This document shows, one piece after another, positions 1 through 37,235 of a DNA stretch of 37,235 nt. The translations under genes were made by a program, and so were the position numbers. This DNA comes from Candidatus Woesearchaeota archaeon. GTDB lineage: Archaea; Nanobdellota; Nanobdellia; SCGC-AAA011-G17; JAGVZH01. The notes beneath the pieces were generated by a model. That model worked only from the letters and a program-made list of their open reading frames with translations, was not told the origin of the DNA and did no database searches. The stretch lies in NCBI GenBank assembly GCA_018302745.1, contig JAGVZH010000014.1:1-37235 (forward strand), in the 5' to 3' direction. Position 1 is the stretch's first letter, and the number at the start of each line of letters is the position of its first letter.

Positions 1-335
1 AGCAACTGTAAATTCCCTATATTTATTGTTACGCCTGGCTCTGAGACTAAAGCTTTAGTTTCTATGTTCCATATTATACTGTCATTTATTTCATTAATTG
101 CCATTCTTCCTCTTCCAATTTCCATAGAAAAAACCCTCTGGCTTCCTGCACCTTCTCCAATGATAGTTCTTATTACTTTGTCCAATTCCAGCATAACTTG
201 CCTTGTCTGGGTGATTGTGTTTTCATCCTTAGCTTTATTTATCAAAGGAGTGCTTGCTGCCAATATTATTCCAAGTACAACAATGCTTATTCCGATGTAC
301 AAGACAGCAGATATCCAAATTTCTCCTTTTTTCAT
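1..335 (-). CDS. Prepilin-like (class III signal peptide) protein; 3' end lies beyond the window edge
   Basis: My own minus-strand translation from the ATG at 335-333 reads MKKGEIWISAVLYIGISIVVLGIILAASTPLINKAKDENTITQ... The frame stays open to position 1, so it is absent from the ORF track. It has a short basic N-terminus, a Gly, then a ~22-residue hydrophobic helix. It lies 15 nt downstream of four similar genes on the same strand. The + strand ORF 64..354 is its antisense shadow. Confidence 0.55.
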   Translation of the reverse strand, partial: MKKGEIWISAVLYIGISIVVLGIILAASTPLINKAKDENTITQTRQVMLELDKVIRTIIGEGAGSQRVFSMEIGRGRMAINEINDSIIWNIETKALVSEPGVTINIGNLQL

Positions 336-350
336 ATTAAAAAATAAAAA

Positions 351-839
351 TTAGGGTGCTGGCGCACACTCCTTAAGTTCAATTTCTTCACTAATATCGC
401 CACATATAACTTCCTGCCCTTCATCTGAAAATGTCGGCCTTAATAATTCCAGTTTAGTTGCTACACTCCCTACACTTTGAGAATCAAATTCCTGTGTGTA
501 GGATTTTATTCCTAAAGCAACCAAACCCAATTCTAATTCTCTGACATCAATCTGATCATCTTCCAATCCTGTAAATCTCAAACTTACCTTATTTATTGTT
601 GCTTCACCTTTATTTTCTAATGTGAAAGTAACGCTGTTTCCCTGATAACATGCTTTTTTTATTTCAAAAGATACCAGATTACTTTGAAGACAGGCCAATT
701 GGCTTTGCGCTTTTTCCCCAGTCTCTTCTGTCAGGCTTTGGGTAAATGCCTTCCCCCATGTAAAGATTACTAAAGCCAATGCAATAGTAAATCCAATAAC
801 TAATACTGTTGCAATCAACGGGCTTATTCCTTTTTTCAT
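351..839 (-). CDS. Archaeal type IV pilin-like protein (Pilin_N / class III signal peptide)
   Basis: 162 aa. The N-terminus MKKGISPLIATVLVIGFTIALALVIF matches the archaeal pilin N-terminal domain pattern (KKG|ISPLIA...). GGAGG (plus-strand cctcc, 845-849) lies 5 nt upstream of the ATG. Four Cys in a 2+2 pattern are shared with the two upstream paralogs. Confidence 0.75.
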   Translation of the reverse strand: MKKGISPLIATVLVIGFTIALALVIFTWGKAFTQSLTEETGEKAQSQLACLQSNLVSFEIKKACYQGNSVTFTLENKGEATINKVSLRFTGLEDDQIDVRELELGLVALGIKSYTQEFDSQSVGSVATKLELLRPTFSDEGQEVICGDISEEIELKECAPAP

Positions 840-849
840 TTTATCCTCC

Positions 850-1314
850 TTAACAGCCTTGAGTTATAAAAACCTCAACAGCTTTTTCCTGGCACAAGCT
901 TATCTTGCCATTAATGCTTAATTTTGGAACTATAAATGCGCTTACTGGAACAGCCAATGTCTGTGTCTGCACATCAACACTTCCAACTTCAAGTCCTTTT
1001 ATTAACTGATTAACATCTGTAACTTCTGACTGGTCTCCTGCATCATTCTCCAGTCTTATTACAAATCCTCTGACATCATTGCCTTTTCTGTTTTCTATAA
1101 TGAAATGCACTCCAGAGCTGTCAACGCATGCTTTTTCAATTCCAAGCTCTACTGCAGTAGAGCATACAACTTCTGCTTCCACAATCTCTCCTGTTTTCCC
1201 TACCCTTTCTTCTGTGAAAGTCTGAACCCAGACAAAAATTATAACAGCTAATGCAATAGTAAACCCAATTAAAAGAACAGTAGCAATCAACGGGCTTATA
1301 CCTCTTTTTTTCAT
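850..1314 (-). CDS. Archaeal type IV pilin-like protein (paralog)
   Basis: The ORF track gives 850..1335. I prefer the internal ATG at 1314-1312 (MKKRGISPLIATVLLIGFTIALAVIIF...). It reproduces the paralog N-terminus and overlaps the upstream stop as TGATG. The MVCRRML extension has no counterpart in the paralogs. Confidence 0.75.
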   Translation of the reverse strand: MKKRGISPLIATVLLIGFTIALAVIIFVWVQTFTEERVGKTGEIVEAEVVCSTAVELGIEKACVDSSGVHFIIENRKGNDVRGFVIRLENDAGDQSEVTDVNQLIKGLEVGSVDVQTQTLAVPVSAFIVPKLSINGKISLCQEKAVEVFITQGC

Positions 1315-1784
1315 CAACATCCTCCGACAAACCATTGAGTTTCTTCCTGGCTCAACTCTGCTTTTTTATCAGCACATCCAGTTTCTTCCCTTATAGGAAC
1401 TGCCTGAAGTTTTATTATTGCTTTGTTCTCTATAGGAACAACAGCTTCTATATTATTATCAGGCAAGAGATTATTATTAAAACTTACTATTTCATTTCCT
1501 AAAGTATTATCGCTGTAAAATATTCTTACTTGAATTTTATTTATTGCCAAAAATCCTCTATTGTTTATTTTTAATTTTATATTCCTGCTTGCCTTATTGC
1601 ATTCTAATGGCTCTGCATTAATAATAATCTTATCGCAGGTAGATCCTCCTTCTACATACTCAATTAAGCTTTCTTTAGTTGTTTCTGCACTTTCTTTTAA
1701 AAAATTTCCAACAATCAAAGCCAAGCTGACTGTTAGGCCTATAATAAGAATCCATGCTATTAATGGAGAAACACCTTTCTTCAT
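1314..1784 (-). CDS. Archaeal type IV pilin-like protein (paralog)
   Basis: 156 aa. The N-terminus is MKKGVSPLIAWILIIGLTVSLALIV. It shows the same Cys pattern (C..C early, C..C at the C-terminus). It overlaps the upstream gene by ATGA (1781-1784). Confidence 0.75.
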   Translation of the reverse strand: MKKGVSPLIAWILIIGLTVSLALIVGNFLKESAETTKESLIEYVEGGSTCDKIIINAEPLECNKASRNIKLKINNRGFLAINKIQVRIFYSDNTLGNEIVSFNNNLLPDNNIEAVVPIENKAIIKLQAVPIREETGCADKKAELSQEETQWFVGGC

Positions 1785-2299
1785 GCTGCACCATCTTTCT
1801 TATCTCTTGTCTGGAATACTTGAATTTGATCTCCTTCTGTCCTTCTTGCAACAGCATTCAGTTCAACTGTATCTCCGACAATGAAATAATATTGGGCGCC
1901 ATCTACATCTAGAATAATTTGGTCTCCTTGCTTAGCATTAACCTCTCCCTTAAATTTCTCTTTAAGAACTTGGTCGAACAAATCAGGAAATTCAGTCTGT
2001 ATCTGCCTGTAAGTGTAACCCTGCCCTATCTTAGCTCCTCCTAATTCTATAGTCCCTAATTCATATTCTGCTTCTGGGCTTGTCATTGCCTGGCTTAATA
2101 TATCGGAGATATTTTCCCTTTTAGCGCCAATTAAGGAATTTATCAGCTTGTTAGACTCAATAACATAATTCTCTCCTATAGCCTGTATATCAGTAGTAAG
2201 CTCCTCCTGAATAAAAATATTTGTCCTGGAAACAACCAAGAATACGACGATGCCAATGATTAATGCAACTAGAATATAAATCTGCCCTCTTTTTTTCAT
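1781..2299 (-). CDS. Prepilin-like / N-terminally anchored protein; first gene of the pilin cluster
   Basis: 172 aa. MKKRGQIYILVALIIGIVVFLVV has a basic stretch, Gly, Gln at +1, then a hydrophobic helix, resembling EppA/DUF361-type archaeal prepilins. It overlaps the next gene by 4 nt. Confidence 0.55.
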   Translation of the reverse strand: MKKRGQIYILVALIIGIVVFLVVSRTNIFIQEELTTDIQAIGENYVIESNKLINSLIGAKRENISDILSQAMTSPEAEYELGTIELGGAKIGQGYTYRQIQTEFPDLFDQVLKEKFKGEVNAKQGDQIILDVDGAQYYFIVGDTVELNAVARRTEGDQIQVFQTRDKKDGAA

Positions 2300-2321
2300 A
2301 GCAAAAAAGTTGTTTTATTGA

Positions 2322-2330
2322 TTTATATAT
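2322..2330 (-). promoter_or_regulatory. TATA-like box upstream of the pilin cluster
   Basis: Plus-strand tttatatat reads atatataaa on the minus strand. It lies 23-31 nt upstream of the ATG at 2299. That spacing fits an archaeal promoter with a very short or absent leader. Confidence 0.4.
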
Positions 2331-2334
2331 GTTT

Positions 2335-2811
2335 TTATCCGAAATACTCTTTCTCTCCAGGCATTTTTTCTTCTTTTTTCCAGCTGTCTTTCATTATTTT
2401 TAAGAACTTAAGAAGATCATTTTTTAATGACTGCCATTCCTTAAATACCTCTTTTATAAAATCAGCGTCCTTGCCCTCATCTTCCTCAACATCCAGTAAT
2501 ATGTAGCTCCTGTCTATAAACATCAGCCTTTTAAGGATATTTGTGCATTCATCCATATCATACTCTGAAAAAAACTTGCTTTCATACAAACTTGCCATAT
2601 TAGCGCTATTTGGATATAAAATACTTTCAAGGATCTTGATGAAAAAATCAACTTTGTCGTAAATCCTGCCTCTTATTCTTCTCAGAAGAAAACCATCATG
2701 CTCAATTTCTGCTATATCGAATTCCCTGTCCAAATCTTTAAAACTAGGAAGATTGTATCTCTTCTTTAATACTTCATATTCCTTTTTTAAGTCAAAATCT
2801 TCGTCTTGCAT
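2335..2811 (-). CDS. Hypothetical protein (acidic, helical)
   Basis: 158-aa ORF with composition matching its neighbours. I recognise no motif. Confidence 0.5.
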   Translation of the reverse strand: MQDEDFDLKKEYEVLKKRYNLPSFKDLDREFDIAEIEHDGFLLRRIRGRIYDKVDFFIKILESILYPNSANMASLYESKFFSEYDMDECTNILKRLMFIDRSYILLDVEEDEGKDADFIKEVFKEWQSLKNDLLKFLKIMKDSWKKEEKMPGEKEYFG

Positions 2812-2865
2812 TTTTTATTTGTTAAGAATCAAATTTATATGTTTTGTGGTATGGACAATTGGTTA

Positions 2866-3222
2866 TTATTCAAGCATTTTAAGAGCAAATTCTCCAATTC
2901 TGTCTATAGCATATGTTCTTTTTATTATTGCATCATAAGATCTCATGACCATCCTTGCATATGAAAATGCATTTCCATGGATTTTCTCTAAAGATGCTGC
3001 CTGATTCAACACATCATATGCCATTTTATACATCCTGCTTTCCCGTCTTGCAAAAAGTGCTCCTTTTTTCTCATACTCTTCTGCAGTCTTTTCAAAAGTT
3101 TCTCCTGCTCTTAAGAGTAAATTAATAGCAGTCCTAAATTCATTTTTAGATTCAGCAATATCTGCTTCTTTTTTAAAATTATCTGCTCTCTCTAAAAGTT
3201 CATCCAAATTTTCATTTGCCAT
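2866..3222 (-). CDS. Hypothetical helical protein
   Basis: 118-aa ORF with heptad-like, Ala/Glu/Lys-rich helices. It faintly resembles a MIT-like three-helix bundle, but I cannot support that. Confidence 0.45.
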   Translation of the reverse strand: MANENLDELLERADNFKKEADIAESKNEFRTAINLLLRAGETFEKTAEEYEKKGALFARRESRMYKMAYDVLNQAASLEKIHGNAFSYARMVMRSYDAIIKRTYAIDRIGEFALKMLE

Positions 3223-3271
3223 AATTTAACAAAGGAATTTTAGATTATAAGTTTTTGGTTTAAAAAAATTA

Positions 3272-3357
3272 AGCCCCTGGTGAGAATTGAACTCACGACC
3301 TTTACCTCTTTAGATATATTACCAAGGTAATGCTCTAACCAACTGAGCTACAGGAGC
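3272..3357 (-). tRNA. tRNA-Thr (anticodon GGU) with a 12-nt intron at 37/38
   Basis: The minus strand folds by hand as: GCTCCTG TA GCTC AGTTGGTTA GAGC A TTACC TTGGTA [ATATATCTAAAG] A GGTAA AGGTC GTGAG TTCAATT CTCAC CAGGGGC T. Acceptor, D, anticodon and T stems all pair. Intron CTAA pairs with loop positions 32-35 (UUGG), leaving a 3-nt bulge at the 3' splice site. Confidence 0.85.
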
Positions 3358-3371
3358 GTATGAAAATAAAA

Positions 3372-3457
3372 TGTGGAGGACAGGATTTGAACCTGCGAAC
3401 GGACTAACCGACAGGATCTTAAGTCCTGCGCATTTGACCAGGCTTTGCTACCTCCAC
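3372..3457 (-). tRNA. tRNA-Leu (anticodon UAA), class II
   Basis: The minus strand folds as: GTGGAGG TA GCA AAGCCTGGTCAAA TGC G CAGGA CTTAAGA TCCTG TCGGTTAGTCCGTTC GCAGG TTCAAAT CCTGT CCTCCAC A. It has a long variable arm and discriminator A. It lies 14 nt upstream of tRNA-Thr(GGU), so the two are probably co-transcribed. Confidence 0.9.
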
Positions 3458-3482
3458 ATTAAAACAGTCTTTGTAATAAATA

Positions 3483-3492
3483 TTTTATAAAG
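3483..3492 (-). promoter_or_regulatory. TATA box for the tRNA-Leu/tRNA-Thr pair
   Basis: The minus strand reads ctttataaaa, 26-35 nt upstream of the tRNA-Leu 5' end (3457). Confidence 0.45.
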
Positions 3493-3536
3493 CTTTGCTT
3501 CATAAATTTTAAATACCCAATAATTTTAATCTCTAT

Positions 3537-3902
3537 ATGAAAACCCTATCATTAAAGCAGCCATACGCAGAGCTAATACTGCAGGGCAAAAAGAGAATAG
3601 AATTAAGAAAGTGGAATACTAAATTCAGAGGGGATTTTCTGATACATGCTTCAAAAAATCCATATAAAGATGCTATGAAGAAATTTAATTTTACTGATCT
3701 GCTATTAGGGTGCATTGTCGGCAAAGCTACCTTAACGGATGTAAAAAAATACAAAAGTGAGAAAGAGCATAAAAATGACAGAAATCTGCATCTGTCTTCA
3801 AGCAAATTCGGAAATTACGGCTTTGTTCTCAAAAATGCAAGAAGAATAAAAAATATCCCATGCAAAGGCAGTCTTGGATTCTGGAACTTCAAAAAGAAAT
3901 AA
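3537..3902 (+). CDS. ASCH (PUA-like) domain protein
   Basis: 121 aa. The N-terminus LSLKQPYAELILQGKKRIELRKWNTKFRGDFLIHAS matches the ASCH pattern (L.IKQPWA..I..G.K..E.R.W....RG...IH). Confidence 0.7.
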   Translation: MKTLSLKQPYAELILQGKKRIELRKWNTKFRGDFLIHASKNPYKDAMKKFNFTDLLLGCIVGKATLTDVKKYKSEKEHKNDRNLHLSSSKFGNYGFVLKNARRIKNIPCKGSLGFWNFKKK

Positions 3903-3918
3903 TTAAATATGAAGAGGA

Positions 3919-4290
3919 TTAGAGTTTTTTATAAAGAAGAATTTTTGTTACTAAATCATTGTTGTCAAATGCTTCATCCAGCCTTCCTCTTCCAGTGGTA
4001 TCTGCAATTTCTTGTAGTTGAAATATAGAATCTTTTCCTACACCTTTATTAATTGCGTCCTCTATGCTTCTTTGCGTTAGCTTAAAGCCTTCTTTTCTAA
4101 GTAGTTGATACCAATCATATTTTATTCTATAAACAGGATTATTCACTTTCTCAAGAATATTTCCAGCAGGATAATTAGGCCTAATACGTGTGCCAAAAGA
4201 TCTGTCTCTATAATCACCAATACCTACTTTAAAATTAGGATTTATTTTATAAGTTGACGTTCTCCCTGAAATTATTCCTATAGTTACCAT
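3919..4290 (-). CDS. Hypothetical protein
   Basis: 123-aa ORF with no recognisable motif. Confidence 0.4.
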   Translation of the reverse strand: MVTIGIISGRTSTYKINPNFKVGIGDYRDRSFGTRIRPNYPAGNILEKVNNPVYRIKYDWYQLLRKEGFKLTQRSIEDAINKGVGKDSIFQLQEIADTTGRGRLDEAFDNNDLVTKILLYKKL

Positions 4291-4348
4291 TTTTCATCAC
4301 TGCAAAAACTAATTTTCTATAAATTAATCCTTTAAAAAGTTTTCTTTA

Positions 4349-4420
4349 AGCCCCAAGCAGGACTTGAACCTGCAATCTCCACTTTACGAAAGTGGTGCAT
4401 TGCCATTATGCTACTGGAGC
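4349..4420 (-). tRNA. tRNA-Thr (anticodon CGU)
   Basis: The minus strand folds as: GCTCCAG TA GCAT AATGGCA ATGC A CCACT TTCGTAA AGTGG AGATT GCAGG TTCAAGT CCTGC TTGGGGC T. All four stems pair, allowing G-U. Confidence 0.88.
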
Positions 4421-4429
4421 ACAAAAGAA

Positions 4430-4579
4430 TCAGCTTAATCTTTCCTTTAAATCTTTATACTTTTTCTGGCAAGCCATGCATACAGCCTTAGGTTTTCCGT
4501 CAACCTTAACATAAGTTCCTTTTATTTTATTCAAAAAAGTTTCTTCTATCTTCTCTTTACATGCATCGCACTTAACCAT
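4430..4579 (-). CDS. Small zinc-ribbon protein (49 aa)
   Basis: My own translation is MVKCDACKEKIEETFLNKIKGTYVKVDGKPKAVCMACQKKYKDLKERLS. It has CxxC...CxxC. It is below the ORF-track length cutoff. Confidence 0.5.
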   Translation of the reverse strand: MVKCDACKEKIEETFLNKIKGTYVKVDGKPKAVCMACQKKYKDLKERLS

Positions 4580-4627
4580 AAAAAATTTAGAAAAAGCTAT
4601 CTATATAAAACTTTACTCTAATGCTGT

Positions 4628-4732
4628 TTATTCCAGGCTTTCGTAATTGCCGCACTCTCTGCAGTAGACTCTTGTTTCATTAACTAAGATTTCTCTGCTT
4701 CCGCATTCGATACACAATTGCTTATCAGCCAT
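4628..4732 (-). CDS. Small zinc-ribbon protein (34 aa)
   Basis: My own translation is MADKQLCIECGSREILVNETRVYCRECGNYESLE. It has CxxC...CxxC. Confidence 0.45.
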   Translation of the reverse strand: MADKQLCIECGSREILVNETRVYCRECGNYESLE

Positions 4733-4874
4733 AACCAACCCCATTTCCATTTTTTTCTAAGCACCTCCTTATTATACCTAAGTGTTGTATTTTAGTTAAT
4801 CATTACTGACAAAAAAAGTACAACACTCTGACATCTCTAGAAAGTCTTAAATATCAATAAATAACTATAGGAAG

Positions 4875-5726
4875 ATGGTTCTCAAAAATGATACTACACA
4901 AAAAATAAAAAGATTTGTATATGAGCAGCCAAGAACAGTCCAGGAAATTTCTAATTTCATAAAGAAAAACTGGAGAACAGCAGACAGGTATGTTGAGCAG
5001 ATAAGCAGGGAAGATGGTTCAATTTTAACCAAAACGTTCAGGGGTGGAACTAGAGGTGCTTTAAAAATTGTTTTTTGGAATAATTCTGAAAAAGTATACT
5101 CATCAAGATTTCAGGAAAAACTTTTAGAGAGAATATTAAATTCCAGAAACAAAGAGGATTTTTCTCCGTTTGACATTTATCAGTATGTCGAAGATAAAAA
5201 AAGAAATGCTTTTGCAGAAAAACAGGAATATGAAGCAAAAAAAGTAAGGCAGGATTTATTCAATCTATTCAGGGATGCAAAAAAACAGATTTTTATTTTT
5301 TCTGGTAATCTATCATGGGCAAATTTAAAGCAGAACAAAGAAACAATAGCTGATGTGCTTGAGGAGCTGGCAAAGAAAAAAATAGATATAAATATATTAA
5401 CAAATGTTGATGCAACTAGCTTGGAAAATACAGAGAAGGTTTTGGCAATAAATGAAAGGATAGGCAGGGAAGCTATAAAAGTAAGGCATGCCCAGCAGCC
5501 TTTAAGGGCATTTATAGTTGATGATAAATTAGCAAGATTTAAAGAAGTAAAAAATCCTGAATTAAACAGAAAGGGGGAGATGAAAAAAACTACCTTTATA
5601 TTCTATGAAATATTTGACAAAGAATGGATTTTATGGCTGCAGAAAGTTTTCTGGCATATATTTCATCCAGCAATATTAGCAGAAAAAAGGCTGGATGATT
5701 TAAGATCCATCCACAGATTAAAATGA
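4875..5726 (+). CDS. Putative transcriptional regulator (N-terminal winged-helix plus TrmB-C/PLD-like C-terminal region)
   Basis: 283 aa. The N-terminal segment RTVQEISNFIKKNWRTADRYVEQI is wHTH-like. The C-terminal half resembles the effector domain of TrmB-type proteins. A TATA-like ttaaatat lies 23-30 nt upstream. Confidence 0.4.
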   Translation: MVLKNDTTQKIKRFVYEQPRTVQEISNFIKKNWRTADRYVEQISREDGSILTKTFRGGTRGALKIVFWNNSEKVYSSRFQEKLLERILNSRNKEDFSPFDIYQYVEDKKRNAFAEKQEYEAKKVRQDLFNLFRDAKKQIFIFSGNLSWANLKQNKETIADVLEELAKKKIDINILTNVDATSLENTEKVLAINERIGREAIKVRHAQQPLRAFIVDDKLARFKEVKNPELNRKGEMKKTTFIFYEIFDKEWILWLQKVFWHIFHPAILAEKRLDDLRSIHRLK

Positions 5727-6565
5727 GAATTGGCGGACAAGCAGTAATTGAAGGAGTATTAATGCGCTCTACAAATTATACTGCAATAGCTACAGCAAAA
5801 AACAATAAAATAAAAGTAAAGATAACCAAGAATAATCCTTTCATTAAAAAATATGAAAAGACCCTTTTTATCAGAGGCATAGTCTACTTAATTGATATGC
5901 TTGTTGTAGGAATCAGGGCATTAAGCTATTCAACAAAAGAATTTACTGGAGAAGAGGAAAAAATTTCAGACTGGGGTATTTTTTTGAGTATTCTGCTTGC
6001 ATTTCTTTTTTCTATAGGATTGTTCATAATAGCGCCTTTTTATCTTGCAAAATTATTTCTGCCAAACGGATTTTTATTCAATTTAATAGATGGCTTGTTC
6101 AGAATAGTAATTTTTATTATTTATATAGTGGTAATAGGCAAATTTGCAGATATAAAAAGAGTTTTCCAGTATCATGGAGCAGAGCACAAAACAATAGCTT
6201 GTTATGAGAATAAAAAATCCTTGAATTTAAAAAATATAAAAAAATTTTCTACATTACACCCAAGATGCGGAACAAGCTTCTTGATTATAGTCTTGATATT
6301 AAGCATACTGATTTTCTCATTTATTTTATCAGAATCTACCTTAATAAAAATAAGCTCCAGAATAATCTTAATTCCTGTAATTGCTTCATTGTCTTATGAG
6401 GTTTTGAGGATAGCAGACAAGTATAAAAATTTCTTTTTGTTTAAAATTTTGATTTATCCTGGATTATTATTGCAGAAGATAACCACAAAAGAGCCTGACA
6501 ACAGCCAGATAAAAGTAGCCTTAAAATCTCTTGATGTCTTGCTAAAAAAAGAGAAGAATGGGTAA
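5723..6565 (+). CDS. DUF1385 (YqhQ-like) membrane protein
   Basis: 280 aa. The hallmarks GGQAVIEGVLMR, YHGAEHK and HPRCGTSF are present. It overlaps the upstream gene by ATGA. Confidence 0.75.
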   Translation: MRIGGQAVIEGVLMRSTNYTAIATAKNNKIKVKITKNNPFIKKYEKTLFIRGIVYLIDMLVVGIRALSYSTKEFTGEEEKISDWGIFLSILLAFLFSIGLFIIAPFYLAKLFLPNGFLFNLIDGLFRIVIFIIYIVVIGKFADIKRVFQYHGAEHKTIACYENKKSLNLKNIKKFSTLHPRCGTSFLIIVLILSILIFSFILSESTLIKISSRIILIPVIASLSYEVLRIADKYKNFFLFKILIYPGLLLQKITTKEPDNSQIKVALKSLDVLLKKEKNG

Positions 6566-8339
6566 AATGACTAAAAAAGTTGCAGCAATAGTTGAAAGAA
6601 ACAAATGCCATCCTGACAAATGCCAGCATGAATGCATTAAATATGATCCTATAAACAGGTCTGGCAAAGGGGAAGGCTTTCATATAGGACCTCATGGAAA
6701 AGCAGAGATTTTTGATGAAGTTGTTTCTGAAATCCACAGGATATCTGCCAACAAATGCCCTTTTGAAGCAATTCATATTGTAAAGCTTCCGCAAAAATTA
6801 GAAAATCCTCTTCATAAATACGGGCAGAACGCTTTTGAGTTATATTCCTTGCCTTTGATTAAAGAAAATACAATTGTAGGGATAATAGGAAGGAACGGTA
6901 TAGGCAAATCTACTGCCTTAAACATTCTTTCTGGAAATTTAAAGCCTAATTTAGGAAATTTCAAAGGAGAATCTGAAGAAGAGAATATTCTAAATTATTT
7001 TGCAAAAACCCACCTGAAGGATTATTTCAGGAAATTATTTGATAAAAAAATAAAAGTCGCTTACAAGCCTCAAAGAGTAGAGTTGATACCTTCAATGTAT
7101 AAAGGCAGTGTTATCAATTTACTGGAAAAACATGATGATAAAAAGCTTGCTGATGAATTATTGAAAGAATTGGATTTAAGTGAAATAAAAAACCATGATA
7201 TCTCAAAAATCTCTGGAGGCGAACTTCAAAGGGTAGCAATAATTGCTTCACTAATAAAAGATTCAGATGTGATTTATTTGGATGAGCCAGCCTCTTTCCT
7301 TGACATAACTTACAGGATAAAAGTCGCTAAGTTGATAAGGGAATTTGCAAAAAATACATCGACTTTGGTAGTTGAGCATGACTTGGCAACTTTAGACTAC
7401 ATTTCTGATGAGATTCAAATAGCTTACGGAGAGCATGCATGTTATGGTGTATTTTCACAGTCAAAAGGAGTAAGAAGAGGGATAAATGAATACTTAGACG
7501 GCTATCTGCCTGATGAGAATATAAGATTCAGAGATTATAAAATTGATTTCTCAATACCTCAGATACAAGCTTTGAAATCTGAAGTTTTAGCTTCTTTTCC
7601 TGGATTCGAAAAGTCTTATGAAAAATTCAGATTAAAAGTGAATGAAGCTGAATTTAAAAAATCCCAGGTATTGGCAGTAATGGGTTCAAATGGATTAGGA
7701 AAAACTACTTTTTTAAAAATATTAGCAGGAATAGAAAGTCCGGATAACACAAAGATAGAGCCTTTGTCAATTTCTTACAAACCGCAATACATAGAAGTTA
7801 TTGATGGCACAATAGAAGAGCATTTGAGAAAAGTATCTGGAAGCTTGTTTGATTCAGGATGGTACCAGCAGAATATCTTAGAAAAATTAAATCTAAAGCC
7901 AATAATGAAAAATGAAATAAATTTCTTGTCTGGAGGAGAGCTTCAAAAATTTTACGTTGCATTAACATTATCAAGGGATTCTAAAATAATGGCTTTTGAT
8001 GAGCCTTCTGCTTTTATAGATACAGAAGACAGATTAAAAGTAGCAGAAGTGATAAAAGAATTTACTCAGAAAAAAGAAGTCTCTACTGTTGTTGTAGATC
8101 ATGACATCCAATTCATAGATTATATTGCTGATTCAATGCTGGTTTTTGAAGGAATCCCATCAAAGGAGGGTAATGTCTATGGGCCTTTGACAAAAAAAGA
8201 TGGCATGAATAAAGTTCTAAAAAATTTGGGCATTACTTATAGAAAAGACAAAACTACTTTCAGACCTAGAATAAACAAGCCGCAATCCCAGGTAGATGAG
8301 CAGCAAAAAAAGAATGAGGAATACTATTTGGTCAGTTAA
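6558..8339 (+). CDS. abcE1: ABCE1 / RNase L inhibitor-type ribosome recycling ATPase
   Basis: 593 aa. It has an N-terminal ferredoxin-like region ending in CPFEAIHIVKLP. Two ABC cassettes are present: Walker A GRNGIGKST and GSNGLGKTT, signature LSGGELQ twice, and Walker B IYLDEP / MAFDEP. Confidence 0.9.
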   Translation: MGKMTKKVAAIVERNKCHPDKCQHECIKYDPINRSGKGEGFHIGPHGKAEIFDEVVSEIHRISANKCPFEAIHIVKLPQKLENPLHKYGQNAFELYSLPLIKENTIVGIIGRNGIGKSTALNILSGNLKPNLGNFKGESEEENILNYFAKTHLKDYFRKLFDKKIKVAYKPQRVELIPSMYKGSVINLLEKHDDKKLADELLKELDLSEIKNHDISKISGGELQRVAIIASLIKDSDVIYLDEPASFLDITYRIKVAKLIREFAKNTSTLVVEHDLATLDYISDEIQIAYGEHACYGVFSQSKGVRRGINEYLDGYLPDENIRFRDYKIDFSIPQIQALKSEVLASFPGFEKSYEKFRLKVNEAEFKKSQVLAVMGSNGLGKTTFLKILAGIESPDNTKIEPLSISYKPQYIEVIDGTIEEHLRKVSGSLFDSGWYQQNILEKLNLKPIMKNEINFLSGGELQKFYVALTLSRDSKIMAFDEPSAFIDTEDRLKVAEVIKEFTQKKEVSTVVVDHDIQFIDYIADSMLVFEGIPSKEGNVYGPLTKKDGMNKVLKNLGITYRKDKTTFRPRINKPQSQVDEQQKKNEEYYLVS

Positions 8340-8648
8340 AACTTTTAATCATAAATTTTGTTTATATACCCCTTCATCTTATAGTAGAAACAGTTTACAG
8401 AGGGAAAAAATTTACTACTTCTGAATGTTCTGAAAAAGATTTTCCGTTCTGCAAAATATAATTTCCAAATTGAATTTGTTTATAAACAAGCTTTACTACC
8501 AAAACTTAAAAGAGGTGCAAAATTGTACGGTGTGGATTGGAAAGAGTTTAAGGCTAACAAGCAATTAAATCAGTTTATTGATGAGCAAAAAGATGATTCT
8601 GAGGAAGAAGGGGAAACTTTTTAAATCTTTTTTTCTTATATTATTCTT

Positions 8649-8954
8649 ATGGACGGCTTTATAGAAATCACTACAAAAGATAGAATACCAAATGGCCAGG
8701 GAAGAATGTTTGAGGTAAAAGGCATCCCTATAGCAATATTCAACATTGATGGAGAATTTTATGCAATAAATAACACATGCCCTCACAGGGCTGGCAATTT
8801 ATCAGAAGGTTATCTTTCTGGATCTATTGTAACATGCCCGTTGCATGCATGGGAGTTTGATGTTAAATCCGGAAATTCTCCGGCAGGAAATAATATAAAA
8901 GTAGCTTCTTACAAAGTAAAAATAGAAGGAGATAAGATTTTAGTTTCTTTATAA
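8649..8954 (+). CDS. Rieske [2Fe-2S] domain protein (NirD-like small ferredoxin)
   Basis: 101 aa. The Rieske ligand boxes CPHRAGNL and CPLHAWEF are present. Confidence 0.8.
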   Translation: MDGFIEITTKDRIPNGQGRMFEVKGIPIAIFNIDGEFYAINNTCPHRAGNLSEGYLSGSIVTCPLHAWEFDVKSGNSPAGNNIKVASYKVKIEGDKILVSL

Positions 8955-8955
8955 A

Positions 8956-9516
8956 ATGGGGATTTTAACATACAGTCTGCCAAGAAATTCTGATGTTGTA
9001 ACAGATATTATTGACCATATTCCCAAAAATTGGGGAGGAATGGAAGGTTTTTTTGTCTCGCCAAGAGAAGTTTACGGATTAGGGAATAGAAAATTTTTAG
9101 ACTTATCTGATATTATTGCTGTAAGACCAATTTCAGATTTATTGGAAGATTGTGAAGAAAACAGAAGAAAGGAATCACTAAATGGGCAGGGATATTTTGA
9201 TGCTGTAAGGATTAACAGAGAATTTGAGGATAACATCAAAGAAACCAGGCTTTTAAGAAAGTACATTAAAGCTTGTTTAGAACAAAATTATATCGGCTAT
9301 TTTTATCTTTATAATGCTTTCCTGCCGAAAAAGTTTTTAACTGCAGAGAAAGTTCTTAAATTTTCAAATAGGATATATGACAGAAAAGTTCAGCTTAAAT
9401 TCCGAAGCAAAGAGGATATTTTAGGCTTCAACAGAGAAGATAATATTGAAGATATAAAGGATATAATGGATTTAAAAAAATATTTCAATGAACTGAAATT
9501 AAAAAAAATTAACTAA
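8956..9516 (+). CDS. Hypothetical protein
   Basis: 186-aa ORF packed tightly between the Rieske and DHS genes, sharing 1 nt with the DHS start. No motif recognised. Confidence 0.45.
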   Translation: MGILTYSLPRNSDVVTDIIDHIPKNWGGMEGFFVSPREVYGLGNRKFLDLSDIIAVRPISDLLEDCEENRRKESLNGQGYFDAVRINREFEDNIKETRLLRKYIKACLEQNYIGYFYLYNAFLPKKFLTAEKVLKFSNRIYDRKVQLKFRSKEDILGFNREDNIEDIKDIMDLKKYFNELKLKKIN

Positions 9517-10433
9517 TGAAAGCAATAAAGCATGTTAATGTGGAAAAAGGAATGAAAATTAATGATTTAATTAAAGAATTTTCCAATTCCAATGTAATGC
9601 AGGCTGGTAAATTAGCTAAAGCGGTTGATATTCTGGAAAAGATGATTAAGGACAAAGACTGCAAGGTGTTTTTCGGCCAGGCAGGTGCGTTAGTTCCTGG
9701 TGGAATGAAAAATTTGATTCTTGACTTGATAAGAAACAAATGGGTAGATATTTTTGTTACAACAGGGGCAACCTTAACTCATGACTTAATTGAAGCTTTA
9801 GGCTATGAGCATTACCAAGGAGATGAAAATGCTGATGATGAGGAGCTGAATAAAAAAGGGCTGTATAGGATGTACAACAGCTATATGGACAACAGAGCCT
9901 ATCAAAAAATTGAGGATTTTATTAAAGAAAATTTTGATGAATTGAGCAAAGCAAAAAAAATAAATGATTTTTTAAAAATCTTAGGAAGCAAAGTTAAACA
10001 TAAGGATTCAATTTTGAGAGCCTGTTATGAAAACAATATCCCCATATTTTGTCCTGCTTTAAGTGATTCTGGATTAGGATTGATGGTATGGGGGCAGCTA
10101 ACACAAGGCAAGGAAGTTTCTGTAGGAGCATTTGATGATCTAAAAGACATTTTGGACATAGCTTGGACAAGCAAAAAATCAGGTGTTTTTTATTTGGGAG
10201 GCGGAGTTCCTAAAAATTATATTCAGCAGGCAATGCAGTTCAGCAAGGAAGCTGCTTATGGAGTTCAAGTAACAATGGACAAGGCTGAATTTGGAGGAAG
10301 CTCTGGCGCTTCATTAAAAGAAGGAATAAGCTGGGGAAAGATGCAGAGCCATGCGGATTTTGTTGATGTCAAAGTTGACTCTACTATTGCTTTACCATTA
10401 ATTATTGCCAGCTTAAAAGAAAGATTACTATAA
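9516..10433 (+). CDS. dys: Deoxyhypusine synthase
   Basis: 305 aa. DHS motifs are present: VFFGQAGALVPGGM, TTGATLTHD and GGGVPKNYIQQ. Confidence 0.88.
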   Translation: MKAIKHVNVEKGMKINDLIKEFSNSNVMQAGKLAKAVDILEKMIKDKDCKVFFGQAGALVPGGMKNLILDLIRNKWVDIFVTTGATLTHDLIEALGYEHYQGDENADDEELNKKGLYRMYNSYMDNRAYQKIEDFIKENFDELSKAKKINDFLKILGSKVKHKDSILRACYENNIPIFCPALSDSGLGLMVWGQLTQGKEVSVGAFDDLKDILDIAWTSKKSGVFYLGGGVPKNYIQQAMQFSKEAAYGVQVTMDKAEFGGSSGASLKEGISWGKMQSHADFVDVKVDSTIALPLIIASLKERLL

Positions 10434-10525
10434 AAATAGTCTAGCAGAAGAAATAGTTATTAAAAATCTCATTGTGAATCCTGCTGTTTTTATCTTTTAG
10501 TAATTTAATAAAGAAAATAAAAAAA

Positions 10526-11338
10526 TTATTTCTTGGAATTTTTAGATAAGCCATTCCATACCATTTCATACATATCCTGCATTGCAGATGTAAAGTATGG
10601 AGTATTTACCCAGACTCCCAAGTCATAACTTGGATGAACTTCATCATCATCCAAAACCATGAACAATAGTTCCTTGCCGTCAATCAAAGCAAACCTTGCC
10701 TTGATATTCTTTAAATTCCTTATCTCTGCTATCTTGCTTAAGTCTTTTGCAGCTTCCTGGCTTTCCTTGTTTATTGGGGCAGCTATTTTAATTTTAACTC
10801 CTTTTTTAGCAGCTTTTTCCAATTCAGGCTTCAAAGCATCTACTTTTCTTGCCAATCCCTTAGAAGTCGTCATTAAATGGATGCTTTTTTGAGCATTCTT
10901 GATCATTGTCTCCATATGAACATAAAGATTCTGCCTTCCCCTTAACGCTCCGCTTAAATCACTAGGCTCTATATACTGTATTCCTTGAGTGTGAAGAAGA
11001 TTCAATTCCTTTAAAACATCAGTCCCTCTTAGATTATCTAACTTCTTGACATCGTCATCTGCATCTACTCTGATTAATTTCTTTACTCTTTCTACAACTT
11101 CAAGAGGCTCAACAGCAGTATATTTTATAGGCTTGCCTAACTTCATAACAACAAAGCCTTTTTTTTCTAAGCTTTCCAGAACATCGTATGCTCTTGATCT
11201 AGGAACATCGCCAATGTCGCTTAGTTCGCCTGCTGTGCTAACCCCTCTTGACAACAACGCAGTCCATATTCGGACTTCATATAAATTTAGATGAAAATAT
11301 TGCCTTAGTTTATTTAAAAACTCCTCTTTTACAATCAT
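10526..11338 (-). CDS. TrmB-family transcriptional regulator
   Basis: 270 aa. The N-terminal wHTH NLYEVRIWTALLSRGVSTAGELSDIGDVPRSRAYDVLESLEKKGFV is typical of TrmB. Confidence 0.8.
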   Translation of the reverse strand: MIVKEEFLNKLRQYFHLNLYEVRIWTALLSRGVSTAGELSDIGDVPRSRAYDVLESLEKKGFVVMKLGKPIKYTAVEPLEVVERVKKLIRVDADDDVKKLDNLRGTDVLKELNLLHTQGIQYIEPSDLSGALRGRQNLYVHMETMIKNAQKSIHLMTTSKGLARKVDALKPELEKAAKKGVKIKIAAPINKESQEAAKDLSKIAEIRNLKNIKARFALIDGKELLFMVLDDDEVHPSYDLGVWVNTPYFTSAMQDMYEMVWNGLSKNSKK

Positions 11339-11506
11339 TTATCGCACCTTCCCCGCATGTTTTTCCAGTCTATTAAAAGGAGTCAACACAAAAACCTATG
11401 TCAATTATAAACCACCCCTCTTAAGATACTACTGGATACTAATCATAACCTATATATAAATGTTATTATTGTTTAGTTTATATATCCATATCCCTATTTT
11501 AGAGTT

Positions 11507-12115
11507 TTAATTTTTCTTTTTTTTCTTGTTCTCATTAATCTTCTTTTTAATTTTACTGCTTAGCTCTTTTAAGATTTTATTTTCTACTTCAAGATTTCCC
11601 CATCTTTCAAAATAAACAATTTTATTAAGGTCAACTTTTAAAGAAGCTCTTGCTTTTTTATCGCTGTATCCCAAAGTTATTATTACTTCTGGATTCGTAT
11701 CTTCAGGAATTCTAAGCTCTCTTTTCAGCGCCTTGCTCTCAAATGTGTCTACCCAACAGGTGCCTACTCCAAGAGAATTTGCCCTTATCAGCATGTTTTG
11801 GACAGCAGCAGAAATAGTCTGCATTGCATACTTATCAGCTCTTTTTCCGTAATATGATTTTAAAGTAGTCTTGTTGCTGCAGACAACCAAAACAGCAGGA
11901 GCTTGAGATATCCAGCTTTGCTTCATAGCTAATCTTGCTATTTTATTCTTTACCCTTTCATCCTTAACAACAATAACTCTCCATAACTGGATATTACCTG
12001 CAGAAGGGGCATATCTTCCGGCATCAATAATTTCTTCTATAGTGCTTAATCCAATGTCTTTATCTTTATACTCTCTGACACTTCTTCTTGTTATGATAGC
12101 TTCTCTTGCATCCAT
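11507..12115 (-). CDS. Nitroreductase-family protein
   Basis: 202 aa. ITRRSVREY and APSAGNIQLWR are present. It has a Lys-rich tail. Confidence 0.8.
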   Translation of the reverse strand: MDAREAIITRRSVREYKDKDIGLSTIEEIIDAGRYAPSAGNIQLWRVIVVKDERVKNKIARLAMKQSWISQAPAVLVVCSNKTTLKSYYGKRADKYAMQTISAAVQNMLIRANSLGVGTCWVDTFESKALKRELRIPEDTNPEVIITLGYSDKKARASLKVDLNKIVYFERWGNLEVENKILKELSSKIKKKINENKKKKKN

Positions 12116-12155
12116 AAGATAAATAAAACAATTAGAATATAAAAAGGTTTTGTAA

Positions 12156-12476
12156 TTAAACTTTTACATGTTGTCTAATTTTAGTGCTTATTCTTTCAAG
12201 TTCTGATTCTATTCTGCTTCTCATAAGCTCTTCTGCATCAGTTATTTGGTCTTCTATGTCTATAAATTTTTCTTCTTCTCCTGAGATTCTAACAATGACA
12301 TTTTCCCGCTTATCCAAAATGTATGTTATGGTTGTGTTATTAAATACCCATTCTTGGTAATTGTCAAGACCTATAGAAACTTTTTTAAATTGAAAAATTT
12401 GAGAGATTGTCCTATCAAAACTTTTTGGCCTGTAAGGAAATCTTCCAGAAATACCTTGATAAAATATTTTTTCCAT
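12156..12476 (-). CDS. Hypothetical protein
   Basis: 106-aa ORF with no motif. Confidence 0.4.
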   Translation of the reverse strand: MEKIFYQGISGRFPYRPKSFDRTISQIFQFKKVSIGLDNYQEWVFNNTTITYILDKRENVIVRISGEEEKFIDIEDQITDAEELMRSRIESELERISTKIRQHVKV

Positions 12477-12550
12477 GTCAATTTTTTAAATCAGATATTT
12501 ATAAAGCTTGCTATCAATAATTTTTTAAACTCTTGTATCCCTAAATAAGT

Positions 12551-14386
12551 ATGCTTTACAAACAACTGGCAGAAGTGTATTCTGAATTAGAATCAACTTC
12601 AAAAAGATTAAAGAAAACTTATATAATAGCTAATTTTTTAAAAAATGTTTCTGAGAAAGATATTGAACATATAACATATTTAATACAAGGCTTGATATTT
12701 CCTTTGTGGGAAGAGAAAAAAATTGGATTCTCAACACAATTAATGCAGAAAGCAATAGCATCTTCAACAGGATCATCATTAAAAGAAGTAGAAGGATTAT
12801 GGAAAAAGACAGGCGATTTGGGATTAGTTGCAGAAGATTTAAGCAGACAAAGGAAACAAAAAACTTTATTCTCAAAAGAATTAACAACAAAAAAAGTGTT
12901 TGATAATTTAAGGACTTTAGCAACTTTAGAAGGTATTGGAACAGTAAATAAAAAAATTTCCTTAGTGTCTGAACTATTAACATCAGCTTCTCCCATTGAG
13001 GCAAAGTACATAACAAGAACTGTATTGGAACAATTAAGAATTGGGGTAGCAGAAGGGACTTTAAGGGATTCCATTGTATGGTGCTATTTTCCTAAGCTGG
13101 AAAAGATTTCAAACAAAGAGTATGACAAATTAAAAAATGGTAAGAAGTTAAAAGTAAATTCTTTGGAAGAGATAAAAGATTATGAAAATTATGAATTAAT
13201 AGAAACAGAAGATGAGAAAAATGCAAGGGAAATTTATAATTTTTTTATCAAAAAAGTCCAGAAAGCTTATGATCTATGCAATGATTTTTCTTTAGTAACA
13301 AAAACTTTGGTTGAAAAAGGAATTAAAGGACTAGATGGTATAAAAATTAAAGTTCATACTCCAATCCAGGTTATGCTGCCAATTAGAGTTGAAAATTTGG
13401 AAGAATCTTTCAAAGACTTAGGAGGGAAAATACAGATAGAACAAAAATTTGATGGATTTAGGGTTGAAGTGCATTATGATGGTAAAAAATTCTCTTTATT
13501 CACAAGAAGATTAGAGAATGTTACAACTCAATTCTCAGAATTAATCCCAATATTAAAAAAGCATGTCTCGGGAAAAAACTATATTCTCGATACAGAGGTA
13601 GTCGGCTATGACCCAAAAACTAAAAAATACCTGCCTTTCCAGAATATTTCTCAAAGAATAAAGAGAAAATATGATATTGATGAAATTGCAAAGAAAATTC
13701 CAGTTGAAATAAATGTTTTTGACATTGTTTATTATAATGATAAAAGCCTGATGAATCTTCCTCTAAATGAAAGAAGGAAAATTCTGGAAAAGGCTGTTAA
13801 GGATTCAAAATTAAAAATCGCAAAATCCCCCTATATAATAGCTTCTTCATTAAAAGAGGCTGAAAAGTTCTATAAAGAATGTCTAAAATCAGGACTAGAA
13901 GGCATTGTAATCAAAAAAATTGATTCAAGATACAGGCCAGGAAGATATGTTAGTGGATGGCAGAAATTAAAGCCAGTTTTAGAAACTCTGGATTTAGTGA
14001 TAATCAAGTCTGAATGGGGGGAAGGCAAGAGATCTGACTGGTTGTCTTCTTATACAGTAGCATGCCAAAAAGATGGCAAATTTTTAGAAGTTGGAAAAGT
14101 CTCTACTGGATTAAAGGAAAAGAAAGAAGAAGGATTAAGCTTTGAGCAATTAACTAAAATGTTAAGGCCTTTGGTAAAATCAACGAAAGGAAAGGAAGTT
14201 ACTGTTAAGCCTTCTATTATAATAGAGGTTGCTTTTGAAGAAATACAAAAATCTCCAAAGTATGATTCTGGTTTTGGCTTGAGATTTCCAGTTATCAAAA
14301 GGATAAGATTTGACAAGGGTTTAGAAGATGTTTCTGATTTGGATTTAGTCAAGAAAATTTATGAATCGCAAAAAGGAAAGAAATAA
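12551..14386 (+). CDS. lig: ATP-dependent DNA ligase
   Basis: 611 aa. The adenylation motif is EQKFDGFRVEVH (catalytic Lys). EGIVIKK and WQKLKP motifs are also present. Confidence 0.9.
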   Translation: MLYKQLAEVYSELESTSKRLKKTYIIANFLKNVSEKDIEHITYLIQGLIFPLWEEKKIGFSTQLMQKAIASSTGSSLKEVEGLWKKTGDLGLVAEDLSRQRKQKTLFSKELTTKKVFDNLRTLATLEGIGTVNKKISLVSELLTSASPIEAKYITRTVLEQLRIGVAEGTLRDSIVWCYFPKLEKISNKEYDKLKNGKKLKVNSLEEIKDYENYELIETEDEKNAREIYNFFIKKVQKAYDLCNDFSLVTKTLVEKGIKGLDGIKIKVHTPIQVMLPIRVENLEESFKDLGGKIQIEQKFDGFRVEVHYDGKKFSLFTRRLENVTTQFSELIPILKKHVSGKNYILDTEVVGYDPKTKKYLPFQNISQRIKRKYDIDEIAKKIPVEINVFDIVYYNDKSLMNLPLNERRKILEKAVKDSKLKIAKSPYIIASSLKEAEKFYKECLKSGLEGIVIKKIDSRYRPGRYVSGWQKLKPVLETLDLVIIKSEWGEGKRSDWLSSYTVACQKDGKFLEVGKVSTGLKEKKEEGLSFEQLTKMLRPLVKSTKGKEVTVKPSIIIEVAFEEIQKSPKYDSGFGLRFPVIKRIRFDKGLEDVSDLDLVKKIYESQKGKK

Positions 14387-14470
14387 TTATCTTTTTAAGT
14401 TTCTTTGTGTTCTATATAAGATTAAATAATTCTTTAATTTAATAGATATTTACGATTTCAAAAGTATATA

Positions 14471-14512
14471 ATAAAAAAGAAAGAAGAATGGCTAATGCCC
14501 TAAGGCATTAGC
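14471..14512 (-). terminator. Hairpin plus T-tract downstream of ftsZ
   Basis: A perfect 9-bp inverted repeat gctaatgcc / ggcattagc (14491-14499 / 14504-14512) has a 4-nt loop. On the minus strand it is followed by ttcttctttctttttt. Confidence 0.4.
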
Positions 14513-14590
14513 ACAAACCACCACATCAATGAAGGGCACGTTGAATTTTGGGGGGGTGTTAGTTAAAATTAGCAAGTGCCCTCATGATAA

Positions 14591-15664
14591 TTAAAGCAGA
14601 TCAATGCCCAAGTCTCTGCTCATTACCTGAGCTTCACGGCTTGGTTTTGTTGGATCTGTCTTACCCAGGATGTATGGTGAGTTTACGCCTGCAACAATTG
14701 TCATCACTCTTAATCTTCCCTTCATGGAGTCGTCAACTCTGGCTCCCCAGATTACATTTGCATCTGGATCCAAGCCTTCTGTTATTAATTCACCAATCTT
14801 GCTTACCTCATCCAAAGTTAAGTCTGGTCCGCCTGCTACATGAATTAATGCACCAGTTGCACCTTCATAACTTACATCCAACAAAGGATTGTTCATTGCT
14901 CTTCTTACAGCTTCCTCTACTCTGGAATCTTGCCTGTCAGATTCTCCAACACCGACAGCACATACTCCACCGGACTTCATAATTGCCCTTACATCTGCAT
15001 AATCTAAGTTAACCAATGATGGAATTGCTATAGTCTCTACTATTCCTTTTATCATTGTAGAAATCAATTCATTAGCTACTGCAAATGCCTGTCCAATAGG
15101 CAAATTTCCTGCAATGTTGACTAATCTATTGTTATCTATTACAATTACGCTATCACAAACTTGTCTTAGTTGCTGTAATCCAAACTCTGCCTTGTCTATT
15201 CTTGCTCTTTCAATGTCAAAAGGCATTGTTACAGTTCCGATTACAATTGCTCCTATTTCTTTTGCAACTTGTGCTATAATTGGAGTTGCACCTGTAGCAG
15301 TTCCTCCTCCTAATCCACCGCATACAAATACCATGTCTGCTGCTCTAAGAGTCTCTTTTAACTCTGTCATACTTTCTTTTGCAGCATCTCTGGCAACATT
15401 AGGAAATCCTCCTGCTCCCAGTCCTTTAGTTAAATCTCTTCCGATTAGAATTTTTTTGTCTGCTTCATGAACATCTAAATGTTGTTGATCAGTATTAACG
15501 GCTATGATTTCAGCACCCTGAATACCTTTCTTGTATAGCCATGTTGTGGCATTTCCTCCACCACCGCCTACACCAACTACTTTTATATTTGCCTGACCTA
15601 CTTGGAAGTTAACTTGTTTTGTTTCTTCCTGCCTTTTCAACGCATCTTGGATGATAAACTCCAT
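14591..15664 (-). CDS. ftsZ: Cell division GTPase FtsZ
   Basis: 357 aa. It has GVGGGGGNA, NTDQQHL and the tubulin signature region GGLGGGTATGATPIIA. Confidence 0.92.
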   Translation of the reverse strand: MEFIIQDALKRQEETKQVNFQVGQANIKVVGVGGGGGNATTWLYKKGIQGAEIIAVNTDQQHLDVHEADKKILIGRDLTKGLGAGGFPNVARDAAKESMTELKETLRAADMVFVCGGLGGGTATGATPIIAQVAKEIGAIVIGTVTMPFDIERARIDKAEFGLQQLRQVCDSVIVIDNNRLVNIAGNLPIGQAFAVANELISTMIKGIVETIAIPSLVNLDYADVRAIMKSGGVCAVGVGESDRQDSRVEEAVRRAMNNPLLDVSYEGATGALIHVAGGPDLTLDEVSKIGELITEGLDPDANVIWGARVDDSMKGRLRVMTIVAGVNSPYILGKTDPTKPSREAQVMSRDLGIDLL

Positions 15665-15858
15665 TTTTTTATTTTTTCCCCCTTTTCAGGTTTTTTTTTG
15701 AATATTGAGTCTCCATTAGCTCTACCAAAAGATTTATATATTAGTAAAGCTACATCTTTTTAGAAAGAGTTTTAATTTGCCCAAAAACTTTAAAGCTCTT
15801 AAAGTCCAAAAGTCTAACTAAGAACGCCCAATTCAATGTTAGATTCAACACAACTTAA

Positions 15859-15881
15859 GTTTTTGACGCCCAATCAAAAAC
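15859..15881. promoter_or_regulatory. Perfect 8-bp inverted repeat in the ftsZ-gatD divergent intergenic region
   Basis: gtttttga (15859-15866) and tcaaaaac (15874-15881) flank cgcccaa. The 9-mer acgcccaat occurs at both 15824-15832 and 15866-15874. Confidence 0.3.
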
Positions 15882-16049
15882 GACAAGTTTTTACTTTATT
15901 TCTCTACAACAGATTAATATTTAAATATTATTGAAGTTTAAGATATATTTTCCAAAATTTATTTTCAAGAATATAATAAATATTTTCTTCTTTTAATAAA
16001 AAATTAATTTTAAATTCTGTTTCACAAGATTTTTATATCCGGCAATTAC

Positions 16050-17351
16050 TTGAATTTTATGTCAAAAGAAGGTGATATAGTAGAAGTAATAAAATCAGAT
16101 AATAGCAAGATAAAAGGAATTCTGATGCATTCCCATTCTAAAGATTCTAATGTAGTAAAGTTATCTTCCGGTTATAATCTAGCTATTAATAAAAACAAAA
16201 TAAAAAATATTACAATTTTAAAAAAACTTTCCAAAAATAAAAAAGAAAAGATAAAAATCAAGCATAAAAAAGGATTAAAAACTGTTGCAGTTTTGCATAC
16301 AGGAGGGACAATTGCTTCAGAAGTTGATTATGAAACTGGTGCTGTAACGCCAAGATTCTCTCCTGAAGAACTAATTGAAATGTTTCCTGAAATAGAGGAG
16401 ATTATTAATGTTAAATCAAGGCTAATTGCAAATATTTCTTCTGAAGACATGAACTTCTCTCATTATAATTTACTAGCAAAAGAGATTGAAAAGGAAGTTA
16501 AGGAAAAAGTTGATGGCATTATAATAACTCACGGCACAGATACAATGCATTATACTTCTGCTGCTTTATCATTTATCCTTGAGAATTTAGACATCCCAGT
16601 TGTTTTAGTAGGCTCACAAAGGTCTTCTGACAGGGGCTCAACAGACGCGAAAATAAATTTAATTTCTGCAGCTAGGTTTATTGCTGAAACAGATTTTTCA
16701 GAAGTCACAATCTGCATGCATGAAAATATGGAAGACAAAACATGCTTAATTTTTCCTGCATGTAAAGTCAGAAAGATGCACACTTCAAGAAGAGATGCTT
16801 TCAAGACAGTTAATGTAAAGCCGTGGGCAAGAGTTCATTACAAAGACAGAGTTGAAATCTTAGACAGCAGATTCAGGAAAAAGGAGAATAGAAAATTAAA
16901 ATTAAATTTATTCAAGGAAAATTTGAAGGTTGGATTTCTAAAGGCCCACCCAAATATGAAAGCTGATGAAATCAGGATGTATTCAAATTTTGACGGTTTG
17001 GTTTTAGAAGGATATGGAATGGCAGGAAATCTCCCTATAAACAAAACAGACAAATTAACTGCAGAAAATGAAATGATATTAAATGAATTGAAGAAATTGG
17101 CTTCAAAAATTCCTGTTTTAGCAGTTTCTCAGACAATATTTGGAAAGATAAACATGAATGTTTACTCTACTGGAAGATTAATGCAGGAAATTGGAATTTT
17201 GGGAAATTTATTGGATATGACTCCAGAAACAGCTTTTATTAAATTAGCTTGGTTATTAAGCAATCATCCAACACAAGTAAAAGAACTTCTATCCCATAAT
17301 TTAAGGGGAGAACTATCAATAAGATTAAATGAAACTGATTTTATAGAATAA
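16050..17351 (+). CDS. gatD: Glu-tRNA(Gln) amidotransferase subunit D
   Basis: 433 aa. It has an N-terminal beta-domain then an asparaginase-like core (LHTGGTIAS, HGTDTM). The start could instead be the ATG at 16059. Confidence 0.88.
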   Translation: MNFMSKEGDIVEVIKSDNSKIKGILMHSHSKDSNVVKLSSGYNLAINKNKIKNITILKKLSKNKKEKIKIKHKKGLKTVAVLHTGGTIASEVDYETGAVTPRFSPEELIEMFPEIEEIINVKSRLIANISSEDMNFSHYNLLAKEIEKEVKEKVDGIIITHGTDTMHYTSAALSFILENLDIPVVLVGSQRSSDRGSTDAKINLISAARFIAETDFSEVTICMHENMEDKTCLIFPACKVRKMHTSRRDAFKTVNVKPWARVHYKDRVEILDSRFRKKENRKLKLNLFKENLKVGFLKAHPNMKADEIRMYSNFDGLVLEGYGMAGNLPINKTDKLTAENEMILNELKKLASKIPVLAVSQTIFGKINMNVYSTGRLMQEIGILGNLLDMTPETAFIKLAWLLSNHPTQVKELLSHNLRGELSIRLNETDFIE

Positions 17352-17352
17352 A

Positions 17353-18714
17353 ATGAATTTTAATAAGAATTTAAAAGATTATGCAAGGAGTATTATTCCA
17401 ATATACACAAAAGAATTAATTGATTTGGTTAAGATTCCAAGCATAAGCCATGGAAATAAAAACAAAAAAGATCTTCTAAATATCCTAAAGAAAATATCAA
17501 AAACAACAAAAAAATACGGCTTTAAAACAAAAATAATAGAGACAAAAGGGAACCCAGTTTTTGTGGGAATTTTAGAAACAGGAAAGAAAAAGCCATGGCT
17601 GACAATATACAATCATTTGGATGTCCAGCCTGCAAAGGAAAAAGAATGGAAAACAAATCCTTTTAAGCCAATTGTAAAACAAGGAAAAGTAATAGGCAGG
17701 GGTACAACAGATGACAAAGGACCTGCTTTAACAATCATCCATGCTATAAACTTTCTAAAAAAATACAATTATGAAATGCCAAACATACAATTAATTTATG
17801 AAACAGAAGAAGAAATTGGCAGCCCTAATTTTGGCTCTTTTCTTAAAAAAAATAAGCTAAAAACTCCTGACTCAATTTTAATTTCAGATACTTTGTTTCA
17901 GGGAAAAAATCCATCTTTAACATACAGATTGAGAGGGATTCAGGTTTTAGAATTAGAACTAGAAACCGGCAAAAAAGAGCTTCATTCAGGTGTTTTGGGA
18001 AATGCAGTAAAAAACCCTTTAAACATTTTAATTGATGCTTTGTCAAAATGTGTGGATGAAAAAAGGAATGTGTTGATACCAGGATTTTATGATAATGTTA
18101 AAAAGATAAAAGGAAGAGAATTAAAGGAATTAAAAAACGTTGCAAAAAGATTCAGCCTAAAAAAATTTAAAGATGATACTAAAGCTGAATTATATGAAGA
18201 AAATCCTCTGAAATTATTATTCAACATCTGGTATAAGCCAAGTTTTGAAATTCACGGCTTTGAAGGCATCCAGTATGAGCCCAATGTTATCAAGACTTCT
18301 ATTCCGAATAAAGTTAAGGCTAAAGTTACTATTAGATTAGTTCCTGGACAAAAACCAAAAGAAATAGTTAAAAAACTGCAAAAACATGTTAAAAAAATTC
18401 ATCCAAAAATCAAAGTTATTACTCTGGATAGTGTAGAGGCAAGTGTAACAGATATTAATAATAAATTTATGGTTAAGGCAAAAGAAGCCTGTAAGTATGG
18501 ATTTAACTTAGAGCCGTTATTTGTTGCAACAGGAGGGACAATTGGATCTGTTCATCATTTTCAGAAAGCTTACAAAAAGCCAATAATACTAATAGCCCAA
18601 AGCTTATTGTCAGATGGCTATCATGCCCCAAATGAGTATTTTTCATTAAAACAGGCTGAAAAAGGTATAAAAACAATGGCAAAATACATTAATAGCATAG
18701 CTGATTTTGATTAA
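17353..18714 (+). CDS. M20-family metallopeptidase (dipeptidase-like)
   Basis: 453 aa. YNHLDVQPA...W..NPF and GRGTTDDKGP are typical of M20/ArgE/DapE/CPG2-type enzymes. Confidence 0.8.
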   Translation: MNFNKNLKDYARSIIPIYTKELIDLVKIPSISHGNKNKKDLLNILKKISKTTKKYGFKTKIIETKGNPVFVGILETGKKKPWLTIYNHLDVQPAKEKEWKTNPFKPIVKQGKVIGRGTTDDKGPALTIIHAINFLKKYNYEMPNIQLIYETEEEIGSPNFGSFLKKNKLKTPDSILISDTLFQGKNPSLTYRLRGIQVLELELETGKKELHSGVLGNAVKNPLNILIDALSKCVDEKRNVLIPGFYDNVKKIKGRELKELKNVAKRFSLKKFKDDTKAELYEENPLKLLFNIWYKPSFEIHGFEGIQYEPNVIKTSIPNKVKAKVTIRLVPGQKPKEIVKKLQKHVKKIHPKIKVITLDSVEASVTDINNKFMVKAKEACKYGFNLEPLFVATGGTIGSVHHFQKAYKKPIILIAQSLLSDGYHAPNEYFSLKQAEKGIKTMAKYINSIADFD

Positions 18715-18911
18715 ACTCTGACTTCCAGTTCTTTTAGTCTTTCTTTTAATCCTTTTATAATTGTCTGACCTAAATAAATATATTCTTTTTTCAAATGAGA
18801 AGAGTTTTTTAATACATTCTCAATTCCTTTAATCTCTGCTTCTATAGCTCCAGGGACTTCCCACAGATCCTTGCACACTTTTTCTGCTACTTTATATTCC
18901 TTGCTTGCCAT
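18711..18911 (-). CDS. Hypothetical small protein
   Basis: 66-aa ORF. It is convergent with the M20 gene, and the two stop codons share one TTAA. Confidence 0.4.
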   Translation of the reverse strand: MASKEYKVAEKVCKDLWEVPGAIEAEIKGIENVLKNSSHLKKEYIYLGQTIIKGLKERLKELEVRV

Positions 18912-18970
18912 AATATGGCTATGTTTAAATAATATATAAGCTTTATTAAACTATGATATAGATAAAAATA

Positions 18971-19546
18971 TTATTTTATAATTATTACCGCATAACCTGA
19001 TCCATGTTCATAAACGTTGACATTATATTTACGGAATAATTTTTTAATTTCCTCTGGTGGAAAAAATATACAGCCTTTTTTCCTCTCAAAGAGTTCTGCC
19101 ATACGTCCTAAAAACCATTTATTGGGATTTAAGTCTATAATAATAATTTTCCTGTTTTTCTTCACAACTCTTATCATCTCTTTAGATATTTTTTCATATA
19201 AATTTATTTTATTTTTTTCTGAACCTTCGCTGAAATGATGAAAAGAAGCTACACAATAAACTAAATCAAATGTATTATTCCCATAAGGTATTTTGTCTGC
19301 TTTTCCAAGCTTTTTAACAATTCTTTTATCCCTGACCAAATCCAACATTTCTTTTGAAGGATCTAAAATAACTGTCTTATAGCCATTCTTAGCAAAAAAT
19401 TCGGCAATTCTTCCTTCTCCGCCACCCAAATCAAGAACCTTGCCTTTTTCCAGATTAAGAATGCTTCTTAAAGCTTTATAGGTTTTTCCAGATCTTCCAA
19501 ATATCCTTAAAAAAATAGAATGCATCCTGGCACTAATTTTATTCAT
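18971..19546 (-). CDS. Class I SAM-dependent methyltransferase
   Basis: 191 aa. Motif I is VLDLGGGEGRIAEFF, with post-I ILDPS. Confidence 0.8.
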   Translation of the reverse strand: MNKISARMHSIFLRIFGRSGKTYKALRSILNLEKGKVLDLGGGEGRIAEFFAKNGYKTVILDPSKEMLDLVRDKRIVKKLGKADKIPYGNNTFDLVYCVASFHHFSEGSEKNKINLYEKISKEMIRVVKKNRKIIIIDLNPNKWFLGRMAELFERKKGCIFFPPEEIKKLFRKYNVNVYEHGSGYAVIIIK

Positions 19547-19580
19547 CCTTAAATTTATATACTAAAGCTATATAAATCAT

Positions 19581-19664
19581 ATGGTGATTTCAATAAAAGA
19601 ATTCTTAAACAAAATCAAATGGTCTAATGAGTTTGACAAGGAAAATATTACCAGGAAATACTGA
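19581..19664 (+). pseudogene. 5' part of a DUF504/UPF0248 (MJ1316-like) gene, interrupted by foreign DNA
   Basis: MVISIKEFLNKIKWSNEFDKENI is the typical family N-terminus (..LNKIKW..). It then runs into compositionally different sequence and stops at 19662-19664. Confidence 0.6.
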
Positions 19665-19846
19665 AGAATTCCCAGAGGATAAAAGAAAAGCTTTCAGAGA
19701 GCGAGGAGATTGTAAAACGGCTCAACAAACTCAAAATAGAGGAAGAAAAAGAGTTTGAGAACTGGTGCGCCCAGCTTGAGGACATAGAAAGAAAACTGAA
19801 CTATCTCGACAGGGTAATTTTTGAAGAGGGAGGGATGGCGAGATGA
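19655..19846 (+). pseudogene. 3' fragment of a coiled-coil protein gene (no start), inside the foreign block
   Basis: The frame is open from 19637 with no ATG. It reads ...EILKNSQRIKEKLSESEEIVKRLNKLKIEEEKEFENWCAQLEDIERKLNYLDRVIFEEGGMAR*. Codon usage is richer in G/C-ending codons. Confidence 0.45.
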
Positions 19847-19950
19847 ACGGAAGAGCGGAGATGCCTGTTTTTGTAAAGATTGGGGAGTACAAGGACATTA
19901 TGGACATTCTTCATCTCACCACCGCGGACGTGTCGGAGTGGTCAAACTAA
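19843..19950 (+). pseudogene. Short ORF (35 aa), probably a truncated gene start, running into the tRNA
   Basis: MNGRAEMPVFVKIGEYKDIMDILHLTTADVSEWSN. It overlaps the preceding fragment by ATGA. Its last 27 nt are the 5' end of the tRNA, so it is unlikely to be intact. Confidence 0.3.
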
Positions 19951-20087
19951 ACATTGTTTGGCAGGATAGGTGCTAAACATCTAAACTCAAGTTATTTGAG
20001 TGATGAGGCTTCACAAAGGCCGATGAAATGCTCTATGGGCCATCTGTTGGCTTAGTGCCTACGCAGGTTCAAATCCTGCCGTCCGCA
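19924..20087 (+). tRNA. Intron-containing class II tRNA, probably tRNA-Leu (CAA); the fold is only partly resolved
   Basis: The acceptor is perfect (GCGGACG / CGTCCGC) with discriminator A. The T arm is GCAGG TTCAAAT CCTGC. The variable arm T GGC TTAGT GCC TAC parallels the native tRNA-Leu. The D-loop motif AGTGGTCAAA is present. CTCAAG (19986-19991) pairs through CTCA with TGGG (20036-20039), followed by a 3-nt bulge, as expected for a 37/38 intron. About 80 nt are extra. Confidence 0.6.
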
Positions 20088-20133
20088 TTTTATATTAGAA
20101 AATTATATAAACCGGGAATGATTTTCCTTTACC

Positions 20134-20694
20134 ATGGCATTAAGCACATTAACAGTAACATTAATTGTTCTTGGGGCCATAGTTTTGTTTATCATACTCC
20201 TTTTCAATGCGCTGATAAGGCTCAAGAACCAGATAGAAAACTCATGGGCGCAGATAGATGTCCAGCTTAAGAGAAGGGCTGACCTTATCCCGAATCTTGT
20301 AAATTCCGTAAAAGGATACATGAAGCATGAAAAAGGAGTTCTTGAATCTGTGACAAAAGCAAGAACCTCTTTCCTTAATGCAGGGGCTGACATGGGCAAG
20401 AAAGCAAAGTCATCCGACATGCTCAGCAATGCACTGAAATCATTGTTTGCAGTAAGCGAGAACTACCCCAAACTGCAGGCGTCGCAGAATTTCCTACAGT
20501 TGCAGGAGGAGATTACAGGAACAGAAAACAAAATATCCTATGCAAGGCAGCATTACAATGACATGGTGATGCATTTCAATACCAAACTGCAGACATTCCC
20601 AAACAACACGATTGCAGGAATGCTTCACTTTACAAAAAAACAGATGTTTGAAGCAGAAGCTTCTGAGAGGAAAAACATAAAAGTTGAGTTCTGA
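20134..20694 (+). CDS. lemA: LemA-family protein
   Basis: 186 aa. It has an N-terminal TM helix, then NSWAQIDVQLKRRADLIPNLV...YPKLQASQNF..LQ..L...EN.I...R..YN, the classic LemA pattern. Confidence 0.85.
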   Translation: MALSTLTVTLIVLGAIVLFIILLFNALIRLKNQIENSWAQIDVQLKRRADLIPNLVNSVKGYMKHEKGVLESVTKARTSFLNAGADMGKKAKSSDMLSNALKSLFAVSENYPKLQASQNFLQLQEEITGTENKISYARQHYNDMVMHFNTKLQTFPNNTIAGMLHFTKKQMFEAEASERKNIKVEF

Positions 20695-21542
20695 TGATAA
20701 TAGCCTTTGATGAGGTTAGAAACAATAAGATTAAGTCTGTCATTCTTATTTCATTTTTTATAATTCTTATAGGTTTTTTTGGGGCTGTGCTGGGGCTTTA
20801 TTATGGTAGCATTTATTTTGGATTGATATTCTCAATCATTGCAGGAATAATCTACACATTGCTTGTCTTTAACGCCGGCTCCAATATGATTCTTTCAATG
20901 AGCGGAGCCAAGCCTGTGACCAAGCAGGAATATCCTCATTTATACCATACTGTTGAAGGTCTAGCAGTTGCTGCCGGCCTGCCAAAACCAAAATGCTACA
21001 TTATTGAGGACAGCGCATTAAATGCTTTTGCAACAGGAAAAGACCCGAAGCATGCATCAATTACAGTAACAACAGGATTATTGAGCAAGCTAAAAAGACA
21101 GGAATTGGAAGGGGTAATCGGCCATGAGATGAGCCACATAAAGAACTACGACATCCGCTTCATGATGCTTGTTACTGTGCTTATCGGTGTTGTTACCTTT
21201 ATGAGTGATTTCCTGCTGAGGTCTTTCCTCTGGGGTGGCCATGGTAGAAGAAGGGACAGCGGCTCTATCGGAATAATTTTAATTTTGATTGGGATAGTAT
21301 TGGCAATACTCTCACCGCTGATAGGATATATGATAAGAGCTGCAATCAGCAGGAAAAGGGAGTTTGCAGCAGATGCCAGCGGGGCTGTACTGACAAGATA
21401 TCCTCCTGGTTTAGCTGATGCACTCGAAAAAATAAGCGGGGATCCGGACCCATTGGTTGACAAGGCAAACAAGGCAACCGCGCATTTGTTTATCTCGACA
21501 CCCATATATTCGCAACCCACCCTCCGATTCATGAAAGAATAA
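20694..21542 (+). CDS. htpX: HtpX-type M48 zinc protease, frameshifted at the 3' end
   Basis: 282 aa in the track. It has HEMSHIKNYD (HExxH) and EFAADASGA. The canonical C-terminus FATHPPIHERIKRLRAM* is encoded in the +1 frame at 21509-21562. It overlaps lemA as TGATG. Confidence 0.8.
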   Translation: MIIAFDEVRNNKIKSVILISFFIILIGFFGAVLGLYYGSIYFGLIFSIIAGIIYTLLVFNAGSNMILSMSGAKPVTKQEYPHLYHTVEGLAVAAGLPKPKCYIIEDSALNAFATGKDPKHASITVTTGLLSKLKRQELEGVIGHEMSHIKNYDIRFMMLVTVLIGVVTFMSDFLLRSFLWGGHGRRRDSGSIGIILILIGIVLAILSPLIGYMIRAAISRKREFAADASGAVLTRYPPGLADALEKISGDPDPLVDKANKATAHLFISTPIYSQPTLRFMKE

Positions 21543-21595
21543 AGAGACTCAGGGCGATGTAGACAAATAGATTTTTATATAATCGCTTTTCTATA

Positions 21596-21808
21596 ATGCT
21601 TATAACTCTGAAAATCTGCGCAGTAAGCGGCCACAGTGAAATAGGCAGGAATACGACTGCTGTGAAAGTTGACGATGAAGTTGTAATTCTCGACATGGGC
21701 CTGCACCTTCCAAACTATATCAAGTACACCGAAGAAGGCATGGAGGAAGTTGTGAAGGCAAGCAATAATGCTTTGAGGAAAGTCAATGCCATTCCTAATG
21801 ATAAGATT
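21596..21808 (+). pseudogene. 5' fragment of an archaeal RNase J (beta-CASP/metallo-beta-lactamase) gene
   Basis: MLITLKICAVSGHSEIGRNTTAVKVDDEVVILDMGLHLP....AIPNDKII matches the RNase J N-terminus. It ends before the HxHxDH motif, where composition drops back to native. Confidence 0.55.
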
Positions 21809-21973
21809 ATAAAAGACAGGTTAGAAAAAAAGCTAAAGCCTTTAAAGCTTAAGGAAATAAAGATAGAAGGAAACTTTTTAATACATGAAGAATCTGAAAT
21901 ACCTTTACGTAGGATAAAAGAAGTAAAAGAAAGAGGTAAAATAATATGGAGAAGGTCAATTACGAAAAATTAG
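21806..21973 (+). pseudogene. 3' part of the interrupted DUF504/UPF0248 gene
   Basis: ...KDRLEKKLKPLKLKEIKIEGNFLIHEESEIPLRRIKEVKERGKIIWRRSITKN carries the family C-terminal signature IP.(H/R)RI..(I/V)...G..IW.R. The track fuses it in frame to the RNase J fragment as ORF 21596..21973. Confidence 0.6.
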
Positions 21974-23367
21974 GTTTTAAGTGTGGTATTGAAATCCATC
22001 AACAAATTGAAAGCCACAAATTATTCTGCAAATGCCCTTCTCTAGTAAATGATCCTAATGAAGAAAAAATAACTATTCAGAGATATTTAAGAGCTCCGGC
22101 AGGAGAAACAGGGCATATTGATATAGCAGCATTGCATGAATTAAAAAAAGGAAAATACTTTGTTTATGAAGCAAAACCAACTTCTAGCTGCCAAGTTGAG
22201 TTAGATGAATCACCGCCAGAAGAAATAAATCATGATGCATTAGAAACATCTTTGCAGGTAGCTTTAATTTTAAATTGTGATTTAGTAGATGAAGTAATAT
22301 TTATGAGAAAAACAGTAATTGATGGCAGCAATACCTCTGGATTCCAAAGAACAGCTTTAATCGGATTAAATGGTTATGTAAATACATCAAAAGGAAAGGT
22401 AAAAGTAGAAACAGTCTGTTTAGAAGAAGAATCAGCTAAAAAAATAAATGAGGATGAAAAATCAGCAAATTATAGCTTAGACAGACTTGGTGTTCCTTTA
22501 ATAGAAATTGCAACAGATGCTTCAATAAAAGACCCGGAGCATTGCAAAGAAGTTGCTTCTTACTTAGGGATGGTTTTGAGGTCAACTGGAAAAGTTAAGA
22601 GAGGTTTAGGCACTATAAGGCAGGATGTTAATTTATCAATAAAAGGCTCTTCAAGAGTTGAATTAAAGGGTTTTCAGGATTTAAGATCAATACCAAAAGT
22701 AATTGAAAATGAAGTTAAAAGATTAACAAGATTAAAAGACCATAAGCCTGAAGTGAGAAAAGTAGAGCCGAATTTTATGTCTATATTTTTAAGACCAATG
22801 CCTGGTTCATCAAGGATGTATCCTGAAACTGATATAAAGGAGATTTCAATAACAAAAGATTTACTGGCAAAAATTTCTATTCCTGAATTAATAGATGAGA
22901 AAGCATTAAAATTAGAAAAAGAATATAATTTAAATTCTTATTTGGCGAGAGAGTTGATAAAATCTAATGTTAATTTTGATTTATACAAAACAAAGTTTGA
23001 AAAATTACTGCCTTCTTTAATAGCTTCAATACTTGTAGAAATTCCAAAGGAAATAAAAACCAGGTTTAATCTTGATTATAAATTTAAGGAATCTGATTTT
23101 GATTTTGTTTTAAGTGCATTAAATCATGGAAGAATCCCAAAAGACTCTGCTTTGGAAATATTAACAGAGATAGCAAAAGGAAAAAGACCAAATTTAGACA
23201 AATACACATCTGTTGATGAAAAAGAGCTTGAAAATTATATCAAAGAACTGGTAAAGAAAAACAAAGAACTTTCTATAAATGCATTAATGGGTATGGTAAT
23301 GAAACACTATAAAGGCTCTGTAGAAGGCAGTTTAGCTATGAAAATATTAAAAAAATATCATAAATGA
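21946..23367 (+). CDS. gatE: Glu-tRNA(Gln) amidotransferase subunit E (short form)
   Basis: 473 aa. It has LGFKCGIEIHQQIESHKLFCKCPS, GTIRQDVNLSI, RPMPGSSRMYPETD and a YqeY-like tail. It is about 140 aa shorter than the GatE proteins I know of. Confidence 0.85.
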   Translation: MEKVNYEKLGFKCGIEIHQQIESHKLFCKCPSLVNDPNEEKITIQRYLRAPAGETGHIDIAALHELKKGKYFVYEAKPTSSCQVELDESPPEEINHDALETSLQVALILNCDLVDEVIFMRKTVIDGSNTSGFQRTALIGLNGYVNTSKGKVKVETVCLEEESAKKINEDEKSANYSLDRLGVPLIEIATDASIKDPEHCKEVASYLGMVLRSTGKVKRGLGTIRQDVNLSIKGSSRVELKGFQDLRSIPKVIENEVKRLTRLKDHKPEVRKVEPNFMSIFLRPMPGSSRMYPETDIKEISITKDLLAKISIPELIDEKALKLEKEYNLNSYLARELIKSNVNFDLYKTKFEKLLPSLIASILVEIPKEIKTRFNLDYKFKESDFDFVLSALNHGRIPKDSALEILTEIAKGKRPNLDKYTSVDEKELENYIKELVKKNKELSINALMGMVMKHYKGSVEGSLAMKILKKYHK

Positions 23368-24083
23368 AAAACTTCCCCTTCAGACATTCAACATTGTCAG
23401 AAAGAAAAGAATTTTATGAAAAAGAATTTTCTGTTAGCAAAATTAAAAAATGGTTTAAGTCAAATAATCTTCCTTTGCCCCAGTTATGCGCATTAGACCC
23501 TGGAAGTGAAACCAAGATTATTCTGGATAAAAAGTTAAAAAATAACTTGCTTTACTTCTCATTTAATCAATTGCCTAGAAAGATAAAGCAGTATATTCCA
23601 GAGGATGTTTATTATGATAGAAATATTTACAAAGATTATAAAAAAATCCTAAAAACGCTCAAATTTAATAATTACATTTCTCAAGAATTGGCATTTGATG
23701 TAGATGCAGATAATATAATATGTGATCATCCTAAAAATAAAAGTGTCTGCAAAAAATGCCTGAATAAAATTTACAAAGCTGCATTAAAAATGAAAGGGGA
23801 AATTAATGATTTGGGATTTAAAAAAATAGAGATTGTTTATTCTGGAAGAGGATTCCATGTTCATGTTATGGACAAAAAAGCTTCTTTATTATCTGTAAAG
23901 GAAAGAAGTTCATTAAATAAAAAATTTAAAAAATTTCCTATTGATCCTTGGGTTTCAAGAGGATATATAAGGCTGATAAGAATGCCCTACTCTTTAAATT
24001 CGTTAGTATCAAGAAAAACAATGCCAATAAAAACAAAAAAATTTAGTTCAAAAACAGGAGTCCCTAAGTTTCTGAAGAATTAA
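23364..24083 (+). CDS. priS: Compact archaeo-eukaryotic primase, PriS-like
   Basis: 239 aa. AEP motifs are present: LAFDVDAD (DxD), SGRGFHVHV and LIRMPYSLN. There is a Cys knuckle CDHPKNKSVCKKC. It overlaps gatE by ATGA. Confidence 0.7.
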   Translation: MKNFPFRHSTLSERKEFYEKEFSVSKIKKWFKSNNLPLPQLCALDPGSETKIILDKKLKNNLLYFSFNQLPRKIKQYIPEDVYYDRNIYKDYKKILKTLKFNNYISQELAFDVDADNIICDHPKNKSVCKKCLNKIYKAALKMKGEINDLGFKKIEIVYSGRGFHVHVMDKKASLLSVKERSSLNKKFKKFPIDPWVSRGYIRLIRMPYSLNSLVSRKTMPIKTKKFSSKTGVPKFLKN

Positions 24084-24193
24084 GCTCTTCTGCTTTTCTT
24101 TCCGTAATAGCTTCTTTTTTTCTTAGAAGCGCTTCTTGAAGTTCTTGCTCTTGAAGATACTCTCTTTGAAGCTTTCTTTCTTTTTGCAGCCAT
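24080..24193 (-). CDS. Very basic 37-aa protein (possible small ribosomal or nucleic-acid-binding protein)
   Basis: My own translation is MAAKRKKASKRVSSRARTSRSASKKKRSYYGKKSRRA. Its stop shares a TTAA with the priS stop, as at two other convergent gene pairs in the window. Confidence 0.35.
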   Translation of the reverse strand: MAAKRKKASKRVSSRARTSRSASKKKRSYYGKKSRRA

Positions 24194-24258
24194 AGCAACA
24201 CCTCTTTTGTTTTTATTTAATTAGATTCTAAAGTATATAAAATTTGCGTTAAGCAATA

Positions 24259-24268
24259 TTTAAATATA
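24259..24268 (+). promoter_or_regulatory. TATA-like box upstream of the acyl-lipid operon
   Basis: tttaaatata lies 21-30 nt upstream of the ATG at 24289. Confidence 0.4.
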
Positions 24269-24288
24269 AAAGAATATTAATAATAAGA

Positions 24289-26643
24289 ATGAGCAAAAAA
24301 GAAGAGTCAATTCAAAATTTAATTCTGAATTATTTAAAGAGAAATAAAAATAAGAAAGTAATAGCAATAAGAATAGGCTATAGAACATTTTATGCTACAG
24401 GAAAAAGTCTTTCAGAAAAAATAGCTAAAATTCAGGAGCTTTTTAAAAATGAAAATATCTCAAAGGGGGATAAGATAATTATTTTTGGAAAGAATTCAAT
24501 AGAATGGATATCTGTTTATTTTGCTTCAATTTTGTCAGGGACTATAATAATTCCATTGGATTTATTAACAGACCATTCTTTACTAAAAAAAATTCAGAAA
24601 CAGGTTAATGCAAAAGCCATCTTTCAGGACTCTAATTTAGTAAGATTAAAGCCTGTTAAAAAATTTTATCTTGATAATCTTGATGATAGTCTAAGATTAC
24701 TTAAAAATGAGGCAATATACTCTGAGAATATACTTGATGATGACATTTTGGAAATAATTTACACTTCTGGCTCAACAGGAGATCCAAAAGGAGTTGTCTT
24801 AACAAATAAAAATATAACCTCTGGATTAAATTCTGCTAGATCTTCAGTAAAGTTAAATTTTAAACTGAAAATTCTTAATCTTCTTCCATTAAGCCATATT
24901 CTTTCCCAGATCTATGGCTTATTTCTTTTGATGCATTCAAACAATCAGATTTATTTCATGGATTCTATAAAATCAAAAAAAATAATTTCATTTATAAGAA
25001 ATAAAAAAATTAACGGGGCTATTTTAGTTCCAGGAATTTTAAGGGCTTTAAAAAAAGATCTTGAAAATAAATCATTTATCTCAAACTTAGGACTGCAATT
25101 CAGATTTTTTGGAGTCGGAGGATCTTTTTTAGACAATGAATTAGAAAAATGGTTCAGAAGACATCTTATTTTAGTAATTCAGGGATATGGATTAACAGAA
25201 ACTTCATCTGTCCTAACTACAAATACTCTATTTTCCCAAAAAGTGGGAAGTGTTGGTAAGATAGCAAAAGATGTGGATGTTAAAATTTCAGAAGATGGAG
25301 AAATTTTAGTAAAAGGTAATAATGTAACATCCTGTTATTATAAAGATTCTGAAAAAACAAAAGATTCATTTGAAGGACAATGGTTTAAAACAGGTGATTT
25401 GGGATATTTAAAGGATAATTATATTTATCTCAAAGGGAGGAAAAAAGATATTATCATAACAGGCACAGGCCTTAATGTTTATCCTTCCGATATAGAAAAA
25501 GTTTTAAACAAATTTCCGGAAGTAAAAGAAAGCTGTGTTCTGGAAAAAAACGATAAAATACATGCTGTATTAATATTAAAGAAAAAAACTGATTTAAACA
25601 AACTGGTAAAAGGGGCAAATTCCATGCTTCTTGCACACCAAAAAATTTCATCTTATTCTTTATGGCATGAAAATAATTTTCCTAAAACAAATACTGGAAA
25701 GATAAAAAAATTCATTGTTTCCGAAGAATTGGAAAAAATAAAAGCAAGATCATATTTTTATAAAGAAGAATTGCATAAAATAATAAATAATGTTCTGAAT
25801 CCTTCCAATAAGATTAAAGAAAACTCAAAGCTTTCTGACTTAGGTATGGATTCTTTGAGAAGAATAGAGCTTATTTCTGAAATAGAAGATGAATTTGGGA
25901 TTGGATTAAATGAAGCTGATATAAACCAGTATACAAAAGTTTCTGATCTAAGAAAATTAATGGCAAAAGAAAAGTTAGAGGAAATAAAGTTCAAAAAATG
26001 GCAGTTAAATCCTTTAGTAAGAATTTTTGGAAACATATTAAGAGTAATTATTTCATATCCTTTAGTCTTTAGCTTTGCAAAAGTCTCATATGAAGGCCTT
26101 GAAAATCTTAAAGATTTAAAGTATCCGGTAATATTTGCAAGCAATCACCAAAGTGCATGGGATCCTGTTGTAATAATAAAGTCTATAAAAACTAGAACTG
26201 CGATTCCCACACATCCAATGATTTTCGGAATAGGAGTTAAAAAGCATAAATTAAAAAGAAAAATTAGGGGTTTTTTAGCATCTTTAGCCTTTAATGCCTA
26301 TCCTTTTGGAGAAAAAATAGGAACAGAAAAAAGCTTAGAGTTTACAGCAGAGATGATAGATGATAATTACAGTATTTTAATATTTCCCGAAGGCAGAAGG
26401 ACAAATGACGGAAAAATAAAGCCTTTTATGCAGGGAATAGGATATCTTGCTTTAGCCATGAACTTGCCGATAATTCCAGTAAAGATTTCGGGCTTATTTG
26501 ATATTCTTCCGATAAATAAAACAATGCCAAAAAAAGGCAAGGTTATTGTAAAGTTTGGAAAGCCAATAAATCAGGATAAATTAAAAAACATTTCTTATAT
26601 TAAAGCGACTAAATTAATTGAAAAAAAGGTTAAAGAACTATGA
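24289..26643 (+). CDS. Tri-domain fusion of acyl-AMP/CoA ligase, acyl carrier domain and PlsC-type acyltransferase
   Basis: 784 aa. Ligase motifs are TSGSTGDPKG (24763-24792), GYGLTETS, WFKTGDLG and NTGKIKK. The carrier motif is LGMDSLRRIEL, with the Ser codon at 25852-25854. Acyltransferase motifs are NHQSAWD (HX4D, 26143-26163) and FPEGRR (26383-26397). Confidence 0.85.
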   Translation: MSKKEESIQNLILNYLKRNKNKKVIAIRIGYRTFYATGKSLSEKIAKIQELFKNENISKGDKIIIFGKNSIEWISVYFASILSGTIIIPLDLLTDHSLLKKIQKQVNAKAIFQDSNLVRLKPVKKFYLDNLDDSLRLLKNEAIYSENILDDDILEIIYTSGSTGDPKGVVLTNKNITSGLNSARSSVKLNFKLKILNLLPLSHILSQIYGLFLLMHSNNQIYFMDSIKSKKIISFIRNKKINGAILVPGILRALKKDLENKSFISNLGLQFRFFGVGGSFLDNELEKWFRRHLILVIQGYGLTETSSVLTTNTLFSQKVGSVGKIAKDVDVKISEDGEILVKGNNVTSCYYKDSEKTKDSFEGQWFKTGDLGYLKDNYIYLKGRKKDIIITGTGLNVYPSDIEKVLNKFPEVKESCVLEKNDKIHAVLILKKKTDLNKLVKGANSMLLAHQKISSYSLWHENNFPKTNTGKIKKFIVSEELEKIKARSYFYKEELHKIINNVLNPSNKIKENSKLSDLGMDSLRRIELISEIEDEFGIGLNEADINQYTKVSDLRKLMAKEKLEEIKFKKWQLNPLVRIFGNILRVIISYPLVFSFAKVSYEGLENLKDLKYPVIFASNHQSAWDPVVIIKSIKTRTAIPTHPMIFGIGVKKHKLKRKIRGFLASLAFNAYPFGEKIGTEKSLEFTAEMIDDNYSILIFPEGRRTNDGKIKPFMQGIGYLALAMNLPIIPVKISGLFDILPINKTMPKKGKVIVKFGKPINQDKLKNISYIKATKLIEKKVKEL

Positions 26644-26972
26644 AAATAAGAATAGGATGCGATATAGTAAAAATCAGCAGATTTGATAATATCAAGAAGA
26701 AAACTCTGGAAAGAATATTCCACAAAAATGAAATTAAAAAATCAAAAATGAATCCAGAAACTCTTGCAGGGATTTTTGCTGCAAAGGAAAGCTGCAAAAA
26801 AGTCTTTAATGATATTAATTGGCATGATATAGAAATTAAGAAGAAAAGAAATGGCAAACCTTTGCTTATCTTAGGAAAAGACAAAGGCGTAGCAAGTTCT
26901 GACTTAAGCATTAGTCATGATGGAGATTATGCTATAGCCAGTGTGGTTTTTTTAATTCGTGAGGTTCAATAA
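26640..26972 (+). CDS. acpS: Holo-ACP synthase (AcpS-type 4'-phosphopantetheinyl transferase)
   Basis: 110 aa. It has IGCDIVKISRF, FAAKESCKK and LSISHDGDYAIASV, matching the AcpS pattern (G.D.v...R...., .A.KEA..KA, .S.SH....A.A). It overlaps the upstream gene by ATGA. Confidence 0.8.
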   Translation: MKIRIGCDIVKISRFDNIKKKTLERIFHKNEIKKSKMNPETLAGIFAAKESCKKVFNDINWHDIEIKKKRNGKPLLILGKDKGVASSDLSISHDGDYAIASVVFLIREVQ

Positions 26973-27809
26973 TGGCTACTTCAATATGGATTATTTTAAG
27001 AATAATTCGGTTGATACTGTGTTTAATTTTTTTTAAGTATCCATCCTCCCAAGCATTCCGATAAAGATATTCCCTCAAATTATGGCTTAAAATATGATAA
27101 TATATCTTTTATGACATCTGACGGAATAAAGATAAAGGCTTGGTTGATTACCTCTAAGAAGGCCAGTGGAACTGTAATAATCGGTCATGGATATCCTTTT
27201 AATAAAGGGAACATACTGCATGTTGCAAAATTTCTTTATCCTGATTATAATCTCGTTTTTTATGATCACAGGTATTTTGGTGAAAGCTCTGGATTTATAA
27301 CTACTGTTGGCTTTAAGGAAGTAAAAGATATAGAGGCCACTATAAAATTTGTAAAGGAAAGATTTGGTAAAAAAGAGCCTATCGCACTATATGGATTTTC
27401 TCTTAGTGCATCAGCAATGATCATGTCTAAGGCAGATGTCAATGCAATTATAGCTGATTCATCATATGCTGATTTGAGTAGAATGATAGAGCACACATAT
27501 TCAATATTTGGTTTTTTAAAATATCCTTTCGTTAAAACTACGGAACTTTATTCTATAATATTTTTAAATATCCATCCTAAAGAAGTTTCTCCAGCTTTGG
27601 CTATTAAAGACACTAATGTACCTTTGTTTGTTATTCATGGAGAAAAAGATAGCCAAATTCCGGTTGAAAATGCATATGCATTAAAAGAAAGCAATCCTAA
27701 TATAGAACTTTGGATAGCGAATGGTAGTGATCACGGTCAAGCTTATGCCCTTTACAAAGATGAATATACTAGTAGAATTAAATCATTTTTGGAAAAACAT
27801 ATGAAATGA
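26972..27809 (+). CDS. Membrane-anchored alpha/beta hydrolase (esterase/lipase-like), split by a frameshift in a T8 run
   Basis: Track ORF 27111..27809 has the nucleophile elbow YGFSLSA, plus HGEKDS and GSDHG (Ser-Asp-His). That frame stays open upstream to 27027 without an ATG. A second frame from the ATG at 26972 (TAATG overlap with acpS) encodes the TM helix MATSIWIILRIIRLILCLIFF. The two frames meet at tttttttt, 27027-27034. Confidence 0.7.
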
Positions 27810-29029
27810 AATCGTTAAAAAAACAAATATTTGGCTGGAGCATGTATGATTTTGCCAATACCATCTTCTCTGCCTTGTTTATTACTGTTTATTTTCCTTT
27901 GTTTGTAGTTCTTAATGGAGGCACTTCTTTTTATGTAGGACTAACAATGTCTATATCTATGTTGTTGGCAGGATTGCTAGTTCCTTTTTTAGGGGCAATT
28001 GCGGATATTACTCAAAGAAAGAAGCTTTTGCTGTTTATTTTTACATTATTATCCTGCATATTTACACTATTTACCGGACTTTTTGACTTAACTTTGATTT
28101 TAATATTAGGCTTACTTGCAAATTTCTTTTATCATGCAAGTTTGGATGTTTATGACTCTTTGCTTGTTGATATCTCAAGTAAAAAAAATATTGGGTGGAT
28201 ATCTGGAATAGGAACTGCTGTTGGTTATTTAGGGACTATATTAAGCGTTGCAATAGCTTATATTGTCGGATTAATTTATGGTTTTGAAACTACGCAGGGA
28301 ATAAGAATAATATTTTTATTAGTAGCAATATTATTTTTTAGTATTTCTCTAATTACCTTTTTTTATGTTAAAATAACTTCAAAGGTTAAAATCAAAAAAG
28401 AGCATTTTTCTGAAGCTTTTAAAAGAGTAATTTTTACAATTAAGAATATCAAACAATTTAAGCATATAGGGATATTTTTATTAGCTTCATTTTTATATAT
28501 GGATGCGGCTAATACCTCAATAATCTTTTTATTCTTATATGGCAGGGACCAATTAGGCTTAAGCCTAGTTCAGTTTCTTCCCCTTTATGTCTTGATGGCT
28601 ATAGCTGCTTTTATTGGTTCTTTGATTTTTGGAAAAATAACAGATAAAGTTGGCCATAAGAAAACATTAACTATGGTTTTATTTTTATGGGTTTTAGTTA
28701 TTTTGAATTTATATATAAAAACAACATATACAACATTCATAATTACAGGCATTTTCGGAGGAGCTTTATTGGGAGGCATATGGACAATTACAAGGCCTAT
28801 CCTGGTTGAATTATCGCCAAAGGCTAAAATAGCAGAATTATTTGGATATCAGGGATTAACTGAAAAATTTTCAGGCGTAATAGGACCGGCATTATTTGGC
28901 TATGTAGCTACTTTCATTGATTTTAGACAGGCTCTTTTGGTTGTCATTGGCTTATTCTTAGCAGGAGCATTAGTTCTTTCATTTGTTAAGAAAAATAAGG
29001 AAAAGTATTTAAATAAAGATTTAGGATAA
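27806..29029 (+). CDS. MFS permease, UMF1/Atg22-like
   Basis: 407 aa with multiple TM helices. The N-terminal GWSMYDFANTIFSALF matches the W.(L/M)YD.AN(S/T) signature of that MFS family. It overlaps the hydrolase gene by ATGA. Confidence 0.65.
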   Translation: MKSLKKQIFGWSMYDFANTIFSALFITVYFPLFVVLNGGTSFYVGLTMSISMLLAGLLVPFLGAIADITQRKKLLLFIFTLLSCIFTLFTGLFDLTLILILGLLANFFYHASLDVYDSLLVDISSKKNIGWISGIGTAVGYLGTILSVAIAYIVGLIYGFETTQGIRIIFLLVAILFFSISLITFFYVKITSKVKIKKEHFSEAFKRVIFTIKNIKQFKHIGIFLLASFLYMDAANTSIIFLFLYGRDQLGLSLVQFLPLYVLMAIAAFIGSLIFGKITDKVGHKKTLTMVLFLWVLVILNLYIKTTYTTFIITGIFGGALLGGIWTITRPILVELSPKAKIAELFGYQGLTEKFSGVIGPALFGYVATFIDFRQALLVVIGLFLAGALVLSFVKKNKEKYLNKDLG

Positions 29030-29061
29030 AATAAAAAAGTGATGCATTAGAAGAGACTAAG

Positions 29062-29295
29062 ATGAAAAACCTTAATATTTTTTTGTATACTGCGATTGTT
29101 GTTGTTCTTTTAATTGCAGCTGTTTTAATACAGGAAAAAAGAATGGAATTGGAAGCAAAGGAAATATGTCAAAAAAATAACCTGAGCTATCAAAGCAAAA
29201 TAAAAGAAAACTCTTTTCAATTAAAAGCTGCTTTATGCAAATCAGGATGCAATAATGATTTCTGCAAGGTTAGCTTTTACCAGATTAAACCATAA
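29062..29295 (+). CDS. Small N-terminally anchored Cys-containing protein
   Basis: 77 aa with one TM helix and 4 Cys in the exposed part. It overlaps the convergent UbiB gene by 11 nt. Confidence 0.4.
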   Translation: MKNLNIFLYTAIVVVLLIAAVLIQEKRMELEAKEICQKNNLSYQSKIKENSFQLKAALCKSGCNNDFCKVSFYQIKP

Positions 29296-30934
29296 CTTTT
29301 TTATTTCTTATCCCTGAATAAAGCAAGATTACTAGTAGAATAGATGCCATAAAAAATCCGAAGTATGCTATTAAATTAGCCCTTCCAGAATTTAATACCA
29401 AACCAGAGCCGATAATCAAAGCAGCAGTAATGACGCCCAAAACAATCTTATTGCTGCTTCTTCCAACTTCCCTTTCAAGCTCAGCAACATCCTTATGCTC
29501 TAACTGTAGCTTTAGCTGCCCTTCTTTTAATCTTTCTAGAATCTCTGATGTATGCTTTGGAAGTTTACTGAAATCTTTTCTTAAGTTAAGTAAATCCAGT
29601 AAAGTTCCCTTAAATAATTTTAATGGGCTTATTCTTTTTTTGATAAGATGCTCTACATAAGGTCTTGACTCTTCAATAAGATTAAACTTAGGATCTAATT
29701 CCCTTCCCAATCCCTCTGCTGTTATCATGCCTTTGCTTAATAACACTAGATCAACAGGAATCTTTGCTCCGTATTTAACTCCAAGATTCATAACACTATA
29801 CAAAAGTCTTCCTGGATTTATATCTTCTAATCTCCTGTCATAATACTCACCAAGATAATCAATCAGGTCTTCCCTGAACTCATGGTTATCAACTTCCCTG
29901 CTTATTATTCCTATGCTGGCAAACCCATTTACAATCCCTTCCATGTCTTTTCTTATCAAAGCTATGAACAAATCAGTCAGATTTTCTCTTGTTTCCTCAT
30001 CTAACTTTCCAACTATCCCAAAATCCAAAAAAGCAATTCTGTCAGACCTTAAAACTAGAATATTTGCAGGATGAGGGTCTGCATGAAAAAAGCCAAATTC
30101 AAAAACCTGTTTAAAAAAGCTGTTCACTATTGTCTTTGCTATCTTCCCCCTGTCAAACTGCCCCTTAATCTCTCCTATTTTCATGCCTTCGATAAAGCTC
30201 ATAGTCAAAACTCTTTTTGAGCTGTAATCCCAGTAAACTTTAGGAACCCTTACTGCAAAATCATCTTTAAAATTTCTATAAAATCTTGAGATATGCCTTC
30301 CTTCAACAGTATAATCCAATTCTTCTTTTGTATATCTCTCAAATTCCCTGATGATTTCCTTGAGATTTATATTTTTCAGCTTTTCACTATGTGCAGAAAA
30401 TAGTTCTTCTAAATGGTACATTATGTCAATATCGTCCCTTATCATCTCTTTTATGTCTGGCCTTTGAACTTTAACAGCTACTCTTTCTCCATTTTTCAGA
30501 ATAGCCTCGTGAACCTGTCCAATAGAGGCAGATGCTATGGGAATTTCTTTAAAAGATGTAAATATTTCATTAAATTCCTGCTTAAGGTCTTTTTTTATTA
30601 TTTCTTTTACCTTGTCAAATGAAAAACTAGCAATATCATCTCTTAATTTTCTAAATTCCTTGCAATATTCTTCATTAATTAAATCTGGTCTTAAGCTTAA
30701 CAATTGTCCAAGTTTAACGAAAGTAGGTCCTAATTCCTCAAAAGCTTTTCTTAATCTGACGCTGTCACTTTGCTTCATAGTCAGAATTTTATCAGCAAAT
30801 CTCTGTCTTCCCATATATGGCAGATAAGAATGCAGTTTTAAGTCCTCAAAAAAGTGGCCAAATCCATATTTTGTAAAAACAGTGACTATCTTCCTTATTC
30901 TGTTAGCGTCTCTGAAGCCCTGAACAATCCCCAT
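29285..30934 (-). CDS. UbiB/ABC1-family atypical protein kinase
   Basis: 549 aa. It has ELGPTFVKLGQLLSLRPDL, ASIGQVHEA, VAVKVQRP and HADPHPANILV, with C-terminal TM helices. Confidence 0.85.
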   Translation of the reverse strand: MGIVQGFRDANRIRKIVTVFTKYGFGHFFEDLKLHSYLPYMGRQRFADKILTMKQSDSVRLRKAFEELGPTFVKLGQLLSLRPDLINEEYCKEFRKLRDDIASFSFDKVKEIIKKDLKQEFNEIFTSFKEIPIASASIGQVHEAILKNGERVAVKVQRPDIKEMIRDDIDIMYHLEELFSAHSEKLKNINLKEIIREFERYTKEELDYTVEGRHISRFYRNFKDDFAVRVPKVYWDYSSKRVLTMSFIEGMKIGEIKGQFDRGKIAKTIVNSFFKQVFEFGFFHADPHPANILVLRSDRIAFLDFGIVGKLDEETRENLTDLFIALIRKDMEGIVNGFASIGIISREVDNHEFREDLIDYLGEYYDRRLEDINPGRLLYSVMNLGVKYGAKIPVDLVLLSKGMITAEGLGRELDPKFNLIEESRPYVEHLIKKRISPLKLFKGTLLDLLNLRKDFSKLPKHTSEILERLKEGQLKLQLEHKDVAELEREVGRSSNKIVLGVITAALIIGSGLVLNSGRANLIAYFGFFMASILLVILLYSGIRNKKVMV

Positions 30935-31023
30935 AAATATGTTTAAGATACTTAATTTATATATTTATCTTTTTGAACTTTTTGAACAGAAAACTTATAA
31001 AACCCTGATTTCACCCTTATCTT

Positions 31024-31590
31024 ATGATTGACAGAAAGCATTTTGAGGCTTTAAAAAAAGAGCTCAAACAATTTGGAATAAAAAGAGAACATGCGATAAG
31101 AGATTCTAGGGAAGTAATCAACCTTTCCAAGCAGATTATCCATTATATCCATAGAAATGAGTTCAAAAGAACAAATGCATTAATAAGCAAAATAAAAAAT
31201 AAAGTTAAGAAAATTCCTAAACATGCTTTAGATACAGACATAAACAGAGTCGCCTTACAAGAATATGTTGAGGCAATGGCATACCATCATTTTGTCAAGT
31301 ATAAAAAATTAATTTCAAAGTCAAAATTAAAAGTGGATGCAGAGTCTTATTTATTGGGATTGGCTGATTTGTCAGGAGAACTAGTAAGAAGGGCAGGAGC
31401 TGAAATAATAAGAAAAAACTACAAGGAAGCTGAAAGAATCAAGAAATTTGTAAACCTTCTTTACGGAGAATTTCTTGGGCTTGACCTAAGAGGCTCTGAT
31501 CTAAGAAAAAAGTCAGATGCTTTAAGGTGGAATCTTAAAAAATTAGAAGAGACTATGCTGGATTTTACAAGAGCAATAAGAGGAAGATAA
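31024..31590 (+). CDS. Translin-family protein
   Basis: 188 aa, all-helical. QEYVEAMAY and SYLLGLADLSGELVRRA resemble the translin/TRAX core motif. Confidence 0.55.
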   Translation: MIDRKHFEALKKELKQFGIKREHAIRDSREVINLSKQIIHYIHRNEFKRTNALISKIKNKVKKIPKHALDTDINRVALQEYVEAMAYHHFVKYKKLISKSKLKVDAESYLLGLADLSGELVRRAGAEIIRKNYKEAERIKKFVNLLYGEFLGLDLRGSDLRKKSDALRWNLKKLEETMLDFTRAIRGR

Positions 31591-31591
31591 A

Positions 31592-32953
31592 ATGTTAAGG
31601 ACTCATAATTGCGGTGAATTAACTAAAAAAGACAAAGGAAAAGAAGTAATTTTATCAGGTTGGCTGCATTCTTCAAGAGTTCAAAAAAAATTCAGTTTTA
31701 TTGATTTAAGAGATAGATATGGAGTGACACAATTATTCTTAGATGAAAAATTTAATGACCAAATTTCAAAATTAGGAAAAGAATCTGTTATACAGGCTAA
31801 AGGTATTGTTCAGGTAAAACCTGCTCCAAATCCAAAATTAAAAACTGGAGAAATAGAAGTTAAGGTTTCTTCTATAGAAGTTCTGAATGAATCAGATGAG
31901 TTGCCTTTGGATTTGTCTGGAGAGATTGAATCAACAGAAGAAACAAGATTGAAGTACAGATATCTGGATTTAAGAACAGAAAAGATGAAGAATAATATAA
32001 TAACAAGGTATAAAATTACAAAATCAATAAGGGATTCTCTTCACAAACAGGATTTTTTAGAGATAGAAACTCCTATGCTGGCAAAGTCAACTCCAGAAGG
32101 TGCAAGGGATTATTTAGTTCCTTCGAGAGTTAATCCAAAAAAATTCTTTGCCCTTCCACAGTCGCCCCAGATATTTAAGCAGTTATTGATGGTTTCCGGA
32201 TTTGACAGATACTTTCAGATAGTAAGATGCTTCAGGGATGAGGATTTAAGAGCTGACAGGCAGCCAGAATTCACTCAATTGGACATGGAGATGAGTTTTG
32301 TTGGAGAAGAAGATGTTTATTTTGCAATAGAACAGTTAATGAAAGATATCTGGAAAGATGTTTTGAACATTAATATAAAAATCCCATTCCAAAGAATGAC
32401 TTATGAAGAAGCTATAAAAAAACATAAAACTGACAAGCCAGATTTGAGAAAAAACAAAGATGAATATGCATTTTTGTGGGTTACAGATTTTCCATTGTTG
32501 GATTTTAATGAAGAAGAAAAGAGATATGTTGCAATGCACCATCCATTTACAAGCCCAAAATTAGAAGATGTTAAATTGCTTGACAAAAATCCTGAAAAGG
32601 CAAGGGCAAGAGCCTATGATTTAGTATTAAATGGAGAGGAAATTGGCGGCGGTTCGATAAGGATCCATAAAAAAGAATTGCAGGAAAAAATATTCAATGC
32701 TATTAAGATGACTAAAAAAGAGGCTGAAGATAAGTTCGGGTTTTTGATGAATGCTTTTAAATATGGAGCCCCTCCTCATGGAGGCATTGCATTAGGCTTG
32801 GATAGGATAGCAGCAATAGTGACTGGAAACAGCAATATAAGGGAAGTTATAGCTTTTCCAAAAAACCAGGATGCAAAGGACTTGATGATGGGTTCTCCAT
32901 CTGAAGTTGATAAAAGTCAATTAAAGGAATTAGGAATAAAGTTTGAAAAATGA
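31592..32953 (+). CDS. aspS: Aspartyl-tRNA synthetase, bacterial-type sequence without the GAD insertion
   Basis: 453 aa. It has MLRTHNCGEL, FFALPQSPQIFKQLLMVSGFDRYFQIVRCFRDEDLRADRQPEFTQLDMEMSF, HHPFTSPK and GGIALGLDR. Confidence 0.88.
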   Translation: MLRTHNCGELTKKDKGKEVILSGWLHSSRVQKKFSFIDLRDRYGVTQLFLDEKFNDQISKLGKESVIQAKGIVQVKPAPNPKLKTGEIEVKVSSIEVLNESDELPLDLSGEIESTEETRLKYRYLDLRTEKMKNNIITRYKITKSIRDSLHKQDFLEIETPMLAKSTPEGARDYLVPSRVNPKKFFALPQSPQIFKQLLMVSGFDRYFQIVRCFRDEDLRADRQPEFTQLDMEMSFVGEEDVYFAIEQLMKDIWKDVLNINIKIPFQRMTYEEAIKKHKTDKPDLRKNKDEYAFLWVTDFPLLDFNEEEKRYVAMHHPFTSPKLEDVKLLDKNPEKARARAYDLVLNGEEIGGGSIRIHKKELQEKIFNAIKMTKKEAEDKFGFLMNAFKYGAPPHGGIALGLDRIAAIVTGNSNIREVIAFPKNQDAKDLMMGSPSEVDKSQLKELGIKFEK

Positions 32954-34245
32954 AATTTATATCAATACAGGAAGCATTGGATAAAAAAGAAGGAAAGGTT
33001 TCTCTAAGAGGATGGGTTTACAGGGAAAGAAAGCAGAAAGAGATGGCTTTCATAGTCATGAGAGATTCCTCAAACATAATTCAGTGCGTAGTGAAGGAAG
33101 ACAAAGTTAGCAAAAAAGAATGGGAAGACGCAAACAAGATTCTTATTGAATCATCATTAGAAATAGAAGGAACTTTAAAAGAGGATAAGAGAGCCCCAAC
33201 AGGCTATGAATTACAAGTTTCTAAATTGAATGTTATTCATTTTGCAGAAAAATTTCCAATCTCAAAAGACCATTCTCCGGAATTTTTGCTTGATGTAAGG
33301 CATCTGTCATTAAGATCAAGAAAATTAACCAATGTTTTAAAAGTGAGATCAACAGTTTTTAAAGCAATACATGATTACTTCAGGTCATTTGGATATTATG
33401 AGTATCATTCTCCCTGCTTCACTCCAAATGCAGCAGAAGGAGGCTCAACTCTGTTCAAAGTGGATTATTTTGGCAAGCCGATTTATCTTACTCAAACCTG
33501 GCAGTTATATGCAGAAGCAGGAATTTTTGCTTTGGAAAAAATATATACAATAGCGCCTTCATTCAGGTCAGAAAAATCAAAAACATCAAGGCATCTAACA
33601 GAATATTGGCATGCCGAAGTTGAGACTGCATGGCAGCATTTTCCTGAACTATTAGATCTGGCAGAAGGATTAATAAAATATATAGTAAAAACAGTACTAA
33701 AAGAAAACAAAAAAGAATTAGATATATTAGGAAGGGATACAAAAAAACTAGAGCCTATAGTAAAGGAAAAATTTCCAAGAATAACTTACAAAGAAGCTTT
33801 GAAAATCCTTGAGCAAAAGGCGAAAATAAAAATTCCATACGGAAAGGACTTAAGGACAGTAGAAGAAGATGCTTTGTCAAAACTTTATAATACTCCTGTT
33901 TTTGTAACGCATTATCCAAAGATAATAAAGGCTTTTTACATGAAAGAGGATGATAAAGATAAAGGTGCAGTTTTAGGCTCAGACTTAATAGCGACAGAAG
34001 GTTATGGGGAAATTATTGGGGCAAGTGAAAGAGAAACAGATATTAAAGAGCTGGAAAAGAAACTAAAAGCTCAGGGTGAGGACCCAAAAAAGTATGGATG
34101 GTATTTGGATACAAGAAGGTATGGAAGTGTTCCTCATGCCGGATTTGGATTAGGTGTAGAAAGAGTGATTGCATGGGTTTGCGGCTTGGATAATATTAAG
34201 GATGCTATTCCATTCCCAAGAACAATGTTAAGGTATCAGCCTTAA
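32950..34245 (+). CDS. asnS: Asparaginyl-tRNA synthetase
   Basis: 431 aa. It has YLTQTWQLYAE, FRSEKSKTSRHLTEYWHAEVE and WYLDTRRYGSVPHAGFGLGVER. It overlaps aspS by ATGA. Confidence 0.85.
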   Translation: MKFISIQEALDKKEGKVSLRGWVYRERKQKEMAFIVMRDSSNIIQCVVKEDKVSKKEWEDANKILIESSLEIEGTLKEDKRAPTGYELQVSKLNVIHFAEKFPISKDHSPEFLLDVRHLSLRSRKLTNVLKVRSTVFKAIHDYFRSFGYYEYHSPCFTPNAAEGGSTLFKVDYFGKPIYLTQTWQLYAEAGIFALEKIYTIAPSFRSEKSKTSRHLTEYWHAEVETAWQHFPELLDLAEGLIKYIVKTVLKENKKELDILGRDTKKLEPIVKEKFPRITYKEALKILEQKAKIKIPYGKDLRTVEEDALSKLYNTPVFVTHYPKIIKAFYMKEDDKDKGAVLGSDLIATEGYGEIIGASERETDIKELEKKLKAQGEDPKKYGWYLDTRRYGSVPHAGFGLGVERVIAWVCGLDNIKDAIPFPRTMLRYQP

Positions 34246-34721
34246 TTCTTAAACTTAAACAAAGTGTCTTTTTTCTTGTTTATTAAGTATATTACCAGCA
34301 AGAATATTAAAACTATTGTAGCAAATCCAAATTTCGACTTTGTGTCAAAATAAATCCATGTTGCAAAGAAAGTTGTTATTATTGATCCTAAGAATATTCC
34401 GGCAACAATGCTTCCTTCTAAAGGAATAAATATTACAAAAAGCAGTGCAATTAAATTGAACAGGGTAATTGTAAAATATTTCCAGGACTCATAAGCCTGC
34501 TTGTCATCTTCAAATTTTTCCCTTTCGTCTTTTTCATCTTCAGCGCATTTCTGAACTTCAGTCTCATTATATTCAGGAGATAGTCTGGGTCCATAGCATT
34601 TGCTTTCATAATATGAATGATCTCCAGTATATTTGGGAAAGAAAACATTTGCTCCCATAAAAACCATAGGAATGTAAAGCAATAATACAACCAAGCTGAA
34701 AACAATTTTAGTCCAATTCAT
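34242..34721 (-). CDS. Hypothetical membrane protein
   Basis: 159 aa. It has one N-terminal and about 3 C-terminal TM helices around an acidic loop. Its stop shares a TTAA with the asnS stop. Confidence 0.5.
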   Translation of the reverse strand: MNWTKIVFSLVVLLLYIPMVFMGANVFFPKYTGDHSYYESKCYGPRLSPEYNETEVQKCAEDEKDEREKFEDDKQAYESWKYFTITLFNLIALLFVIFIPLEGSIVAGIFLGSIITTFFATWIYFDTKSKFGFATIVLIFLLVIYLINKKKDTLFKFKN

Positions 34722-34776
34722 AATTTAAAGAGATTAGTTTCTGTTTAAATACTTTATTAAATAAAAAAATAAAAAT

Positions 34777-35190
34777 CTACTCTTCTGACCTGTATGAAAC
34801 AATGTTTACAGCTTCTTCAAAAGTAATCTTTGACCTTCCTCTTGTTTCAAGGTCTAATGCTCTTGTTGCGCCGTCAACTTCGCTTACTGACAATAATCTG
34901 TCTCCATTGTCTATAGCTCTTGCCAGATTAAATCCATCCTGGCTATGAACTCCCCTAAACTCAGGGCAGACAGAATTTACCAGATAAACAAGCCTTTCCA
35001 TAGCTTTGTCAGCGCCTGATGCATATTCAAATTCCCAGCTGTGTCCAAAGTCTAATTGCTTCCTTTCAGAAGTTCTCCTTGAAGTTGGGTTTTCTTTTTC
35101 ACCAGACCCTAAACAGCCTGTTAATCCCAAAGTTGCTGCCAAGCCCAAGCCAATTCCTACTTTTCTTAAGTAATTCATTTTAACCCCCAT
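34777..35190 (-). CDS. Putative lipoprotein (lipobox LTGC)
   Basis: 137 aa. MNYLRKVGIGLGLAATLGLTGC is a signal peptide with a lipobox. The start is more likely the ATG at 35178. The CDS has visibly higher GC than its flanks. Confidence 0.55.
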   Translation of the reverse strand: MGVKMNYLRKVGIGLGLAATLGLTGCLGSGEKENPTSRRTSERKQLDFGHSWEFEYASGADKAMERLVYLVNSVCPEFRGVHSQDGFNLARAIDNGDRLLSVSEVDGATRALDLETRGRSKITFEEAVNIVSYRSEE

Positions 35191-35250
35191 AGTTTAAAAC
35201 CTGATTTTAAAGAAAAATAGCCATTTATAAGTTTTATTATTCTAAAGTAG

Positions 35251-35925
35251 TTATTTAAAAACCTCTCCAGTTTCCATGCTCCAGAAAAGTAAATCCAATT
35301 CGTCCATGTCAATGCTAACTTCCCTGCTGAAATCCTTAAATTTTTTTTCTATCTCAAAATATACCTTAGGGGTTAAAGTTTTTGGGAGTTCATTAATGAC
35401 ATTAGATTTATGCAAGTTCTTCAAAATATGCCTGTCCAATATTGCTAATCCCCTATATCCAATATTCCTGAGAAAATGACTGGATTCTTTTAATCCTAAT
35501 CCCTTAACATTCTTGACCAACCATAATCTTAATTCCTCATTGTTTTTAATTTCATTTAGCTTTTTCTTAATCAGGGGAAATTTCTCTTTTGCCTCCATGA
35601 GGTATTTAGCTTTATTATTGTTAAATCTTACATTTACAATCAATTTAGCAGGATTAAATGCTTCTGCATTGTAAAAATCCCTTTCCTTTAAATTTTTGAT
35701 GCATTTGTCAGCTGCTTTTGCGCTTGATTGCGGTGTTAACAAGCAGAAACAAAGCTCATAAAAAAGTTCTTCATCATTTCTGTCTTGCTTAAAATCGTTT
35801 AACCTGTCTTTTATTATATCTTTTTTTTCTTCATAATCTCTTTTAATATCATTAATCATACCAACACCCTGACTTTTAATCTTTCTATGCATATTCTTTC
35901 TTAGTTTATATGCATTTCCCCGCAT
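35251..35925 (-). CDS. ogg: N-glycosylase/DNA lyase (archaeal Ogg-type, HhH-GPD)
   Basis: 224 aa. It has ELCFCLLTPQSSA, GLGLKESSHFLRNIGY and AILDRHI (catalytic Lys/Asp context). The true start may be an internal Met. Confidence 0.8.
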   Translation of the reverse strand: MRGNAYKLRKNMHRKIKSQGVGMINDIKRDYEEKKDIIKDRLNDFKQDRNDEELFYELCFCLLTPQSSAKAADKCIKNLKERDFYNAEAFNPAKLIVNVRFNNNKAKYLMEAKEKFPLIKKKLNEIKNNEELRLWLVKNVKGLGLKESSHFLRNIGYRGLAILDRHILKNLHKSNVINELPKTLTPKVYFEIEKKFKDFSREVSIDMDELDLLFWSMETGEVFK

Positions 35926-36014
35926 AGCATAAGCTAACTAAAACAAGTAAAAAGAAAAATAGCTCTTAATAAAAACTTATTTTTTTGGTGCGTCGCATTC
36001 GGTAATTACACGAC

Positions 36015-36671
36015 CTAATGTCTCCCACGCAGGGCGCCAAGAAAGCAAGCGAAATCAATAATGGCCCTGAAATCGGAATAGCTGTTGAAATCACACAGCC
36101 GCGAAGCCTGCCCAAGAAATTCCTTATCCGCATCCCTTAAAGTGCTTTGCACATAATCAGGCATAAGTACGAAAACGCATGGGGTTATTCCAGCTTCTAC
36201 AAACATTTCCATGTTTAAACCGAAATTTTCTTCATCAGGACCATAAATTCTCTGAGCAGCCCTTCTTTGTTCAGAATTTAATTTATGAACAGCTTTAGGA
36301 TCAACTTCAAAACGACCATATCGATAATCTTCAATCACGAGTCTTAATTCTTCCAAATCAATGACAACACTATCCTCATGCTCTAAAGACTTTTTAGCAG
36401 CTTCAGCGTCAAGAAAATAGTTTCCGTTAATTAATTGCCAGGAGGTTTTGTCAATATTTTGCAAAACTAAATTTTGTGGTCTACGAGTAATAGCCCATAA
36501 AGGCTTTCCTTTTTGGACAGTATAAAGTGCGCCATCAGCAGTATAAAGCTGTTGATGTCTTAATCCATCCTTGGTTCTTCGCTCAATCGTAATCTCATCT
36601 ACATGCTGAAATGTGCCTAGCCCTAATTCTTTGTAATTCAATAAATTTCCAATAATGTTTTCTAATGCCAT
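36015..36671 (-). CDS. Hypothetical protein, compositionally atypical
   Basis: 218-aa ORF with noticeably higher GC and G/C-ending codons than its surroundings. I recognise no motif. Confidence 0.5.
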   Translation of the reverse strand: MALENIIGNLLNYKELGLGTFQHVDEITIERRTKDGLRHQQLYTADGALYTVQKGKPLWAITRRPQNLVLQNIDKTSWQLINGNYFLDAEAAKKSLEHEDSVVIDLEELRLVIEDYRYGRFEVDPKAVHKLNSEQRRAAQRIYGPDEENFGLNMEMFVEAGITPCVFVLMPDYVQSTLRDADKEFLGQASRLCDFNSYSDFRAIIDFACFLGALRGRH

Positions 36672-36904
36672 TTTAATCTCCTTTTCAATATGTTTGATAC
36701 TTCATAGCTAATTTACTCATTTATAAAGCTTTCTATTTGTTACTACTTTAATAGAGTAATTAATCTATATCAATAATGTCTCCAACCTTAACATCATTAT
36801 CTAAAGTAAAATTAGCATTAAAAGATTATAGTAAATTATACTATATGGATAAAATAATAGAAAGATTTAAAAACCTTTAAATCATCTGGAGTATAAACTA
36901 AAGT

Positions 36905-37159
36905 ATGGATTATAATCAAAATACTATAGCAGTCTTGAGAAGATTATTCACAAAAAGAAGGATTGGCGGCAAACATACTGAAGAGAAAAATGTCTTAAGA
37001 TGGTTAAAAAATTTATCTCCTGAAGACAAAAATTTGGCTTTAAAAGACTGGGATAAAGCAATAAAAGATGGTTTGGTGTTGAAGCAGAAGAAGACAAAGG
37101 AATGGCATGTAAGTTTAAACCCCAGAAGATTAAAAGATATTCATAATTTAATAAAATAA
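36905..37159 (+). CDS. Small winged-helix-like protein (conserved archaeal GGKHT...HVSLNP type)
   Basis: 84 aa. RIGGKHTEEKNVLRWL...KAIKDGLVLKQKKTKEWHVSLNPRRLKDI resembles a small archaeal DNA-binding family that I cannot name precisely. Confidence 0.45.
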   Translation: MDYNQNTIAVLRRLFTKRRIGGKHTEEKNVLRWLKNLSPEDKNLALKDWDKAIKDGLVLKQKKTKEWHVSLNPRRLKDIHNLIK

Positions 37160-37164
37160 TAAAA

Positions 37165-37235
37165 ATGAAAAAAGAAACAGGAATATTTTGTGAAGTTTTT
37201 GGAGATAATCCTCAAAATAGAATACTGGAATTTTT
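37165..37235 (+). CDS. Start of a probable wHTH protein (partial)
   Basis: The ATG at 37165 opens MKKETGIFCEVFGDNPQNRILEF..., which runs off the window. G(D)NP..RIL.F is reminiscent of archaeal HTH regulators. Confidence 0.3.
   Translation, partial: MKKETGIFCEVFGDNPQNRILEF

Follow-up and report, generated by a model that had tools for sequence, protein, structure and literature searches.

The locus examined here raises the question of whether an ABCE1 (RLI) protein with only four of the usual eight cysteines in its N-terminal domain still carries Fe-S clusters and, if so, how many. In archaea and eukaryotes few proteins are as conserved and as essential as ABCE1, a twin ATPase that recycles ribosomes, and why a mechanical ribosome splitter needs oxygen-labile clusters is a long-open question. 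Reviews describe the eight cysteines and two [4Fe-4S] clusters as conserved and essential (PMC8153317, PMC13255074), and the clusters have been proposed as the point at which oxidative stress and Fe-S supply impinge on translation (PMC3442406). The gene lies in the window (i.e. the whole 37,235-nucleotide stretch of contig JAGVZH010000014.1 that was analysed) of a Candidatus Woesearchaeota archaeon, and a first-pass annotation had proposed that its product retains exactly one of the two clusters.

A variant ABCE1 with an altered N-terminal domain

The gene, its upstream neighbour and the domains of its product are as follows.

5723..6565, + strand: DUF1385 gene directly upstream of ABCE1 (Pfam DUF1385, E = 4e-85)
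6558..8339, + strand: full-length ABCE1/RLI coding sequence, 593 amino acids counted from the first ATG
6567..6791, + strand: N-terminal FeS-type domain, residues 4-78 (Pfam PF04068 Fer4_RLI, E = 7e-10)
6792..7547 (approximate), + strand: nucleotide-binding domain 1 (NBD1) with the ABCE1 helix-loop-helix insertion (Pfam ABC_tran at residues 101-245, structure model)
7548..8336 (approximate), + strand: hinge 1, nucleotide-binding domain 2 (NBD2) and hinge 2 (second ABC_tran stretch, structure model)

Gene callers and homologues favour the second ATG at 6567 (MTKKV...), giving a likely protein of 590 amino acids. Residues are numbered throughout from 6558; the numbers of the first-pass annotation are thus correct relative to the first ATG and 3 too high for the likely protein. 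An antisense ORF (6441..6794, - strand, 117 amino acids, TTG start) falls within this conserved gene and was set aside as spurious.

Identity of the protein was examined with sequence, family and structural comparisons. In phmmer searches the protein aligned over its full length with Pyrococcus abyssi ABCE1 (i.e. 3bk7; E = 6e-160, 43% identity), and PDB entries for ABCE1 matched at E = 1e-123 to 6e-160. The NCBIfam RLI equivalog model NF009945 gave 733 bits (cut-off 469) and was covered from position 4 to 590 of 592, and Pfam returned Fer4_RLI followed by two copies of ABC_tran. Both ABC domains are complete, with Walker A, the LSGGE signature, Walker B plus Glu and the H-loop. Among 114 homologues, the corresponding columns are invariant in NBD1 (Walker A G108-K117, signature S219-Q224, Walker B D242-E243, H274) and in NBD2 (G376-T384, S458-Q463, D481-E482, H515). 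An AlphaFold2 model had a pLDDT of 93 and a pTM of 0.87 (FeS domain pLDDT 91-94) and superposed on 3bk7 in Foldseek with a TM-score of 0.93 and an rmsd of 2.3 over 591 columns including the FeS domain, AlphaFold being a method that tends towards holo-like folds and is silent on metal occupancy. The predicted fold has the ABCE1-specific architecture (i.e. an N-terminal domain on NBD1, the helix-loop-helix insertion, hinge 1 and hinge 2). The ORF is a variant ABCE1, departing from the family in one defining feature, the eight cysteines, with orthology supported by the other features described here.

The positions at which the cluster ligands are expected are listed below.

6606..6650, + strand: box 1, C17-x4-C22-x3-C26-x3-D30-P31, Cys1-3 kept and Cys4 replaced by Asp (sequence and alignments)
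6606-6608, + strand: C17
6621-6623, + strand: C22
6633-6635, + strand: C26
6645-6650, + strand: D30-P31
6675..6683, + strand: G40-F41-H42, a variant-specific motif (conservation and alignment to human ABCE1)
6726..6761, + strand: box 2, S57-x2-H60-x2-S63-x3-C67-P68, Cys5-7 replaced and Cys8 kept (sequence and alignments)
6726-6728, + strand: S57
6735-6737, + strand: H60
6744-6746, + strand: S63
6756-6761, + strand: C67-P68

The two boxes read exactly as first annotated (C17-HPDK-C22-QHE-C26-IKY-D30-P and S57-EI-H60-RI-S63-ANK-C67-P), and alignment to ABCE1 proteins of known structure placed the residues as had been claimed. In phmmer alignments with 3bk7, human and yeast ABCE1, C17, C22, C26 and C67 fall on Cys1, Cys2, Cys3 and Cys8, D30 falls on Cys4, and S57, H60 and S63 fall on Cys5, Cys6 and Cys7, with box 2 ungapped. 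MAFFT puts Cys5 one residue over, on V56; there is no cysteine at that position either way. The claim of preserved spacing also held, the only differences being x3 for x4 between Cys2 and Cys3, as in eukaryotes, and one additional loop residue. Thus, only Cys1, Cys2, Cys3 and Cys8 of the eight cysteines that define two [4Fe-4S] clusters are present, with D, S, H and S in the places of the other four (positions 4-7). The motif of the ABCE1-type cluster, CxPx2Cx3C...CP, is intact (C17-H-P19-D-K-C22-Q-H-E-C26...C67-P68) and is invariant in all full-length relatives.

Assignment of cysteines to clusters rests on two reviews (PMC13255074, PMC8153317). The ligand sets of human ABCE1 are C16-C21-C25-C65 and C29(38)-C55-C58-C61 (PMC13255074, Table 1), and the same split is given in PMC8153317; it matches the partition into kept and lost residues seen here. 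By this assignment, the lost set (Cys4-7) is that of the whole ferredoxin-like cluster and the kept set (Cys1, 2, 3 and 8) that of the ABCE1-type cluster, in agreement with the original proposal that one cluster had lost all of its ligands while the other set was complete. If four of the eight cysteines were lost at random, the ligands of one whole cluster and no others would go in 2 of 70 combinations; recurrence of the pattern in about 104 homologues is the stronger argument. G40 aligns with the additional Cys38 of eukaryotes, a residue able to serve as an alternative ligand of the ferredoxin-like cluster (hence 'C29 (38)' in PMC13255074).

Authenticity, distribution and selection

An error in sequencing or assembly, a pseudogene or a redundant, drifting paralogue could each mimic the loss of cysteines. 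Over 6450-6950 the contigs of four groundwater and soil runs, each independent of the others, showed 0 differences; 24 contigs encode exactly this protein (the index places it in 39 blocks of the collection), and numerous independent assemblies of groundwater and soil contain the identical sequence, which refutes an error. When the FeS domain was used by itself as the query, a word-index search yielded no more than 4 short fragments. The intact reading frame, the presence of all ATPase motifs and a dN/dS of at most 0.07 refute a pseudogene. By tblastn, DUF1385 directly precedes ABCE1 in 7 variant loci and in 3 others with the ferredoxin-like site retained (8 Cys in two of them, 7 Cys in one); this gene order, common to variant and canonical loci, speaks for an orthologue rather than a paralogue. 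Among the best 80 loci, which come from 80 different assemblies, no second ABCE1 was found, although MAGs are incomplete and leave some room for a second copy. The gene was also absent from all six metatranscriptome runs searched (word share 0.00), a result that counts for this rival. Against these two points stand the identity across runs, the syntenic position, the signs of selection and conservation of the form in 33 species-level genomes with one locus each, and artefact or decay is almost certainly not the explanation.

The variant is clade-wide and not the singleton that would be expected of an error. It was found in about 104 homologues from Woesearchaeota and Nanoarchaeota (i.e. 81 distinct domains) with 55–82% identity to the window protein, and 33 of 79 GTDB species-representative loci carry it. 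Variant forms occurred in groundwater, soil and Tara ocean samples, and canonical forms were present in the same aquifer data sets; an explanation by oxic habitat was considered and is not claimed here. Residues were tallied by regular expression over the window, 120 homologues and 80 loci; the invariance columns derive from the separate set of 114 homologues. Cys1, 2, 3 and 8 do not vary in the variant group, C67 and P68 are invariant across the clade, and C17, C22, C26 and P31 are invariant in the 114 homologues. Position 4 is Asp in all 104 variant-type sequences of the tally, with two further sequences (P0083 and L037) sharing the box-2 type but retaining Cys at position 4. Position 5 (residue 57) is variable (T/M/S/Q/N/L), H60 at position 6 is invariant, and position 7 (residue 63) is Cys in 40, Ser in 37 and Pro in 4 of the 81 distinct domains. 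Hence, the claim that exactly four ligands were lost holds for the window protein and half of its relatives; for the group as a whole it does not, as about half still have Cys7. Within the GFH motif, G40 and F41 are invariant in the 81 domains, and H42 is present in 75, with Arg or Lys in the other 6.

Selection on the domain was assessed from pairwise identities and substitution rates. In the variant group the mean pairwise identity of the FeS domain exceeds that of the ATPase domains (0.667 vs 0.610), the reverse of canonical ABCE1 (0.596 vs 0.646); the variant FeS domains are thus more alike than canonical FeS domains are to each other (0.667 vs 0.596), and a loop that is variable in canonical ABCE1 is constrained in the variant (0.62 vs 0.47). 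Values of dN/dS were 0–0.07 for the FeS domain and 0.025–0.15 for the ATPase domains, with a lower dN for the FeS domain in every pair. These patterns indicate that purifying selection acts on the altered domain no less strongly than on the ATPase domains, and they support the earlier proposal of a functional form rather than random decay.

Seven FeS-domain residues of Saccharolobus solfataricus ABCE1 contact the small subunit, i.e. K15, N17, E19, P25, R28, S29 and K59 (PMC7196836). Their counterparts in the window protein are K21, Q23, E25, P31, R34, S35 and N65. Among the 81 variant domains, K/R21 is present in 77, E25, P31 and R/K34 in all 81, S35 in 47 (Ala in 13) and K65 in 57 (Asn in 20), so that N65 of the window is Lys in most relatives. 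The predicted small-subunit contacts of the FeS domain are thus conserved in the variant clade.

Neighbour-joining trees of the ATPase domains did not recover the variant as monophyletic. Most mixed nodes were weak, and one mixed clade of 31 variant and 7 canonical sequences had 84% bootstrap. Domain swapping was not adopted as a claim from these trees, as NJ was deemed too untrustworthy.

Cysteine-free relatives and occupancy of the two sites

A cysteine-free RLI/ABCE1 was found in Halobacteria and Nanohaloarchaeota (e.g. Haloplanus aerogenes P0275 and Ca. Nanosalina P0335 and P0349), having surfaced in a representative library that was clustered at 50% identity and that merges most ABCE1. 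These proteins carry the derived signature of the variant, [YF]-D-P-L-N-R-S-G-x-E-G-F-[HY]...V-M-x-E-H...P; the equivalents of D30, G40, F41 and H60 are each present in 120 of 120, and the H42 position is Tyr in 24 of the 120. Unlike the variant, they have V/I, V/L/I, A/V and I/Y/V in place of Cys1, 2, 3 and 8, leaving no cluster site, and their ATPase domains form a clade apart from the Woesearchaeota group. They are full-length RLI proteins (590 bits) modelled in the same fold with an N-terminal domain pLDDT of about 90, and because forms with the same signature are so modelled, the ABCE1 architecture can stand without clusters.

The best explanation of these data, and one that we consider probable, is that the window encodes a functional ABCE1 with a single cluster, its Fe-S content being read from the sequence. 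The N-terminal domain would have lost the ferredoxin-like [4Fe-4S] cluster (ligands Cys4-7) in evolution and would have kept the ABCE1-type [4Fe-4S] cluster, presumably ligated by C17, C22, C26 and C67. Conserved side chains may fill the vacated site, with D30 in the place of Cys4, H60 in the place of Cys6, E58, and the G40-F41-H42 strand where eukaryotes have the spare ligand cysteine, thereby holding the shape of the domain without a second cluster. The altered site itself would bind nothing. ATP-driven closure of the ATPase domains would then drive the FeS domain outwards as a wedge that pushes on the A-site factor and splits the ribosome, after which the FeS domain would dock at h44/uS12 of the small subunit.

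The choice of Asp at position 4 and His at position 6 is not arbitrary: both residues are competent metal ligands. Ligation of Fe-S clusters and of Zn by Asp or His is established chemistry. The altered site could in this case still bind a cofactor, with D30, H60, H42 and, in half of the clade, Cys63 holding a mononuclear Zn or Fe ion or an unusual Fe-S cluster, which would make the protein an ABCE1 with one cluster and a further metal site. Asp is at the Cys4 place in all but two variant-type sequences and His at the Cys6 place in all, the same two residues are present in every one of the 120 cysteine-free proteins, Cys7 is retained in 40 of 81 variant domains, and H42, two residues along the strand from G40 (i.e. 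the Cys38 place), probably faces the old site. However, position 5 is a variable non-ligand, residue 63 is a serine in 37 domains and a proline in 4, and the substitution of H42 by Arg or Lys (6 of 81 variant domains) or Tyr (24 of 120 cysteine-free proteins) is hard to square with a ligand. The window protein has at most three plausible ligands at this site, none of them cysteine, and a network of hydrogen bonds or salt bridges between Asp and His (or Arg, Lys or Tyr) accounts for the same conservation. A bound cofactor is therefore unlikely. Since Pro occurs at position 63 and Arg or Lys takes the place of H42 in some domains, a role in packing or hydrogen bonding fits better than metal ligation, and an empty altered site appears likeliest.

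The cysteine-free class also bears on whether there is any cluster at all. Since these relatives look intact (590 bits, pLDDT about 90) with V/I/L/A/Y at the places of Cys1, 2, 3 and 8, the four remaining cysteines are dispensable in principle, and in the variant they could hold Zn or merely belong to the core of a protein functionally like the halophile form. Such a cluster-free protein is distinctly improbable, given that C17, C22, C26 and C67, together with P19 and P68, show little or no variation in about 104 variant and all canonical relatives, that the spacing of the cysteines is exactly that of the ABCE1-type motif, and that the genome uses Fe-S proteins, as indicated by a Rieske [2Fe-2S] gene 310 bases downstream. 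Strict retention of the four cysteines is most simply explained by continued ligation of a cluster.

With a single retained cluster as the preferred reading, the signature that the variant shares with the cysteine-free forms suggests a natural series of ABCE1 proteins with two, one and no clusters. A plausible, if tentative, extension is that the window protein represents a middle stage, from two clusters to one (Woesearchaeota and Nanoarchaeota) and to none (Nanohaloarchaeota and Halobacteria), in which one cluster-independent solution to the fold (D-P-x-N-R-S-G-x-E-G-F-H...H) arose a single time and was then inherited vertically or carried between lineages by N-terminal domain exchange. If this holds, the clusters of ABCE1 would be dispensable structural props and not redox or sensing devices, and nature would already have done an experiment that is impossible for yeast genetics.

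Comparison with known systems

The variant shares with canonical archaeal ABCE1 (i.e. P. abyssi 3bk7 and S. solfataricus 6tmf chain d) the twin ATPase domains, the hinges, the helix-loop-helix insertion, the ABCE1-type motif with Cys1, 2, 3 and 8, and the residues through which the FeS domain contacts h44, h5 and uS12. It differs in having D, S, H and S for the ferredoxin-like ligands and a conserved G-F-H strand. No description of a single-cluster ABCE1 was found in the searchable literature.

In yeast, genetics has indicated that most of the cysteines, in either cluster, are essential (PMC13255074, PMC3442406). The Rli1 C58A mutant, altered at Cys6, is viable and oxidant-hypersensitive with a [3Fe-4S] cluster (PMC3442406). 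Like the variant, this mutant tolerates loss of Cys6 from the ferredoxin-like site, at a position that is invariantly His in the variant. The yeast form, in contrast, is laboratory-made, has lost one ligand and retains a damaged cluster, whereas the variant has lost three or four ligands in nature with the putative compensating residues under purifying selection. The group formed by this groundwater nano-archaeon and its relatives would contradict the yeast-derived view that both clusters are needed, and the data point to the ferredoxin-like cluster as the more dispensable of the two. Together with the cysteine-free group it provides natural material for separating the contribution of each cluster, for defining which is dispensable and for learning how the fold is stabilised without it. 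It also bears on how DPANN archaea with reduced genomes cut back on their need for Fe-S clusters.

A parallel is TFE-beta of Haloferax volcanii, which is without the cubane Fe-S cluster of canonical TFE-beta (PMC5861453) and so shows that a protein of archaeal information processing can drop a structural [4Fe-4S] cluster in one lineage. The two are unrelated proteins with unrelated folds, and the likeness is one of analogy only.

Domain annotation distinguishes the two forms of ABCE1. The Fer4 family models (PF00037, PF12837 and PF14697) did not match the window protein, which lacks a CxxCxxCxxxCP motif, and were likewise absent from variant relatives, while canonical relatives (e.g. P0038, P0049 and P0058) were matched. 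The presence or absence of Fer4-type Pfam annotation can flag such ABCE1 variants.

ABCE1 gene and its cysteine pattern

The cysteine pattern described here lies at the start of a single ORF of the window.

6558..8339, + strand: ABCE1/RLI ORF of 593 codons, with the cysteine-pattern finding within the first 230 bases

The protein encoded by this ORF is a complete ABCE1/RLI. Over its whole length it could be aligned with P. abyssi ABCE1 (PDB 3bk7; E = 6e-160) and also with the yeast, human and S. solfataricus proteins, scored 733 bits on the NCBI RLI equivalog model (cut-off 469), contained the Pfam domains Fer4_RLI and two ABC_tran, and had all ATPase motifs intact. Residues are numbered from the ATG of the longest ORF (6558), which overlaps the stop of an upstream DUF1385 gene by 8 bases (6558-6569). 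Gene callers and homologues start at the second ATG (6567; MTKKV...), two bases past the stop of the DUF1385 gene; residue numbering in publications will therefore run 3 below that of the first-pass annotation, which is kept here.

Codons of the window gene encode C17, C22, C26 and D30-P31 in box 1 (i.e. Cys1-4 of the canonical ligand order) and S57, H60, S63 and C67-P68 in box 2 (i.e. Cys5-8), in agreement with the first-pass reading. The phmmer alignments with ABCE1 of P. abyssi and of human had no gap in box 2; D30 occupied the position of Cys4, S57, H60 and S63 those of Cys5, Cys6 and Cys7, and the four retained cysteines were Cys1, 2, 3 and 8. Cys5 landed one column off, on V56, in a MAFFT alignment, leaving the conclusion on the pattern unaffected. 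The ligand sets of human ABCE1 are C16-C21-C25-C65 and C29(38)-C55-C58-C61 (2026 review, PMC13255074), one cluster being ferredoxin-like and the other ABCE1-type (review, PMC8153317). Alignment and published ligand sets together indicate that the four lost residues are the full ligand set of the ferredoxin-like cluster and the four kept residues that of the ABCE1-type cluster, as had been claimed from the sequence for one cluster and the other. No differences were found over 6450-6950 among contigs of four independent runs, and the exact protein was present on 24 contigs (ENA and Logan assemblies) and indexed in 39 blocks of the collection, indicating that the pattern is real and not produced by sequencing errors. 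The runs bearing the sequence were groundwater and soil metagenomes.

Spread and conservation of the variant domain

Domains of the variant type (i.e. that of the window protein) were tallied over three sets: the window, the best 120 homologues in the database, and 80 loci of GTDB species-representative genomes. The form was found in ~104 sequences with 81 distinct N-terminal domains, including 33 of the 79 GTDB loci that could be classified, and is thus clade-wide and not the singleton that the first-pass annotation had allowed for. The closest relatives were MAGs labelled Woesearchaeota, Nanoarchaeota or Nanoarchaeia. Within the variant group, Cys1, 2, 3 and 8 were invariant, P19, P31, N33 and P68 invariant or nearly so, and E25 and E58 conserved. 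That these four cysteines no longer hold a cluster appears improbable, given their strict invariance. Position 4 was Asp with two exceptions (database protein P0083 and GTDB locus L037), position 5 varied (T, M, S, Q, N, L) and position 6 was His without exception. At position 7, the 81 distinct domains had Cys (40), Ser (37) or Pro (4); the loss of exactly four ligands, as originally proposed, therefore applies to the window protein and about half of its relatives but not to the other half, in which Cys7 is kept. A new motif, G40-F41-H42, was also present, with invariant G and F and with His in 75/81 domains and Arg or Lys in the remainder.

Other ligand patterns were observed in the same phylum. 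P0083 and L037 have a variant-type domain (L-x2-H-x2-S, GFR) that retains Cys at position 4 (K-Y-C-P), which is either left over from an intermediate state or has reverted. A seven-Cys form in Nanoarchaeota (loci L023, L039, L043 and L073; proteins P0059, P0111, P0128 and P0130) has S, N or T in place of Cys5, with Asp invariably next (x-D-[AG]-C-x2-C-x3-CP), and could carry a [3Fe-4S] cluster or one ligated by 3 Cys plus Asp. An eight-Cys form (loci L021, L048, L049, L053, L055, L059, L067 and L068; proteins P0050, P0057, P0062 and others) has a box 2 of C-x2-C-x2-C-x2-CP, with one residue fewer before Cys8 than the canonical x3.

Selection was assessed by the Nei-Gojobori method for pairs of variant genes. 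The dN/dS was 0-0.07 for the N-terminal domain and 0.025-0.15 for the ATPase domains, and dN was smaller in the N-terminal domain for every pair. Mean pairwise identity of variant proteins was 0.667 in the N-terminal domain vs 0.610 in the ATPase domains; for canonical relatives the values were 0.596 and 0.646, respectively. The loop joining the two boxes was more constrained in the variant, with a pairwise identity of 0.62 as compared to 0.47 in canonical proteins. These sequence comparisons point to maintenance of the variant domain by selection. No genome had a second ABCE1 among the 80 best GTDB loci, which came from 80 different assemblies. In seven variant loci, as well as three that keep the ferredoxin-like site, the DUF1385 gene lay directly upstream of ABCE1, which argues that the variant occupies the ancestral ABCE1 position; the variant thus looks like the ABCE1 ortholog. 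Explanations by sequencing error, by a pseudogene or by a paralog in drift are all but ruled out. The clade-wide form, purifying dN/dS and ligand-set match support the interpretation of the first-pass annotation that this is probably a single-cluster ABCE1.

Predicted structure and proposed working

An AlphaFold2 model of the window ABCE1 was built on 114 homologues, with a mean pLDDT of 93 (91-94 in the N-terminal domain) and a TM of 0.93 to 3bk7 over 591 columns; the N-terminal domain is thus predicted to keep the fold of the ABCE1 FeS domain. G40 aligned with the extra human cysteine C38, which can substitute for Cys4 as a ligand, as denoted by 'C29 (38)' (PMC13255074). By this alignment, F41 and H42 would lie on the strand bordering the old cluster site.

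The canonical FeS domain is a rigid body that is pushed out on closure of the ATPase sites, and aids ribosome splitting, after which it docks between h44, the h5-h15 junction and uS12 (PMC7196836; PMC13255074). In S. solfataricus the contacts are made by K15, N17, E19, P25, R28, S29 and K59, which correspond to K21, Q23, E25, P31, R34, S35 and N65 of the window protein; these are conserved in the variant group and sit in and around box 1 and beside Cys8 (i.e. in the kept part). The window protein probably functions as a normal ABCE1 bearing one [4Fe-4S] cluster, in which packing of F41 and a polar network of D30, H42, H60 and E58 would replace the space and cross-links once given by the ferredoxin-like cluster. 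As Asp and His occupy two former ligand positions, the altered site could instead bind a metal in a non-standard way, but this is unlikely as Pro is tolerated at residue 63 and Arg, Lys and, in halophiles, Tyr at H42; both tolerances speak for hydrogen bonds or salt bridges rather than for metal binding.

Both clusters are held to be essential, with a minimum of seven out of eight cysteines needed in yeast (PMC13255074, PMC8153317), where the sole tolerated change is at Cys6, leaving a [3Fe-4S] cluster, and where its clusters make Rli1 an oxidative-stress target (PMC3442406). As the window protein agreed with ABCE1 in everything tested except the eight-cysteine rule, it was filed as a variant ABCE1.

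Cysteine-free homologues and gene context

Among representative proteins clustered at 50% identity, a search with the window N-terminal domain picked up full-length ABCE1 proteins (580-600 aa) whose N-terminal domain lacked any cysteine. About 120 such proteins were listed by a follow-up search (P0141, P0160, P0191 and P0254-P0372, all outside the window), many of them entries named RLI from Halobacteria (Haloplanus, Halosimplex, Natrinema, Halopiger, Natronobacterium, Natronococcus, Salinarchaeum and Halorhabdus) and others from Nanohaloarchaeota (Ca. Nanosalina and others). One scored 590 bits on the RLI model; the Pfam Fer4_RLI match was absent from this class. The cysteine-free class and the window protein have a common signature, [YF]-D-P-L-N-R-S-G-x-E-G-F-[HY] ... 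V-M-x-E-H ... P; G40-F41, Asp at position 4 and His at position 6 each occur in 120/120 cysteine-free proteins. In place of Cys1, 2, 3, 7 and 8, these have V/I, V/L/I, A/V, I/V/A and I/Y/V, respectively. A model of one member (P0160) had an N-terminal pLDDT of about 90 and a TM of up to 0.85 to ribosome-bound ABCE1 structures, so that the class is predicted to adopt the ABCE1 fold. ABCE1 of H. volcanii is reported to be essential (PMC3828320).

When the ATPase domains were placed in a neighbour-joining tree, one clade (100% bootstrap) united the Woesearchaeota-type proteins of both kinds, variant and canonical, and a separate one (69%) the cysteine-free proteins. Variant and canonical proteins were interleaved within the Woesearchaeota clade with mostly weak support, except for one mixed clade (84%) in which canonical eight-Cys proteins (P0095-P0097, P0099, P0105, P0106 and P0114) were nested within the variant type, a hint that lineages have exchanged the N-terminal domain or of a tree artefact. 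The N-terminal signature that the two groups share therefore does not follow the ATPase tree, possibly through one origin with domain exchange, poor resolution with halophile compositional bias, or convergence.

The window form is a natural ABCE1 variant, new to the known family and widespread in one archaeal phylum, and is probably the intermediate of a series with two, one and no clusters. Haloarchaeal TFE-beta offers a precedent for losing a structural cubane cluster (PMC5861453). No description of a single-cluster or cluster-free ABCE1 was found in the full-text literature searched, whose coverage excludes most subscription journals, so that an earlier mention is possible. Specialists on ABCE1 or Fe-S proteins would be surprised by these variants, which open a long-standing question, the purpose of the clusters, to direct test.

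The window (G+C 32.5%) contains archaeal housekeeping genes for deoxyhypusine synthase, ATP-dependent DNA ligase, FtsZ, primase small subunit, TrmB, GatD- and GatE-type amidotransferases (16050-17351 and 21946-23367) and two adjacent class-II aminoacyl-tRNA synthetases of the Asp/Asn/Lys type (31592-34245, + strand; 453 and 431 aa), both bearing an OB anticodon-binding domain. Located 310 bases downstream of ABCE1 is the gene of a small Rieske [2Fe-2S] protein (8649-8954, + strand), which stays next to ABCE1 in other assemblies, indicating that the organism still makes Fe-S proteins. Three tandem paralogous genes (354-1784, - strand; 162, 161 and 156 aa, 33-41% identical), each without a Pfam match, encode proteins starting MKKG[IV]SPLIA followed by a hydrophobic helix, N-termini that resemble class III signal peptides, as in archaeal type IV pilin-like proteins. 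At 24289-26972 (+ strand), an AMP-binding enzyme, a phosphopantetheine carrier and an acyltransferase are fused into one protein of 784 aa, similar to bacterial Aas, whose gene is directly followed 3' by that of a 4'-phosphopantetheinyl transferase, together a bacterial-looking lipid acylation module that is unexpected for an archaeon.

Follow-up and report, generated by a model that had tools for sequence, protein, structure and literature searches.

A gene of the MJ1316/DUF504 family, 77 codons in length, is split at 19650/19651 and at 21809/21810 in the window analysed here, a 37,235-nt stretch of DNA from a groundwater Woesearchaeote. The question raised by this locus is where the DNA lying between the two halves of the gene came from, and how it was joined to them. 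The best explanation, which we regard as probable, is that DNA of a related archaeon was captured by non-homologous joining, probably through microhomology. Coordinates of all features are collected in the table.

Features of the interrupted DUF504 gene, of the inserted block and of the adjoining gatE gene (window coordinates).
Feature	Position	Strand	Basis or remark
AT-rich TATA-like region of native DUF504 gene, putative promoter	19554..19576	+	read from sequence: TTTATATA...TATATAAA
Native DUF504 N-terminal fragment	19581..19650	+	23 codons plus 1 nt; encodes MVISIKEFLNKIKWSNEFDKENI
ATTA, left junction	19647..19650	.	common with right junction
Foreign block	19651..21809	+	2159 nt, with 4 nt of ambiguity in the register; outlying in GC, GC3 and tetranucleotides; identical in independent assemblies
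ccA, coiled-coil gene, C-terminal 64 codons, without start	19652..19846	+	tblastn
35-codon ORF	19843..19950	+	first 26 codons are the head of ccB, paralogous to ccA
tRNA-Leu(CAA), two introns	19924..20087	+	comparative alignment; spliced form called Leu-CAA
tRNA-Leu(CAA) exons	19924-19954, 19985-19991 (ACTCAAG), 20042-20087	+	
tRNA-Leu(CAA) introns	19955-19984 (30 nt), 19992-20041 (50 nt)	+	
lemA, intact, 186 aa	20134..20694	+	PF04011, E=8e-61
htpX (M48 peptidase)	20694..21542	+	PF01435
TTTTTATATAA element, likely archaeal TATA/BRE	21571..21582	+	14-25 nt upstream of RNase J start; putative function
Archaeal RNase J gene, first 71 codons	21596..21808	+	sequence identity to relatives
Chimeric in-frame ORF, 125 aa	21596..21973	+	RNase J residues 1-71 plus DUF504 C-terminal 54 residues
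ATTA, right junction	21806..21809	.	common with left junction
Native DUF504 C-terminal fragment	21810..21973	+	encodes (I)KDRLEKK...EIPLRRIKEVKERGKIIWRRSITKN; GC3 0.226, native-like
gatE, native	21946..23367	+	PF02934, PF02637

As it stands, the ORF that begins at 19581 continues to a stop at 19664. When 19651-21809 (2159 nt) was removed, an in-frame DUF504 protein of 77 aa was restored, its register left ambiguous by the shared ATTA. The repaired protein matched Pfam PF04457 end to end (42.6 bits, E=1e-10, model positions 3-75 of 75), in agreement with the original prediction that the native gene start and the C-terminal part rejoin as one 77-codon ORF. The curated cut-off of this family is 26.3 bits, and the C-terminal part alone scored 26.3 bits. 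The N-terminal part carries the family motif LNKIKW, also found in intact homologues adjoining gatE in relatives, and the repaired protein has invariant D, R, IPL, R, EV and W columns in common with three homologues. It is 3 residues shorter than family members, precisely at the junction; therefore a small loss of target sequence is possible. Since both DUF504 pieces are kept, with at most 3 codons missing, the ends of the block represent primary junctions and not later deletions.

DUF504 adjoins gatE in relatives, either directly, as gatD-DUF504-gatE (L020), or 0.7-1.3 kb upstream of it (L019 and L028). In the closest relatives of the recipient, the order was gatD-gatE or gatD-DUF504-gatE, the closest of them being without DUF504 at this site. 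Related genomes carrying the same genes at the same place had been named as a test of the insertion, and nothing resembling the block was found between gatD and gatE in these closest relatives. The uninterrupted allele of this site (expected junction sequence ...GAAAATATTATAAAAGAC...), which had also been proposed as a check, was not found: a search of 5.8 billion proteins with the repaired DUF504 protein gave nothing but the fusion ORF in a truncated call. The polarity of the event therefore rests on family comparison and on composition.

The block had been described as sharply different in composition, and GC, GC3 and tetranucleotide usage were all outlying. Its GC content is 41.8%, against a mean of 32.0% for all other 2159-nt segments (sd 2.0, maximum 36.4%), and its tetranucleotide distance corresponds to z=8.4. 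GC3 is 0.468 in lemA, 0.426 in htpX, 0.479 in the RNase J fragment, 0.523 in the coiled-coil tail and 0.629 in the 35-codon ORF, against a mean of 0.267 in 37 native ORFs (sd 0.045, maximum 0.361; ftsZ 0.258). The synonymous-site composition of the block lies far outside the range of the recipient.

All genes of the block are co-oriented with DUF504 and gatE. By tblastn, the ccA piece matched the C-termini of 118-234-aa proteins whose genes precede tRNA-Leu and RNase J at Woesearchaeal loci. The ccB head in the 35-codon ORF carries the motif PVFVKI.EYKDI, and the last 9 codons and stop of this ORF are read from the 5' exon of the tRNA. The start-less gene tail and the truncated ORF noted originally are thus pieces of two adjacent paralogous coiled-coil genes. 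Pfam assigned no family to the coiled-coil genes, ccA giving only a weak PUMA_CC match. In relatives, ccB proteins of 75-96 aa are followed by a ccC gene and a spacer, and then by the tRNA; approximately 0.7 kb is therefore missing within the block. Upstream of lemA, a double element (family D5) resembles the TATA-like region of the native DUF504 gene.

The htpX gene has lost 25 nt at about 21501-21503, and the resulting frameshift replaces the conserved C-terminus FRKKHGISHIFATHPPIHERIKRLRAM. The frameshift reported for this gene is indeed present in this contig, but it is private to one strain and does not characterise the insert. In comparison with L001-L004, L161 and L162, the deletion is private to this contig; HtpX is intact at 297 aa in all other assemblies, and an exact look-up of the frameshifted protein gave no record elsewhere. 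The RNase J head, announced as about 70 codons, comprises 71 and is truncated against full-length relatives. It is 77% identical to the N-terminus of an RNase J (L009) encoded downstream of the closest HtpX; other relatives gave 41-59%. In L009, L138 and L083, a conserved CTTTTTATA precedes the RNase J gene.

The nearest homologues of the block genes are from Woesearchaeota or Nanoarchaeota, with identities of 87% for HtpX, 82-87% for LemA and 77% for the RNase J head. Moreover, coiled-coil genes, tRNA-Leu, lemA-htpX and RNase J form a conserved Woesearchaeal order, and the htpX-RNase J, lemA-htpX and coiled-coil genes-tRNA-Leu-RNase J adjacencies are all present in relatives. The block had been interpreted as a captured piece of another archaeon's chromosome; its genes and their order match this conserved neighbourhood, and its composition is foreign. 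The accompanying suggestion of host DNA was not borne out: there was no sign of a host, and, judging from these homologies, the donor looks like a related Woesearchaeote. A near-identical donor was not found by HtpX protein search, by 90%-identity cluster membership or by scanning metagenomes for the 3' exon of the tRNA. These searches retrieved only the recipient population and relatives at most 87% identical, the best non-self HtpX being 87% identical.

The intron-bearing tRNA seen in the block proved to be a tRNA-Leu(CAA) with two introns, located, as in relatives, at the non-canonical position 30/31 and the canonical position 37/38. The spliced 84-nt product was called tRNA-Leu(CAA) and forms a class II cloverleaf. 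Seven relatives spliced likewise gave perfect cloverleafs, and anticodon-stem covariation, including 28-42, was observed in an alignment with 15 homologues. The gene was detected neither by default ARAGORN nor by Rfam at gathering score, its Rfam tRNA match reaching 27.6 bits. With the -i option, ARAGORN called Pro(TGG) with one 69-nt intron; this call was rejected since the class II variable arm and A73 are at odds with Pro, and the comparative data indicate Leu(CAA). Enumeration of bulge-helix-bulge and cloverleaf solutions for the introns gave many that scored equally and was dropped. The two-intron tRNAs of relatives were undetected by Rfam in E-value mode, and Rfam therefore provides no yardstick for degeneracy.

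The block tRNA has two stem mismatches, C11xT24 (11-24) and T30xC40 (30-40). Its cloverleaf energy is -24.5 kcal/mol against -33.6 kcal/mol for that of a relative, approximately 9 kcal/mol weaker. Its 5' flank is the ccB fragment instead of its own upstream region, so that neither the intact stems nor the upstream region of a functional gene are present. In strain L161, the anticodon micro-exon of the tRNA is deleted.

From the GC3 profile and the invariant D-R of DUF504, the right junction can be located within about 21806-21830, but not to the base. A junction further right was considered, RNase J relatives reading IIEDWREK for IIKDRLEKK here, and was not adopted. At the right breakpoint, the RNase J of L009 reads GATAAAATTATTGAAGAC, and the sequence of the relative's RNase J there is ...AATGATAAAATTATTGAAGAC; therefore the donor probably had ATTAT in common with the target. 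Because the donor sequence was not found, we infer microhomology, and with it the joining mechanism, from the ATTA at both junctions and from this relative's RNase J. A 4-nt coincidence of ATTA is not rare in AT-rich DNA, and could equally be a 4-bp target duplication of some element. A further similarity of 17 nt between 19676-19692 and 21818-21834 (D14, 14/17 identical) is A-rich and offset from the junctions, and was treated as chance.

We propose the following course of events. In an ancestor of the population, a break or a replication template switch would have occurred within the DUF504 gene that immediately precedes gatE. Into the gap, a linear chromosomal fragment of a different, GC-richer Woesearchaeote would have been inserted by non-homologous joining, probably microhomology-mediated through ATTA or ATTAT at both ends. 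This fragment would have come from the conserved ccA-ccB-ccC, tRNA-Leu, lemA-htpX, RNase J neighbourhood of the donor group, cut at arbitrary points so that it begins with the tail of one gene and ends with the head of another, and one further internal deletion would have joined ccB to the tRNA. The insert is by now fixed in the sampled population, and individual strains show its piecemeal decay. Archaea do perform MMEJ, including via the replicative primase (PMC12019639, PMC12281630).

The same arrangement might have arisen otherwise than by primary joining, either from a larger foreign segment trimmed later or by homologous recombination with a relative carrying the insert. The internal deletion from ccB to the tRNA, and the 25- and 36-nt deletions seen in strains, are in line with trimming. 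However, no more than 3 codons are missing where the DUF504 halves meet the block, an outcome that later trimming would rarely give, and no insert-bearing relative is known outside the 99.5%-identical population. We consider this origin improbable.

The ATTA on both sides of the block, as well as the tRNA with its rearranged upstream side, where the ccB head is fused to the 5' end, could also recall what is left of a mobile element driven by an integrase or a transposase, such as an integrative element associated with tRNA genes, after the loss of its mobility genes, ATTA being then a 4-bp target-site duplication. The original prediction had seen no integrase, transposase or terminal repeat, and the searches agree. 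Neither an integrase nor a transposase was detected by Pfam in the block ORFs, or among precomputed Pfam hits over ±10 kb. Genes for tyrosine or serine recombinases and flanking att-like direct repeats were not found either, nor did any terminal inverted repeats pair the block ends, or terminal repeats exceed chance matches; phage records did not match the block. Moreover, the cargo consists of ordinary chromosomal genes, in an order common to many Woesearchaeota and cut at both ends, the target is a protein-coding gene and not a tRNA, and the loss of mobility genes would need to stop exactly at both DUF504 halves. Such a remnant is thus very unlikely.

An intragenomic segmental duplication, placing in DUF504 a copy of the tRNA-Leu/lemA/htpX/RNase J locus of the recipient itself, has hardly any probability. 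The recipient, as a Woesearchaeote, probably has a homologous locus, but the GC3 of the block genes (0.43-0.63) is 3.5-8 sd above that of the 37 native ORFs, conserved genes such as ftsZ included. Exact-protein look-ups of LemA gave one context only: the collection indexes this protein in 51 blocks, and its gene context was the same in 23/23 contigs read, which derive from several samples and assemblers.

Both junctions recur in at least six assemblies, from different runs and assemblers, including MEGAHIT k141 (ERZ4903055), JGI 3300025121 and ANAN16 scaffolds from two BioSamples. Among Logan single-run contigs, SRR2090173 crosses the left junction at 100% identity and SRR2090153 crosses the right one. 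Three strain variants in all, two of them additional, carry the insert and keep it alongside strain-private deletions. Sample names (groundwater/aquifer) and ANAN16 record names suggest a single aquifer system, with one population recovered in independent assemblies. The insertion is real, as originally argued, and not an end-to-end chimera. Indeed, an assembly or binning chimera, with the block of another organism spliced in by the assembler, is effectively refuted: the sharp compositional step and the MAG origin of the contig would suit it, but MEGAHIT, JGI, scaffold-based and Logan assemblies have the same two junctions, the flanks are two halves of one gene in frame, all strain variants retain the insert with private indels, and De Bruijn contigs can pass a junction sharing only 4 nt if reads contain it.

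Returning to capture by non-homologous joining, the right end of the block may bear on how the insertion persisted. Because the block is co-oriented with DUF504, this end would supply the RNase J promoter and start codon, creating an RNaseJ(1-71)::DUF504(24-77) ORF. In all other assemblies, this ORF was annotated as a gene of 125 aa. It runs over the start of gatE, and may have kept gatE expressed; the gatE start overlaps the DUF504 end by 28 nt, with a GAGGT motif 9-13 nt upstream of the ATG. We tentatively suggest, from this arrangement of sequence elements, that the insertion might have survived and been fixed through the captured RNase J promoter and start, which would have replaced the severed DUF504 promoter and left the essential gatE gene transcribed and translationally coupled; this is a possibility that we rate as rather unlikely. 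If true, it would be a case of natural promoter and start-codon capture filtering which random DNA patches persist. As a side possibility, the RNaseJ-N::MJ1316-C chimera of 125 aa may itself be a new expressed protein.

Altogether, the insertion is a clean but ordinary case of gene transfer by non-homologous joining, and it does not overturn current understanding. It offers a concrete natural substrate for studying end joining in organisms with minimal repair gene sets, in which the early decay of transferred DNA is visible as strain-private deletions in htpX and the tRNA. It also calls for caution in annotation: NCBI and other pipelines annotate pieces of the insert like any ordinary gene, and the two-intron tRNA escapes tRNA tools run at default settings.

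Among known systems, integrase-mediated islands at tRNA genes resemble the block in their foreign composition and in the presence of a tRNA gene. However, the block is without integrase or att repeats, and its site is a protein-coding gene, the tRNA being part of the insert instead of its target. Insertion sequences and transposons also interrupt genes and have short identical sequences on both sides, as ATTA has here; in contrast, the block has neither transposase nor inverted repeats, and what it carries is a stretch of housekeeping chromosome whose end genes are truncated. With their introns at 30/31 and 37/38, the block tRNA and its relatives resemble archaeal multi-intron tRNAs, whose splicing takes place at bulge-helix-bulge motifs; the block copy is mismatched in two stems, has lost its upstream region and, in one strain, lacks the micro-exon.

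Gene transfers involving DPANN archaea are usually inferred from gene trees, whereas at this locus one event has left a physical scar that can be read at the level of base pairs. DPANN genomes gain genes from co-occurring archaea (e.g. PMC7414124), as seems to have happened here, with the difference that the partner appears to be another DPANN lineage and not a host.

The closest likeness is to the capture of exogenous or filler DNA at double-strand breaks: a chromosomal fragment with arbitrary ends and truncated outermost genes, neither mobility genes nor terminal repeats, few shared junction bases and little or no target loss. Such capture by non-homologous or microhomology-mediated end joining is exemplified by illegitimate recombination in naturally transformable bacteria, by NUMT-type insertions in eukaryotes and by archaeal MMEJ (PMC12019639, PMC12281630). 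The present case differs in that it concerns an uncultured DPANN archaeon, with a donor that looks like a related Woesearchaeote and a microhomology deduced from a relative. Archaeal MMEJ events studied experimentally are mostly deletions and not insertions of foreign DNA.

A small ORF begins at 19581 with MVISIKEFLNKIKWSNEFDKENI and then meets a stop; a second frame, ...KDRLEKKLKPLKLKEIKIEGNFLIHEESEIPLRRIKEVKERGKIIWRRSITKN, ends 28 nt within gatE. Excision of the 2159-nt block between them brought both pieces into frame as a 77-aa protein, as the original prediction had proposed. This repaired protein scored 42.6 bits against the Pfam family MJ1316/DUF504 (PF04457), covering positions 3-75 of the 75 in the model (26.3 bits for the C-terminal part by itself). 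The N-terminal part contains the LNKIKW motif of intact homologues, three of which, bearing this motif, lie a short way upstream of gatE in other Woesearchaeota. The profile match, the motif and the gatE-adjacent homologues rule out chance resemblance of the two pieces, indicating that the split gene is real. Upon alignment with homologues, the repaired protein had 3 residues fewer, precisely at the joint, where a few target bases may have been lost.

The GC content of the block is 41.8%, all other 2159-nt windows averaging 32.0% (sd 2.0, maximum 36.4%), and its tetranucleotide distance to the remaining window is 8.4 sd above that of other windows. Since total GC may mirror amino-acid content (native ftsZ locally reaches 44%), GC3 was also used. 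The 37 native ORFs gave 0.267±0.045 (maximum 0.361; ftsZ 0.258), as against 0.426-0.629 in the block, confirming its foreign composition. The C-terminal part of DUF504 resembles native genes (0.226). Along the 125-aa ORF, in which RNase J residues 1-71 are joined to the 54 C-terminal residues of DUF504, GC3 drops from about 0.5 to about 0.2 near 21790-21840.

Features of the insert and of related loci (window coordinates unless a locus is named)
Feature	Location	Remark
Block	19651-21809	
DUF504 C-terminal frame	21810-21973	
125-aa ORF	21596-21973 (+)	
Coiled-coil gene tail		GC3 0.523
35-codon ORF		GC3 0.629
lemA		GC3 0.468
htpX		GC3 0.426
RNase J head		GC3 0.479
Two-intron tRNA-Leu(CAA)	19924-20087	also L154, L093, L099, L103, L109, L084, L150
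Coiled-coil trio	L093 4434-5444; L138 59-1192; L103 8507-9731; L099 483-1816	
Double TATA-like elements	19554-19576; 20089-20111	upstream of DUF504; of lemA
gatD-gatE interval	16059-23367	
Indel, ftsZ 3' end	14604	15 nt
In-frame deletion, gatE	22515-22529	15 nt, L161
Indel with clustered substitutions	27008-27024	12+11 nt, near 27010
Rfam tRNA	3272-3357 (-)	61 bits; beside tRNA-Leu(TAA), 3371-3458
Five tandem paralogous ORFs	3-2299 (-)	N-termini MKKG(I/V)SPLIA...-type

The exact LemA protein (MBS3145563.1) is indexed in 51 blocks of a public assembly collection. From these, 23 contigs were read, and every one displays the order methyltransferase (-), short ORF, LemA, M48 peptidase, 125-aa ORF, GatE, primase. 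Among them, a MEGAHIT contig (115 kb, ERZ4903055), a JGI contig (50 kb, 3300025121), an ANAN16 scaffold (SAMN03842440) and a single-run Logan contig (SRR2090153, given as an aquifer sample, PMC7414124) are 99.5-99.7% identical to the window, and in a separate run (SRR2090173) a Logan contig crosses the left junction at 100% identity. Two further records (SAMN03202998; SRR1658465, labelled "groundwater metagenome") also have this insert and differ by two substitutions in LemA. As the junctions share just 4 nt, k-mer-graph contigs cross them only if reads do. With the same context in independent assemblies, runs and samples, and DUF504 on both flanks, an assembly chimera is regarded as excluded at the level of assembled contigs, and the real insertion favored originally is retained.

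Intact HtpX has thousands of homologues (best non-self 87% identical, next about 76%, then 70%), the named ones being from Woesearchaeota or Nanoarchaeota. At the 87% locus, an RNase J gene lies 40 nt downstream of htpX; the block fragment shares 77% identity with residues 1-71 of this RNase J, which goes on ...AIPNDKIIEDWREKVKAIIPSHGHLDH where the window switches into DUF504. Two other loci (L006, L007) also have lemA and htpX side by side. Scanning metagenomes with the tRNA 3' exon retrieved 79 loci. In many of these, tRNA-Leu is preceded by a pair of paralogous coiled-coil genes plus a third small gene, and RNase J lies downstream. By comparison, the start-less tail in the block corresponds to the first coiled-coil gene's final 64 codons, and the 35-codon ORF to the initial 26 codons of the second (PVFVKI.EYKDI motif), joined straight to the tRNA 5' end; about 0.7 kb that relatives carry is thus absent from the block. 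This gene comparison indicates that the block, cut at arbitrary points and carrying a single internal deletion, is a slice of an ordinary Woesearchaeal chromosome neighborhood. The HtpX search, the metagenome scan and further record look-ups found no near-identical donor. Gene content and order therefore bear out capture from another archaeon's chromosome, apparently a related Woesearchaeote, but not the suggested "host DNA", no host being demonstrable. Many Woesearchaeota conserve the uncharacterized coiled-coil trio ahead of tRNA-Leu and RNase J; its second gene begins PVFVKIEEYKDIL, and none of the three has a Pfam family.

Alignment of the block tRNA with 15 homologues and with intron-less tRNA-Leu genes revealed three conserved exons, one being a 7-nt micro-exon (ACTCAAG, nt 31-37), with compensatory changes at 28-42 in the anticodon stem. 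Seven relatives spliced likewise gave perfect tRNA-Leu(CAA) cloverleafs. The spliced block tRNA was also called Leu(CAA), with C11xT24 and T30xC40 mismatches and a cloverleaf energy of -24.5 vs -33.6 kcal/mol in a relative. It has lost its own upstream region, and one strain lacks its anticodon exon, so that it probably does not function. Default ARAGORN and Rfam missed this two-intron Woesearchaeal family; the Gln, Pro or Phe calls of ARAGORN -i are miscalls.

The htpX frameshift is a 25-nt deletion seen in the window contig only: in every other assembly HtpX is intact (297 aa) and retains the conserved C-terminus FATHPPIHERI, and exact look-up found no other record of the frameshifted product. 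The frameshift noted originally is thus present, but is not a trait of the insert. In strain L161, 36 nt are absent (window 19972-20007, around position 923 of L161, with GCT/GCT on either side), removing the tRNA micro-exon. Such strain-private deletions within a shared insert mean that it predates strain diversification and decays in places. L162, a contig from another sample, starts exactly at window 20008, at the edge of the L161 deletion, which suggests a polymorphic site. Further strain-level differences between assemblies of the population are tabulated.

The window, 37,235 nt long, is a contig of an NCBI MAG named "Candidatus Woesearchaeota archaeon" and carries housekeeping genes usual in archaea (ATP-dependent DNA ligase, ftsZ, gatD, gatE, primase PriS, tRNAs). 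In a one-genome-per-species collection, the relatives of its GatE belong to Woesearchaeota or Nanoarchaeota. The two closest, L023 (GatE 81%, FtsZ 88%) and the closed genome CP066683.1 (66%), have gatD then gatE directly; L020 has gatD-DUF504-gatE. None of the three has block-like DNA, so the same genes at the same place, which would have argued against insertion, were not encountered. An uninterrupted allele close to that of the window was sought among 5.8 billion proteins and not found. The gatD-gatE interval is enlarged in the window lineage (loci compared: L010, L023 and L020), also holding an M20 peptidase, a 66-aa ORF and a methyltransferase of native composition between gatD and DUF504. 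Elsewhere, ARAGORN does not report the tabulated Rfam tRNA, and the N-termini of the tandem ORFs suggest pilin-like archaeal proteins, which have signal peptides of class III.

All block genes share the direction of DUF504 and gatE. Downstream of htpX comes a T-run and then, 14-25 nt upstream of the RNase J ATG, a TTTTTATATAA element that relatives also conserve ahead of RNase J. The in-frame 125-aa ORF overruns the start of gatE, which has its own GAGGT motif. The captured putative promoter may now drive gatE; we hypothesize that this may account for the persistence of the insertion. The double TATA-like element TTTATAT...TATATAAA upstream of native DUF504 resembles that of block lemA (78% over 23 nt), probably reflecting generic promoter architecture of the group.

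As first noted, mobile-element features are missing: the surrounding ±10 kb contain neither integrase nor transposase, the block ends are not paired by direct or inverted terminal repeats, and no similarity to phage records was detected. Each junction carries ATTA; on the right, comparison of the closest RNase J relative (GATAAAATTATTGAAGAC) with the target (AATATTATAAAAGAC) suggests a 5-nt ATTAT overlap. Both DUF504 halves meet the block with almost no loss, which argues that the joints are original rather than the product of later trimming. The simplest reading is that a break captured a linear DNA fragment through joining that was non-homologous and probably microhomology-mediated, a step that we infer; joining of this type has been described in archaea (PMC12019639, PMC12281630). 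Altogether, the observation is confirmed and the original interpretation is supported, and the insert is a clean, fresh example of an already known kind of event.

What the first reader, a model, noticed from the sequence alone, without database searches (positions are those of the whole stretch)
24259..29029. Four translationally coupled genes form a bacterial-style acyl-lipid activation and re-acylation module inside an archaeal backbone
Seen in sequence: one TATA-like box (24259-24268) precedes four + strand genes whose stops and starts overlap (ATGA 26640-26643, TAATG 26970-26974, ATGA 27806-27809). The genes are:
- a 784-aa fusion of an adenylate-forming acyl ligase, a carrier-protein domain and a PlsC-type acyltransferase;
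- an AcpS-type phosphopantetheinyl transferase;
- a membrane-anchored Ser-Asp-His alpha/beta hydrolase;
- a multi-TM UMF1/Atg22-like MFS permease.

Established knowledge: archaea build ether isoprenoid lipids and generally lack ACP and AcpS. In E. coli an MFS flippase (LplT) and the bifunctional acyltransferase/acyl-ACP synthetase Aas are co-transcribed and re-acylate imported lysophospholipids.

Inference: this cassette is a self-sufficient analogue of that system. It has its own carrier domain and activating PPTase, plus an esterase that could generate lyso-lipid or free fatty acid. It could let a lipid-auxotrophic episymbiont import and re-tailor host or environmental ester lipids. The domain order (ligase-ACP-PlsC) is the reverse of Aas and the permease is not LplT-like, so this looks like an independent assembly. 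The flanks (gatE and priS upstream; UbiB, translin and aspS downstream) share the same low-GC composition, so it is not an obvious contaminant.
Basis: partly seen in the sequence, partly recalled or inferred. Interest (0 to 1): 0.85.

Follow-up and report, generated by a model that had tools for sequence, protein, structure and literature searches.

The report
Fatty-acid salvage cassette in tiny archaea
A small archaeon of the DPANN group carries a compact gene set that is conserved in related archaea and in similarly tiny CPR bacteria, and that probably activates scavenged fatty acids and attaches them to lipids, which could explain how cells unable to make lipids maintain a membrane.

Summary
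The four genes and all proposed domains are real. Gene 1 (24289-26643) is a fatty-acid adenylating domain fused to a carrier domain and a PlsC-type acyltransferase, with every catalytic motif conserved. Genes 2 and 4 are an AcpS-type PPTase and a UMF1/Atg22-type MFS permease.

One correction is needed. In this window the hydrolase gene is broken: 39 nt are replaced by 16 nt at 27008-27024, leaving a 30-codon stub plus a 232-aa ORF. Four other assemblies of the same population carry an intact 286-aa membrane-anchored esterase.

The cassette is not unique to this genome. The fusion+AcpS pair lies together in 7 of 7 divergent DPANN loci examined. The same MFS lies within 5 kb in 6 of 7 and the esterase in 4 of 7, with varying gene order and unrelated flanks. 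Three of four CPR loci have AcpS beside the fusion, against 2 of 73 loci from other phyla (3 TM6-type loci: 0).

The fusion architecture matches the described bacterial ElbD-like type lacking the reductase domain, and ElbD hits in Woesearchaeia were reported in 2025.

Best reading: an ATP-driven salvage and re-acylation module that works like E. coli LplT/Aas but is not a member of that family. The acceptor lipid and the MFS substrate remain inferred.

The parts
24259..24266 (+). TATA-like box (TTTAAATA), 30 nt upstream of the fusion gene's ATG. The spacing fits an archaeal promoter with a leaderless or near-leaderless transcript.
   Evidence: Sequence. The pattern occurs 31 times in the window against 19.5 expected, so it is plausible but not individually significant.
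24289..26643 (+). Gene 1: a 784-aa tri-domain enzyme.
- Fatty-acid adenylating domain: aa 32 to about 480, nt 24382-25728.
- Carrier (ACP-like) domain: aa 494-554, nt 25768-25950. The phosphopantetheine site is Ser522 (DSL motif), nt 25852-25854.
- Hydrophobic helix: aa 575-594.
- PlsC-type acyltransferase: aa 599-734, nt 26083-26490. It has the HX4D motif (H620-D625) and FPEG at 699-702.
   Evidence: - Pfam.
- Catalytic residues are invariant in 42 and 59 homologues.
- PDB sequence matches: FadD13 at 3e-41 and T. maritima PlsC at 3e-11.
- AlphaFold2 model: pLDDT 87.7, pTM 0.83.
- Foldseek top hit is FadD13, followed by adenylation-carrier didomains.
26640..26972 (+). Gene 2: a 110-aa AcpS-type 4'-phosphopantetheinyl transferase. 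Its start overlaps the stop of gene 1 (ATGA).
   Evidence: PF01648 E 3e-11. TIGR00516 (acpS) scores 63.1 bits against a cut-off of 59.8. It is adjacent to the fusion gene in 7 of 7 DPANN loci and adjacent or within 1 kb in 3 of 4 CPR loci.
26972..27809 (+). Gene 3: a membrane-anchored Ser-Asp-His alpha/beta-hydrolase (esterase), disrupted in this window.
- Stub ORF 26972-27064 (30 aa, TM-like).
- Lesion at 27008-27024.
- Catalytic-domain ORF 27111-27809 (232 aa) in another frame.
- The intact form in sister assemblies is 286 aa.
   Evidence: - ORFs and lesion.
- Closest solved structure is 5g59, named 'esterase', E 8e-26.
- Conserved YGFSLSA, HGEKD and DHG motifs, plus an N-terminal hydrophobic helix.
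- The intact protein is on 35 contigs.
27806..29029 (+). Gene 4: a 407-aa MFS permease of the UMF1/Atg22-like family. Its start overlaps the stop of gene 3 (ATGA).
   Evidence: - MFS_1 2e-39 and ATG22 5e-32.
- AlphaFold2 model pLDDT 91, all-helical MFS fold.
- 60-76% identical in many Woesearchaeota and Nanoarchaeota.
- 42% identical to the MFS beside the AcpS-fusion pair in a CPR Liptonbacteria genome.
- Not LplT-like.
29062..29295 (+). Small 77-aa ORF with one TM helix and a Cys-rich tail, directly downstream. Whether it belongs to the cassette is uncertain.
   Evidence: Called as a gene in all four sister assemblies. It has no Pfam or NCBIfam hit. No tblastn hit at E <= 1e-3 in the 80 bacterial loci; the other DPANN cassette loci were not searched.

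Best explanation
The cassette is a self-contained module that activates fatty acids and transfers them to lipids. It is carried by DPANN archaea (Woesearchaeota/Pacearchaeota-type 'Nanoarchaeota'), and its fusion-AcpS core is also found in CPR bacteria, with the MFS alongside in one of the four CPR loci examined.

Steps supported by sequence:
1. AcpS converts the internal carrier domain of gene 1 (Ser522) to its holo form, using CoA.
2. The FadD13-like adenylating domain uses ATP to turn a free fatty acid into acyl-AMP and loads it as a thioester on the carrier domain.
3. The PlsC-type domain has HX4D and FPEGxR motifs. It is preceded by a hydrophobic helix like the membrane anchor of T. maritima PlsC. 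It transfers the acyl chain to a hydroxyl group of a membrane lipid acceptor.

Steps inferred from conserved gene neighbourhood and from analogy with E. coli LplT/Aas:
4. The UMF1-type MFS delivers the substrate across the membrane, most likely by flipping a lysolipid and possibly by importing a fatty acid.
5. The membrane-anchored Pf2001-like esterase releases fatty acids or lysolipids from foreign (host or environmental) ester lipids.

The net effect is ATP-dependent salvage and re-tailoring of ester lipids without a fatty-acid synthase or a free ACP pool. In this particular window sequence the esterase gene carries a frameshifting lesion. The lesion is either an assembly error or a minority variant.
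For: - All domains are found, and the catalytic residues are invariant across 42 DPANN and bacterial homologues and, in a separate alignment, 59 DPANN-clade homologues.
- The nearest solved structures are a fatty-acyl-CoA synthetase (FadD13) and a lysophosphatidate acyltransferase (PlsC).
- The adenylating and carrier activities of the same architecture (ElbD) have been shown in vitro (PMC9131029).
- AcpS is adjacent to the fusion in 7 of 7 distinct DPANN loci. The UMF1 MFS is within 5 kb in 6 of 7 and the esterase in 4 of 7. There are four different gene orders and the flanks are unrelated.
- In CPR bacteria AcpS is adjacent or within 1 kb in 3 of 4 loci, and the MFS is also present in one.
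- Among 73 loci of other phyla (mostly bacteria with large genomes), AcpS is adjacent in 2 and the MFS in 1. In the 3 TM6-type loci among the 80 scanned, neither is adjacent.
- Exact contig-length coincidences between the independent homologue lists indicate that the genes share a contig. There are 16 for fusion/MFS, 14 for fusion/esterase and 23 for MFS/esterase, against roughly 1 expected by chance (my rough estimate).
- The second conserved acyltransferase motif (motif II) lacks the Arg of PlsC and resembles Aas, which acylates lysophospholipids.
- The biological setting fits. CPR cells have fatty-acid lipids and abundant lysolipids but no known pathway for making them (PMC7242380).
Against: - No experiment bears on the acceptor, on the MFS substrate or on the direction of transport.
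- UMF1/Atg22 transporters have no known lipid substrate. Yeast Atg22 is described as an amino-acid effluxer (my own knowledge), and no paper on a prokaryotic UMF1 function was found.
- The fold search of the MFS model does not single out lipid transporters. Its top hit is a homologue of Rv1410. From my own knowledge Rv1410 is linked to lipid transport, but SV2A, VMAT and sugar transporters score almost the same.
- The esterase is absent from 3 of 7 DPANN cassettes and is broken in this window, so it is dispensable.
- The rest of the genome could not be inspected, so a FAS II system, a free ACP or PlsX/PlsY might exist. Some DPANN carry FabG, FabI and FabZ (PMC10936187).
- Whether these archaea contain ester lipids at all is unknown.
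Confidence: 0.55

Rival explanations
1. De novo or hybrid lipid assembly rather than lysolipid repair. The acyltransferase domain would acylate glycerol phosphate or an archaeal mono-alkyl intermediate (for example GGGP or a scavenged lyso-archaeol) with salvaged fatty acids. This would give ester or mixed ether/ester lipids. The MFS would import the fatty acid or the glycerol-phosphate backbone.
For: - The same chemistry and domains apply as in the best explanation.
- A 2026 EMBO Rep paper is titled 'Bacterial lipid synthesizing enzymes PlsY and PlsC utilize both stereo-forms of glycerol-phosphate' (listed).
- Related loci have lipid-linked neighbours. A diacylglycerol-kinase-type ORF lies next to the CPR Uhrbacteria copy. 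Lgt and DedA lie near the L090 copy.
Against: - The family lacks the motif-II Arg that accompanies phosphate-monoester acceptors in PlsC.
- The cassette has only one acyltransferase.
- No headgroup or CDP-activation genes lie in the window.
Confidence: 0.17
2. An ElbD-type role in alkyl-ether lipid biosynthesis, as proposed for Myxococcus ElbD and as suggested for the ElbD hits in Black Sea Woesearchaeia.
For: - The core architecture is the same as ElbD: acyl-CoA-synthetase-like domain, ACP, then AGPAT (PMC9131029).
- ElbD hits in Woesearchaeia MAGs were interpreted in this way (PMC11868695).
Against: - There is no reductase (FAR/NAD_binding_4) domain in the protein.
- No elbB-, elbC- or elbE-like neighbours lie in the window or the DPANN loci.
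- Most non-myxobacterial homologues also lack the reductase, and their link to ether lipids is unproven. Pontiella carries a homologue but has no ether lipids.
Confidence: 0.08
3. Only the fusion and AcpS act together, and they acylate a non-membrane acceptor such as a small molecule, a glycolipid or a protein. The MFS and the esterase would be neighbours with unrelated functions, such as export or general esterase activity.
For: - The MFS family has no known lipid substrate.
- The esterase is variably present.
- Operons in compact genomes often mix functions, for example the gatE-priS overlap.
Against: - The MFS-fusion-AcpS linkage persists through rearrangement in DPANN loci, and the same three genes lie together in one CPR locus. 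There are 16 to 23 same-contig coincidences.
- Characterised PF01553 enzymes act on glycerolipid-type acceptors (established knowledge of the family).
Confidence: 0.15
4. Artefact: a bacterial fragment mis-joined or mis-binned into an archaeal contig.
For: Every cassette gene family has bacterial relatives. The closest bacterial relatives of the fusion are from CPR and TM6.
Against: - 23 contigs carry the identical fusion protein, and the four assemblies shown in full have the same junctions and the same archaeal neighbours as the window.
- GC content is the same across the region.
- Six other divergent DPANN-type loci carry the cassette in unrelated contexts, two of them with diagnostic archaeal neighbours such as exosome and RNA-polymerase Rpb2/Rpb5 genes.
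Confidence: 0.02

Closest known systems
E. coli Aas-LplT (lplT-aas operon; 2-acyl-GPE acyltransferase/acyl-ACP synthetase plus lysophospholipid flippase)
   Same: - An MFS gene sits next to an enzyme that combines a fatty-acid adenylating domain with a PF01553 acyltransferase.
- The chemistry is ATP-dependent re-acylation through an acyl-thioester on a carrier.
- The acyltransferase motifs I, III and IV are shared. Motif II lacks the PlsC Arg in both.
   Different: - The domain order is reversed.
- Aas has no carrier domain and uses free ACP.
- There is no AcpS or esterase in the E. coli operon.
- The MFS belongs to a different family (UMF1/Atg22 against LplT; BLASTP E 0.03).
- Identity is only 22% in the adenylating domain.
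Myxococcus xanthus ElbD and the 'ElbD-like homologues lacking the FAR domain' of other bacterial phyla
   Same: - The core order is the same: acyl-CoA-synthetase-like domain, ACP, then AGPAT-like acyltransferase in one polypeptide.
- Adenylation and carrier loading were shown in vitro for ElbD (PMC9131029).
- The window protein's full-length bacterial relatives (25-37% identity) have this FAR-less architecture.
   Different: - There is no N-terminal fatty-acyl reductase domain and no elb operon partners.
- AcpS, MFS and esterase neighbours are not described for ElbD.
- ElbD is linked to ether lipids. For the FAR-less homologues no function is known.
Long 'acyl-[ACP]--phospholipid O-acyltransferase' proteins (NCBIfam PRK06814 and PRK08633, profiles of about 1140 aa)
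   Same: The window protein's adenylating domain matches the C-terminal part of these profiles. From my own knowledge, these proteins fuse an LplT-like MFS to Aas. If so, transporter, acyltransferase and ligase form a recurrent functional triad.
   Different: The scores are far below the cut-offs (141 against 1349 bits). The order is different, there is no carrier domain, and the MFS family is different.
Chlamydia trachomatis AasC (CT776) and lysophospholipid acyltransferase CT775
   Same: An obligate symbiont scavenges host fatty acids through an acyl-ACP synthetase and uses a lysophospholipid acyltransferase to remodel its membrane lipids (PMC5693948, listed).
   Different: The enzymes are separate, and a free ACP and a full FAS II system are present in Chlamydia. 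The setting is bacterial.
PDB 5g59 esterase (from memory: Pyrococcus furiosus Pf2001 esterase/lipase)
   Same: Gene 3 aligns over aa 29-285 at E 8e-26. Pf2001 hydrolyses medium-chain acyl esters and shows lipase-like interfacial activation. It is studied as a delta-60 N-terminal truncation (PMC2967836).
   Different: Equating 5g59 with Pf2001 rests on my memory. The substrate of the DPANN enzyme is untested, and the window copy is frameshifted.

Membership tests
ElbD-like ligase-ACP-acyltransferase fusion | AMP-binding, PP-binding and PF01553 acyltransferase domains in one polypeptide, in that order | tested here: met
   Pfam: aa 32-351, 494-554 and 599-734. The same three domains are found in 100+ homologues.
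ElbD-like ligase-ACP-acyltransferase fusion | N-terminal fatty-acyl reductase (FAR-like) domain, as in M. xanthus ElbD itself | tested here: not met
   No reductase or NAD-binding family is among the Pfam hits, and the protein starts directly with the ligase domain. The literature says most non-myxobacterial homologues also lack it.
ElbD-like ligase-ACP-acyltransferase fusion | Direct sequence homology to M. xanthus ElbD, and elbB/elbC/elbE neighbours | not tested
   The ElbD sequence could not be obtained with these tools. No epimerase or HAD neighbours lie in the window cassette.
Aas (bifunctional acyltransferase/acyl-ACP synthetase) | N-terminal PF01553 acyltransferase followed by a C-terminal AMP-binding domain, with no carrier domain | tested here: not met
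   E. coli Aas has the acyltransferase at aa 15-137 and AMP-binding at 233-568, with no PP-binding domain. The window protein has the reverse order plus a carrier domain.
Aas (bifunctional acyltransferase/acyl-ACP synthetase) | Significant sequence similarity in both catalytic domains | tested here: met
   BLASTP: AMP-binding domain 22% over 326 aa, E 6e-21. Acyltransferase motifs III and IV 34% over 47 aa, E 5e-7. This is superfamily-level similarity only.
LplT lysophospholipid transporter | Sequence membership of the LplT branch of the MFS | tested here: not met
   BLASTP against E. coli LplT gives a best E of 0.03 over 21 aa. No LplT family appears among the NCBIfam hits. LplT has no ATG22 Pfam hit.
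UMF1/Atg22-like MFS | Match to PF11700 above its gathering score, and an MFS fold | tested here: met
   ATG22 scores 111.7 bits against a cut-off of 24.1. AlphaFold2 model pLDDT 91, all-helical. JGI names its homologues 'UMF1 family MFS transporter'.
PlsC (1-acyl-sn-glycerol-3-phosphate acyltransferase) | HX4D (motif I) and FPEGxR (motif III) | tested here: met
   H620, D625, P700 and E701 are invariant. The domain aligns to T. maritima PlsC (5kym) at E 3e-11.
PlsC (1-acyl-sn-glycerol-3-phosphate acyltransferase) | Motif II with a conserved Arg (E. coli LLIDRNNR), in a stand-alone protein of about 250 aa | tested here: not met
   The family has LFFNAYPF(G) at that position, and Aas has SFIDFVPLD. 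The domain is the C-terminal third of a 784-aa protein. The alignment in this region contains gaps, so this is a weak test.
AcpS-type holo-ACP synthase | Small (about 110-130 aa) single-domain PPTase that passes the curated acpS model | tested here: met
   110 aa. TIGR00516 scores 63.1 bits against a cut-off of 59.8, and TIGR00556 scores 67 against 45.35.
Membrane-anchored Ser-Asp-His esterase (5g59-like) | Intact ORF with an N-terminal anchor and a conserved nucleophile elbow, Asp and His | tested here: inconclusive
   The motifs YGFSLSA, HGEKD and DHG are conserved in four DPANN copies, and a TM helix is present in the sister assemblies. In this window the ORF is split by the 27008-27024 lesion. 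The triad assignment rests on motifs only.

The most novel reading that the evidence does not exclude
Woesearchaeota/Pacearchaeota-type DPANN archaea, and CPR bacteria with the same cassette, maintain part or all of their membrane with bacterial-type fatty-acyl ester lipids. They would make these by ATP-dependent re-acylation of lysolipids or fatty acids stripped from bacterial hosts. The fusion-AcpS-UMF1 set, with or without the esterase, would be a portable lipid-salvage module exchanged between the two domains of ultra-small symbionts. That would place living archaea on the bacterial side of the 'lipid divide' and would assign a first function to prokaryotic UMF1 transporters as lysolipid flippases.
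Probability: 0.3. Interest if true: 0.85.

Novelty: new variant of a known kind. Interest (0 to 1): 0.62.

Why it matters
How CPR bacteria and DPANN archaea obtain and maintain membranes without lipid biosynthesis is an open question. Published surveys state that no ACP-dependent enzymes were found in CPR genomes (PMC7242380), and they only list 'ElbD hits' in Woesearchaeia (PMC11868695).

This analysis defines a small, conserved gene set that brings its own carrier domain and its own PPTase. It is specific to these ultra-small lineages. It makes the salvage hypothesis directly testable with three or four recombinant proteins. It also suggests that the whole cassette has been shared between the two domains, and it offers a candidate function for the uncharacterised prokaryotic UMF1 transporters.

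Tried and rejected
It returned 80 loci, almost all bacterial (one is labelled Methanosarcinales) and none DPANN. These served only as a synteny control.
- The metagenome-contig scan with a DPANN-only alignment also used generic AMP-binding motifs. It returned mostly unrelated acyl-CoA ligases and was of no use. DPANN synteny therefore rests on 7 loci from the look-up of encoding contigs plus the contig-length coincidences.
- The Foldseek search with the MFS model gave all MFS classes E-values within about 50-fold of each other. It does not discriminate a lipid substrate.
- The Foldseek search with the fusion model found only adenylation or adenylation-carrier structures. No solved three-domain relative exists.
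- Pfam on ORFs flanking four bacterial homologues was largely empty, because my ORF picks in high-GC DNA were poor. It could not show whether the bacterial copies sit in elb-like clusters.
- Deep nodes of the neighbour-joining tree are weak (DPANN+P0062 53%, DPANN+CPR/TM6 32% of 60 bootstraps). I therefore do not claim a specific donor lineage. No maximum-likelihood software was available.
- The M. xanthus ElbD sequence could not be retrieved, so homology to ElbD is inferred from architecture and literature.
- Membrane topology of the esterase is ambiguous under the positive-inside rule, so it is not assigned.
- The sigma-70 promoter and terminator scan was at background level, as expected for an archaeon.

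Full report
**1. What is in the sequence**

The region holds four + strand ORFs:
- 24289-26643 (784 aa)
- 26640-26972 (110 aa)
- 27111-27809 (232 aa)
- 27806-29029 (407 aa)

The overlaps ATGA at 26640-26643, TAATG at 26970-26974 and ATGA at 27806-27809 are present. TTTAAATA lies at 24259-24266, 30 nt before the first ATG. That spacing would suit an archaeal TATA box with a leaderless mRNA. However, the motif occurs 31 times in the window (19.5 expected).

Four-nucleotide overlaps are frequent throughout this compact genome. The unrelated gatE and priS genes overlap in the same way at 23364-23367. Overlap by itself therefore says little about function.

**2. Correction to the observation**

The ATG at 26972 opens only a 30-codon ORF (MATSIWIILRIIRLILCLIFFKYPSSQAFR*). 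The hydrolase domain is in another frame.

The exact 784-aa protein is encoded on 23 contigs that were read. Four of those assemblies, 99.6-99.8% identical to the window, have an intact 286-aa gene that starts at the TAATG overlap and begins with a strongly hydrophobic helix. The window has 39 nt replaced by 16 nt at 27008-27024. The intact protein is on record from 35 contigs.

A second short deletion (25 nt at 21501) truncates the M48 peptidase gene in the window. The 'membrane-anchored hydrolase' is therefore true of the population but not of this sequence as given. Only read mapping can decide whether this is an assembly error or a minority variant.

**3. Domain assignments hold**

Pfam results:
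- AMP-binding, E 1e-50
- PP-binding, E 7e-11
- PF01553 acyltransferase, E 4e-18
- ACPS, E 3e-11
- several alpha/beta-hydrolase families, E about 1e-7
- MFS_1, E 2e-39
- ATG22, E 5e-32

AcpS passes NCBI's curated acpS model. No curated NCBIfam model reaches its cut-off for the fusion protein.

Two alignments, one of 42 DPANN and bacterial homologues and one of 59 DPANN-clade homologues, conserve the following residues:
- the adenylation motifs: TSGTxxxPKG at 159-168, YGxTE at 300-304, TGD at 368-370, R384 and K471
- the carrier serine S522 (DSL motif)
- the acyltransferase residues H620, P700 and E701, which are invariant in both alignments. D625 is invariant in the 42-sequence alignment and at least 90% conserved in the 59-sequence one.

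By sequence, the nearest solved structures are M. tuberculosis fatty-acyl-CoA synthetase FadD13 (3e-41) and T. maritima PlsC (3e-11). An AlphaFold2 model is confident (pLDDT 87.7, pTM 0.83). Foldseek finds FadD13 and adenylation-carrier didomains, but no solved three-domain relative.

A hydrophobic helix (aa 575-594) precedes the acyltransferase core. From my own knowledge it resembles the membrane anchor of PlsC.

The esterase aligns over nearly its full length with PDB 5g59, named 'esterase' (8e-26). From memory this is the P. furiosus Pf2001 esterase/lipase, which hydrolyses medium-chain acyl esters (PMC2967836).

**4. The backbone is archaeal and the junctions are real**

Neighbouring genes include GatD/GatE, PriS, FtsZ, ATP-dependent DNA ligase, RLI/ABCE1, deoxyhypusine synthase, TrmB, translin, UbiB and archaeal pilin-like proteins. 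GC content is uniform across the region. The four independent assemblies shown in full have the same neighbours. Contamination is effectively excluded.

**5. Comparative evidence**

This is the main new result.

The fusion protein has DPANN homologues at 40-60% identity, named Woesearchaeota, Pacearchaeota or 'Nanoarchaeota' by their sources. Bacterial proteins with the same three domains follow at 25-37% identity. The nearest are from TM6/Babeliales and CPR; many more come from Acidobacteriota, Chloroflexota and others.

I examined seven distinct DPANN loci: the window and L085-L090.
- AcpS is adjacent in 7 of 7.
- The UMF1 MFS lies within 5 kb in 6 of 7.
- The esterase is present in 4 of 7.
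- Four different gene orders occur: fusion-AcpS-esterase-MFS; fusion-AcpS-MFS; MFS-AcpS-fusion; and MFS-esterase-x-fusion-AcpS.
- The flanks are entirely different in each case.

In CPR bacteria:
- Liptonbacteria has the MFS, AcpS and the fusion together.
- Uhrbacteria has AcpS beside the fusion.
- Beckwithbacteria has AcpS about 1 kb downstream of the fusion.
- A Saccharibacteria locus has neither.

The CPR Liptonbacteria proteins are 33% (fusion), 42% (AcpS) and 42% (MFS) identical to the window's. That is as close as a divergent DPANN cassette (40%, 44% and 42%).

The controls differ sharply. Among the 80 GTDB loci scanned, 73 are neither CPR nor TM6. In those, profile searches find an adjacent AcpS in two and the MFS in one. 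Three TM6-type loci have neither.

The three independent homologue lists share exact 'longest contig' lengths. There are 16 for fusion/MFS, 14 for fusion/esterase and 23 for MFS/esterase, some on contigs of only 3.6-9 kb. I estimate about one such match by chance, so co-location extends to many more genomes.

A neighbour-joining tree groups the DPANN sequences next to the CPR and TM6 sequences, inside the bacterial diversity. Deep nodes are weak (53% and 32%). I claim bacterial ancestry of the family and cross-domain sharing, but not a specific donor.

**6.

I fetched E. coli lplT-aas for direct comparison.
- Aas has the reverse domain order and no carrier domain.
- Similarity to Aas is at superfamily level: 22% in the ligase domain, and 34% over 47 aa around acyltransferase motifs III and IV.
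- The window's MFS shows no specific similarity to LplT (E 0.03).
- In acyltransferase motif II, the family (LFFNAYPF) and Aas (SFIDFVPLD) both lack the Arg of E. coli PlsC (LLIDRNNR). This is a weak hint that the acceptor is not a phosphate monoester.

The cassette therefore works like LplT/Aas in outline but is not a member of that family.

**7. What is already known**

- ElbD of Myxococcus has a reductase domain followed by ligase, ACP and AGPAT. Its ligase and carrier activities are shown in vitro, and ElbD-like proteins without the reductase are noted in other phyla (PMC9131029).
- ElbD hits in Black Sea Woesearchaeia MAGs were reported in 2025 and read as possible modification of host bacterial lipids (PMC11868695).
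- PlsC homologues in DPANN were treated as transfers from Bacteria (PMC6431249).
- Some DPANN carry FabG, FabI, FabZ and cyclopropane-fatty-acid synthase genes (PMC10936187).
- For CPR, fatty-acid lipids and enriched lysolipids were measured, and the authors state that no ACP-producing or ACP-requiring enzymes were identified (PMC7242380).
- In nine full-text searches I found no description of the fusion-AcpS-UMF1-esterase cassette, nor of any function for prokaryotic UMF1 transporters.

**8. Mechanism and confidence**

Steps shown by sequence:
- a dedicated PPTase next to a protein with its own carrier serine
- a fatty-acid-type adenylating domain
- an intact PlsC-type acyltransferase with a membrane-association helix

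Steps inferred:
- the acceptor is a lysoglycerolipid
- the MFS supplies it by flipping or import
- the esterase generates substrates from foreign ester lipids

I give 0.55 to the salvage and re-acylation model as a whole, and about 0.75 to the narrower claim that fatty acids are activated on the internal carrier and transferred to a lipid acceptor.

Rival explanations:
- de novo or hybrid lipid assembly (0.17)
- the fusion and AcpS act on another acceptor, with the neighbours unrelated (0.15)
- an ElbD-type ether-lipid role (0.08)
- artefact (0.02)

**9. Verdict**

The analogy is sound and is now backed by synteny. The fusion itself is a known bacterial architecture rather than an independent invention, and its presence in Woesearchaeia is published.

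What appears new is the conserved, self-sufficient cassette and its restriction to the ultra-small DPANN and CPR lineages. I class it as a new variant of a known kind, with interest 0.62.

Noticed in passing
window 21501 (M48 peptidase gene, 20694-21542): The window lacks 25 nt that are present in the sister assembly L001. This truncates the LemA-adjacent M48 peptidase to 282 aa, against 297 aa in L001. Together with the esterase lesion, this makes two short frameshifting deletions in 22 kb that is otherwise 99.75% identical.
   Followed up: partly
window 24080-24193 (- strand): A 37-aa extremely basic ORF (MAAKRKKASKRVSSRARTSRSASKKKRSYYGKKSRRA) lies between priS and the fusion gene. It is called as a gene in two of the four sister assemblies. 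It would share the 95-nt divergent promoter region with the cassette.
   Followed up: no
window 351-1784 (- strand); also 1781-2299: Three tandem paralogues of about 160 aa have archaeal class-III (type IV pilin-like) signal peptides (MKKGISPLIATVLVIGFTIALA...). A fourth related ORF follows. None has a Pfam hit.
   Followed up: partly
window 29062-29295: A 77-aa ORF with one TM helix and a Cys-rich tail lies directly after the MFS gene. It overlaps the 3' end of the convergent UbiB gene by 11 nt. It has no family hit. It was not found in the 80 bacterial loci; the other DPANN loci were not searched.
   Followed up: partly
L090 10925-13901: In a locus whose fusion protein groups with the Pacearchaeota-type sequences in the tree, a prolipoprotein diacylglyceryl transferase homologue (Lgt), a DedA/VTT protein and a glycosyltransferase lie 2.5-5.5 kb downstream of the AcpS-fusion pair. 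From my own knowledge, Lgt needs a diacylglycerol lipid donor. The taxonomy of this contig was not verified.
   Followed up: no
L050 8477-9403 and L175 7523-8771: Two CPR copies have lipid-linked or kinase neighbours. In Uhrbacteria a diacylglycerol-kinase-type ORF sits convergent to the fusion gene. In Beckwithbacteria the order is fusion, orf112, APH-family kinase, AcpS. That locus also has LemA-M48 and Gat amidotransferase genes nearby, as the window does.
   Followed up: no
P0281 (esterase homologue): A 66%-identical homologue of the DPANN esterase is recorded on a 4.54-Mb contig. That is far too large for a DPANN genome. It is either a transfer into a large genome or a chimeric record.
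   Followed up: no
window 31592-34245: Two adjacent class-II aminoacyl-tRNA synthetase paralogues (453 and 431 aa) overlap by 4 nt. Both have tRNA_anti-codon and tRNA-synt_2 domains.
   Followed up: no
L042 (6.2-kb contig labelled Methanosarcinales MAG) and L079 (Spirochaetia chromosome): These are the only two loci outside CPR among the 80 scanned that have AcpS directly upstream of the fusion gene. The Methanosarcinales label rests on binning of a short contig.
   Followed up: no

Follow-up and report, generated by a model that had tools for sequence, protein, structure and literature searches.

An adenylation–carrier–acyltransferase fusion protein encoded at the head of a four-gene operon in a Woesearchaeota genome

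Among the closest described systems is ElbD of Myxococcus xanthus (MXAN_1528), for which in vitro work established both ACS and ACP activity, with the fatty acid loaded onto the in-cis carrier, while acyltransferase activity was not detectable in vitro (PMC9131029). Other phyla are known to encode ElbD-like homologues that lack FAR1 (PMC9131029), and ElbD matches in DPANN Woesearchaeia have also been published (bioRxiv 10.1101/2024.06.25.600576). A second comparable enzyme is Escherichia coli Aas, a single polypeptide that both activates fatty acids and contains a PlsC-family acyltransferase. Its gene lies beside an MFS gene, lplT; in the Aas/LplT system, lysolipids are re-acylated with salvaged fatty acids through an acyl-ACP thioester (PMC11416262). 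The feeding of a single downstream catalytic domain by an in-cis carrier is further known from NRPS-like A-T-X systems, including carboxylic acid reductase (A-T-R), EntE-EntB, and the A-PCP of McyG.

Here, we analyzed a window of 37,235 nucleotides from Candidatus Woesearchaeota archaeon (JAGVZH010000014.1, positions 1-37,235; GCA_018302745.1) that encodes a three-domain fusion protein of this general kind. Compared by architecture and by the published Woesearchaeia matches, the protein shares with ElbD a contiguous acyl-CoA-synthetase-like adenylation domain, in-cis ACP, and AGPAT-like core. It differs in lacking the N-terminal FAR1-like fatty-acyl reductase of ElbD and in its setting, since genes for an AcpS-type transferase, an esterase, and an MFS transporter in an archaeal host take the place of the elbA-E operon. 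Aas begins with the acyltransferase and ends with the synthetase, has no carrier domain, and draws on free cellular ACP, so that the domain order of the fusion is reversed, as the preliminary description had correctly pointed out. Between the two proteins, the adenylation domains were 22% identical (E 6e-21) and the acyltransferases matched over 47 residues (E 5e-7). Membership of the Aas families was rejected on the basis of scores of 140.8 bits versus 1349 for PRK06814 and 126.7 versus 1221 for PRK08633, together with the reversed order and the inserted carrier.

Domain architecture and conserved residues

Translation gave a single frame of 784 residues with six motifs at the positions previously listed: TSGSTGDPKG (159-168), GYGLTETS (299-306), NTGKIKK (468-474), GMDSL (519-523, with Ser at 522), NHQSAWD (619-625), and FPEGRR (699-704). 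Such a set lies far beyond chance expectation. Pfam identified three domains, AMP-binding, PP-binding, and Acyltransferase, all above the gathering score (Table 1), in agreement with the identities first proposed, and homologs aligned over 97-100% of the protein's length. The family alignment on which all statements on conservation below are based comprised 63 sequences, spanning DPANN to Acidobacteriota with identities of 30-60%. In it, none of the catalytic residues in any of the three domains varied, K471 and S522 among them. The full-length AlphaFold model had a pLDDT of 88.2 and a pTM of 0.85, and a second model covering residues 485-784 had a pLDDT of 90.1.

Table 1. Features of the fusion gene, its upstream region, and the operon within the window
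Feature	Coordinates	Strand	Basis
AT-rich upstream region with AAAGTATATAAAA	24194..24288	+	Sequence inspection
Fusion gene, adenylation-carrier-acyltransferase	24289..26643	+	784 aa, ATG start, no internal stops
ANL-superfamily adenylation domain, aa 1-480	24289..25728	+	Pfam AMP-binding aa 32-351, E 1.3e-50
ACP-like carrier, aa 490-560	25756..25968	+	Pfam PP-binding aa 494-554, E 6.8e-11
Hydrophobic/amphipathic helix aa 575-594, candidate membrane anchor	26011..26070	+	Hydropathy and model
PlsC/AGPAT-family acyltransferase, aa 595-784	26071..26640	+	Pfam PF01553 aa 599-734, E 4.3e-18
AcpS-type 4'-phosphopantetheinyl transferase, 110 aa	26640..26972	+	Pfam ACPS, E 2.6e-11
Membrane-anchored alpha/beta-hydrolase (esterase)	26972..27809	+	Pfam alpha/beta-hydrolase families
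MFS transporter, ATG22/UMF1-like, 407 aa	27806..29029	+	Pfam MFS_1, E 1.6e-39; ATG22, E 4.8e-32

The adenylation domain consists of an N-terminal subdomain (about residues 1-385) and a small C-terminal subdomain (about 386-480), the latter with weak Pfam matches to AMP-binding_C at residues 387-479. All core motifs of ANL, acyl-CoA-synthetase-like enzymes were present, namely A3 (consensus T/SSGTTGxPKG, at 159-168), A5 (GYGxTE, at 299-306), A7 (368-372, with TGD at 368-370), A8 (consensus GRxKD, at 383-387), and the A10 lysine (Lys471). Among the residues of these motifs, T159, S160, G161, P166, K167, G168, G299, G301, T303, E304, T368, G369, D370, R384, K386, and K471 were invariant. The A4 region reads LPLSH, which is of the acyl-CoA-synthetase type and not the FDxS of NRPSs, and its P200, L201, and H203 were likewise invariant. 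Fatty-acyl-CoA ligases were the closest relatives: the domain was matched by PRK06187 (E 2.5e-68), and the nearest solved structure was FadD13 of Mycobacterium tuberculosis (E 3e-41). Every NCBIfam match fell under its cut-off, with MenE-type ligases scoring nearly level with FadD types. The substrate is probably a fatty acid, and likely a long-chain one.

A hallmark of FAALs is an N-terminal-domain insertion, about 20 residues long, that prevents reaction with CoA. No such insertion was found, as residues 35-480 aligned end to end with residues 46-510 of FadD13, making the window protein the shorter of the two. The FAAL structures 3PBK and 3KXW gave partial matches only, with E values of about 1e-19 to 1e-20. 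A FAAL-type assignment was thus rejected in favor of a CoA-ligase-like, FadD13-related domain, and, because the insertion is absent, the domain may use free CoA.

The carrier is a helical bundle whose attachment serine, part of a DSL motif, opens helix II. Helices were modelled at residues 494-503, 522-536, and 551-558, and Ser522 (codon 25852-25854), the putative phosphopantetheine site within LGMDSL, is the first residue of the second of them. This serine and the DSL motif around it were invariant across the divergent homologs. In the model of residues 485-784, the carrier superposed on holo-ACPs with TM-scores of 0.71-0.76 and rmsd values of 2.4-3.0 Å over about 70 residues, confirming a PP-binding-type fold, and it was structurally nearer to type II ACPs than to PCPs.

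In the full-length model, the arrangement of adenylation and carrier domains resembles the thioester-forming state, a likeness to NRPS-like A-T-X systems. The lowest-rmsd matches included holo-EntF in the thioester-forming state (5T3D; TMq 0.60, rmsd 4.2 Å) and LgrA in the thiolation state (5ES8; rmsd 4.4 Å). For MenE, the rmsd was 3.2 Å to the ternary complex (5X8F) versus about 10 Å to the OSB-AMP complex (5GTD). The difference from the A-T-X systems lies in the downstream domain, which in the fusion is a PlsC-type O-acyltransferase, presumed to act at the membrane interface, instead of a reductase, condensation, or thioesterase domain.

The C-terminal domain carries both block I (HX4D) and block III of the PlsC/AGPAT family, with a catalytic dyad of His620 (codon 26146-26148) and Asp625 (codon 26161-26163) and block III as FPEGRRT at residues 699-705. 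Residues N619, H620, D625, P700, and E701 were invariant. A concern that the region might be degenerate outside these two motifs was not borne out, as phmmer aligned it to PlsC of Thermotoga maritima (5KYM, a 1-acyl-sn-glycerol-3-phosphate acyltransferase) over about 170 residues (E 3e-11). The same structure was the best Foldseek match of the domain (E 7e-12, TM 0.59-0.61), followed by PatA, GPAT1, and plant GPAT, with LpxM also among the structural matches. Immediately before the acyltransferase core, a helix was modelled at residues 575-594 with a pLDDT of about 89-94; the 19-residue window starting at residue 579 is the second most hydrophobic of the protein (Kyte-Doolittle 1.65). This helix, which can be compared with the N-terminal helices of PlsC, likely anchors the protein at the membrane interface.

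The HX4D motif, FPEGxR motif, and preceding hydrophobic helix are thus common to the fusion and T. maritima PlsC, whereas the fusion's domain sits behind adenylation and carrier domains, contains an insertion between blocks I and II, and differs in block II. In PlsC, the arginine of block II (GxxFIxR) binds the phosphate of glycerol-3-phosphate or lysophosphatidate. In the alignment with 5KYM, this arginine is absent, and LAFNAYPF stands opposite GVFLDR. Across the family, the consensus here is FFNAYPF, which lacks arginine; Asn669 is nearly invariant. Since block II has the form FNAYPF and not FxxR, the acceptor may differ from a lysophosphatidate-like lipid, and the name lysolipid acyltransferase given in the preliminary description is not established.

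Operon organization and distribution

The fusion gene is the first of four genes that overlap by 1-4 nt. The fusion gene's stop codon and the ATG of the AcpS gene share nucleotides (ATGA), the start of the esterase gene overlaps the AcpS stop (TAATG), and the start of the MFS gene, the last of the operon, overlaps the esterase stop. The preliminary description mentioned neither this operon nor its archaeal setting. The upstream element AAAGTATATAAAA is a possible archaeal TATA-like promoter element of the operon. A scan for sigma-70 promoters and terminators, a model not applicable to archaea in the case of sigma-70, gave counts equal to those of shuffled controls. The UbiB/ABC1 kinase gene at 29285-30934 on the minus strand was absent from the other loci and was placed outside the module.

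The AcpS-type gene scored 63.1 bits for TIGR00516 (cut-off 59.8) and 67 for TIGR00556 (cut-off 45.35). The esterase gene is frame-shifted in this contig: when the region was translated in three frames and compared by tblastn with homologs 288-289 aa long, the change of frame fell within a T8 run at 27027-27034, and the body of the gene corresponds to the ORF 27111..27809. Its nearest solved structure was 5G59, with E values of 1.7e-30 for the ortholog at locus L001 and 2.7e-22 for the window sequence and with the Ser, Asp, and His residues aligned. By Pfam, the transporter differs from LplT in being nearer to ATG22/UMF1. Identity with LplT was rejected, as no LplT NCBIfam match was obtained and BLASTP against E. 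coli LplT gave a best E value of 0.031 over 21 residues.

When we examined the linkage of these genes, an AcpS homolog adjoined the fusion gene in all 10 DPANN loci and lay within about 1 kb of it in both CPR loci. The MFS gene was present in 9 of the 10 DPANN loci and in one of the two CPR loci. Esterase genes with 43-71% identity were found in six DPANN loci and were missing from the other four. Gene order varied among these DPANN and CPR loci, with at least four arrangements, and the genes flanking them were unrelated. Neither AcpS nor MFS genes were found near the fusion gene in TM6 or in a bacterium with several-Mb contigs, the latter presumably having a housekeeping AcpS elsewhere in its genome. 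The carrier is thus inferred to be phosphopantetheinylated, on the basis of the AcpS-type gene that overlaps the fusion's stop codon and is linked in 12 of 12 DPANN and CPR loci.

The architecture itself is already known and widespread. It occurred in 182 clusters (50% identity, E<=1e-30), and among the best 120 matches listed, every full-length protein had the same three domains; family variants with an A-ACP-AT-AT order or a glutaredoxin-like tail were also found. With this spread across taxa, the same core in ElbD (PMC9131029), and the matches reported from Woesearchaeia (bioRxiv 10.1101/2024.06.25.600576), the novelty initially attached to the protein was overstated, and as an architecture alone it is ordinary. 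A neighbor-joining tree placed the DPANN sequences in at least two groups with CPR and TM6 sequences nearest to them; being distance-based and midpoint-rooted, it is too crude for the direction of transfer. A scan of genome contigs with carrier-domain patterns from a five-sequence carrier-acyltransferase alignment recovered four true relatives (L011-L014) among 31 loci, the other loci being unrelated ACP or PlsC genes, and a scan of metagenome contigs with the single fusion protein gave one partial match only. No earlier description of the four-gene operon was found in the literature on FAAL/AGPAT/ACP, CPR acyl-ACP synthetase, and DPANN phosphopantetheinylation, and Castelle et al. 2021 do not mention it.

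Proposed function and alternative readings

We favor, with moderate confidence, the interpretation that the fusion is a self-contained enzyme for fatty-acid salvage and lipid acylation, its gene leading the four-gene operon of this DPANN (Woesearchaeota/Nanoarchaeota-type) archaeon. In this scheme, the co-encoded AcpS-type transferase would add a phosphopantetheine arm to Ser522 of the internal ACP-like domain. The N-terminal ANL domain would then use ATP to convert a free, probably long-chain, fatty acid into an acyl-adenylate, and after rotation of its C-terminal subdomain the acyl group would pass to the carrier thiol. The carrier would swing to the PlsC-type domain, held at the membrane surface through helix 575-594, where His620/Asp625 would activate a hydroxyl of a membrane lipid acceptor, onto which the acyl group would be esterified. 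The esterase and the MFS transporter probably supply substrates, such as fatty acids cut from foreign lipids and/or imported or flipped lysolipid, although the substrate assigned to the transporter is a guess. Together, the four genes could sustain a cycle of deacylation and re-acylation in an organism unable to make fatty acids or free ACP.

Channelled transfer along such a route had been proposed from the outset. Its outline, from free acid through acyl-AMP and an in-cis thioester to the acceptor, is supported by the invariant serine, the model, and the overlapping AcpS gene, whereas the claim that it proceeds without free acyl-CoA is only an inference, given an adenylation domain that resembles CoA ligases (FadD13, MenE) and not FAALs. 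The biological setting is provided by two published observations: ACP and ACP synthase are generally missing in archaea (PMC3533463), and CPR and DPANN organisms are thought to obtain lipids from other cells, with CPR being rich in lysolipids (PMC7242380).

Several points count against salvage and re-acylation. The adenylation domain is CoA-ligase-like, block II has no arginine, the transporter is not a relative of LplT, and the esterase is frame-shifted here and absent from four of the 10 DPANN loci; the acyltransferase result for ElbD also weighs on this side. Archaea are expected to carry ether-linked isoprenoid lipids, which have no obvious glycerol hydroxyl for acylation. PPTases require CoA, which also has to be set against this reading in a DPANN cell.

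The acceptor leaves most room for a different interpretation. It could be a glycolipid, glycan, lipoprotein, amino-lipid precursor, or small metabolite, or the acyl group might not be long-chain, so that the protein would be an NRPS-like A-T-X enzyme for surface or secondary-metabolite modification. The missing phosphate-binding arginine is consistent with this, as are the inclusion of non-glycerolipid acceptors in the PlsC/LPLAT superfamily (PatA, a phosphatidylinositol-mannoside acyltransferase, and LpxM being among the structural matches), the sub-threshold NCBIfam scores with MenE types nearly equal to FadD types, and the family variants with a second acyltransferase or a glutaredoxin-like tail. 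We nevertheless judge it unlikely, because the lysophosphatidate acyltransferase PlsC is the best match of the domain by both structure and sequence, a hydrophobic helix precedes it as in PlsC, the adenylation domain is closest, among solved structures, to the long-chain FadD13, and the genes linked to the fusion are those of an esterase and a transporter rather than of glycosyltransferases or NRPS/PKS enzymes.

Less probable still is an ElbD-type ether-lipid pathway, in which the fatty acid on the carrier would acylate dihydroxyacetone phosphate or a related precursor in a GNPAT-like first step toward alkyl/alkenyl ether lipids, a role that has been suggested for the Myxococcus protein. The ACS-ACP-AGPAT core shared with ElbD (PMC9131029) and the ElbD matches in DPANN Woesearchaeia, which have been read in this way (bioRxiv 10.1101/2024.06.25.600576), point toward it, and the altered block II could suit an acceptor other than lysophosphatidate. 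However, the fusion starts directly with the AMP-binding domain and has no FAR/NAD_binding_4 reductase, and neither elbB/C/E-type neighbors (HAD phosphatase, NAD-epimerase) nor an AGPS gene was found in the window or the DPANN loci; the genes conserved alongside the fusion there encode AcpS, the esterase, and the MFS transporter. The chemistry of ElbD itself is also unsettled (PMC9131029).

Lastly, the carrier might be vestigial or merely structural and free acyl-CoA both made and used, as in a simple FadD plus PlsC, with which the CoA-ligase-like domain without a FAAL insertion and the use of acyl-CoA by many PlsC-family enzymes would agree. This is highly improbable in view of Ser522 and the DSL motif, invariant across 63 divergent sequences, the strict linkage of AcpS in small genomes of groups that generally lack ACP (PMC3533463) or in which ACP-requiring enzymes were not seen (PMC7242380), and a model in which the carrier takes up the position seen in adenylation-carrier proteins in their thioester-forming state.

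Beyond the salvage and lipid-acylating role favored above, we tentatively suggest that the four-gene unit may be a mobile lipid-scavenging cassette common to DPANN and CPR, by which these ultra-small symbionts would remove fatty acids from the lipids of their hosts and re-esterify them onto imported lysolipids. Some archaea could thus keep bacterial-type fatty-acyl ester lipids through the cell's only ACP-dependent reaction. DPANN and CPR organisms have no pathways to synthesize fatty acids and lipids, which raises the question of how they obtain and maintain their membranes (PMC7242380); whether any archaea use fatty-acyl ester lipids is also relevant to the 'lipid divide'. The operon offers a compact, expressible candidate in which the enzyme comes with a dedicated PPTase to activate it, an esterase, and a transporter. 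Its study would also assign a role to a very large protein family that carries no annotation beyond 'AMP-binding protein' and for which the acyltransferase step has, to our knowledge, never been demonstrated.

Domains, conservation and structure of the fusion protein

Translation of the fusion gene gave an open frame of 784 codons that starts with ATG and contains no internal stops. Each motif listed in the preliminary description was located at its assigned residue number, with the carrier Ser at residue 522. Beside the three Pfam domains (table), AMP-binding C-terminal models matched residues 387-479 weakly. In an alignment of the protein with 62 full-length homologs (31-60% identity; 63 sequences in all), the invariant columns coincided exactly with the catalytic ones. 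These were T159, S160, G161, P166, K167 and G168 of the A3 P-loop, G299, G301, T303 and E304 of A5, T368, G369 and D370 of A7, R384 and K386 of A8, the A10 Lys K471, the phosphopantetheine attachment site S522, N619, H620 and D625 of HX4D, and P700 and E701 of block III. The features are present at these coordinates far beyond chance.

Coordinates of the fusion-protein domains, the operon and other features of the window, with two homologous loci
Feature	Position	Strand	Evidence or remarks
Fusion gene	24289-26643	+	First of four operon genes
AMP-binding domain	residues 32-351		Pfam, E 1.3e-50, above gathering score
PP-binding domain	residues 494-554		Pfam, E 6.8e-11, above gathering score
Acyltransferase (PF01553, PlsC-type)	residues 599-734		Pfam, E 4.3e-18, above gathering score
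AcpS-type 4'-phosphopantetheinyl transferase, 110 aa	26640-26972		NCBIfam acpS, 63.1 bits against cut-off of 59.8
Alpha/beta-hydrolase (esterase)	26972-27809		Closest solved relative esterase 5G59
MFS transporter, ATG22/UMF1-like	27806-29029		Pfam
Three tandem paralogous ORFs	351-839, 850-1335, 1314-1784	-	33-41% identical
LemA and M48 peptidase gene pair	20134-21542		GC 0.40 against ~0.31
45-aa GTG ORF, candidate only	24064-24201		In another frame, overlapping the 37-aa ORF
37-aa extremely basic ORF (MAAKRKKASKRVSSRARTSRSASKKKRSYYGKKSRRA), candidate gene only	24080-24193	-	Intergenic, upstream of fusion gene
UbiB/ABC1 atypical kinase	29285-30934	-	TIGR01982, E 1.7e-132, just below cut-off
Two tandem class II (Asp/Asn/Lys-type) aminoacyl-tRNA synthetase genes	31592-34245		453 and 431 aa, overlapping end-to-start
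M48 homolog, locus L011 (Woesearchaeota)	4257-5036		Near fusion gene
M48 homolog, locus L045 (CPR Beckwithbacteria)	14027-15804		Near fusion gene, joined by LemA and GatB

The full-length AlphaFold2 model built from the family alignment was confident (mean pLDDT 88.2, pTM 0.85), and Foldseek matched it in the PDB to adenylating enzymes and to didomains that join adenylation and carrier parts. The closest fits included holo-EntF in the thioester-forming conformation (5T3D; TMq 0.60, rmsd 4.2 Å) and LgrA in the thiolation state (5ES8; rmsd 4.4 Å), and the model fitted the MenE ternary complex (5X8F) at 3.2 Å versus ~10 Å for the MenE OSB-AMP complex (5GTD). When residues 485-784 were modelled separately (pLDDT 90.1), the carrier part could be superposed on holo-ACPs (TM 0.71-0.76; rmsd 2.4-3.0 Å over ~70 residues). 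The acyltransferase part found its best structural match in T. maritima PlsC (5KYM, E 7e-12), followed by PatA, GPAT1, plant GPAT and LpxM, and ~170 residues of the C-terminal region also aligned with 5KYM by sequence (E 3e-11). Because the carrier superposes on holo-ACPs and the acyltransferase matches PlsC, both outcomes named beforehand as damaging, a carrier region without the PP-binding fold and an acyltransferase degenerate outside two motifs, are excluded. A hydrophobic helix ahead of the acyltransferase core (residues 575-594) probably serves as a membrane anchor.

Substrate, acceptor and relation to known systems

The best solved relatives of the adenylation domain were CoA ligases, namely M. 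tuberculosis FadD13 (E 3e-41) and then MenE. Its A4 region reads LPLSH, which is of the acyl-CoA-synthetase type and not of the NRPS FDxS type. A FAAL-type insertion was ruled out, as the alignment pairs residues 35-480 with 46-510 of FadD13 and leaves no room for it. The type of the A4 region points to a carboxylic-acid substrate that lacks an alpha-amino group, most probably a fatty acid.

In GPAT and AGPAT enzymes, the block II Arg binds the phosphate of the acceptor. In contrast to PlsC, the fusion protein has this Arg replaced by a family-specific FFNAYPF, in which Asn669 is nearly invariant. With this replacement, the 'lysolipid' label of the preliminary description is not established, and lysophosphatidate should not be presumed to be the acceptor. 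An acceptor other than a glycerolipid, or an acyl group that is not fatty, would agree with the altered block II and has the PlsC-type fold and the FadD13-like adenylation domain on the opposite side; we regard it as unlikely.

The same architecture recurs across taxa: every full-length protein among the best 120 homologs listed, archaeal and bacterial, carries the three-domain core (A-ACP-AT). With the carrier-acyltransferase half alone as query, 182 cluster representatives were found at E<=1e-30 and 2234 at E<=1e-10, mostly of 780-860 aa with the matched region at the C-terminus. Architectural variants were seen among the family members P0205, P0191, P0141, P0147 and P0180. In P0205 (1115 aa) the carrier is followed by a pair of acyltransferase domains (A-ACP-AT-AT), P0191 ends in a glutaredoxin-like domain, and several family proteins of ~300 aa consist of carrier and acyltransferase only, some of which may be fragments. 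E. coli Aas is analogous, with the reverse domain order and no carrier, in line with the contrast originally drawn.

Judged by architecture, Myxococcus ElbD shares the three-domain core and carries in addition a reductase domain at its N-terminus. In vitro work on ElbD verified the ACS and ACP activities and detected no acyltransferase activity, and ElbD-like proteins without the reductase domain are on record from other phyla (PMC9131029). ElbD matches have been reported in Woesearchaeia MAGs, where they were interpreted as modifying lipids derived from the host (bioRxiv 10.1101/2024.06.25.600576), and PlsC homologs in DPANN were noted earlier (PMC6431249). The fusion protein thus belongs to a known, largely uncharacterised kind, and its architecture is not new: it is shared throughout the listed full-length homologs, and the ElbD core was known. 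An ElbD-type ether-lipid step would draw on this common core, set beside the reductase domain that distinguishes ElbD, and appears quite improbable.

The operon and its linkage in DPANN and CPR genomes

The four genes of the operon overlap successively by 1-4 nt. The hydrolase aligns with 5G59 at the Ser/Asp/His triad, and its homologs run without a break over 288-289 aa and have an N-terminal transmembrane helix. In the window, a one-base frame switch inside a T8 run (27027-27034) places this helix (MATSIWIILRIIRLILCLIFF) and the catalytic body in separate frames, which may reflect an assembly error, a genuine frameshift or pseudogene, or slippage. The MFS transporter was rejected as an LplT relative, with no LplT model among its NCBIfam matches and no significant BLASTP match to E. 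coli LplT.

The survey covered ten DPANN loci, the window among them, and two loci from CPR. An AcpS homolog was adjacent to the fusion gene in all ten DPANN loci and near it in both CPR loci (adjacent in L008, within ~1 kb in L045). The MFS transporter was found in nine of the ten DPANN loci (the tenth contig ends first) and one of the two CPR loci, and the esterase in six and none, respectively; L045 has a different Hydrolase_4 protein ~3 kb from the fusion gene. Since the linkage persists across at least four gene orders and unrelated flanks (S8 peptidase, M24 peptidase, RNA polymerase subunits, ribosomal protein L15e, rpS2 with enolase), the module genes travel together as a unit. No description of the fusion gene-AcpS-esterase-MFS linkage was found in the literature, of which our coverage is incomplete. 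No partner genes accompany the fusion gene in a TM6 genome or in a bacterial genome with contigs up to several Mb, consistent with a housekeeping AcpS elsewhere in the genome. Of the indirect evidence for a functional in-cis carrier, the strongest is this strict linkage to AcpS in organisms without another known client of the phosphopantetheinyl transferase. A reaction that bypasses the carrier and proceeds through free acyl-CoA would suit the CoA-ligase kinship of the adenylation domain and, against this linkage and the invariant S522, is highly improbable.

In the same locus pairs (L001, L005, L012 and L043 versus the window), the MFS transporters were 67-75% and the esterases 69-71% identical, whereas the fusion proteins shared 40-58%, reflecting either faster evolution of the fusion protein or different fusion-gene lineages joined to the same accessory genes. 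The LemA-M48 pair precedes the fusion gene by ~3 kb; the M48 homologs near fusion genes (42-47% identity) may be loosely associated with the latter or part of a block transferred together with them. The UbiB/ABC1 kinase, of a lipid- and quinone-related family, converges on the operon end and was not beside the module in the other loci examined.

Archaeal source and proposed lipid salvage

The window is archaeal, encoding ABCE1/RLI, deoxyhypusine synthase, TrmB, ATP-dependent DNA ligase, GatD, PriS (small primase subunit), an MJ1316-domain protein and translin. Among the matches listed, the closest fusion-protein homologs (47-60% identity) came from Nanoarchaeota, Woesearchaeota and Pacearchaeota MAGs, and those at 30-37% from TM6/Babeliales, CPR (Beckwithbacteria, Liptonbacteria), Acidobacteriota and Desulfuromonadaceae. 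On the basis of this gene content and these closest homologs, the source is a low-GC DPANN archaeon (window GC ~31%). An archaeal source is relevant here, as most archaea lack ACP and ACP synthase (PMC3533463). Elsewhere in the window, the three tandem paralogous ORFs begin with MKKG[IV]SPLIA followed by a hydrophobic helix, resembling an archaeal class III (type IV pilin-like) signal peptide, and none matched in a Pfam search. GatD and a GatB/E-like gene lie apart from the tandem aminoacyl-tRNA synthetases.

Fatty-acid salvage and lipid acylation via the in-cis carrier is the best explanation, and we consider the scheme as a whole reasonably probable. AcpS would turn Ser522 into the holo form, and the ANL domain would adenylate a free fatty acid and thioesterify it onto the carrier. 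The carrier would then hand its acyl group over to the PlsC-type domain, located at the surface of the membrane, where His620/Asp625 would catalyse O-acylation of a lipid acceptor. Esterase and transporter could plausibly supply fatty acids and lysolipid, so that the module would form a salvage/remodelling cycle with a logic like that of E. coli LplT/Aas (PMC11416262) and a carrier of its own. From the observed domains, folds, residue conservation and gene linkage we infer the substrates, step order, membrane anchor and accessory-protein roles. Channelled transfer through a tethered carrier, as first proposed, is plausible as a mechanism; the preliminary interpretation is thus supported in part, without its claim of novelty and its acceptor label. 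The operon, conserved across genomes of DPANN and CPR, is of more interest than the protein, together with its implications for lipid scavenging and for acyl-ester lipids in an archaeon.
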